A stretch of 53,081 bases of DNA, the filler included, from Catajapyx aquilonaris (taxonomy: Eukaryota), in assembly GCA_000934665.2 (NCBI GenBank). It is 2 parts of 2 records of this genome, joined end to end, with 100 filler letters (N's around TTAATTAATTAA, not from the genome) between each part and the next. Parts side by side here need not be neighbours in the genome. Positions count along the whole stretch, not along the records: positions 26,600 to 53,081 come from JYFJ02005195.1; 1 more part is not named here. The stretch is one strand, 5' to 3'. Positions 1 through 53,081 of the stretch are shown here, one piece after another; the stretch's first letter is position 1, and each line of letters starts with the position of its first letter. A program made the translations under genes and the position numbers. Under the pieces are notes generated by a model. That model saw only the letters and a program-made list of their open reading frames with translations, was not told the DNA's origin and did not search any database.

Positions 1-2
1 CG

Positions 3-596
3 ACCCAACACTCCCTCATACCCCGGGCGAGAGACACCCACCCAAGAATTAAAATCCCCTGCAAGAATTATCCTGTCATTACCACTGAACCCATCCAGCA
101 CAGCACTTAAGCTATCCCAGAACCTCTCCTTATCCTCATCTGGAGATGAGTCAACTGGTGCATACACAGCCACAACCACAATCCTAGTCTTAACCACCTT
201 CAGACTCACCCACATTATTCTCTCACTAACCTGACTATATCCTTTCACACAGTGCACCAGCTTAGGACTTATAAGTATACCAACACCTGCACAAGCCCTC
301 TCCCTTTCATCTACACCGGACCAGAAACCTGTTAGCCCATTGAAACCACCCACTGAACACCCCTTCATCTTGGTCTCAGACAAGCACATTATATCTAAAC
401 GAGCATCAACAAATGCTTTTCTAACAATATCACACTTATTATGAATCCCTCTTACATTAACAATGGAAAGTCGAACCTCTGAGTTTTTTAGTCTTTTCTT
501 ACTACCCACCCCACCTACCCCCAAACTTCGAACATTCCCAGAATCTAGGAGAGAAACTGAACTTAAATTAGTATGACTTGCGGTTCTCCCGATCAT
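3..596 (-). mobile_element. 5' part of a non-LTR retrotransposon ORF (APE-type endonuclease, RTE-like); runs off the left edge
   Basis: My translation from ATG 596 gives ...VRLSIVNVRG...LDIMCLSETK...SERIMWVSL...VAVYAP...RIILAGDFNSWVG...GYEGVLG. These are the NVRG, LSET, YAP and GDFN motifs of LINE endonucleases. Start and end are in the same frame; the ORF is missing from the track because no stop lies in the window. Confidence 0.88.
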
Positions 597-1139
597 CTCT
601 TCTCGACCAAAAAGGAAAATAACTGGAGCGAAGGTCAGGCACTCGCAGCAGGTTCCAGGCGTAACCATGGAACCCCATAAATACGATCGCCATAAAATGT
701 GGAAATGAGTATCATCAGGCTTTTAAAGCCTAACGGCCTAACATCATGTAATAAATTGTTAATGTACAAAAAATATCGCCAAAATAGAAGATCACATGAA
801 TATCCCATCTCATGTTTACTTGCATCTTTTCATTTTACTTGCAATTACCTTATACACCGTAACCTCAACTAATATTGCCCATAACAGAACTCCGTCGGCA
901 AGGAAGGCCTATAATAGCTGATGGCATAATGATAATCTACCTTCATCGCTGCAACTATGGTCATCAGATTGTAGTCTGCTGCCTAATAATTCATTTTATG
1001 CAGCTGCTGCAATAGCGCAATTATTATAATAACTCTGGTAAATTATGCTTGCAATACAGACACCAGTCAGTACGGAACGTCCAGAAGCGTCTGAAGATAA
1101 TAATTTTAAAAATATTATGCCAACCACCTGACAGAAGAT

Positions 1140-1403
1140 GAAGGCCACACGCATGCGTGACATAACTCTCCTGCCCTCACATATGCACTCATTCATACAC
1201 ACCGCCAGGCGGCGTGGTAACTACGTACAGCCTAAGGTAGTACAGCCAACATTGTTTAAAATTTTATCAATTTTTTAACAGGCTTCATTTTAAAACCAAA
1301 CCTTCTGCATCCAGGTCCACCATTAAATCCTGATTAAATCCACGTGAGACTGATCCTGCCCGATTTGGCAACCCCGCACATGGCCAACATGGCGTCTGGT
1401 TGA
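1140..1403 (+). promoter_or_regulatory. Putative BDP1 promoter / first non-coding exon region
   Basis: ACGCATGCGT (NRF1-like, ~1149), CACGTG (1341-1346) and AACATGGCG (YY1-like, 1386-1394) lie upstream of the 1718 acceptor. Motif matches only. Confidence 0.35.
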
Positions 1404-1726
1404 GAGACGTGTTTTTTTCCTTCATTTTTCTTTCCGTTCTGTCCATTCCAATATTTACCAGCCAGACCAGGAAGCACTGGCAGATCAGCCCTGTGAGGAC
1501 CACAAGATTCGGAAGAAGACCCACAGGAGGTGAATGGGTAACAAAAGAGATTAAACTGACCTGATTTTAAGCATTTTGTACCTTACATCACTTGGGTTTT
1601 TATCAGGAAATAGTATTTATTGCTGGATAGTTGCCATCTTCTGCTCTATCTGGTTGATGGTGTGTCCTTTAGCATCTGTGAGGGCAACCAGACGTAACAG
1701 TTTTCATTTTCACATAGGTGGACACC

Positions 1727-4700
1727 ATGGCTACCAGGAGGCCCAGAATCAGAGGGGTCGTGAACCTGTTTGGATGTAGGGCAAGACCCAAGTTGGAAGT
1801 TGAGAGTGATGCACCTTCTGAGCCCAGCCAAGATGTGAAACCAGTTGTGGTCAAAGTGTCGGGAAGCCAAGAACATGCCAAGGCTGCAGAAGTGGTGCCG
1901 ACCGTGACACGACGCAGCCGCCTTAATCGGCCCATTATTAAGGTGCGACCAAGGATTTCTGCGGCGGATAAGGCGGAAGAGCAGGCTCCAGCGAATGAGC
2001 CACCTGCAGCGGAAAACCCAGATGAATCTGCAGAAACCACTAGTGAAGTGCGTATTGAGGGAAGTGAAGCGGCACCGGCGGCACCGGCGGCCCTCGCAGT
2101 CGATGCGCCCATGGAACCTTTCACATTCGATACTGTCCAAGATGTGGTGGAAGTCAGCTCAGAGCCAGAGGTGCAAGTCAAAGCTCGTCCAAGGCTGACT
2201 ATTCCTAAGCCCAATTTGAGTGAAGCTGCAACTGGTGCGAAACGGATCCCCCTGCCTAGCGAGTCACAAGCAGAAGAGCCAGCTCCACCTGCTGGTAAGG
2301 AGCCGGAACTTACCCCACTAACCCCGGTGGATGCAAGTGGCTCCAACCCACCCGACTTATCCAAATCACGGCAGCATCGTCCTGCCGGGCGGGAAAAGGA
2401 TACCCGGCTGATCCAAGCGAGGAAGGAGTTCAGAAAGAAGTTTCAAGCTGGCACACCAGAAAGAAGCAAGATGACCATGTTTGATCTCATCTACTACAAC
2501 CCATCCACCAATGCGCTTGAGTATGTGAATTTTGCTCATTTTTTGGTCCATTCATGCTGATTTTTTGAATAATTTAATACATGATAGGTTCTGGGCCATT
2601 TTAATATTGTTAACAAATCGCTGGATTGTGTGGTGAAATTTGCTTCCCTTTTAGTCAGGAATATGAACTGAAAATACTGCGTGTCTTTAGGGCATGAGTT
2701 AAGCCAAGTTTTTTAGAGCCTATTTATGGCTTGGTAAATTCTAATGAATTGAAACTTCTCAGTGTTTTACACATTGATGCATTGAATTAATTACATCATT
2801 GAATAGGCATCAGTGACAGCAATGTTGTGTGTTACATGAGAGGGAAAATGGTTATGTGACCACCTCAGGTTGCATGGTGATGTGTTTGTAACTCTGCAGA
2901 AAGTTTAAGGAATCTTACGGACTCTTCTTTTCCAGGGGAACAAATAAACCAAAGCCGGATCAGGCTGTAGCTGGAAGGCAGGACGATGCAGAAGAGAATA
3001 CGTAAGTATTGGTGGGCTAAGTGAGGGGTGCTGCTTTGGAGAATAAAACTGGATTCTCTTGGGCTGCCAATTTTCTAATGTGAAAATAATCGCAGCACTG
3101 CATCTCATGATCGGAAAGAAGCCTATTAACTATAGTAAAACTTCTATAAGTTGAACTTCCCTATGTCGAACTTCTCTATAAGTGGGGAGGTGTAGATGGC
3201 CGAGATGGTAACGTCTCGGCTTGCTGAGTGAAAGGCCCCAGGTTCGATCCCCGCCTGGGGAACTTTCCTTTCACCTGCGTCGGGAGGGTCTCTGACCTGC
3301 ACCAAGGAGGTGTCTGGCAACCTAACCTCCTGGGGGACAGCACATGACCCCTTTACCGACATTGCACTTGCACCAATGTTCCCTCCCCAAAAATCCCTAT
3401 ATCCTTACCTCATGTCCTTTCATCCTTGCACCGGAGTTAGAAGAAAAATCAGAAAATTGAAGGAAAAATGGTGGTATTCCACCCCCCTATAAGGGCCTAT
3501 GGCCCTATCACGGGGTAACGTAAAAAATAAATAATAAAAAACTTCTCTATAAGTCGAATAAAATTATGAGCTTGGTTGGTCATGATGCAAAATAATAGGA
3601 AATAAATTTCCCTACCGCGAATTTCTGTAACTCGAAGTGCAGGCAGGGCCTTACGATGGGATATCAATGCATTTTTAGTCTCCCTAAGTTGAAGTTCATG
3701 TTGGTGAGCACAGAAAATTTTCTCATTTCCCAGCCAAAGGGTCAAGCGTTAGGAAACAGCATGAATATGACTGATTGTAATATACAATATGGTGAACACA
3801 TGATAACCTAGGTATCTTTTTCAGGGTATTGAGTGAACGCTTGGAGGAGGAGGCAGTGGACGCACCCATAGCCTTGGACCAACTGGACAACCCTAACCCT
3901 GAAGGAGAAGTGGTTGAGGAAGATGAGGATGAAGGGGGTATGCCAGCTCCCAGGGTGAAGGTGGGCCCAGATGGAGAGCTCATCTTGGACGAGCAAAGCT
4001 TGGTGATTCAGACAACTGCCTCCAAGCAGGCCAAAGAGAACCTAGTAAAGTCTCCATTGGTGTATGAGTCAGGTTCCTCTATAGCCAATTACGGAGCTTA
4101 CATGAAGCGGAAGAGGTCATCGGACTGGGCGAGATGGGACACAATTCGATTCTACAAGGCTCTTAACATGGTTGGAACAGACTTCTCTATGATGCAGACT
4201 GTATTTCCAAAGAGGACCAGGGCAGAGCTGAAGGCCAAGTTCAAGAAGGAGGAAAGGGTGCACCCAACCTTGATTGAGGAGGCGCTTAAGGATGTTCGGT
4301 TTGACCCTAAGCTATTTGTAGAGGAAAATGGGGAGGAAGAGGATGAAGTTGAAGAGAGAGGGGAGGGTGAGGAAGGAAAGAAAAAGAGGAGGCGCAAAGT
4401 GAAGGATGAAGCGAAGGATTACATACCATTACTTCCCTCCAAGAAGAAGGGTTAGTGTCCAAGGCCATGCTTACATGTTGGCTATGTGCAGCAATGACCA
4501 TCGCTGCGCAATGAAACCAAATGTTAGGGGCGAAAGTAGCAATCGAATTCTAAACAATTCATTTCATTGCTGAACATCGCTGAACAAATCGCTCACATGT
4601 AAACGTGGACTAAAGCATTAAATCGCTGTTTTGGGGCCTTTTTTGAGTTGTGAAAGTGCTTGTAACATTTACTTGAGAAAAGGATGTGGGTGTGTGTGTG

Positions 4701-5443
4701 TGCATGTCTGGGTATGCTATTTTGAAGTGGTTGACAATTTCCTTCTTTCAGGCCAGACAGATGCCAAACCAGAAACACCTTGTGGACATCCGAGCGACCC
4801 AGCGGAGGCTCAGAAAGATGCTTCTGAAGACCTTGCGTTCGACCCAAATGACCCACTCTCAGCGCAGTCGAGTGGGTCAGACAACTCTCCTGTGGTAATC
4901 ATACCAGGTCAGCCAACCAGATCTGGGCGCATGCCCAAGCAGAAGAAGCCATACAGCGCAGCAGACTCGGACAAGAAGTGCCCAGTGTTGAGGGCAGCAT
5001 TGGACTCTCCTGCAAGACCACCTGCCCCTGAGACTCCTATGCAGAGGCAATCAACCCTTGAGCAGACTCCACCAAGCTCACCTCCTTCTGCACAATTTCA
5101 TCCAGAACTGCCTGCCCAAGGCCAGTCTACCCCCATACCATTTGTCCCGAACGTGCCCTCACCAGATGTGCAGGAGGCAATTCGTACAGCTGTCAGGAAC
5201 AATCCAGGATTGTCTGCTGTTAGACCTGGAAGTGTGGTGATTGTGACTGGTCCATCCCCTAATAGGCCGAACCACCAGCTCTTCCAGCTCTACGTGGTGA
5301 CCTCTGCTGAGAGAAGAGACACCGATGGTGCTGAGCAGGAGCCTGTGCCAGGGACCAGTCACAACACGACCATGGAGACCATGCCACTGGGGATCCTTCC
5401 ACCTTACTGTGTGCCTCTTGATCCTTCTCAGGGACCAAGTTGA
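1727..5443 (+). CDS. BDP1: TFIIIB component B-double-prime (BDP1), join(1727..2520,2936..3001,3825..4450,4752..5443), 725 aa
   Basis: Motifs MTMFDLIYYNP and APRVKVGPDGELILDEQSLVI, plus the SANT/Myb domain WARWDTIRFYKALNMVGTDFSMMQTVFPKRTRAELKAKFKKEER. All introns are GT-AG with consistent phases (2,2,1). Start context caccATGG follows an acceptor AG at 1716-1717. Confidence 0.92.
3184..3539 (+). mobile_element. tRNA-derived SINE copy 1, in a BDP1 intron
   Basis: A-box TGGCCGAGATGG, B-box GGTTCGATCCC, A-rich tail, 15-bp TSD AACTTCTCTATAAGT (3169-3183 / 3540-3554). Homologous to copies at 24.3-24.6, 25.2-25.6 and 26.6 kb. Confidence 0.92.
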
Positions 5444-7988
5444 TTGCACTGTGGTTACTGGTGAGGTGAAGGGAATTGGGTTTTTTGGATCATGGTTGTA
5501 ATTAGTTCAGGTTGCTTCTTGTATAATTACTTAAGCAATGTAACAGTGCCAGCAAGTGACTGCGGCCATTTGTTACGTAACACTTAACACCCCACATTCT
5601 CCTAGTAGTTGTTCACTTGATCCATTAATCAGTTCATGTTGATGGATATGCAATAAGCCATTTCCATAAATGCTAATGACTGGTAGAAAATAATGTCAAT
5701 ACATATTTCCTGGAATGTGGGATTTATAGTGCTTTTTAAAAGCATAATGGACCTTTCGCAGCATGAAGACAAGACTTTTCACCTGTTTTTGTATACTATA
5801 GTGATTCCTGATTATTATGAGACAACTGCAGTGTCTCATACAAAATTCTACGTACCTCTTACATCGAACTTGTGTAAAAATTTGCCTTCACATCATGTTC
5901 ATGCATATTCATATCAGTGAAGAAAATCTCATGGACTCTCACTTCCAGTAACTACCATTGTATCACCTGCAATTGTAGCAATGAGATGCACCATTGGGAA
6001 GCTAATTTAATGGGATTTCCAGCAGTGCATATAGCTATGCCCCTGATTTAAGGTGAGGTGAATGAGGTGAGCAACACAGATGATTTGTAATTCTGTAACT
6101 CATTTGCGCAGCATTTTGTAGCCTTTTGTTATATGTGTTATTCAGGGACTGGCTGTTCCATGTACAGGTCATTGGGATTGCCAAATCTTCTATCCATCAC
6201 CATAAACCCAAAAGACTACAACACTACCTCAAATTCTAGAGCACACAAAAATAATTCAATAGAAACACTGTGCGTAAGGAATCAATGTGGGGCAACTGAA
6301 AAGGTACTGTTAGCCAAACTGCATTATACTTTCTTTCCACACATGAGGAATGCTCTTCAGATAGTGGAGAATGAAAGAATGAAAGTCTACACTAATGCAG
6401 TATTTGGCCAACAGAGCATTAATTAACAATATGCAGGTTTTGTTGCATTTACTATATTGATGTGGATTTTTAGGTATCTGGCAGTCGAAACTCATGTAAT
6501 GCCAGGACAATCCCCAGATCAAGCAAAGAAATTGATCATGTTGGAAAGAGTTTGGGTTTGCATGGGTTTTCTTTGTGTTCTGTTGGGTACTATGGCAAAA
6601 TGTTGTTGCAGAGACTTTATTGCACGAAACACATGTGAAAGTGTGAGATAATATTACGCCGATAGTACCTCAAGAGCTCAGAAGTGGCTTGGTTTTGAAA
6701 GCATAATAACACTAGGAGTGACAGTGGAAGTTATTATACAGAATGGTGAAATATTGTAAGAAATTGTAATGAAACACTTATAAGAATTTGTTTTAAGAAT
6801 ATTTATACTCGTACAAATAATAATTGTACTATTTTTGTGTAAAATGAAATGTCATCAAGGTCACAAGGTGACCTGTTCGATTATTTCCATACAAGGCAAG
6901 GGTGAATGCCGTTTAATGCCAAATAGGATGTAACAATGCATCGTTTATGTTTTTTGTTATGTTTTGATTCTATCATAAAGTATTACTTGGAAAGATATTG
7001 TGGATATAATTATTGTGGATATAATTATAGTGTTAACAGTTTGCACATCTGAAAATTGACTGAAAACCTTTACAACTTTTTCACTGGTGTGAAAATATTT
7101 ATTGTGACATCTAACATGGATACAATAAAATTAATGACTTGAGTTACTTCGATTTCTCTTGTATAAAAATATTCTTACAGACACCTTCAGGTTAGCAGTG
7201 CAGTTTGAGTCAAGATATTCTGAGAAAGTACGATGCTGGATGGAAAGTTCTTGTGACTCTTTCCAGAAATATCTTACGATGGATTCCTTCTTTAAATGCT
7301 CCAGTTAAGACACATGACTTCGAAAAATACATTAAATATACCATGGTCACTGTAAGACACGATTTACAAGTACACTTTGACAATACGTAACACCTTGGTA
7401 ACACTGTCATGTGTGAATTGAGATACAATGTCCAACTGTTTTTCAGTATAATTTGTAGCAAATAAATAAATAAATTAGGCAAATCGGCTCAGCCACATTG
7501 TGAATAAAAATAATTTGCTCGAATATTTCCTTATTAGCATTTTTTATCATGGAAACTGCGTTGTGATCTTATTGCACTATTGTAGCTGTACAATGCGAGT
7601 TGGCAAAAAGATGGTGTTTCTAGAGAGAAGAATTTAATGCGCTTGTTGGATCATATCACCGTGCTGTGTATCATTCGTACACTCTGAGTAAACGAGGGTA
7701 ACTGTAAAAAAGAAAGTGGAAAAGTATCGGAAATGCCATGATCACACTTCTGTTCGTCATTAACACAACCATATCAAAGGCTTTATGTTGTGACATCCTC
7801 TCCTCATGAGAGATGTTGACTTGACTTGGGATTGTTCATGAAATCCATTATCCATGATTCTTGAATTCATCATGCCATGTTCGTCTCTCACATTCAGACA
7901 ACTGTAGATTACATACCTGACCTGAGATGGACTATGCCATACAGACAGACATTGCAACTCATTCAGTTACATTAAAATAACAGTCATT

Positions 7989-10900
7989 CTATGTTCCTAC
8001 TCTTGAGTTTTTCTGTTTTTGTACAGTGATGGATGGACTTGAGTCGTTGTTGTCTTCATCTGCAGAATTTTCAGAAGACCTAAAATGGCAATGGATAAAA
8101 TGAAACAGTAGCAATGCACGAATAATGTAAAGCATATTATTGGACCTTGAACTGGAGCTTTCGTGCATGTAACAAGAGTCGGTGTAATTGAAGGTGAGGC
8201 TGAGGTAGAGGTTTGCGTTGGACTTTTCCAGGAGCATGTCAAGCTGTTGCCTCAGCTGGATGAATCCAGGTCGGCTGGCAGGTCGGGCTTGCCAGCATGA
8301 CATCATTATATCATACCTGTTGACACTCACCAAATTTAAGCATCACTTGCATGCACAGCACCTGAATAATAAGTTGTACGAGTTGTACATACAGTTCTGA
8401 GCTGCAATTGTCTGGTCTCTCCATGCGGTACCCACTCTTCAGCATGCAAAAGAGGCTGTTTGCTGATATTCCTGGATACGGAGTGCCACCCATCGTCACG
8501 ATCTCCCACAGAAGGACTCCAAAAGACCATCTGAAATGGTGACACTCTTAATTTGAAAAATATTGAAAAATATTCAAGTTTGCCGGGCTAGGGCGCGTCC
8601 GATTACTATTGCGCATACGTGTTACGTCACAAAGTGTGACTTTGGATGCGCCCAAGATGGCCGCCACTTGTGCAAGTGATTGTGATTGATGCGAATATTT
8701 TTACAGGTTTTGCCAGTGAATTTGTGCGAATATTTTGTTGGGATTATTGCAGGCTGGCAGGCAGCACTGGAGTAAAAGGCTGAAGCGGTGAGTGCCGGGG
8801 TGAGTATTAATGTGATGTAAATATTGGGTACTCCTTGGTACTCACATGTCACTCTTTGTACTGTAGACCTGATGCATGAGTGACTCGAGAGCCATCCACT
8901 TGATGGGCAGCTTTCCACCGCTTGTCTTTCGGTACAGGTTGTACTCGTATATGTCACGGCTTAGGCCAAAGTCTGAGATCTTGACCAGTCTGCCTGGGCT
9001 GATCAGGACGTTGCGGGCTGCCAGGTCACGGTGCACTATCTTGTTTGTGGACAGGAATTCCTGTTGGGAATGCAAATAAATATTGCACACTTGCTCTTAA
9101 ATGAATAAATGTATAGGCCTATAGAATATTACCATTCCCAATGCTATCTGCCGCGCAAAGGAGAGGAGATCAGCTGGTGTCAGTTGCTCGCTGTCCTTCT
9201 CTGCGTTTTCAATGTCTGCAGCAGGGAAAGGAATGTTGGGTTTAGTAGCATCATGTTTTTTCGAATCTGATGCATGTTCCTTACTTTCTTCCAAGTCGTA
9301 CATTTGGTTTATCACTAGATTATCTAGGGACATGTGGTGGATGCTTTCCCTTGGGTCATTTGAGCTGGCTGAAAAGTGAGTCCGCATAAGAATGCAAATC
9401 ATATTCTTTGATATACGTCAGGTTGTGTATGATAATGATGATAAATAATAATGATAAAGTAACAAGTAATAAAGTTTATTAGCGCGTGGGAGATTATGTG
9501 GCGGTGGTATTGCAGACTGACGTTTTATGAAATAACAATACTATATATATTTTTAAATTTCAAGGGGGTGGGTTCATCAAATTTCGTAAGTCAAATTTTG
9601 GTCGTAACCAGTCTTAACTATAGTTAGTTAATTATTAGTAACTATGGTTACTACCCACACCCTGGTATCAAGGTGCACGGCAGTGCACCCCGCCAAGTCC
9701 TCACTCCACCTCACTCCACACCACACACACAGTCTACATTTCGACACATCACCTACTGCCACTTGTCATGTAACCAGGCAACCAAATCAACATGCACTGC
9801 TGTGGACCTTTTACTCTACCCACTTCGTATACTACATTTCACCTCCTTCCAGCTCAGCTCGGGAAAACGCTGGAGATCTGAGCTTTACAAAATAGAATGG
9901 CTAGGGCCCGGGGACCCTACAAAAAAATATTCATAATTTTGCGACAAAAGGTTCTCGAGATATAAAGTCTCAAAAAAGGCCATCTTTCTTCCAATAATAT
10001 ATGATGATACATATATAGGTGGTGATAATCAAATTGATCATGTACTTACAGCTATCATAGAGACACCAAATTTGGCATAAAGATAGGTTGCGGTCTGGGA
10101 CACTAGGGAAAAGTCCGAAACTGGAACTCGATCATCTAGATTCTAGATGGCGGGCATTTCGAGTCTTAAAAAAATCGTAAATCAGCCATTACTGATCGCA
10201 GAGACATAATGGAAACTGATCTGAAATCCTCAAAACAAGGGCTACTACTTAATATATGAACATTAGGAATAGGCCATCTTGATTCGAGATGCCAGCTTTT
10301 TAATAACTTTAAGCAGCCATTATTGATCAGGAGAGACAAAATGGAATCGTATGGAAATCGCAAACCAAGGGGAACAACTCCACAAATAAAAATTATTAGG
10401 CACCAGACAACTTACGACATGTATTAGAAAGAGAAAAAAAAACATTGCATCTAAGCCATTGTTGATCGATTGTTGATGAACTAACAATTGATTTCATTAC
10501 TAACATTGCTGATTGATTGTTGATGCACTAACAATCGATCTGATTATTAGCATTGTTGATCGATTGCTGATCGATTGTTGATTAACTAACAATAAAATAA
10601 TGAGACAGCAAAATAATAGTGAATTTGTGCTTTACCGTGTACGTTTGGGAATAATTTCCAATAACGATATCCAGGTAGCCTACTTCTCAGAGACTCGTGA
10701 ATATCACGTCGACTGATCCTACTGGCTGATTCGATCAACTTACGAGGCAATTATCCAGCCTGCAGAAGATGCAATATTTTTTGATTGCTGCCAACCAACC
10801 ACATTGTGCAAAGCCTTACATAAAGCCATACTTGAAGCTATAAACTCTCCTGAGATCATCCTGGAAGCTGAGGACTCGTTGGACTGTCCCAGATCTATGC

Positions 10901-13900
10901 TCCAGTCAATAAGCTATACTCAAAAAGTACGAAGAGGATTGTTCTAATCTAATACGGCTGGTTTCGAAAAAAAAAACATTACTATATTAAACTTGGCACA
11001 AAGATTATGTTAAGAAGAAACATTGATGTGACTCTTGGGTTGGTTAACGGTGCAGTGGATACCGTACTGAGTGTTATGTACGACCCGGACACTCCAAAAA
11101 AAAGTAAAATCCATAAAAATTCAACCTTTTTTTCGGATTGGAATACGATTTAGGGCCTGTAAAGAGCAAATTTGAAGTTGCAACAAAAGCATTCGTCTAT
11201 AGAAAACAGTTCCCTATAACGATAGCTTATTCGGCATCACAATTCACAAGAGTCACGGCTCGAGCTTAGACACTGCCCTAATCGACATCGGCTCATCACT
11301 TTTCTGTTGCGGCCAAACCTACGTAGCCTTGGCTCATGTCACAACAATTGACGGAATCCATATAATCAACGTTGACTATACCCAGGTAAAAGCTAACCCA
11401 ATAGAAACTCCTTATACTGGAATACAACAGACTCGGACATAATATTAGACAAATCCTAAAGTAGCCCTCCCAATGTCACGGAAACAAGGTAGATGTGTAT
11501 GATGGGAGAGTTGTTGGTTTGGGGTGTTGGAATAATGTTTGGAAGAGCATGACATGGGCGGCCCTCTTACAAACATGTCATGTGTGTCCTCTGACACTTT
11601 GAAAATAAAAACCTATCAATTCCACACTTATATCGTATTTTCCTGTGCACCGGAGAAAATATCATTCCTTATTTACTGCAACTGCACAAAAAGTCTTGGA
11701 GATCTAACCAAAAACGGACTCGTAAAAAAACCGCCAAGTCCGTAGCCACTCCGCCTAAAAAAGTTGTGAGATCATGGGTGGACATCAAGCCTCTTTGTGA
11801 GACTATAGATTAAGTCAAGTTACTTGGCTCACGATTGGAGACTATAGACTTACAACTCGTAGACTTGGCGCATGGTTCGAGACTATAGACTAAGGTTGAG
11901 CCAATTGGTTCACCGGGCATGAAGAGCAATAGGCGGCTTAATGATAAAATTTAGTAGTTTCTGATCAACCAATGACTGTTACGTGCCTTCCATTTACTGC
12001 TGTAATATCCAGACCGCAATTCCTTAATTAAACCTCGGAATCGGAAAACAGGTTAAGTGAACATCAAAATGACTTAGCACTTATGCACTTGTTGCTCTGA
12101 GCCTCGCTGTACGCCAAACGGAGCGTCGCAGGCCCACCAAACTCGGGTGGTAGGTGCGCCTGGCGAATCCATGACGATACAAGGTGTCACGAATCATCCG
12201 ATACGAGTAGCGAGTGACGAATGGAAGCGGTGTCTTTGACCCCCCACCCTCTGGACACCCCCGTAAAGTTAACCTGTTTTCCGACTCCCATGCGAGTTCG
12301 AGGCCACGTTGACCTCTCTGCAGGTCACAGTGATTGTCGCACCTGGGTTAAAAAAAAATGGTATTTTTCTTGCGGCGAATGCGTACCTATCCCCGGTCTC
12401 ACGATACCGATAGGACAAACGAGTCAAATGCGGCACTGGTTTTTCTTACCCCCATCCCTTTTTTATTTCTGATGCCAATGCCTTATTCTTTTTAGTGTAG
12501 ATACATTTTAAAACAGATAAAGGAATATGGTCAATAAAAGTAACTGGAAACATCAATATATGTCGTGTGGAACTGCTTTTTATACCAAAGCCGCATCAGA
12601 TATCACATAATTGCGTAGGCTACAATGTACAACATATGCTGCTGCATGTTGCTAATGGTGTCGCCAACCGGTTGTGTACAGTACATAGGCGTGCATGTTG
12701 TGTACAGTAGTACACATACCTACACTAAGTATAATCTACTGCACTATAGGCGACATCCCAGGAGGGGGATCAGATAAACCAGTGCCGCATTTGACTCGTC
12801 TGTGCTGTCGGTTTCGTGACACCAGGGATAAGTTCGAATTCGCCGCTAGAAAAACGCTATTTTGGTTTGGTTCAGGTGCGACAATCACTGTGACCTGCAG
12901 AGGGGTCAACGTGGCCTCGAACTCGCATTGGAATCGGAAATAAAAAAGGGATGGAGGTAAGAAAAACCAGTGCCGCATTTGACTCGTTTGTCCTATCGGT
13001 ATCGTGATACCGGGGATAGGTACGCATTCGCCGCAAGAAAAATGCCATTTTTTAAAAACCCAGGTGCGACAATCACTGTGACCTGCAGAGGGGTCAACGT
13101 GGCCTCGAACTCGCATGGGAGTCGGAAAACAGGTTAACTTTACGGGGGTGTCCTGAGGGTGGGGGGTCAAAGACCCCGCTCCCATTCGTCACTCGCTACT
13201 CGTATCGGATTCCTGACACCTTGTATCGTCATGGATTCGCCAGGCGCACCTACCACCCGAGTTTGGTGAGCCTGCGACGCTCCGTTTGGCGTACAGCGAG
13301 GTTCAGAGCAACAAGTGCGTAAGTGCCAAGTCATTTTGAAGTCCACTTAACCTGTTTTTCGATTCCGAGGTTCAATTACAGTATACTCATGTAGTAACAA
13401 ATTCCCCCTTCAAACCATACATGGTGTTTCTCAACTCGCGTCCAAAACTTCTAGTGTGAACTCCTGAGCAACATTGAATCGCCTCACCTGCTCTATGTAA
13501 AGTGATCCACTGGTGCACACGAGTTCAACCACAAAGTTTTGGACACGAGTTGTGAAACACCTTGTACCGGTATAATTCCCCGTGAGCCAAGTCGCTCACC
13601 TTAGTCTATAGTCTCGAACCATGCGCCAAGTCTACGAGTTGTAAGTCTATAGTCTCCAATCGTGAGCCAAGTAACTTGACTTAATCTATAGTCTCACAAA
13701 GAGACTTGGTGTCCACCCATGATCTCACAACTTTTTTAGGCGGAGTGGTTACGGACTTGGCGGTTTTTTTACGAGTCCGTTTTTGGTTAGATACAACTAT
13801 TCTGATAGTAAAAACACCATCATGCATCATCCAGCCTTTATGCGAACACAGGGTGTTTCCTGTAACTCTGTAAAGACTTTCAGGGGCGTTCAGGGGTAAC

Positions 13901-16900
13901 CAAGACAAGTATTTTTGACATAGGAACCAGTGTCTAGAGGGGGTTCATAGACAAGGAACGGGTGCGCTAAGACGCTTCACGCGGGAGGCGCTAGGCGAGC
14001 GGAGTGTTTTGTTGATAGATGGCGAGCAGTTGTTGTCAATTTATAGCATATCGCGCCGTTGTAAGTAAACAAATGACGCTGTAAGCCATAACCTGGCAAC
14101 AACAGAATCGTTGTTTACTATCCGCGCGTCTCCTATAGGAGGCGGACTTTAGTTGCTAGATGGCTCTGCTGTTGCCAGGTTATGGCGCATCGCTTCGGTG
14201 TTTACTACCCGAGCGCCATCTATCAACAAAACAGTCCGCTCGCCTAGCGCCTCCCGCGCGACGCGTCTGAGCGCACCCGTTCCTTGTCTAAGAACCCCCT
14301 CTAGATGGCGTTTCCGGACACGGGTTCATACGACCTATACGTCAAAAATACTTGTCTGGGTTCTGTCTATTACCCCTGAAAGTCTTTACAGAGTTACGGG
14401 AAACACCCTGTATATGAGCTATGAATGAAAAGCACACCGAATGCCGGACAAGTCAGGAAATCTCACTGGTTAGTCTTCAATTCAGGCTCCCGATTCAGAC
14501 TGTGTCATTGACACCCGACACCCGACATAAACAGTTATCTACACTCTATAGCCTAGACTGCCTTTTGTATAGTATAGAGAACTGTTTTGTGTCGGATGTT
14601 TGGTGCCGGTAGTCTGAATCGGGAGATCATCATTAGTCCGCCTGAATTGAAGACTAACCAGTGCGATTTTATGACTTGTCCGGCGCTTTTCATTCCGCAT
14701 AGCTCATATATACGTATAAATTAAGGCTGGATGATGGTGTTTTCCCCAGAATAGTTGTATATTACCAGGCTGTTTTCGAATTCGTCTGCCAAAATAATAT
14801 GGGTGGTATAGGGGGTGCGTATGGTGAAGAAATGGAGTGGGTCCGAAAGGCCGTCGACACTATGTCTTTAGAGGAGATGTCCACCTTTGAGGTTTGACAT
14901 TGACTATGTGCATCCTTACAAATATGGAAACCCCCGTGCATGTCTGCATTACTGGTTGGTGCCAGGCGGTTGAGCAATATTTTGGCAGTGCGATGGCCTG
15001 ACTCCGGCAAACAGCAATGCACCCCCTACAACCGATATCACTTTGGCAGACGAATTAGGGAACACCCTGTATGCAGGTGGGATGACTTACGTAATGTAGT
15101 GCTGTGAAAGCTGACTCCACGGTTAACTTATGTGATGTTGCAATTGAGCCGGGAATGTGTACGAAAATGTGCACCGATCCGCGGTTTTGATTATACTTAT
15201 TATACATTACGTAAGCTGGTCATGCTCATTATGAATAAACTCTTCAGAGTCTGTAATGTGTCTCGTCCCAAGCAGATTACCACAGATTTCATGAAAATCC
15301 CCTTAAGCTGATTATAATGAACTTTGAAACACAGTTGCTCCCATGAGCGAGTCAAAAATATTGCGGGTAATGTTATTTATTTATTTACTTGACTCATTTA
15401 ATTTGCTTTTCCCGTGATATGAACCTGGGATTTTAGGGAGTCACGACCTCTGTATAATGATATTATTATAATATGGTGGTTTTTTGTGCCTATTTTGCTG
15501 TCCACTATTGCAAATTCTATTCCGCATTTCACATCCTAAAATTTTGACAACTATGACGAATGTTAATCTGGATCACGCTTTATAATGATCAGCTATTGAA
15601 GTACTATTGAAGAGATCAGAATAATCTGATTATGGTATTGGGTTGAGGTACTCATCATGGAAATCAGAGCCTCTTTGTAATATCTGCGCACAGCAGTGAG
15701 ACAGGCCATTGGCCCCTGTACCCGGGCCCCAGATATAGCATATCTGCACACAGTGGAAAAGGTGATGGATTAAGTCCTATTAGGCAAGCAACTGTTTCCA
15801 TGGAGGTTTTAACGTGAGACAAACCTACGCTCACCTTTTGAGTTGAAAAGGCGGGTGTATTTCACATGAGTTGTCACAGGGTAGCTCTCTTCTGATTGAG
15901 ACACCAGTTTAAGCCACGCCTGCAATAAAGTTTATTTCAAAGGCTTGTTTCTCATAACCTTTTTGTGCATTATAGAGCAACCTTTCTGAGGTAATTCTGC
16001 AAGTCTCCAAGCAGACAACGCTCCACCACCAGACAAATGGGTTGGGTTTGGGTACAGGCCCCAAGGATGTTCACAATTTGTGGGTGCCGACCCAGAGCCT
16101 TCATCATTTCGATTTCTTGTATGAACTGTCGCCTGTCATCCTCGCTCGTGTTTTCTAATAATACGGGTATAGGAAAGGACGGTTGTCACATCTGGGACTG
16201 TATGTTATGGGACGCGAAGATTATTAACCTTTGAGCATCTTGACTGCCACGGTCTGCCATTGAAGCATCGATTGACGGCCTCGACATTTCATCTGTCCTT
16301 TTTTAACAACTCCAAAGGCTCCTTCGCCTATCACGTCTCCCAGAATCAGCTGATCAAACCCGATTTCATACTTGTCCTCGAAGGCAGGCTTGCCCAGGGC
16401 GTCCAACAGGATCGGGGTTGTGGTAGGTTCCGCCGAGTCTCTTTCCTCCAGAGCCTGAAATTTTAAATTAATAACCAATTAAAAGTTGCCCGGTAAATTA
16501 CAAAGCTCCGTTATTTTATGCATTGATTTTTAGATGACACTCGAAAGTCATTAGTGTAACTTTCGGACGTGCCCGTAACTTCAAGGTTGTGATAATATTG
16601 GAATAATTCTAGGGCTCTCTGGCATTAATTATTATTAACACCAACTCCTACCTGAAAGTATCGGAATAAAGCCTGCCTCCTCATCCTCTTTTGGCGATAC
16701 ATGTGAATACCGTAGCAGGCTGCACCTAATGCCACTACGGGCAGCATGACCATTAGAACAATAAACACCGTCAAACTTCGGCTCATTGACGGGGCCGGTC
16801 CTAAAATGTGTCAAAATATTAAAAATTAATCTGCTGGATGCAACTATGGCCGCTTACTTGGGATCTCAAAGTCCAATTTGGCAGCCTTGCTTTTTTTATT

Positions 16901-19900
16901 GTGTGCAACTGCCGTAATGTGCAGTTGGTAAGGAGTGAGCACCTTCAAATTCTCGTAGGATATAGACGTCTGGTTCTGAGAGAGCGGATAAAAGGAAGGT
17001 GTAATTACTGCTGTGATTATATGAGGAGGCGAAAGTGGATTTATGAAATTGTCTTCGTCGTAAGGGGCTTCTTACAGACTCTCGGATTTTGTGCCTACGC
17101 TTTTGAAAAAGTCAAATAGCGCACTCCCTTTCACCTCGGGAAACCCAACTATAATATACGGCGAAAGTTCAAATATCTCTATAAGCACCAAATAAATACC
17201 AAAGTACAGACTTTGGTTATACAAATATTGTATATTATAATTACCCCAAGGAGGATGTCGTCCTCTTTGGGCATCATGACTGGTATAGACATGTTCTGCA
17301 GGAATGCTCCTTCGCGAAGGAGCACGCGGTATTGTTCCACCACATTTGAATGGCTGGTGTGAAGAGGTTGTTGCCAGGTGATCCGAGCATGTCCCAGCTC
17401 GATATTGACTGGGAACAGTTCTGCTCTCAGGTTCCTAGGAGGTGGAGGAGCTGCGATGTACAAATAAGCATTAATTGCACTAGTTATTTCGTATTGAAAC
17501 GTTATGAGAGATATGTATATATAGAGGGTGATGGATTGTCCAAGCCTCAAAGAGGATGAGGATTGTTTACCCCAACTGATCCAAACAATCCCATAATTTC
17601 TTGGCCATCTTGAACATTGCACTTGGACAATGCACCATCCTGCAGGGTTGTAGTGCGTGTAAGTACTATAGAGGCACTTACCGCATATTTGGAAGCTGCT
17701 GTAAGCGTCCAAGCAGTTTAATGTGATGAAGCTCAGAAATGTCTTGCTGCTCTCGATTCCGTCCCAGTCGAAGTGCTTGGTTACAATAAACATGGAGTAG
17801 TTCCTTCCGAAATCCAATCCTGGTATTTCCATGTTAAAGGCCTTCTCTGGCTGCAAAAAAATATTAAAATACTTCTCAAATTTGCAGTTGCTTTAATAAG
17901 TATGCAAAGGCGTGTTTGTGTCATAGGGAAGCCCCGAACAGCCTTTCGTTTACTGTATAAGTTTACAGTAGCTTCCTTTTACTGTATCCTCCGTGAAATT
18001 AATCTTTTGCTATTTGCTCTTTTTTGTTGTTGAAAATCATGATGAATTTGCAGGCACTCTGTTGAGAATTCTCAATTGATATGAGCCGATGCTGTATGTA
18101 ACTATAAATAGTAAGAATGTTTTAATGAGCGTCTGTCACCTCTGCTATATACGCTGTACAATCCATGTAATCCAAGCCTCCTGGCGTTATTTTACAGCGC
18201 CATGGACTGCTTCTATTAAAAATAATTCTGTAATAAAAGGGGACTATACTCGAAATTTTCCCAAAGCAAAACCGCACAATTCGTTAGGATGAACAATGCA
18301 GAATAACTGTCAATAACTTGGGCATCGTTAAAAATTTCTCAGAATGCAAAGACTTCCCATTCCATAAGAACTGATATCCCCAGGACATTATTGAAGTGAC
18401 CTGTATACTGTACATTATTATTAGCCTGGTATTCTCCTCCAGCAAATAACTCGGGCAATTAAGTAATTTTTCCCCGGGGTACAAAGGCCACTGTACACGG
18501 AAGATGGTCTTCCAGACTTCCCAACATGTGAAATCGACCCTTCCGATTACTTCACTTAGTAATCTAGGTTGGGAGCGACAGTTCTATTTGCTCAGTAACT
18601 GTATTCTGATAATGAACGCATAACTGTAATTGAAGTTGTTAACTCAAGTCCAATTTCGGACATTCTCGATGCTTTCACTTACATCTCTTATTTCCTTGGT
18701 GTTATACTCCTCGTCCTTGGGGTTATGCCAGTAAACAGCATAAAAACAAGTCCTGTCTGTAAAAAAAAAGCCTGTTTTATGCATGTAAAGACCTATTGTT
18801 AAAGATAAGAGCGTCTTTAAGTTTGCGTACTAGTACATGCTAAGTAGTCAAAATACAGGGTACTGTTTCATAATGTTTCAGACTCACTTATATAAAGGCG
18901 TCACCACACCCTCGTTACCAAGATAATCAAGACCAAAGGCACCTAGAGGGATTCACCTCAGAAGGTTGTCTGAATCATTACTAAAGACCCAGCATCTTAC
19001 AGTACAACAAATTAACTATATCAAACCCAGAGGACGCGTATTTTTCTTTCTTTTCACCTGGAGCCGGAGTCCAGCTGATTTTCGCAGTAACCTTGTTTTT
19101 CTCGGGCAGCATCTCTGTCACGACCATTTTCTCCACAGATGCTGGCGGTCGATTTACTGCGGGAAACATCATTTAGTAACTGTAGAAAACTGCGACTATG
19201 CAGATGTCACCTGGCAATGTTGATATCCACGGACTTTCGTGAGTGTTCATGCTTATTCCATCAGCGGTGACGACCGTTAGTTTCCATTTGTAGTCAGTCT
19301 CATCAGACAGTCTGGGTACAGGCACGATTTCTTGCTCGGTCTGCGGAGATTGTAATGTGTGTTAATGCATGCTCCGAAGTGGTTCGATGTCCTGTTAATT
19401 TACATATCCAAGGGTGATCCAGGCGGAGTCGTTTATGCTGCGTTGCTGGAGGACGAATGACAGAGGCTTCCCTGGGTGGTCAGACCCTATGTGCGTTGTC
19501 CATTTTAAGTAAACTGTTGCGTTACCTTCTGCGTATGTTTCTCGGCAGTGAAGGTTAGGTCCGGTCATGGTTATGTTCGCAGATGTTTTTGGGATATCTG
19601 GAGTGAAATATTGGGCTTTGGAAATAAACAAGGTGCAGGCAGACATTTTTACAGGTTGGTGCACTGAAGGCCAGTGTCACCTTCGCTTCTCTGTATTGGT
19701 AATGGCCCGGTGAGCTATATGCCATCGTGCTCTGCTGAACTTTTATCGAATATGGAAGCCGTATACAGTCCATGTCATTTGCTCTGTATGACTGAACTAG
19801 GACTGGCAGGCACTTGTAAGTCTCGTGGAGTTTCACGATGTGCACCATATATATTAATAAGAAAACCCGCGTTTTTTCCAGCTTCTAGTTCATATGGACA

Positions 19901-22071
19901 TCCGTGTTTGTATAGTGTAGATGCTGCATAACATAGATTAAAAGGATTGCTATATTAGCAGAGCTATACGGTACATTCATTGTGATAGACCTGACTTATA
20001 AATTGCATTTTTGTCCTATTTTTTAATTGGCCACATGATGGACCTCTTCTGTCAACAAGTTGGTAAACACTACTATATTTAAACTTGTGCTCTAGGATTT
20101 CCGCTCTAAATATTTCTTTTGCGATTTTTTTTGATACGTAAAATGGCAAACATGCATTTTAAAATCGCTTTTTGATGACAGTTTGTAGTTGAGTATTCCA
20201 CACAACCGACAGCATATAATTATGCATGAATCCATTTGTTCTTGCCTTGTGCTCTAATTGGCCCACGGGAGAGGACGCATCTGCAGTCGCGACAGCTTTC
20301 AGTCAGCACCTGAAAATAGCAAAAATAATAATTTGAATGAATGTTTTTTATTCTCTTCGCATTTGTATAGTGTGGATTGAAGCAATATCGTGAACTATAT
20401 TCTGCAATAAGTGTATATTATCATTTTATTTTTTTTGTTGGTGTAATTGACTTACGCCAGAACTTTGGGCACCTGGGCACAAATGGTGACATATGATAAT
20501 TTGGGAGCACATTGCAGTTGCAGTAGAATTTAACTCTAGATTAAATGATGGGAGTTAATTATTTGCTTCTCTCTAACTACTCCAAAAAAGTAGAGTTACT
20601 TACGCAGTGATTTGACTTGGTGAATGGTCTCGTCTTGCTGTCTGCATCTCGGAAGCACTGAAAAATTGTACGCCAATTTATGTGACGCCTCACAGCTACA
20701 ATGCATGAGCGATGTAGGTTTAGGGATCTTATAAGATCGAAGTGTATATGTAGTCTCTTTTGCTTCAATAAATCTTGTAAAGAGCAGCGCAGTCGAGGAT
20801 AGGCTACTTTAAGTGGGTTTCTTCAAATGAACTGATTTTACCGATTTGCGAAATTTGCGCTGCGTGCTATTAATCAGTTACTTCCAAACTTTGCCTTTAG
20901 GAGCATAGAAATTACTGTTAATAAGGTATTAATTTTATGGAATATTGGATTGAGAAAGAGAACTACTTAAAAGTTGAAGGGGTTCAAGGATCAATCCTTA
21001 TTGTTTCGGGCTCGCAGCTATGGATCCCATTTGTTGTGTCGGAAAGAAAAGGTAGTAGAAATAGCGGGTCACCTTGCTGACATATTGTGATGGAAATACA
21101 CACAATAAGTGTCGCCGCCTGGCCGTAAATGTGATTTACCCATTCCACGTTCACCTTGAGTGTGAGGCAAAACTTGATGGAATGATGTTACCTCGTACAT
21201 TACGAAGTCAGACAAGTTTCTCGACCTCTCACATGTGTATGATATGGAGTATATATTTCATGTATGCAATTTTACAATTCATAGTCCCTTGCATTCTCTC
21301 TGCCGGATAATATCCTCGCCATTTTTATTATTCTCCCAAACATCTCGAATAGTATGAGAATCTAAAAAGCGTTGTTGCCTCTCTTCATATGCATCTGAAT
21401 ACTTGAGTATTCAGCACTAACGCGTCACTAGAACCGAATTCATTGTTCAGTTATTTGCCAAAATGTGACATAATCATGCCTGGCCAATCGAATGGACTAA
21501 TTTTGCTGCCATTGTGGTCACCACATATGACGCATGGACAGGATCGAAAATAACGCGTACCACACTGGACAAGAATAGCGCCATTGAGGCGACAACACAT
21601 TCTTTAGAACGCCCCACAGCATTAAACAAATGGGTTACAATGCTTGTCCTTTGATGTGATCTAACCCGGTCATCACAACCAACGCCGCTCTATATGCTCA
21701 TGGTCAGTGCAGGACCTAAAAAAACTGGCACACGTGTGAAGGAACCCTGTATGAATAGTGTTCAATAAAGATCAAGGAAAAACTTGTAGGTTAAATTCCA
21801 GGGCAGATGAGATTTTGGTCTCCGTATAGTTACCGAAAGTTATCCTGGTAGATATGCGTCCCTCTGAGCAACCTTGCCCTTTTCAGCTACTTGTATTATA
21901 TACCAGTGTTATACCGTCCAGTTTTAATATAATTGCCCTTTTATTCTGAGGAAATTCATTAAAAATAACCATTACCTGGTCGCATGAATCTCCGCCGCAC
22001 TCTGCACACTGCTGCATCTCACGAGAGTAGGTTTCACTCGAATTTTTCAAGTTGGATTGAGCAGCTTCATC
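7989..22071 (-). CDS. tor: Torso-like receptor tyrosine kinase (Cys-rich + FN3 ectodomain, TM, split kinase); 5' end unresolved. Confident exons: 19404-19597 (acceptor may be further upstream), 19211-19340, 19058-19156, 18683-18756, 17682-17850, 17245-17450, 16858-16975, 16652-16800 (TM), 16229-16454, 15982-16154, 15835-15919, 9133-9368, 8846-9060, 8393-8530, 8146-8316, 7989-8079. Probable exons: 21976-22071, 20604-20657, 20246-20309
   Basis: Kinase motifs [48 protein letters not shown] and [12 protein letters not shown] segment [23 protein letters not shown] followed by RQKRMRR. Ectodomain [23 protein letters not shown] resembles the Torso C-x9-CAP..P.NL hinge. Splice phases are consistent. 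The RTK call is secure; Torso orthology is inferred. Confidence 0.78.
10455..10593. repeat. Degenerate tandem repeat (~47-bp unit with (TTGTTGATCGA)-like subunits)
   Basis: GATTGTTGAT(G/T)(A/C)ACTAACAAT recurs three times. Confidence 0.7.
10630..11460 (+). pseudogene. Decayed Pif1-family helicase from a Helitron/Helentron-type rolling-circle element
   Basis: Frameshifted fragments [23 protein letters not shown] (~10990-11057), [30 protein letters not shown] and [10 protein letters not shown] (~11200-11340) match Pif1 C-terminal motifs. Stops and frameshifts are present. Confidence 0.85.
11702..13792. repeat. Large inverted repeat: 11702-11918 / 13578-13792 and 12025-12481 / 12925-13378
   Basis: Reverse-complement match read directly. 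The ORF track shows near-identical peptides (..[25 protein letters not shown]..) on opposite strands at 12221 (+) and 13185 (-). Confidence 0.95.
13420..13564. mobile_element. 145-bp Tc1/mariner-type MITE
   Basis: TIRs CATGGTGTTTCTCAACTCGCGTCCAAAACTT / AAGTTTTGGACACGAGTTGTGAAACACCTTG, flanked by TA. Confidence 0.8.
13791..14760. mobile_element. Palindromic (foldback) element interrupted by a nested MITE
   Basis: Ends ATACAACTATTCTG / CAGAATAGTTGTAT. The internal part 14411-14710 is self-complementary (e.g. CACTGGTTAGTCTTCAATTCAGGC / GCCTGAATTGAAGACTAACCAGTG). Confidence 0.75.
13849..14410. mobile_element. 562-bp Tc1/mariner-type MITE with long inverted arms
   Basis: CAGGGTGTTTCCTGTAACTCTGTAAAGACTTTCAGGGG at the left end and its near-perfect reverse complement ending CACCCTG-TA at the right end. 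Arms extend ~250 bp. Confidence 0.88.
14766..15069. mobile_element. Diverged Tc1/mariner-type MITE
   Basis: CAGGCTGTTTTCGAATTCGTCTGCCAAA ... TTTGGCAGACGAATTAGGGAACACCCTG-TA. Confidence 0.75.
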
Positions 22072-24263
22072 CTGAAACTGAAGTAAAAAATAATAATTAC
22101 ATTCAGATTACTATACGAATATTGTGTAATACACGAGCTGCTTTGTGTCTAATCCGCAGTGTCAAGTTTGGTTTCATGTGATATCCACTCAAGGCGAAGC
22201 CGTCACTTTGGGTTTGACTTGTGCGAGGAATAACAGTACTGATGATTCTTGAAAGATTCCTCAGTGACATTAATTACGTATATGTAGGTGCGTGTCTGTT
22301 GTTATATCCGGAAACTTTAATTAGACTATGACAATGACATTGAACGGATCTGGCACTTATTACCATGGAATTCCCGGTAGGTTATCTAATACCTTTAAAT
22401 TGACTGCTGTGCCATCAAATTCGATTATTTTCTAGGCAGATTCTCGGAAGAGAATTTATACTGTTGTACTGAACTCTCATTAATTCACTGCGATAGCTAT
22501 ACAAAGACCTACCCCAGGTGCGGCACAATAATTCAGACGCACTCGTAGGGTGATATCTATAGTTATATGCAGAGGTTTCGTTTTTCATTAGAAGTCTCGT
22601 TACCAAGATAATGAGTTTTAAACACAATAGTGTGAATATCGTGGCAGGTGTATGTATCACTCATTGCGACCCTGATACCTTTGTAATATTTAAGTAATGG
22701 TATTACGAAATAAAATTCTATCAGTTTAAAAGTTTCGAGGTTGTAGCCTCGACCTAGGTCGAGACTGCAATATAAGATGGTGTAATGCACATTGTGATTA
22801 ATGAGACATATCCATATCAGCAACGTGTAACTACTAACACATACCTGCGACATGAAATATGCAGGCTCTACGCCAACGCAACCTCTCAACATCTATTCTC
22901 GAAGCAACCAGAATAATAATTAAGAATTGCAATGCCCTTCAATACGTCAGGCAAGGGCAGGTTGCATGAACGCAAGGAGAAAATATCGAATTATATCTGG
23001 ATTCCTATACATAATCTGAGATTATTTCCCCTTTTAATTTGCTACCATACAACTGGCCATAAACTCTTTTCGGTGATGCTGCTGGAGGACCACCTATCAA
23101 GATGCTTTGTCCTAGTCACGATTACAGCATGCTCGATACAAAGTCTGCGTCAGACTTTGTCTTTATGGTAATGGTCGACTGTCTCGTGATCAAAGGGCAT
23201 TGCGATTTGAGAACTAGGGTCAATCGATGCAGCCTGGTCTTTGCTTTGTATACAATGTGTATAACGTTGCAACACGGCTGCAGGTGTAGGTGTCTGTAAT
23301 GAGCCGACCAGAACTGTAATTAGTGCCCCTTTTTTACGCACTGGTGCATTTAATATGTGGGGCATATAATTGTCCTTTAATATACAGTATATGATGTGGG
23401 GCAGGATAAAAATTGTCTGGCTGCATTGGTATGATAATGTCGCCCTTGACTGATGGTTCAGTTGAATGATTTAGGCCTCAGTGCGTAGAGATTACATCAG
23501 CTGTTTCCATAAAGACAAATTCATTGCATGGGAGATACACACGTGTCCTGATGAACCTGGATTAGAAGCGCTCGACATGTATAAACGGCTGGGGGTATAC
23601 TTAGTAAATCAGGGTGATTTTCAAGGTCTCATCAACTCACCAACGCATTATCATGGGGATGGGCAAACGAAATGTTCACTCGCTAATGCTTTTTGCGATG
23701 TAGACACGTTAAAAAGCTCTTGAAAGTCTTGGGAGAAAAATCAACAGTCAAGCAATTTCAGCGGCTTGAAACATTTAATGCCACTCTAAAACGCCCATAC
23801 TTTGTGTATAGGCCTATGCTGTTGGAGTTATTATTCCGAAACTCTTTGCTATTGAGGAAAAACCTGAAACGCAGATCCGATGAAGCTCGTACCTGGATGA
23901 ATCTGCTTCAAAATAGAAAATGATCGGTCATATCAAGAGCTGACCACATGCATTTCACTTGCCGTGGTTTCAATTTGAATACTGCGTAATTCATCAGTAA
24001 CCCAAAGTGACCTTCTCCTGGAGTCCTTGCCCGCTTATATCGAGACTTGCATATAGATGCACAGCTGTATACTATAGGTTGCTTATGAAATTAACCTGAT
24101 CAATTACAATCCTTCCAAAGTGGAAGCGACATCAAACACACCGAGGTATTGACTTGAAAAGCTGTGTGGTACAATACTCTCAAATTATTGTTTAATTAGT
24201 TAATCATATTGACACTTTGTCTTGATTTCTCTGGGAGCACCACGAAGGTCCACAAAGGCTAAC

Positions 24264-24264
<1 letters not shown>

Positions 24265-24330
<66 letters not shown>

Positions 24331-24630
24331 GTTTACCCCGTGATGACCCTTATGGGTGCTATAGGGGGGTGGCATACCACCATCAGTTTTCTGTATATAT
24401 TTTCTGCTTCATTCACCGGTGCAAGGAAACAGGGACAAAGGGAAAGGATAGGGATTTTTGGGGAGGGAACATGGGTGCAAGGTGCAATGTCGTAGCTATG
24501 GGTCATGTGCCAGACAAGGTCAGAGACCCTCCTGACGCAGGTGAAAGGAAAGATCCCCAGGCGGGGATCGAACCTGGGCCTTTCACTCAGCAAGCCGAGA
24601 CGTGACCATCTCGGCCATCTACACCTCCCC
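24265..24630 (-). mobile_element. tRNA-derived SINE copy 2 (short variant) with a (TAA)n tail
   Basis: Reverse complement of the SINE head. TSD CCACAAAGGCTAACT at 24250-24264 / 24631-24645. The (TAT)n microsatellite at ~24265-24329 is its tail. Confidence 0.92.
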
Positions 24631-25230
24631 CCACAAAGGCTAACTGTACAATGTTGATATGCGTGGGAGAGGTGTTTAAAATTATGTGCTGCTGGGATAT
24701 GCGTATTTTAAATAATTGCCCATGACCTAATTGAAGGGGTTTCACCTTGATCTTCGCCACACTGCACTGCACTGGAATTTTGTTTGGCGCTATATGAGTG
24801 TCGGTTCAATTACTGTCGGTTATTAAGCAGCAGGATGAGGCGCAAATTCATATCAGGAATCATCACGACCGACTGCACATTCACTAATGCCAAATCGTTA
24901 CATAGCCTGTTATTATACTCATTGACGCAAATGTCAGTCGCCGATATCATGACTTGCTTTTTCCAGTTATATTTTAATCCATCCTTAGCATTATTTTGCG
25001 AATAATAAAGAAAAATTGGGCGCCCTATTTTGAGCATGGAGTCTATGCAGCATGATTTCACTCTGATCAATATGTGAGAATAATTTTATATATAAGGTCA
25101 AACTCAAAGGCAGATGCAGCGAATGCATGGTGGAATGCATGGTTACAGACTATAGTTACATTTGTTAGTATGATGACATAATCTGGGATGAGTAAACAGG
25201 CATGTGATTAATTTCATAATCAGTGTTGAC

Positions 25231-25583
25231 GGGGAGGTGTGGTGGCCGTGATGGTAACGACACGGCTTGCTGAGTGAAAGGCCCCAGGTTCGATCCCCGC
25301 CTGGGGAACTTTCCTTTCACCTGCGTCGGGAGGGTCTCTGACCTGCACCAAGGAGGTGTCTGGCAACCTAACCTCCTGGGGAACAGCACATGGCCCAAAA
25401 GCCATAGGACAATGCACCTGCACAAGTGTCCCCTCCCCAACAATCCCTTTCCCTACCCTATATCCTAGTATTCCTTGCACGGAGACTGAAGTTAAAAAGA
25501 AAATAGAAAACTGTATGGTGGTCTGCCACCCCTCGAAAGGCCCATAGAGGGCCATCAAGGGGGTACGTAAAATATATATATGA
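25231..25583 (+). mobile_element. tRNA-derived SINE copy 3
   Basis: Same head and body as copy 1. 13-bp TSD AATCAGTGTTGAC at 25218-25230 / 25584-25596. Confidence 0.92.
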
Positions 25584-26499
25584 AATCAGTGTTGACACAG
25601 ATGCAGACTCACAGACTGAGCCGGGATGCAATACGAATTTATTGAAATGCCCAGGATATTGGGCGTGAAGTCAGTGTCTCTCACAGACTGGTGGAAATGG
25701 AAGTTCGAGAATATTATACTGGCAATTATGACTTATGAAAACAATAAATAATGGTGTCACCGGTCACATGCACCAAATCCACTTTACAGAACATTTACCT
25801 TTTAGAAGGGGTTATGTTGTACATCATTATTTAATTTTTTTATTATTATTTTACTCGTATAAAGAAGTATACCCTCCTGAGACCCGAGAAGAATTGAGTA
25901 ACGGAATGTCAGTTCCTATTGCATTTTCTGAACATTTTCCCAATAAGAAACGAGAAAAAAAATTATAATTCTAAAATATTGAAATTAATCATGACAGACA
26001 ACCAATGAGAACATTAGGACTCAATTGCTGCTACAAAAGCGGATAAATGTTGAAAAGTTAAATGCCACTCAATTGATCACTCACATAGTGCTCTATAACC
26101 TCAAACAATGTTTTTTTACATTCATTTGTGGAATTCATGGGAGCAAATCCTCTCAGAAGACAATTAAAGGTAAATATGAAATTATTTGAAAGGCCCCCAC
26201 ACCAGGCATGGCCCTTTTTCCTTCCCGTATGACCTCCGAATTTCAAGAAAATCGATGTATGGCACTTGTAAAGTGTCCCTTGTTAGTGGTATAGTCTACA
26301 TACATATACATTATACCAGTATCTGTACTTATTCGGAATTTATTGGACCGACCATGCCATTGAGGCCCAACAGCAAGCCCAACAGCCCAAACAGTATCTG
26401 TACTGTACAGTAGGGCGGCTCGAAAAACACTTTTTTTTTCGAAAGTTGTAGTTCGCTAGTGAAAAAAAGTTGTGTTGGGCGATCCTTTTAACAGGTAAA

Positions 26500-26599
26500 N
26501 NNNNNNNNNNNNNNNNNNNNNNNNNNNNNNNNNNNNNNNNNNNTTAATTAATTAANNNNNNNNNNNNNNNNNNNNNNNNNNNNNNNNNNNNNNNNNNNN
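26500..26599. other. Assembly gap with an artificial TTAATTAATTAA linker (26544-26555)
   Basis: Two 44-N runs flank a 12-mer that has stops in all six frames; total length is exactly 100. Confidence 0.93.
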
Positions 26600-26712
26600 C
26601 CTGTCCCTTTGCACTGGAGGAAATAAAAATTATACAAGAAAATTGATGGCGGTGTACCACCCCCCAACAGGGCCTATGTAGGCCTATCACGGGGTAAAAC
26701 AAATATAAAAAA
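26600..26712 (+). mobile_element. 3' fragment of the same SINE, cut by the gap
   Basis: CCACCCCCCAACAGGGCCTATGTAGGCCTATCACGGGGTAAAAC plus an A-rich tail matches the 3' ends of copies 1-3. Confidence 0.85.
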
Positions 26713-29700
26713 TGCAATCAAACTCCTATAGTAATACAAAGTCAAATGTAACTCCCATTCTGCTTGTTATACACAGCAGAGTTTGTAAACTTGTGCTATT
26801 TCCGCCTACTGGTCTACTATTCTTGTTCACCTGCTATACATAATGAATTCAGCCTTATACGTCACAACGGGCAACAATGGTTGTCTACTATTCTACTGCA
26901 TCAATAATGTAACTAACAATGAATTGATGTCAGTTCTATTTTAAGGTCGGGCTAGAATTGGCTGGTCTTCACATGCCTGAAGACACGTCACCTGAATTCC
27001 GTGCCTGTAAAACCCTGATAAACTATCAATACATTCAAAAGACACTCCTCAATCTCACGGTATACATTGTACCTGCCCATCCCAACCTGGAATCACCGCT
27101 GTCCATTTGGCCTGTCCACCATTAACATCACGAGCCCTTTTACATGATGTGCAATCACATGCAAGCCCCCAGTCAATCGGAAAGGGGGTCCAAAAGCTTG
27201 AAAATCAGTTGCGTATCGTGACTTTTACCCAAAAGGTAGATCCTATCGCTTTTTTGAGGGCTATGTAGTATAGGAAACTGGGGGAGCTACTATTCACCTG
27301 CACGACATATTTCGTAGGATGTCGATAACGGCAATCGATTCTAATTCGCAGATTTTACTGCTAAAGTCTCTCCCCATATATAATTTTTTTTTCGCGTTGT
27401 TCAAGATCCGGTGCAGGGAGCTTCGAGGCCCATTATTTGTGCAACACGAACCTCACAGAATTATTTTTTTTTGTGTGTGTAAAGGGTAATAGCGTGCGAC
27501 CATCGAGTTTGAATTACTAGAAGGAAGTTGGTCTAATAATTAACTGCAGGGACCTGCAGGGACCCTTCAGATTCATTTCTTGGTTGGACATTTTTGGTTT
27601 AAAAAATTATAATTGGGGCAGGATATGAACACTTATTGGCTAGAGGGTATTTTAGGTGTGCATGGAATTGGAGAAAAAAAAGTTCATTCAATGAGCTATT
27701 GATTTCACTCTCATCGTTATCGATTCGGGTGCAAAAATGTGCAGGGGGTGTATAATCCGGTTATGAGGTCTGATGGAAAATAAGAAAATTAGCGATCCAA
27801 AAAATTTGGCTCGAAATCGACCAATCCCGTCTATAATTCGAATATCATTTGGGAGTAAGCTTATATGCGGCTGTGGGAAGTATTTTTTTTTTGGTACTGA
27901 AATATTATTAGCACAAAAAATTTGCAAAATTGCACAGTGCATATATTATGGAGTCTTCTCCCACTTTTTGACTCACAGTCTATGGCAGCACATTGTATAG
28001 TGTTTCATTGCAGTAACAGCCATTTACATAATGCGTGCAAAAACCTTCATAATATCTTTTATGCAAACCCAGCAGGATTCCCTCGCAATTCAGTTAGCAA
28101 CAAAAAAAATGAGTAAAGCCCACACTGGGCCAGTTTTTGACCAAAAATATAGAGCCGAACAAAGCACTACCGAGATAATCACAGTTTTAAAAAAATTTAG
28201 CCTTACATCAAATCCCTGCTTGAAACTGAGGTGCTATAATATTTAGAGCGTGTTACTTTTGTTCCTTCTCGGTGCAGCTCCCTGGCGCCATTATTCAATT
28301 ACTGTAAGCATAAACAAGCCATTACGCTCTAATTAATCCAGTTTTTGCTTAGTAATGCAATAAATACTCATGCCACTGCAAATTTTCGTCCGCAAGGGCA
28401 TCATTCGTATCCGCCGAAGGGGCTTTCCCACGTCACATATGGAACAATCGCCCCCCTTTTTAACTGCAATAATTAATAACAGAAGTAGTAAACCTTTAAA
28501 AAATGCAAATGGTGCTATCACAGTATGGCGTGATAAAACACGTGTACGTGCATTTAGAAATCGATGTGCTTGTTGACCTCTCTAGTTCATCTGTAAATAT
28601 TTAGGTAGCGTCATCAGGGCTTTAAACGACTATCACTGTAGGGCGGATAGGGGAGACATTAGAGAGCCATTGGCATAGAACACCTTGAAATTATAAGCCG
28701 TAATACCAATAGCCGCACAGATAATCACTTAAAGGTAATGAACTTTTGAAAGGGAATCTTATCAGAGTGCCATTGGACGCATATCTACTGGTTGATAACG
28801 ACTTGCACGGGCTTTTAGTCCCAAAGGCTGCCACCTTTCCCAAGGCGATTTCGGCACAATAGGATCGCAGTAAAACACATAAATGTGGCAACCCTGATCA
28901 GGTGATGGCGGATATGTAATAACCCAAGAGCAAGCCAGTTCACACTTGGTGACCTGCTACACAACGTTAGGATCACTGTACCAGTACAGGTGCCATCATG
29001 TCAGGTCGGAATCTCTTTGTATTTTTCCAGTGTTTTATATCATGAGTGCGTGTGTTTGTGTGGTACTGGTACGTGCCGATGCATTTCATCAAATTGAGGG
29101 CACGGTAAAAATATGCTGGTGACCTTTAGTGCGGAGGTATCGCGTGTTCAAGTTTATGTTTGTACGGGGGACGTGGCAATGATAATGTAAGCTGATGTAC
29201 CGGTACGTATACAGTACATTTATAAATGATACCGAGTTTTCCCTTTCCCTTCATATGTGAGTCAAAGTGCGCATAAATATGTATGACGGCTGCTAGCACC
29301 TGCAGGAAGAAATCGCAAATATACCATACCCATCAACAAGCATGAGCTGCGAGTGCGCAACACGACTATTTCCACATGCATAGGCCTGTAGGCCGGTTTA
29401 ATGGCAACAGCCTTTGAGGCGGTCATTATACAGCGCTTGTAAATCCTGATCACGAGCAAATCCGACGTTGACTGGTGTGCATCGGGCAATGACCGAGAGA
29501 AATTCTATAGCATTTCTAACATGTCTCGAGCATACCAATGATTCGGAAAATAATAGGTTTCTAAAGAATTTCTATAAAACATTTACTTTTTTTTGTCACC
29601 CCACACGAAACTCCCTGGAAAATTCCATGGATATCCACTGGTTATTTGGATATCCCAATATCCAAATTGACTGATGAGATACCATGTAGTTTCAACGTTA

Positions 29701-31769
29701 ATGTGATGAGATAAAGTGTCGCTTGGCAGGTGACGTTAGGACCCTCATGCAGCATCGATTCCGTGCCGCCATTACAGGATGTTCCGGTAACACCCATTAT
29801 CGAAAATGTAAAAGCCTCTGCCTTAGATAACATCCGTAGGTACTACATCATCAGGTTTGCAACCATGACGTCAGCTTCCACACAATCAATCCTCTGGAAT
29901 ATTCAGCCTATTTGACGTCTGCAAATAGACTCTCACCACCAATTAAACTCGAAGCTGGTATAATATTTGAACACCAGCAAAACAGTAGTTTGTCCCACTC
30001 AAAATTGTGCCATCTCCACGTTACATCCGGGGACTACGCACCAGAGGAGTCCCCGGATGTAACGCACACCGCCACAAAAAGTAGGGCACACTTTGACGTC
30101 ACTCACTACCGAAACTATCCGATACCCCCCATACCCCCCTGGCGAATTCCCAGAGAGTGGTGTCCAGTGGTTATCTAGAAAGAGCTGGACATCCTCCAGC
30201 GCAAGTCCCGATAAATCCTACCTAACAACCAAAATAGAGCCTGCGGAGGGATACCACGGCACCGCCTACCGCTACTGTATTCCTAAGCTTGTAACTTTCC
30301 GTAAGACTCCGGCAGAAAACGAGCCGCATCCAGAAATACCGGCCACCGCACAGCATGAGACTCCACAGCAATTTCGGGAATTCTACTACAACTCTAATGT
30401 AGATTTATGATCGGTTTTTTTTTGAGGAGGGTTTTAGGTGCACCCGAGACTAAGTTCTCGTGCAATGGCAAGAATTTGGGTTAAATATGCTTCTCTGGAT
30501 TTATGGCATGTCGTGCAGGTATGGCAACTTTTCTACAAAAAAACAATGTTGCGAAATGTGCGACGTGGATCGCTTGTTCGCACATTGTCTGGTATGACGC
30601 TAGATCTATTTATGGTAATGGTAACACTGGTGAAATGTATCATGTGCCACACCTGCAGCGTGTTAAAATAGCATTTTTTAAAAATTTATTTTTAAAAGGT
30701 CATTTACACCTGGGCGTTGTGCAAGGTGGTGAAATACCCAAGTTCCCTTTCAACAGGAGGTGAGGAAATTGTTTAGAAGAATGTAAATTGTTTCTGTTAA
30801 ACTGGATGTTGAGAATAGATTCTTGTTAGAGCGAACTGTCAGTTACATAACGTATTAATCTATCCTTGAAATTGGGATTGGTCGTGTACCATGCTATATT
30901 CGATTGGAATATTCATTATGGTTTGACTTCCTCCCATGAAAAACTGAGGGTTCCAAAGTTAAACCACTCTGGCTTCCGGGATTAATCAAGATTCTTACGC
31001 CTTAAAAAAGTTCATAAACTTTTAAGCGACGCATTTGCATAAAATGTCCGTAATTAAATGCACCGCGGGATATAAATTGCAGTTTGTGAGTATATTGTAA
31101 GCCTCCATATTTTGCAGCCAAGTGGCTAATAAATCCGTGCATAAGCAGGGAGGATTGATCATATCAAATATATTGATTAGCAATTATCGACGCTGCTTTG
31201 GTTCAGGTAACTGCTATGCCCCCTCCAAAATAACAACAGCCATGCATCAGTTCAGATAAGGCAACAAATAACCAATTGTGTTTACAGCTACAATTGGCCC
31301 TCTAATCTACGCTAATGCAATTATAATATTCCCCATATGCCACTAGCGGCAAAATTACATGATAGGTATCTCCAACCAGTTCTTTTCAAGTGGTGTAATG
31401 GGCTTGCCATCATAACTCCACCACCCACAGTACCTGTAACTGCCGCAATCACAACACTTCTTTCGAAAGGAGATTACCTCTCCAGAAGATGAATCAATAT
31501 CCGGGAGTATCAGCCCACGTAAAAAAAAAAAATGTTTACGACTCCGAAGAAAAATCCAGGGAAAAAGAGCGCACACAATCAAACGGATCAGTCGTCTTAA
31601 GAGTCTTGAAGGAACCCACCTTGGTTGATGGTGATCAATACGTTGGCACCATCCTAGAATCGATATGGTGGGTGGAGGTTGAAAAAAAATGGGGGTTTGA
31701 AATATCCCTACTTTTCACGTCACAACCAATACCACTCATCTGTAATATTGTGAATGTTCCCATTTCTAG

Positions 31770-34700
31770 GAATTGATCTGAACGATCCTGAGGTCAACGC
31801 TGCCGCCTCCACGATCCAGGCGGCCTTCAGAGGCCACAAAGCTCGCAAGGACAAAATGAAGGCACAGGAGAACGACGCTGAGGAGTTGGACGTTGATCTC
31901 AGTGACCCAGGTAATTATTGAGTACCCTGTGGAATTGGAAGGGAGGATAGAGAGAAGGACCTACTGGATTGCCAGTTTATTTGGAGACTCTACAATGGAG
32001 TCGATTAACACTTGACATTTTGTCAGAGTGTCACTTATGGGACAATGACGTCGCACTGTGCTTATTTTTATGCATTGTAAATTAGAGGGCATCTGAAGTG
32101 TCAATAACCAACCACTTGTACATACATATGATTGTACTGTACTTACAACCCGATTTGCGATTGATTATAGAGTTTCTGTCACATGTACAGTACAGTGTTG
32201 GACTATATGCCCCATAGGATATTCACTGGGCGTAACATGTTCACTCGAGCCTTTTCTTGAACGACAGTGGTCCGTTGGAGTCACGGGATTATTGAGCCGT
32301 TCTCAGTTGGTGAACCTTAAAATCTATATAGACTAGGAATAATTAAACCAAAAGTCGTGAAACTCTTGATTTATGTTCAAGAAGCGTGATAATTTGGAAT
32401 TTTAAAGTAGCAAGGAGTGATTCTAAATTCCGACAGTTGTTTAATGCATTGAGGGAGTCGTCTGAGAGTGTAGGATAGGCCAAACTTTCACTCTGGGGAT
32501 GGCCAAGGTGAAGTTGAAGGAAAGGGAAGCTAGATTGAAACAACTTAATAGGACGTGGCCTAACTTTCTGCAAGTCGTGCTCGTGTAGACGTTTGAAGCT
32601 CGATTCGTGCTATTTCCAACAGTACAAGGTGAATCGGTATAGTTAAACTAAACATATTCGAATTTGCTGCAAAATTTCCTGCAGAAAATAAAACCAAATA
32701 TATGGAAATTTTGCGCCTGAATGTCAGGCCGTTTGGGTCGCATATGAACTATAGGATACAATGTAGTGATTCCCAAGAAAGTTTCAACTGGCAAAATGTT
32801 CGTGGCACACAGCCACTACCATCTTGCATCAAATTCCCCCAAAACCTTGAGATAGCTAATGATGCCCTATTTGGCAAAATGTCCGCGTTTTTCGCAGTTA
32901 CGATCAACAGCGGCCAACATCGCAGTTATTAATAACATTGCGCCATAAAACGAAATCTTGTTTCCTGCCAGGATTTCTGTAGTTAATAGTACCTAAATAT
33001 TAATCAACTAATGCGCGTGACTTACTCGCCCGCGGCAATGTCATTACCTAATGAGAGAAATCCACTTTGAATAATACACGTCGTGCAAACACCTGAAAAA
33101 AATGTTTTCAATCAATTTTGTTCCACCTCTCTAGACGCACTCCCTTCAATTACCTGTGTTAGCCGTAATTACGTATTTGAGCAACACGCGTCTATAATAA
33201 TTACACTCTGAAGTGTTGCGTAAAATCGCCTTTTTAATGTTCATCCTGAAAATGTCATGGACTAAAAATACCCATCCACTATAGCATGAGTGGAACACAC
33301 ATTTCTGACCCTAAAGGTTACGTCGATGCACGAGCATCAGTTAGGGATCCCCCTCCCAACAACCCCCCCCCCCCCCCCANTCCGGAAGTTGGAAACGCAT
33401 GTAAACCCATCCATGGCGTTTATAGGGTACGTCCCGTAAAATGTGAGGCTCTCTCCGAACGTGATCGGTATATTACTAATAATTCCGTGGCACATTCCGC
33501 ACACTGTACAGTGTACACTGCATGAAAATGACCGCGATTTTGCACCTATGACGTCGTTACTGTTCAGATTATCATGGACTGCCGCATTTCACACCCTGCA
33601 TTGTACCAAAATCAGATGACGCCATATTTGCATCGCAGTATTTGGACCTGACCTGGTAGTTGCTAACACTTTGCAACTTCGCCATGGAATTTGCAAAATG
33701 TCAACTCGAGCAGGGTGTATACTGTGTATGGGGAGGTCGGTGCTGGGGGTATAGCTTTAGATGAAAGAGTTGCATCCCCGTCACGCTCAAAGCTTGTTTC
33801 AAGGGGGGGCGTTTTGCACCAAAGTTGGCGCTCCCCAAGCCAATCTTCCTTTCCTTCCTTCCTTCCTACATTGCCTCCGTCGGCTCAATAATCCGTCGAC
33901 TATATTCTCGAGTACAGTATATTACTTTCATGGCCCCCCTAGGGCTACTATAAAAGGGGATTTTGGGAATGAGAAGGGCTGGCTCCCATAGTCTCTCTTA
34001 CCCCTTTTTGTAGACTTGGTCCACGCAGCCACCAAAATACAGGCTTCATTCCGAGGACACATGGTACGCAAGCAGAAGGAGACGAAGAAGGAGGACGAGG
34101 ACCTCAGTACAGAGCTTGAGAAGCTCGAAACTAAAGTACGTGAGGGGGGTTCATTTGGGTTTGTCACACTTTGTGGTGCATGTTAGACAGCGGCTTAACT
34201 GATGGAGACTGTAAAAGTGTAAATTCAGATTAACCCTGGAACCGTGCTGTGGGGTCTTTTTGGACCCCAAGGAATTAAAATGGATTAAAATGATGATTAC
34301 AATGAACTTTTGCCATTTTTTTTACAGTATATAACAGGAAGTGCATGTTTATTTTGAATTAGCGATCATTTTAGGCATAGTTCAAAGAATGATTGCATAT
34401 AGTCAATACATTGAAAAGTATTATCTAAACATAAATAAAAATTAAAATATGGATGGGGTCCGAAAAGACCCCACGGCACAGTTGCCGTAACTTCCAGGGT
34501 TAAGAACAGTTGCAAAAATGAATATTCTCTCTATCAGTTTGGCCATTCTAAATGTAATGTAATGTAATGAAGATCATTGCAGTATGGACATACCAGACCT
34601 GCAGCAACATGCAATTCTACTTAAACAGTGCACTTGGGCTGTGGCATAGCTCACAGGCCAAGTTGTGGTGTCGCACATGCATGAGAACTTACTGTATGTC

Positions 34701-34840
34701 CATGTACTCATTGCGGATATGCCATTTAGGACGAGCTGGCAGATATGGACCTGAGCGATCCGGACCTGCATAAGGCAGCCACGAAGATCCAAGCCTCGTT
34801 TCGAGGCCACATGACTCGCAAGCAGGTGGAAGGACCCTGA
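31770..34840 (+). CDS. igl: igloo/neuromodulin(GAP-43)-like calmodulin-binding protein with three IQ motifs; join(31770..31910,34014..34135,34730..34840); start exon unresolved (candidate ATG-TCA-G|gt at 28998-29004)
   Basis: Three repeats D(L/V)(N/S)DP-x4-AA(S/T)(T/K)IQA(A/S)FRGH: IQAAFRGHKARK, IQASFRGHMVRK and IQASFRGHMTRK. GT-AG introns are in phase and the stop is TGA at 34838-34840. The ORF track missed it because the exons are short. Confidence 0.85.
34234..34499. mobile_element. piggyBac-type MITE in an igloo-like gene intron
   Basis: TTAA on both sides, termini CCCTGGAA...TTCCAGGG, and subterminal palindromes TGGGGTCTTTTTGGACCCCA / TGGGGTCCGAAAAGACCCCA. Confidence 0.85.
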
Positions 34841-37165
34841 GGATGACTGATGAAAACAACAGCAGTTAATATAAAACAGAGAGAAAAAAATGCAAAAAGC
34901 CTCCCCTACCTGCTCTTCCCAACTTCCCTTTACCTAATTACTTCTAATTGTTGTTCAGTTTCCTCTCTCTATTCTGCACCTGTACCCTCATGCCCCTATG
35001 CTCCTGTCTCACTGCACTCTGATCTGTGACCTCCCTGTGTTTCCATACTATACTTCATGCACGCATGAGCTGGGGCATGCACTCACAACACATACACATA
35101 CACAATTACATGCAATTTCTTTTCTCCATCTTATCCCCCCTTCCAATGTCTCAGTGTGGACCAGAAAAAAAAAACTGATGGACGAGTCCGTGACTTAACC
35201 TTTCTATCGTTCTCGCCTTTGCATTTGGAATTTTTCCTAAAAACTAGTCCAACACTATGGTTAAACTATAAACTAATAATTCCTAAGTAATAAAGATATT
35301 TAGCCTTGATTGTCATCACCTCAGGCCTCCAAACTTGCACCTTGTTAACACAACTTTGTTAGGTCTCGGTGGTGGTGTTCTCAGTAATAATAATGATACG
35401 TACTATGTAAGGGATTGATTGGGTTGATTGATCGAATGAATGGGATTGACTCCTCACACAACCTGCGGGGTATTTTAAAAACACCTTTGTGGTTATACGC
35501 ATTTTCTCACCCCCCTTTTTTGCAGCTGGTCTTCCGGGAGATTTGACACGATGCGACAAAAAATATAAAAACATGTTGAGTGGGAGGTTACATGGTGGTG
35601 ATGGGATATGTACTAAACACACGTACACTAGTGACACGCTGATACACATGCCCCTATTTCAGCAGGTGAATGCGCCCGGAGCGTGTTGTCTGCACCACAC
35701 ACAATTACAGTGCACTACACATGTCACTACCTAGTCGTATTTTCAAGTCATAGGCCCAGTTGTTACTAGAGGTAAAGAGCATCTCCTTTCTGAAAGCAGT
35801 CTGCAAAATTAGAGCAATCAATAATAATGCTGAGAAATTGGAACATGAACCGCTTGCAAGGAGGGCTCTTTTGGCTACTACCCTTCTAGTTTACACTCGT
35901 TGTTTGAGTTTTTTTTTAAGTAAATAAAGAAAACACTGGAAAGTACAGTATTTGGAAGTCACTCTTGTCTTGTCATTGCTGTGCCACCCTTATTTCAACG
36001 CTGTAAGGATCACCTCAATGCATTATTTAAATCAGTTGCTTGTTCAGTAAACTCAGATGCTGGTCACTGATCAACTTTTACTGTCTTGTTATTGGAATGC
36101 AATTAAATTGCTATGTCCTACAGGAAGCCAAGGCAAATAAAAAATTTGTATTTCAAGTACATTACTTGAAAGTCACCTTGCCAGGCTGCTCTCTCACTAT
36201 AGAAACTACACGAATCTGAAGAGGCTCAACTCAATCAGGTACTAAGGTGAGAAACATCTAGTGAAATATTGCACATTGCGTAATGGCTGACATTATTGAC
36301 AGATGACAGGTAGAACTTGGGACTTTGTCCTGTCATACTAATTGGAGGCACCAATTGGAAGCAATTCAAGGGAAAAAAATTTCAAACTTTGTAAACAACT
36401 GATGGGCTTGACATAAAAAAAAGCATTATTTATCATGTTGAAGAGGAAGATAAATCTGTATAAACTTGTGTGTGGTTCACAAATATAAGTACATCATAAT
36501 ACTGCAACTATAAATACAAAGAATAGGAATAATTGAATGACTAAATTAGGTGCAGTTACACCAGAGCAGAGGAATGGAAGCACTCAAAATGTGGTCATAT
36601 GGTCATAGGCACAACTCCCACCACTTCCCACCATGGCATAGTCTATCATGTCTATGAAAACCACACCTTGAGCAAGTCTGGCTCTTTGTGTAAACACAAG
36701 TAGCATATCAACAGACATTGCGAACTCAGTCTTATTGGAACTGCCACAGTTAACCTCACAAAAAGTGGATCCTTAAATGGCAATTATGCTATCCAATCAA
36801 AGTAACTTACACAATGAAGTAGCACTGGCCAGTGCTTTATGGCTACCAACACTTTTTCTGAGCATCAAAGTTATGACAGTTTCGCCTACAGTTTTAATTG
36901 ACTGAATTGTTCCTCTTGCTTGCTGTTTGAAAGGGAAGAAGAGGAAGGAACTACAGCTATCTGGCTATAGGAAAAAAAAGGAGAAAAGCACAAGACAGTG
37001 TCTCTCTTGTTCTGTCCCCTGCCCCTTGGAGGCCTGTCACGCTTTGGACACCCTGACAGTAGTCATGCTACATCACCGGTATAGCTCCTGGTATCACCAG
37101 AGCATGCAAGGCCCACCATCGCCACAAGGTGGAGATATCATTGAGGGGTCTCTCTTCCTGTTAAC

Positions 37166-37522
37166 CAGTGTTCGAAACAGATATATAAGCAGGTCGCCAA
37201 GTGGCATCTGAAAACCGAGATGTAGTCACTAAAACTGAATGTCTAGTTGCCATTCTTGTTTTAAACATTGTCACAATTTAAATATTAATTGTTAATTGGG
37301 TGCCACAAACTTCACTGACAAGTGAGTCACCAAGAGCTTTAGCAGGAAACAAATTGAAAATATGTGACCAGAATCTTAACAATAATTTTATTTTTGACAG
37401 AAATACAATTTTGGGAGGAAAAAGCAAGTCGCCAAAAGTGGCGACTAGATATCTCACTTCGATCACCAATTAATAATTATAAGTCACGAATCGCGACTGG
37501 TGACCACTAATTTCGATCCATG
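37166..37522. mobile_element. hAT-type MITE
   Basis: 8-bp TSD CTGTTAAC (37158-37165 / 37523-37530); imperfect TIRs CAGTGTTCGAAA / TTTCGATCCATG. Confidence 0.8.
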
Positions 37523-38338
37523 CTGTTAACCTGGTGATTCTTTCTTTGGGAGAAGGAACATGTGGACATAAATATCAACACTTTCTTCACTGACACACTA
37601 TTTAACACAGTGCCTTTCCATTGATTTCATACCCCATAGAAAGCCAGGAAGATCCTAATGTATGGGTAGCTGTAGCAAGACCTATTCCCATTTCGATTCC
37701 AATCCCATTCTGGATCTGGGCTCATGTTTTAACTAGGTAGAGACATCTCATGCTTGAACAGTAGGTCATGAATATGTAATAAATGTCCTGCACATCATTG
37801 TACAGTGGTGGAAATTAATGGATATCCACAAGTATCACTGCCCAGCAGAGCCTTTCTTTTACATGAAGCAGCTTCATGTAATGCAATGCTCTTGAGAATA
37901 TTTGCAAGGGGCATGCTTTAAAAGTGCTAGGCCAGGCTATATGCATAACATAAATTCACACTAAAAATAATAATTTATGCTCCTTTATGTTCTGTATTAA
38001 ACCACTCGCTGCCTTTGTACACACTGCACATGGAAGAACCCTACACTGCACACAGGCACAAAATGCTCAGGTTGATTAAAATTTCTAATCTATCCTGACA
38101 GATACTATCGGCACAGAAATTATACTGACACTTGTCAATGGTCAGCTTTAATACCCCCAAGTGTCTGTACCATTTCCGCGCCGATAGTACATGGATCCAG
38201 AAAGGGATTTGAATCTGGAAAGGGCAAGCCACTCAGATGATGTAACAACTAACAAGAGAAACCAGTTATACAGTTTGGAGACTTTACTCTCATAAACCAG
38301 AATCATGATCACAACTTATATCACACCATGTCACTCAC

Positions 38339-40039
38339 TTAGTCTGCATGTTCATGATCTCTCTGTGCTTGAGCTTCCTGCCATGCTGTCCTCACAGCCT
38401 GGGCCACCTTTGTCCAGAGCGTTGACTTCAACAAAACTCTTGCTGCACAGCCAGCCAGAAAGAGCCAGGCAGCCCAGAGCCATGGGTCAGTGCCATCGTC
38501 CATGCTGGATGGTACTGGCCCATCAAAGTCTGCAGAGGTCACATTAAGAGGTGAATACTCGGTAGAGGCAACCAAGTCTGTGTGACGGCTCACAAATGCT
38601 GCCATGGCCTCTAAGGTGTACTCACTGCCATTAAATTTGGCTGCTGGCTTTGAATTGTGAAAAAGCAACACGGTTGGGACTGCAACCACACCTAGCTGTG
38701 TGTTTAGTGTCTGTTGGCGCCATGAAAATGAAGCATCAAGAGCTAGTAACGGGAGAGTTGGGAAGGCACGGGCCAGGGCATTAAAGTGAGGGGCAGCCTG
38801 GCAGCTGAATGGGCACCACCGTGCGTAAAACAGGACTAGGGAGCATGGCCCTTCAGAGGAAGATCTGTCCTGCTCAAGTGGTGGAGTGTTGTTGGACCAT
38901 GGACGATACGTAGAAGCAACCCAACTAGCATTTATCAGCTGAACTGAAGGTAGCGTGCCTTCAGGGAGTTTCGCACGTGGAGCACAAGCCAAGCGAGGTG
39001 TTGTTGAGTTAGTGGCTTCGTCATTGATGTCATCATCTTCAGGAGTAGCAGGATTACTTCCATTTGTGACCTTGTTCTCACTTGGGACATCATTCATCTG
39101 GTCTGAAGCGTCAGGTATTGATTCTGAAATCAAATGTAGAACATATTATCAACACATTGTGCATGGAAAGCATTACTTAGAAGGTTTACTCTTATGCAGT
39201 ATACAGTAGAATCTCGATTATCTGTCACCCACGGGTCCAGGGCATGGTCGGAACATAGCAAAGGTCGGATAATAAGAGGAGTAAGAAAACTTTCATGAAA
39301 CACAACAAAAAACATAATAAACAATGAAGTATCGTACAATATTATGGTTATGTAAGAAATAGTGAAGTATAATATATTTATCTTTCACATAAACACTCAA
39401 CCCTACTGTATTTACAATTTAACTGAGGCATTGCAACAAATGCATAGTACACTACAGTATTTGTTGAGAAAACATTGTTTATCCGACTGCTCGAGCAATA
39501 AATCTATGTTTTCTCAACAAGTACTGTAGTGTACTGTGCATTTGTTGTATTGCCTTAGTTAAATTGTAAATAGGATAATCCAAGGTCAGATATAATCGGG
39601 GTTCTACTGTACTAGGTTTCTTCAACAATACACTCCTTGCAGGTACTAGTGTAAATTTCTACTAGACCTAACACAACAGTGAACTCCAAGAAGAGGGACA
39701 CATTTGTTCTATTCAAAATTTCAATTATACAAAGATGGCAATAACCTTGGCAATAACCTATTAGTGAATTTATGTAATTGGGAGATGCAGGCAAGATACA
39801 ATCAAGACGTGACAGAGTCCGTTTACATCAGAAGCTAGTTCTTCTAGTGATCTATCTCAGAAGCATCTCAATTCTGCACAATCCCAACCACACCTCAAAC
39901 ACTATCGATCGAACCTAGATATGTGGCGAAGCTAGCTTCGTATACCTGCTTTCATTGGGGCGTCTTCCTCCCCTTGTCCCACACAGAACAAGGCCAGGCT
40001 GACCAGGGCAAAGCAGTACACTCCAGGCAGTGTCTTCAT
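38339..40039 (-). CDS. TXNDC15: Thioredoxin domain-containing protein 15, complement(join(38339..39123,39946..40039)), 292 aa
   Basis: Signal peptide MKTLPGVYCFALVSLALFCVGQG, thioredoxin fold LVLFYARWCPFSCQAAPHFNALARAFP...GVVAVPTVLLFHNSKPAAKFN, C-terminal TM WLWAAWLFLAGCAARVLL. The single intron is phase-1 GT-AG. Confidence 0.88.
39204..39609. mobile_element. Tigger/pogo-type MITE in the TXNDC15 intron, containing an internal 164-bp palindrome
   Basis: TA-CAGTAGAATCTCGATTAT ... ATAATCGGGGTTCTACTG-TA. Confidence 0.8.
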
Positions 40040-40440
40040 TCTGTCTGTCTCTGTCTCTCTCTACTGGTCCTAACCCAACTCTCGATGCGTCGACTGACGC
40101 TGTGGATCAGGTTGCTGCGTGCGGCTGTGACGGCCTGTTCCTTGGTGCTGCCAGTGGTACCATCACCTCCTGCCTACCTCACACACACTCCAGTGTGTAT
40201 TTATTCACATATATATGCCGCATGACCAGGTGAACTTTAAGTGAGCATGTGTGTCGTACTGGTGGGCCAATCTTCGGAGGCTGCAGCTGCACCGAGGTCA
40301 CCCAGCCTACGTGCCGGTCTTGTATTTGGTTGCAGGTGACCAAAATCCGCAGACTATCCAAAGTCCCAGCTGAAGAACCCAACACCAAAAAATACAGAAA
40401 TCGAACTAGTGACGCTCGGTCACCGTCACCTGTTTTTCCA

Positions 40441-40468
40441 TGACGTCATCACACACGTGATTACGCAA
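40441..40468 (-). promoter_or_regulatory. bZIP/bHLH motif cluster upstream of TXNDC15
   Basis: TGACGTCA (40441-40448), CACGTG (40454-40459) and TTACGCAA (40461-40468) within 28 bp, ~400 bp upstream of the ATG. Confidence 0.45.
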
Positions 40469-41229
40469 TTCACTGGGGGGAAAAGTCCTTCCGTGCACGC
40501 TTCAGTGCAGCGGTGCACTCTGTATTCCTAATTACGTAGTACTTATGTAAGATAATATTTAATCTGCGTTAACAATTGATTTAGTCAAATGCACGGCCTC
40601 GCGAGTGGCGCCAATTCAAATCAAGGCCTACAATCCCTACATGCACCCACATGCACCATTACAGACGCGGTTCCGTAAATTATCGGATTATGCGTGGATA
40701 GATCATGTTCCCAATGGATTTTTATGAAATAATAATGAATAGGTATACACGCAAAATCCTCGCAAATTCCTATAGTGATTGGCAGCAAGGTAGGATTCTG
40801 AAGCCACATCTTCTAATGCTGCAATGAAAACTCATCGGAATATATTCCGGAGGGCACCCCTTTTATTATTTTATATACACTTTTGCATCAATACACTTCA
40901 CATTTTGCGACGTTTTGATTGAATATATTTTGTAGTACGGTAGTTATTATTCAAAATTATAATTCACTATTTGGATACATATCCTTTTCTGCAACATGTG
41001 TTGAAAGCTCTCAATGTTTCAGTCTTGTATTTCAAATGCAAGCAAAAAAAAAAACTAAAATTAATGCAAATTACACACCATCAACGCTCTCGTTCTTACA
41101 CAAAATTACATCAGAAATATCATAAAAGTGTCAAATAAATCAAAAATTGTAAATTTATGACAAGCAATCCATACAGTCCAATAAAAGCATGAAAAAGCAT
41201 GGCAAAAACAAGAACCATTTTTAATATTA

Positions 41230-41382
41230 GGGTGAAGTGGGGGAAGTGCACACCCGGGGTAAGTGCACATATTGTGTGCAGCTACATAGCTGACGCGTTT
41301 TGGTGTCATCAGCCATTTTCATTCCAATATGGCGGCACAATATGTGCACTTACCCCGGGTGTGCACTTCCCCCACTTCACCC
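41230..41382. mobile_element. 153-bp MITE with ~45-bp near-perfect TIRs and TA TSD
   Basis: TA-GGGTGAAGTGGGGAAGTGCACACCCGGGGTAAGTGCACATATTGTG ... CACAATATGTGCACTTACCCCGGGTGTGCACTTCCCCCACTTCACCC-TA. Confidence 0.88.
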
Positions 41383-41924
41383 TACTTATTTCTCATACTT
41401 CATTGTGAGCCAATGGTCCTTTACATGGACACAGTACTCTTCACATAATTTATAGTTCAGTGCAACCCTTCATCATTATGTGTCACGTCATGCCATTAAA
41501 TTTATTTTTATGTACCGGTACACATGTTGTACCTCTTTCTCGCATATCAATTGCAAATCAATCTGACTAACAATAATAATTTGTGATGTAGTACAATGGG
41601 AAATAAAACACACCAGTGAAAACAATGGTTATTACACTCTGCTCCCGATTATCTGGGTGCAGATTATTATCAATGTCGCGGATTATCCATGCATGGCCAA
41701 AAACAAAAGTTTAGAATGAAAGTCTGAACAAAATGTCAATATCTCTCACAAACAATGAAATACTGTATAACACACTTTATCCAAAAGTCAAACTAAAAAT
41801 CTATGGCAAATATTATTTTGATTAAACCTTATTATTTTATAGAACAGTGAATGTACAGTAGTTCATTAAAAACCTCAGAATCCAATTATCTGGGTATACC
41901 CATGCATTCATTAGGACGGATAAT

Positions 41925-42181
41925 TGAAGGGTTCGGGAGAAGAAGGTGATAACCCTCAAATGGGTCGTAATTGAGTTTTTAAATGCAATTATATCCTGCC
42001 CCCTGGAGCTTCCTTTGTGAAGGTTGTTTAGCTTCCTAAACAGACCAGAGAGGGCAGGACTGCATGTCAAAGAGCAGTGATACATGCAAGCAGTGCACGT
42101 AAAAGGGAACAAGCCACAAGATTCCAAGATGGCGGAACTTTTAATTTTGAGGGTTATCACCTTCTTCTCCCGAACCCTTCA
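41925..42181. mobile_element. MITE with perfect ~36-bp TIRs nested in an older Tigger-like element (~41634-42198)
   Basis: TGAAGGGTTCGGGAGAAGAAGGTGATAACCCTCAAA and its exact reverse complement. Removing it restores a GGATAA(T)TGGGAGTTCAGTGTA end resembling the complement of TACACTCTGCTCCCGATTATC at ~41632. Confidence 0.8.
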
Positions 42182-42209
42182 TATTGGGAGTTCAGTGTAC
42201 TGTGTATCA

Positions 42210-45200
42210 TTAATTAAATTCCAGGTAGGTATCCCCCTTACAATAAGGTTGATGAAAGTGCACTTCAATTGCTGAACTCTTTACTTCAAGGCACCTCCAG
42301 CAAAAGTGCACTTTGCATCTCTCACATGTCATATGGTTGCAGCCCTCATTCTTCTCTATGTAAAACCTGCAATTGGGGCACAACTTACGATTTGCAGGGT
42401 CTTTGCTAACCCATTTTTTCAACATGTAGTCCTCATCAATTTTAGTTTTATCATAGTCTTCACAGGTCATCCCATGGTGATAGAGTACCTGACACCTAAA
42501 AAGTGGTAAAATTGTGTAAAATGTCATGAAGCTTTTCACTACCAGAATGCCAATACTGACACCATCTACAACAAGTGAGCATGCAAGACTAGAAGCAAAA
42601 ACTTTAAAATGCTGACAGAGGAGCTTGCCTTGTGCAAATTTGGTTGGAGCAAAAGGGACATGTCCACTTCGAATTTCCCTCTGAACCACTGCCTGTACGG
42701 AACACTCCACTGCAATTGGGCGAGGGGCAAAACTTCAGATGGCACTTGCTGTGCTGGTCTTGAACTGCCAATAATTGTTGAACTGCAGCATTTTCAAACT
42801 TCCTTTGAATATTTTGCGGCAACTTCTTCATCATGTCCAACACGTCCCAAACACTCCAGCTTTCCCCACAATCCTACAAAATTGAGGCCAACATAAATGA
42901 CATTTTCTAACTAACTTTTGAGTGCAAATTCATACCTCTCTAGAGCATTTCAAGGGCAGGACACATGCTTCAAGTTGTCTAACAAGACAATCCTTGCAAT
43001 AAACATGTCCACATACATTCAGTGACACACATTTTACTGCAGCCGTGAAGCAAATCCCACACTCAAGGTCATCTTCCACCAAATTCTCTCCACCTGACTT
43101 CACTTGATTCTCAGTATCATCTATCATATCTCTCACCTACACAAATAAATAAACACAAAGAGAAAGGGCAACATTGCAGATCACACAATTCTGCCATAAA
43201 CTGCACCTTTTGTATGGAGGTCTGATTCCCAAGAACGTGTATTTCAGACTTATGATAAAGCTGCATGTGAACTTTGCAGGCTCCAGCATTTTCCCCAACA
43301 TCCACCAATGTGGGTCCATGCTGAGCTAGCAATTTTGCTATAACTGATCCAGATGACACAACAATCACTTCTTCTCTGACTCCTTCATGTGAATCTAACT
43401 CTTGCAGGATCCTGTTAACCCCCAGCAAATAAATGGCATGGTCCCGAGTAGCATATACTGTTATTATACCTACTTGTTCATCTCTATCTTCGCTGTTTCA
43501 ATTGCAGTCTTAGTACCAAAAATGACCAGCTCATTTCTTACATAGTTGTGTTGCATGATTGTGTTTGTTTTGAGTTGAACCTTGTTGAGCATGCCTCCTG
43601 ACCTCTCCTCTAGAGCTTCAGCCAAGGCAGACAGAGTTGGGCTACAGCTTAGAGCAATGCGCTCACCTGAGTGTGAATTAAATATTAGGGTTTCAGAACT
43701 TAATTAAATGGTTTAATATTTACCATCTAGAATATTTCTGAGAGCATGTGAGGCAATTCCTAGCAGCTCACTATGGGGTGTTGTTATCTTCAAACGAATC
43801 ATCTCCTTGTTTTTCACTTCACTGTCAATAACTTCTAAATCCTTTTCCCATGTCTGAAGAACAGATAGGACCATGTTGAAATGAATTAAAAACCGTTTCC
43901 AAAAGGTACACAAAATTGAGAACATTCAACATGAGGTAGCTGACAAATGTACTTGCCAGTCACCAACAGTTACTCATTGGTTCCTTGCAAAGCTACTGAA
44001 TACTAAAAGCAGCTGAAGAAAAAGAAGCTGATGCAAAAGTCATGCAGCATGTGTTTTTACTTAAACACTCAACAACACTGATAAGTGAGTTTATGTAAAA
44101 TGTTGAACTTGATAAAATTTCGCAGGGCTGACAAAGATTTTCTTGGTTAAGTCCACAAATGATACAGTACATCCTGTACGTATACACATATCCCATGAAA
44201 GACAGCAAAAAATGAATGATAGAAGAATAAGAAATACAGTGTATTAAATTTCTTATCTGCATTTGTTCTGAACCCATGTGTCCAATACACACCAAAGGCT
44301 CATGCAACCCTTTGCTCTTCAGCCACATTTTCAAAGCTGCTATGAAATTACGATCTGCTCTGAATATGAAAGCATATAAGCCGTAGCATGACATTGACAC
44401 CATGCCTTGTTCTCCTGCTTGCGTGAAAAATTTATTTGACATTTATCAGGAAGACACAAATTTAATACATATTAATATTATGTCTTGAAGAAATGGCACA
44501 CTAATGTCTTACACATAAGCACTTTCTACTACCAGCAACTTCAAAGATCCTAGCCAATGCAGAGAAACTCATGACAAATGGACGAGTCTGATCAGATTCC
44601 TGGACATTTCACCACAGACCATCATATTAAAAAAGCTGACATGAATATATCAGTGTAGTCTTACACTTACGTATCACCTTTATCTGAATGTAACATAAAT
44701 GTAACACAAACAATGAAGGTCTGGATGATGTATCCCATATGGGTGAAAGCCTCACCTACATTGTTATTATTGCAATTTTTTCGAACATGTCTGGGGAAAA
44801 TTTGCATTCCTAATTCATTTTTCCTGGTCTTTTTGTGCAAACCATGTTATGTCTGGACTATGTGGCAAAATGCTTCTAAAAGCCTTTGCATCTGCTCTGA
44901 CAGTTCAATGAATATAAACATTCAGGTGCTCAAGTTAATAATAGATTATAGAGGATGGAGTACTGCCCATATCCCCCGTTCAACAGGGGCTATATGATGA
45001 TGTGTTAATTAAGGCGAAGGAACAATTTTGAAGAGTAAATATACAGCATATAGCCTTCATGGTGGCTCTTAAGAAGCTTCTTCTCCTTCATCTGGTTGCC
45101 AAGGTTAACAATCCAGATTCCCTATTTGAAAAACGGGGTTTGGCAGTGAACCACCCTTTATATGTGCAATGACATGTGAATCAACCCACATCCCAGTAGT

Positions 45201-48200
45201 TTGTCACTGCCCACTCTCCTACCTTGAACATCAGTTTCATCTCCTCAGACATGGAAGTAATATCTTCCTTCACTTTACTGTATACTTTCTTGGAGCAATA
45301 GTGATCCGCTTGCATCTGAGAAGAAATACCACTGAGTTTTTACATCATGCAAATACAATACCCATTTCTTACCTCCAGCTTGCATGTCAGTGGAACAGGT
45401 ACACCAAGTATCCCAAGTCCCATGTTTTTCCATACTCCATTCAAATGCTTCTGCAACTTGGACCCCCAGAAAGGGTCACTGATGTACACCCGGGCAATCC
45501 AATTCCAATTTCTACCACCAAACACCTGAACATTTTCATTACCCTTCGCATCATATCCAAAGGATGACAAAAGTTCCAGGAATCTCTTCTTTGCATCCTG
45601 TGTGCAGAAATAAGAATGGAATAAGGCAATGGAATTCCAATCTTTTTACTTGACTACTGAACAAATATTAGGGCAGAGTAGCAAAAGCAAGCTCATCAAA
45701 CTTATCAGGAACTATACTTTAGCGTTTAGCCAATAACCCTCCCCTACCACAGCTTCATCATATGCGCAGTACATACTCATATGGGGCAATTTAATGATTG
45801 TGGTAGCTAGATAGAATTGACCATGCAATTTTTCAGCACAATAAAATTGTAATGTCACATGGCATTGCCTTATTTGTCGTCACTATTAAATTTATTATGG
45901 GTAAGAAAAACTCCGAGATCCACGCTCATGTACGTATATGCTTGACAAGAAAGCTTTTGTTGGTCATTTATGGCTGCTTCGGCTCATTTATTGAAAACCT
46001 TAGCGATGTGATGACTGCCACTGCTTGGACAGTCCTTGACCAAGCACCAGAGGGGCAAAAAATGCTTTACATCTGCTGATCTACTCTTTCCAATTTGGTC
46101 CCCCGGATATGGCGCCGTCATGGTTCTAAGATTCAGATATGCTCATGCAAAAATGAACTACTCCCACTATACATAGTTTTGGAGGAACTACAATGTAAAG
46201 TGATGAACTCTTGTTCCTCTGGTATCACCACACAATGAAGTAAACTCCTGCCAATACAACTAACAAGTCAGCAAGAGATCGGCCCTACCACCTCATGAAA
46301 ACACTTGTACACCTGTTTGCCACTGTTACTGAGGACTGACAATCACTGAATGTGTCACAGTAACATAACCTAGACTACTAGCACATCAATGTATGTGCAA
46401 CACCCAAGATCTAGAATCCAGACATGCTGTCACACTCACATCACCAAATGAGTAAAATTATCTCTTTACCGCTCTCTCCCTCAAATACAGAGATATGGGT
46501 AAGTGATCCTTCTCAATGTTTATTCACCTTTGTATTATAGAGAAATATATTTGGGTTAATTAAAAAACCTGTCTTTCTTTGGTCTATGGATTCTGGTCTT
46601 CCCATCTCTTGGAAAACTCAAGGAGGCTGCTTTCCCTGAACCTTCTACAAAATCCTCCCAATGCTAATCTACAAGGTTCATTCAAATGTAAGACATTCAG
46701 TGAATTGGAAACAGACCATTGTTACAAAGTCCTGGAATATATTTCATATCTAAAAATTTCTGTACATAAGTTTCATCCACTGGTGTACTTTGTTGTCACC
46801 AGGGTGGCAGGAGAGCCAAAAGATACTCTGAAAGGGAGCCAAACAGGGTAGAATAACCTAATAGCATGTTTGTTCCTGGCCCTAGCATTATGTCACTCAC
46901 TTTAAATGGAATAACCTGGTAGATAATTATTCTGATGTGGCTGAAGAAAAAATAGAGGAAAAAATATCAGCTGAAAAAAGTTCGAAAGTTTCAAACCATT
47001 ACCAACAACTAACTGGGAATAATATTTCCAATTACATTTTTCCTGTCATGTCACTTTATGGTTGACAGCATGTATGACTGTCAATCATTGGTGATATTTC
47101 GCTATGCTACAGGAAACTGCACAAATAAAACTGAATCATGCTTTCAGATGGCTATTAGCTAGTGCATTTCTTTGCCATACTACCAAGTCATATTAAATGT
47201 CATTCTTCCTGAAATTTTGATGATAGTGTGACATGATTGCATAATAGGAAAAGAATGTCTCTGGAGGACTGGAAAAAAACTATTTCAACTTGAAAAACCC
47301 ACCACCACATTTTTTGCTCCCATCAATAGGGCGAAAATATGTCAAATATCATAGCATGATACCTGACCATCCTCTCAGGAGTCCATAAACTTCCATGCAG
47401 GCCTATAAAATGAATATTGCAGGAAAGCAGCCAGCATCGTCTATTACAATGCTTATTAGTTATAACACAGTGAACATAGGCAATTGTGATTTTTATTCTA
47501 CTGTGTGCACATGCATCACATGCACAGCAGTACTTTAGTGGTAGGGCCTCTATTATGTCTACTTGTGAAACAAACTCCCTACACGTTCCAATGTACAACT
47601 AATTTACAAAGCAAGAAAGCATCAATCAAAGTGCATGCACATGGTAACTTACTTCAGCTGTCTCCTTGGAAGCATCCCGAAATATAACCACCTTTGGTTT
47701 CTCCTTGAACTCCACAACCAACCACTTTTTTACAGCATCTTCCAAATCTGCTTCTGTGGTAAAGGGAGGAAGATTCCCAGGAATAAACAAAGTCTTAGGA
47801 TCCTTTTTGTCAGGTCTCCACTTGACTGAGGCTACTTCCCTTTGGCTACGCACCAATATGGGACCAAGGTGAGAGCCAACTTTGTAGTAGTCATCCCAAC
47901 AATTAAACTCCACTTTCCCTCTTCCATTGCATTTTCGCTTCGGCCATTCCACTTCAAGTACGCAAAGAGCAGAAACTCTTTGACCTCTTTTTACCTTATA
48001 TGGCCTTGATTTACAGGGCAAAGATTCTGCCCGCAAAAGAGCTGACCTTGCATCAAGGGTACTGCTAAAATTTATGCACAAATCTCTCACTTCCACTTCC
48101 TTGCCAGATTTCATCAAGAAAGAAGAGGTGGCTCCTCTAAATAACTGGACCACAGACTCACACACCTCAGTTGGCCCTGATTCTAGAACAATAGCCAAAA

Positions 48201-50342
48201 AGTCTCCTGGTAGGAGCACATCAACCACAATTCCCCCACTGCCAAGCAAAAGATCTGTATGATCTGCTCCAGACAACGGCCATGGCTTTTTCTCTGAGCG
48301 AGCCTCATCCTTGCATTTAGACATTGCAGCATCTACCGTCTCCTTCATCTGAGAAAAAATTATCATATTACTTTTATTTTTGTTCTGATTGTATTTCACG
48401 AAAATTATTTGTGCACTCACATCGTTGTGGATTGATGGAGCTGCATTGATTTGGAGCAATCCTTTTTCTTTGGAGTAATCAAGGACATACATGCTTCTAA
48501 GCTCAGATTTTTCATTGGTAGAAGTTGTAATGTTGTCAAGATCAGTCTTCAGTTTTTTAATGGCTCTGAGGAAGCATGAGCCTATATGATGTTTCTGAGT
48601 GGTTGCACAAGTTGCCTTGGCCTGATCCATCTTTTCTCTTGACACTTTCCCTGCTTCCAACATTACATCGACCCATTCTGACTTGACTTCATTTACACCA
48701 TGCATGAAGTCTTGGCTTGTTTTCAGAATCTATTGAATAATAATTATAATGTCAAGCTAGTATTTCACTCATCAGTTATACACAGTGGGGCCGTCCAGAC
48801 GGGCCAACCTTAGCCGCGGCCAGCCGCAGCTGGTCGAGGCCGCGACGGTTCACACGGCAACGGCCACGGCTCAGAAGTTGGCCAAGTTGGCCGACTTCCT
48901 GGAAGTTGGCTCGCTGCTTGGCCACGGCTTGGCCTCGGCGACGGATACTGCGCGTCACTTGTTTTTCGTTGCTGCCATGACTACCGACCACTATTACAAA
49001 TGCGGGTGGCTGTTATTAAAATATGTGCCCGTCTGAACGGGTACCGTGGCCAGCCGTGGTTCCGCAAGCCGGGGCCGACGCCAGGGCCGCGGCCAGCCGC
49101 GGCTAAGGTTGGCCCGTCTGAACGGCCCCAGTGTTGCTAACATGAAACAGATTGTAACCTGGTCAAAGACAATCAACTGAGGATATTTGCCCAAGTAGCT
49201 GAAAGATGCTGATGGATGCATTTTGACAACTTCTCCACTCTCAACCACGGTGTATCCCAAACGAGGGTGGCCTCGGTACACGCACAAGTTCTTAACTTGT
49301 GACTCAGCAACTAAATGGCATATAGAGTCACATGTTCTTTCCTTTTCCTCAGGATGATCACTAAATACATGTGCAATCTCTTTTCCAAATTCTCGCCTCA
49401 AGGTATCTTTTACTTCCTTCATTACTTCATTTATAGCCTGAAACATTTCATGTAGGTTAGAGATTTTTGGTAAAACAAACTTAAAGTGCCAATTACCTTC
49501 ATTGATTTGCCATTAATGTAGTGTTTTTTGCACCACTTTCCCCTGGCCTGTTCATTGGACACCCACCAGGCTATGAACACCTCCATAGCGGTCATGAGGT
49601 CACCACTCTCCTGGCAGAACAGCATCCTCCTGGAGTCAGCTTCCTGAATATTTTCCTCAGAACCTGCTCTGAAGAAGACAGCACTCCCAGCTGCTTCCAT
49701 TATTGACACTGCGCATAATGCTTCAAAGTGCCCCTCCTCTTCCTTCAGGGACCTCAACAGAAGGTGGCCAAGGGATGGGGCCAGAGGAAGCTTGGCCAGA
49801 TCCGTGCCCAAATCCGTCATAGCTACTACTCCATCTGTAGAGACTACAAGTGCTGCCAGAGTTGTGAGGGCCAACATGGCTGCCTCTAGTGCATCATCAC
49901 TTGGCCGCTCCAGAAAATTAAATTGCAATGGCTTAGAGACTCCCAACTGCACAAGTCTGAGGATGGCTTGCCCAAGGTGTGTCCTGAGTATTTCAGGGAC
50001 CATCCCTTCCTTCATGTCCTCATAGTCTTTCTTTGAGTAAAGACGAAAACATTTCCCAGGAGCCATCCTTCCAGCCCTACCCTTCCTCTGCTCAGCAGAG
50101 CTGCGGTTAATTGGTCCCAAAACCAGGCTGGAAGTATTCCACTTGGCATTGTACATTCTTTCTTTAGCAATCCCTGCATCCACTACATACACAATCCCAG
50201 GGATTGTCAGGGAGGTCTCTGCGCTGTTCGTGGAAAAGATAACCTTACGGTAGCCAACTCTGGCAGGATCAAACACCAGGCGCTGCTCCTGCTGCTGCAG
50301 TCTTCCATGGAGTTGAAGAACTTGCACATTGCTTCCAGACAA
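42210..50342 (-). CDS. DEAH-box RNA helicase - RBR E3 ubiquitin ligase fusion (plant DEAH11/12-like architecture), 5'-partial. Exons: 49497-50342, 49159-49437, 48421-48729, 47653-48348, 45373-45597, 45223-45315, 43724-43853, 43474-43666, 43207-43411, 42936-43136, 42629-42873, 42210-42495 (~1235 aa seen)
   Basis: Helicase motifs [40 protein letters not shown] and GKCFRLYS, with HA2 ([11 protein letters not shown]). RING1 [29 protein letters not shown]...[18 protein letters not shown]2 [27 protein letters not shown]. Phases are consistent across all 12 exons. The RecA1 domain (GKT/DEAH) was not found in the window. Confidence 0.9.
48787..49129. mobile_element. GC-rich PIF/Harbinger-group MITE with 3-bp AGT TSD
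   Basis: AGT-GGGGCCGTCCAGACGGGCCAACCTTAGCCGCGGC ... GCCGCGGCTAAGGTTGGCCCGTCTGAACGGCCCC-AGT. Confidence 0.82.
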
Positions 50343-51589
50343 CTGCATGAGTAAAATAAAATAATATCAAGTAAAGGTGTGACAGTATTAATAATAATTA
50401 ATTTTCTCACATTACTTTTGATGTTATTCATTGTACAAAGTAGGTGTGAGTAGTTACGGGCATCACTTACGTTAATAATAGTTTAAAATGGGTAGAATGG
50501 CAAAAAGATTACTTTGGTTCCGAATATGACATGAAAGCAAATCAATGAGCAATGCAAATTTTAACAGAAATTTTGAAAGTATTTTTTGTCACTTGAACTA
50601 CAACACTGAAGCTTAGTTAACAACTAACTCTACCAGTAACAAACATTACTAACATTAACAGTAATTACAGGAAGTCCACGGTTTACTAACAACACAACTT
50701 ACAACCTGACTTACGATGTTATGTAGCCTACTCACGAGCAGGCTCCCCATAACAATAATATAATTATATCTCCACTTTCAATCACTTCTGCATGTTGACC
50801 GACAACAAGTTCGACATACTTGCTGTAGAATTAATATTCAATTTGGAAATTACTTCCTTTCACGCATGCAAACAAACCTGCATGGCATAAGTGGTTTGTA
50901 TGATTACCACATACACGCTGTTCATCAGGAGTCCGAGTTACGAGCAAATATGGCTGATGAACGTTCTCAGGAATGTATCCGTAATGTTTGAAACCGAGGA
51001 TTTCCTGTACAGTTGGAAAATAAAATCTATGGAAAAAATTGTTATTTGTAAAGATTGACAATCGGAGGTGTTTGCATGCCCTCATGGCTGAAGTATTCTT
51101 TCTTGTGAAAACATTAACCCATACTGTTGGGTTGAGAGGTACATTACTGCCTAACCAGTGAGAAAACCCTGACACCATGCATTAGGCCAACAGTCTGTTC
51201 GCGATATTGCAATTCTGGCACTTCCTTATTTCTGCCTTGGGGCTACAGTATGAAAAAATCATTTTGGATCAATTTCAAAAACGTCGTGAAAAGAAGATCT
51301 GGTAATGACAGCATACGTTTCTCTCATTGCTGTGCACATGCATGTTGTGGTGGGACTATCTCTTACCCTACTGCAGTAAGATCAAGACCCAAACTATCTG
51401 GCATAAGCAATACAAACTTCCTTAATTTCACTGCTATCCTACAAATGTGTTGCCACTCTTAAAATTCAAATCCTTGTAGTGTACGGGTAGTGTTGGTTTT
51501 ATGCCAGTTCAATGAAGTGGCTTAAATTTTTTGCCATGGTTGGGCTTCTTCCACTGCTGTACAGCCAGGAAATTCAGCAACAGATTATA

Positions 51590-52477
51590 CGAGGGCATAT
51601 CAAAAAGTTTTGGCCCTGAGACAGATGGACACATCCCCTTGGACTGTGCTGCCAACATATAGTAGGCACATCTACTACTAGTGCCAGGTGCAAGTGTCAA
51701 TGCGATTGCGTAATTCATTGCAAAGTTACAGCTCCGAGAAGACAGCAAGGTGTTGGATGCTGCTGACAATGGAGAAAATTGAGTATCGCTCTGTTATCAA
51801 GTACCCCATAAAGAAGGGAATGTCGGCAAAGGAGATTTACGAAGACATGCGAGAAACGGTGGGTGATGATGCTCCACCATACACCACAGTCAAGAACTGG
51901 GTTCGCGACTTCAAACTGGGAAGAGAGCGACTTGAAGACAACCCCCGCTCTGGGCGCCCAACAACGCCGACAACAGTGGAAAGTCCACGACCTGATGTTG
52001 GCAGATCGTCGGATCACTGTCCACGAATTGGCCACCGCTGTGGGTATCTCATATGGGTCGGTCCACAACATCCTGACCGACACGTTGGGATTCCACAAGG
52101 TTTGTGTGAGATGGGTGCCCACGCCAGACCAGAAGCGCTCACGTGTGACTCTTTCCGAGGCTGCCCTTGCCCTCTTCCTCGCAACCCCTGATGACTTCCT
52201 TGCTCGGTATGTCACCCAGGATGAAAGCTGGATTCAACATTATGACCTGGAGACGAAAGCCCAAAGGAAAGAGTTCGTGGACGACACTTTGGCGGCTGTG
52301 GATGAGTGGTTGGGAGGGGTCGACAAGAACTTCTTCCTCCATGGTATCCGAAGGCTGTAGCACCGCTGGTGCAAGTGTGTGGTAGTGTGAGGGGACTATG
52401 TAGAGAAGTGAAAATAAAATAATCCTCCTCTGCTTATTGGTAGTGTCTCGGGGCCAAAACATTTTGATATGCCCTCG
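51590..52477 (+). mobile_element. Internally deleted, frameshifted mariner transposon (irritans/Himar-like N-terminus)
   Basis: TA TSD and TIRs CGAGGGCATATCAAAAAGTTTTGGCCC / GGGCCAAAACATTTTGATATGCCCTCG. Transposase starts at 51769 (MEKIEYRSVIKY..TVKNWVRDFKLGR..RSGRP) and carries RWVP, VTQDESW and the C-terminal GDYVEK*. Frameshift near 51980; most of the catalytic core is missing. Confidence 0.95.
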
Positions 52478-53081
52478 TAAATTGGCAGTTGGATGACAAG
52501 ATCAGTGGCTTTGTGAACCTTTAACTGCAAAATACAGTATTTTTCATTCAAGGAATCAAATTACCTTAGCATCAAATTGAAAATAAACTACAGTAATTAA
52601 GTTGTGTAATAATCTAATGCAATCTTTGTAAGCATGGGATGCTATCATTTCAAATTAAAATACCCTACTTATGATCTAATACCATGTCAATTATGTTTCC
52701 ATCGCCTCTTGCGCGAAACAAATTTTCCGAAAAAATGCCACACTTATGTGATTTTAAAAAACGCGTTCCCAGTAATTATTCACATTTACTTTTGTCATTA
52801 CAGCGAATGCCTTTTTGTGTCATTTCATTAATTTCACATCAATTATGTGCTCAGCATGCCTGTAGATAACATATACAGGGTGATCAAACTTTTTTGTCGT
52901 TTTAGTTATTGACAAATTCGGCCTAAGCTGCTTATATTGTAGCCCGTTCCCTGGCAACCCCGTCCGGCGGGCCAATTCAAACACCAGCACATGGAGAATG
53001 CTTCCATTGTTGCCACTGTTTACAAATCGAGTGAGTGACGCGGACGACCCAACGACGGGCCTCTTCTGCTTGCGCACTCAC

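Follow-up and report, generated by a model that had tools for sequence, protein, structure and literature searches.

The locus at 42210 to 50342 on the minus strand of a 53,081-nucleotide stretch of Catajapyx aquilonaris DNA (the window) raises the question of whether a DEAH RNA helicase and an RBR ubiquitin ligase are joined in a single gene and, if so, whether this amounts to an undescribed system, as a first-pass annotation of the DNA had proposed. Our analysis suggests, with a probability of about 80%, that it holds the 3' three-quarters of a DEAH11/DEAH12-type helicase-RBR ligase gene resident in the nuclear genome. Within this family, which is widespread in invertebrates, the gene would be a very divergent member from the arthropod lineage.

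Gene model and match to the family profile

Using three-frame views, we rebuilt the gene as 12 minus-strand exons running from 50342 to 42210, with every junction in phase. The spliced model is 3,708 nt long, a multiple of three, and comprises 1,235 codons with the sole stop at its end. This bears out the phase-consistent 12-exon chain of the first-pass annotation, whose outer ends (50342 and 42210) and inner edges (48348, 47653, 43853 and 43207) coincide with splice-site boundaries in the rebuilt model; its view of the locus as a multi-intron, resident nuclear gene is likewise supported. GT-AG borders are found in ten of the 11 introns, and GC-AG, with the donor GCAAGC, in the remaining one (42628-42496). 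Eight are only 57-72 nt in length and two are long (2,055 and 1,369 nt); a MITE-like insert sits in intron 2. The reading frame alone does not force the removal of intron 3 (48420-48349, 72 nt), since it keeps the frame and contains no stop; we accepted it on account of its GTGAGT donor, its T-rich CAG acceptor and a profile score that climbs from 893 bits to 918 upon its removal.

The family profile represents 71 full-length relatives, and the sub-profiles for individual regions (OB, RRM, KH, RING etc.) were built from 71 of the best 120 relatives. The spliced model yields one continuous alignment to profile positions 464-1667 with a score of 918 bits. When the profile was compared with every one of the 2,730 ORF pieces obtained from the window in six frames, the exon-level matches were all colinear and on a single strand, with E-values of 1e-121 (exon 1), 3e-19 (exon 2), 8e-25, 3e-9 (exon 10), 7e-8 and 2e-28, which exceed chance by far. 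On this single profile alignment, all the modules seen appear to stand on one model and in the order typical of the family.

The two long introns could in principle conceal a terminator and a promoter, such that a helicase remnant and a separate, adjacent RBR gene mimic one chain. We consider this highly improbable: phase is kept at all exon junctions, the exons on either side of both long introns match adjacent, ungapped profile positions, and the chain is colinear with relatives that are single proteins, 95 of the best 120 of which contain RecA1, RecA2, KH3 and RING2 (median length 1,688 aa). Judging from its sequence, the locus is a real, and to all appearances intact, animal gene, in whose single predicted protein a ubiquitin ligase is combined with RNA-binding domains and an RNA helicase.

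The helicase exons and the absent RecA1 half

The first exon in the window (49497..50342, 282 codons) spans RecA2 and the HA2 region: Pfam Helicase_C is detected with E=1e-11 and the RecA2 sub-profile scores 131 bits, with Pfam HA2_N reaching E=0.47 at best. Within it lie a stretch of 12 residues at 50196..50231 and the sequence QRKGRAGR at 50067..50090, which we take to be motifs V and VI of DEAH helicases, respectively; the columns of the latter are near-invariant across the homologue alignment. The OB-fold region of the DEAH C-terminal domains follows in exon 2 (49159..49437, 93 codons), and exon 3 (48421..48729, 103 codons, GTGAGT donor at 48420) supplies the end of the OB/C-terminal helicase region along with a linker and falls inside an 84-bit family-profile match covering 48729-47647. 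The OB sub-profile scores 62.7 bits across these two exons. With the HA2 region of exon 1, the set of DEAH-type C-terminal domains (winged helix and ratchet of HA2, OB fold) is represented in the model. The best match of the RecA2-HA2 exon among solved structures is DHX8 (E=4.5e-51, query residues 8-281), the next nearest being DHX15/Prp43, Prp22, DHX16 and Prp16 (E to 1e-44). The gene shares motifs V and VI with the spliceosomal helicases DHX8/Prp22, DHX15/Prp43, DHX16/Prp2 and Prp16; however, unlike the Catajapyx gene, these have neither an RRM/KH middle region nor an RBR ligase.

In this family an N-terminal RecA1 domain carries motif I (GxGKT/S) and motif II (DEAH). We found no RecA1 exon or DEAH motif on either strand of the window, including 50343-53081, and none of the window's ORF pieces matches profile positions 1-462. 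Hence, a complete helicase is not demonstrated here, and the DEAH helicase claimed in the first-pass annotation stands only in part: the RecA2 motifs V/VI and HA2/OB are present, whereas the RecA1 half with the DEAH motif is absent from the window. The reading frame is closed eight codons 5' of exon 1, implying that earlier exons must be elsewhere, and the exon 1 acceptor consists of a T-rich tract followed by CAG. The RecA1 exons would probably lie upstream of the window, past an intron longer than 2.7 kb that carries a mariner-type transposon remnant; a Mos1-type transposase remnant is found in 50343-53081 (HTH_48, E=7e-11).

Alternatively, the locus might be a 5'-truncated or decaying copy that has lost its RecA1 half, namely either a pseudogene of recent origin or a paralogue without ATPase that starts near exon 1. 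Such an origin would fit the 2.7 kb upstream, in which a RecA1 exon is lacking and the Mos1-type remnant is present, the insert in intron 2, the one non-canonical GC donor, the extreme divergence with a middle invisible to Pfam, and an ATG 9 nt 5' of the exon 1 acceptor, where the frame reads ...LLMQ. It is nevertheless unlikely, given that the 1,235 codons in 12 exons show zero frameshifts or internal stops, and the retention of the zinc ligands, the catalytic Cys and motifs V/VI, together with confident RRM and KH fold predictions, argues for continued selection. Moreover, a strong acceptor marks the start of exon 1 at a point where the relatives just continue upstream, and, with 2 kb introns elsewhere in the gene, an intron exceeding 2.7 kb would be unremarkable.

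The RNA-binding middle and the RBR ligase

Pfam searches with exons 3-7, even at E<=10, recovered nothing, including the RBD_DEAH11 and RRM_DEAH11 models; at the same E<=10, exon 8 returned KH_1 alone, short of the threshold at E=0.11, and exon 9 a spurious match to PapC_C (E=0.012). A phmmer search with exon 4 (47653..48348, 232 codons) against 1.84 billion representatives gave just three matches at E<=0.001. Its AlphaFold2 model (pLDDT 84.3) contains two beta-alpha-beta-beta-alpha-beta units, and in the PDB, Foldseek matches the model best to proteins with tandem RRMs (E 9e-5 to 1e-3). Further, the RBD and RRM sub-profiles score 12.8 and 23.5 bits, respectively, at the expected place. The two RRM-like domains are thus probable counterparts of the RBD_DEAH11 and RRM_DEAH11 domains of the relatives, and, going by the modelled fold, the RBD/RRM pair after the helicase is present in the gene. 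The earlier guess of an RRM or KH fold in this exon is supported by these two RRM-like units, and that for 43207-43853 by a predicted type I KH domain in the exon at 43411-43207.

The region between is divergent. Exon 5 (45373..45597, 75 codons) is a linker ahead of the KH region with no Pfam match, placed by splice sites, phase and profile alignment. Exon 6 (45223..45315, 31 codons) begins the segment matching the first KH domain of the relatives and is weak by itself (E=1.5). The KH region continues in exon 7 (43724..43853, 130 nt, phase 1 end), as indicated by splice sites and a continuous profile alignment; exon 8 (43474..43666, 193 nt, phase 1 to 2) carries a second KH-like segment and exon 9 (43207..43411, 205 nt) the third. 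The family has three KH-type domains ahead of its RBR (Pfam KH_DEAH11_1st, KH_DEAH11_2nd and KH_DEAH11). In the Catajapyx gene all three KH segments are positioned by colinearity alone: the KH1 sub-profile gives 9.9 bits over a partial match, KH2 no significant match and KH3 9.3 bits. At least one KH fold is backed by a model, that of exon 9 (pLDDT 73.5), with the order beta-alpha-alpha-beta-beta-alpha of a type I KH domain, although the alignment behind this prediction is wrong across the first ~21 residues. The Foldseek matches listed for it are nearly all KH domains (e.g. Nova-2, hnRNP K and FUBP1; TM 0.5-0.63, E 0.035-0.3). The loop between its first two helices reads GPTL instead of GXXG, rendering RNA binding through this KH domain uncertain. 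The structural matches include KH2 of MEX-3C. Like the Catajapyx gene, the MEX-3 family joins KH modules and a ubiquitin ligase on one chain, but this is a functional analogy only: MEX-3 has a simple RING rather than an RBR, lacks a helicase, and any homology implied is confined to the KH fold.

The RBR ligase is encoded by the last three exons. RING1 (C3HC4) lies in exon 10 (42936..43136, 67 codons), with its last Cys in exon 11 (42629..42873, 245 nt), which encodes the IBR domain (Pfam IBR, E=4.5e-7) and precedes the GC-AG intron. Exon 12 (42210..42495) completes the IBR with its last ligands and encodes RING2 (Rcat), closing with the TAA stop at 42212-42210 (Pfam IBR_1, E=3e-12). Pfam RING models match RING1 with E-values of 3e-4 to 4e-3, under their cut-offs, and the sub-profiles score 23.4 (RING1), 38.4 (IBR) and 58.4 bits (RING2). 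The nearest matches of RING2 are those of CUL9, ARIH1 and ARIH2, to which it aligns with every Cys kept. All zinc ligands and the catalytic Cys of the RBR are retained, confirming the claim of an intact RBR with NEGCNHMTC and a complete RING1-IBR-RING2. The Cys of this motif (codon 42339..42341), which aligns to the EGC-x-HMTC of CUL9, is presumably the ubiquitin-thioester site, as expected for RBR ligases. A RING2 Cys carrying the ubiquitin thioester is described for RBR ligases in the abstract of PMC5758712. The Ariadne-type RBRs (ARIH1/HHARI, ARIH2, CUL9) share the RING1-IBR-RING2 order and a RING2 near-identical around the catalytic Cys; in contrast to them, the gene has no Ariadne domain and its partners are the helicase and RNA-binding modules, suggesting that its regulation is likely unlike theirs.

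Family affinities and possible function

The same helicase-plus-RING2 build, with RecA2 and the family RING2, is seen in 97 of the best 120 relatives. All four relatives scanned with Pfam have Helicase_C, OB_NTP_bind, RBD_DEAH11 or RRM_DEAH11, KH_DEAH11 and IBR. Among the matches listed, each of the 26 rows with an organism name is an animal, spanning bivalves, a chiton, a brachiopod, nemerteans, a tubeworm, corals, lobster and krill. Several are already annotated as 'DEAH12, chloroplastic-like'. Such invertebrate proteins ('ATP-dependent RNA helicase DEAH12, chloroplastic-like' of Lingula, Mizuhopecten, Acropora, Homarus and others) are colinear with the Catajapyx gene over ~1,230 residues and share its catalytic motifs and RBR layout; the gene differs from them in its long branch and in a middle barely recognisable by sequence. 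Its overall identity to the 16 named relatives aligned full-length is 27-31% (E 1e-129 to 1e-175), as against 42-52% between its helicase exon and relatives. In a quick tree it stands alone on its long branch and does not group with the lobster and krill sequences; hence, orthology to these two crustacean sequences is not established.

The first-pass annotation was right in recognising the architecture of Arabidopsis DEAH11 (At4g01020, DCS4) and DEAH12 (At5g10370), with the DEAH core, HA2/OB, RBD/RRM, KH and C-terminal RING1-IBR-RING2. The likeness to these runs via the DEAH11-named Pfam models matching the animal relatives, to which the gene is colinear; in contrast to the plant proteins, the Catajapyx copy is from an animal host, scores on no DEAH11-specific Pfam model and shows no RecA1 half in the window. 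The claim of an undescribed system, however, fails. Marín 2010 (PMC2904391) counts 'Helicase/Plant I' among three RBR subfamilies of ancient origin, with members in both unikonts and bikonts and several independent losses in animal lineages. Moreover, databases hold many full-length animal members, and Pfam contains curated DEAH11-specific RBD, RRM and KH models. As the family is old and already catalogued, the gene is an unusually divergent member and not a new system; at the sequence level, it stands out by its divergence and a middle region beyond Pfam recognition.

In the same annotation, the gene was read as encoding an E3 that is activated by RNA and acts in innate defence or in ribosome quality control; by means of its helicase and RRM/KH modules it would sense viral, transposon or stalled-ribosome RNA and then ubiquitylate its targets. 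Its RNA-binding middle is far more diverged than its catalytic parts, a pattern known from arms-race genes and reflected both in the identities given above and in the three phmmer matches of exon 4. Among the bivalve matches, single species have several paralogues, such as the three loci that share a contig in Mercenaria or the multiple proteins of Mytilus, which is also compatible with lineage-specific expansion. However, relaxed constraint also speeds the divergence of linkers and RNA-binding regions. Further, in agreement with the earlier remark on animal copies, our literature search found no functional study (induction, interaction or localisation) of any animal member, the sole animal use found being as a clam nuclear marker; the functional reports are restricted to splicing and photomorphogenesis in Arabidopsis (PMC11180117) and fibre initiation in cotton. 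The search likewise found no demonstrated E3 activity for any family member. We regard a defence or quality-control role as quite improbable. Doubtful, too, is the proposition that an ancient helicase-RBR ligase survives in the arthropod lineage as a fast-evolving RNA-sensing E3, or, in a variant, as an ATPase-independent RNA-binding RBR ligase that has shed RecA1. It would be a long shot to see in the conserved catalytic ends and the changed RRM/KH middle the signature expected of a defence or genome-conflict factor.

If the locus is, as we favour, a divergent DEAH11/DEAH12-type gene, the RRM/KH modules and the DEAH core of its product would bind RNA or an RNP, and ATP would be spent on translocating along or remodelling the bound RNA. 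RNA-stimulated NTPase activity and 3'-5' unwinding characterise DEAH/RHA helicases in general. The RBR would then ubiquitylate a protein of the same RNP, with ubiquitin passing from an E2~Ub on RING1 to the RING2 Cys and thence to the substrate. By analogy, this would most likely take place in an RNP of the nucleus, for instance the spliceosome, as suggested by the association of Arabidopsis DEAH11/DCS4 with the spliceosome and by the proximity of the helicase core to DHX8/Prp22. According to PMC11180117, DCS4/AtDEAH11 and Prp8/DCS3 co-precipitate, and mutating the former suppresses cop1-6. The suggested spliceosome link depends on this one plant study, whose authors class DCS4 as plant-specific.

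Despite that designation (PMC11180117), animal proteins with DEAH11-specific domains are plentiful. While the Catajapyx gene reveals no new kind of system, the helicase-RBR family is of ancient origin and, flies, nematodes and vertebrates apart, widespread; hardly any work has been done on it. The well-defined gene model from an arthropod adds a data point on its patchy retention and draws attention to a helicase-coupled ubiquitin ligase that has been overlooked by model-organism biology.

Exon structure and colinearity with the helicase-RBR family

Using three-frame views of the window sequence, we rebuilt a chain of 12 exons on the minus strand: exon 1 (50342-49497), exon 2 (49437-49159), exon 3 (48729-48421), exon 4 (48348-47653), exon 5 (45597-45373), exon 6 (45315-45223), exon 7 (43853-43724), exon 8 (43666-43474), exon 9 (43411-43207), exon 10 (43136-42936), exon 11 (42873-42629) and exon 12 (42495-42210). 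The end points and exon edges named in the first-pass annotation (50342, 48348, 47653, 43853, 43207 and 42210) coincide with rebuilt splice sites. The spliced chain amounts to 3,708 nt, a multiple of three, and its sole stop is the terminal one. GT-AG boundaries flank ten of the 11 introns, the exception being a GC-AG intron at 42628-42496 (donor GCAAGC); four measure 133, 429, 1,369 and 2,055 nt and the rest 57-72 nt. The GC-AG intron separates the IBR exon from the RING2 exon, and no in-phase GT donor preserves the C-x2-C spacing of the IBR at this junction. Intron 2 (58% GC versus 25-42% in the other introns) carries a GC-rich insert at 48775-49141. The ends of this insert, 48775-48830 and 49086-49141, are inverted repeats of 56 nt with 86% complementarity, so that it resembles a MITE or foldback transposon.

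Two junctions allowed alternatives. The third intron (48420-48349) contains no stop and keeps the frame, so the reading frame alone does not demand it. An 11-exon model in which it is coding was rejected on splice signals (a GTGAGT donor and a T-rich CAG acceptor) and on profile score: the family profile treats the segment as an insertion, and the score rises from 893 to 918 bits once it is removed. For exons 8 and 9 we adopted the donor at 43473 and the acceptor at 43412, which keep the KH segment up to its helix-like end; the alternative pair (donor 43517, acceptor 43458) removes that end and was rejected.

A family profile built from 71 full-length relatives was run against every ORF piece of the window in six frames (2,730 pieces). 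It recovered the helicase (E=1e-121), OB (3e-19), middle (8e-25), RING1 (3e-9), IBR (7e-8) and RING2 (2e-28) exons, all six on the same strand and ordered as in the profile, and the spliced protein forms one continuous alignment over profile positions 464-1667. This confirms, beyond chance, the earlier observation of a joined helicase-RBR chain, and the same phase-perfect colinearity disfavors a reading of the helicase and RBR parts as two separate genes. The best solved-structure relatives of helicase exon 1 are DHX8 (E=4.5e-51), DHX15/Prp43, Prp22, DHX16 and Prp16, and the predicted helicase is called DEAH-type by homology.

Domain content and predicted folds

Pfam recognizes the Helicase_C, IBR and IBR_1 domains in the gene, with sub-threshold RING matches. 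At E<=10 it detects nothing in exons 3-7 and only a KH_1 match (E=0.11) and a spurious match in exons 8 and 9; PapC_C and WecG matches on the middle exons at this threshold were judged spurious. We cut sub-profiles from relatives where Pfam places the DEAH11-specific domains and scored them on the spliced protein. RecA2 (131 bits) and OB (62.7 bits) are followed by RBD (12.8 bits), RRM (23.5 bits), a partial KH1 (9.9 bits) and KH3 (9.3 bits), with no significant score for KH2, and by RING1 (23.4 bits), IBR (38.4 bits) and RING2 (58.4 bits).

Structure prediction was applied to the middle region, for which RRM or KH folds had been proposed, and the outcome was favorable for both exons folded. 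Exon 4 (232 residues), folded with 30 relatives as the alignment, is modeled with a mean pLDDT of 84.3 as two beta-alpha-beta-beta-alpha-beta units; tandem RRM proteins (DND1, Sex-lethal, Pub1, NONO and HuD; E 9e-5 to 1e-3) lead its PDB matches, with the low TM-scores that a flexible link between two domains would be expected to give. Exon 9 (68 residues; pLDDT 73.5) is modeled in the order beta-alpha-alpha-beta-beta-alpha; since its alignment put the first ~21 residues wrongly onto the DEAH region, residues 14-68 alone were used, and nearly all the PDB matches listed are type I KH domains (TM 0.5-0.63, with weak E-values of 0.035-0.3). These models show predicted RRM and KH folds in the middle region. 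The loop joining helices 1 and 2 of the exon 9 KH reads GPTL instead of GXXG, making canonical RNA binding by this domain uncertain.

The reported RING2 motif NEGCNHMTC was found, with its Cys codon at 42341-42339, and alignment of the RING2 to those of CUL9, ARIH1 and ARIH2 shows every Cys to be kept. The gene retains an open frame, helicase motifs V and VI and an RBR that is complete, catalytic Cys included.

Relatives, the missing N-terminal half and the surrounding sequence

The family was found by exon 1, which matched 6,095 of 8,000 scored longer proteins at E<=0.001; a 367-aa ORF (47626-48729) matched none of 4,478 candidate longer proteins at this threshold. Within the 120 best listed relatives, the family RING2 is present in 97 and RecA1, RecA2, KH3 and RING2 occur together in 95 (median length of these 95, 1,688 aa), as counted with sub-profiles derived from 71 of those same 120 proteins. 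All 26 organism-named entries among the 120 are animals: four Mytilus species, Mizuhopecten, Ylistrum, Mercenaria, Mactra, Liolophura, Lingula, Lineus, Tubulanus, Lamellibrachia, four Acropora species, Stylophora, Desmophyllum, Homarus and Meganyctiphanes. Several are titled 'ATP-dependent RNA helicase DEAH12, chloroplastic-like', and all four relatives scanned with Pfam carry Helicase_C, OB_NTP_bind, KH_DEAH11, RBD_DEAH11 or RRM_DEAH11, and IBR.

The window gene is divergent. Its helicase exon is 42-52% identical to relatives, identity to the 16 named relatives that align at full length is 27-31%, and a phmmer search with exon 4 across the full set of 1.84 billion representatives returned only three matches at E<=0.001, of which the best has 33% identity, and no close relative. 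In a quick FastTree phylogeny (30 sequences, 1,174 columns, midpoint-rooted with no outgroup), from which we draw no conclusion on orthology or horizontal transfer, it forms a long branch of its own, separate from lobster and krill. In the same tree the lobster 'DEAH12-like' protein (P0051, Homarus americanus) falls beside scallop proteins rather than the krill protein, which could be explained by contamination, paralogy or long-branch effects.

Profile positions 1-462, which span the N-terminal region and RecA1 (motifs I and II), found no match anywhere in the ORF pieces of the window; hence, the DEAH motif itself was not observed. Reading upstream from the exon 1 acceptor, the frame closes after eight codons, and the 2.7 kb upstream of exon 1 contain a mariner/Mos1-type transposase remnant on the plus strand (51682-52360; HTH_48 E=7e-11), which is broken, its sequence being divided between two frames that overlap. 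The absence of RecA1, together with the divergence and the remnants of transposons, would fit a rival reading of the gene as a truncated or decaying copy; against this, 1,235 codons remain open with all catalytic and zinc-binding residues kept.

Other features were noted in the window. An ORF at 38339-39145 (minus strand) combines a Pfam Thioredoxin match (E=9e-10) with a hydrophobic C-terminal stretch and probably encodes a membrane thioredoxin-domain protein. ORFs at 1718-5443 (plus strand) are parts of a gene encoding a Myb_DNA-bind_7 domain (3796-4455, E=4e-27), a domain typical of the TFIIIB subunit BDP1. An open-ended ORF at 3-722 (minus strand) has an endonuclease/exonuclease/phosphatase domain (E=4e-6) and resembles the 5' portion of a LINE-type retrotransposon that continues beyond the window edge. 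The near-identical peptide VRDPPDAGERK-PQAGIEPG, common to ORFs at 24213-24605 (plus) and 25220-25585 (minus), suggests two inverted repeat copies ~1 kb apart, and a long poly-Leu run lies at about 24.3 kb. N's at 26500-26543, 26556-26599 and 33380 (89 in total) were read as assembly gaps or masked stretches; the first two runs fall in the joining filler between the two records (26,500-26,599).

Functional setting of the family

One study, which ranks the Helicase/Plant I subfamily among three ancient RBR subfamilies present in unikonts and bikonts alike, reports that helicase RBR genes underwent independent losses across multiple animal lineages (PMC2904391, citing Marín 2009). Arabidopsis DEAH11 is described as DCS4, a cop1-6 suppressor that co-precipitates with Prp8/DCS3, in a 2024 paper whose authors term it 'apparently plant-specific' (PMC11180117); this label stands against the many animal proteins with the same DEAH11-specific Pfam domains and architecture. 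Cotton GbDEAH12 negatively regulates lint percentage and interacts with a NAC factor, and the available portion of that paper has no mention of 'RBR' and uses 'ubiquitin' solely as a promoter name (PMC13407882). In the open-access literature searched, the animal uses found were only a clam nuclear marker locus (PMC8765752) and one mention in red coral, where the annotation is 'spliceosomal' and differentially expressed (bioRxiv 10.1101/2025.05.12.653513); neither functional work on an animal member nor an E3 assay of any member turned up.

Going by knowledge of the family, the DEAH core, if RecA1 is present, would translocate 3'-5' on single-stranded RNA while the RRM and KH modules would hold RNA or an RNP; RING1 would recruit E2~Ub, and ubiquitin would pass to the RING2 Cys and on to a nearby protein. 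The likeliest setting, to which we give roughly one chance in three, is a nuclear RNP such as the spliceosome, given the DCS4 data from plants and the closeness of this helicase to DHX8/Prp22. For the defense or quality-control sensor suggested in the first-pass annotation, the only hints are a middle region that diverges fast and the occurrence of several paralogues in bivalves. Membership of the family is far more certain than the nuclear-RNP setting. The gene is real and has the architecture first described, but it is not an undescribed system, for which it had been put forward as a candidate; it is a new and divergent member of a known and catalogued, yet functionally neglected, family.
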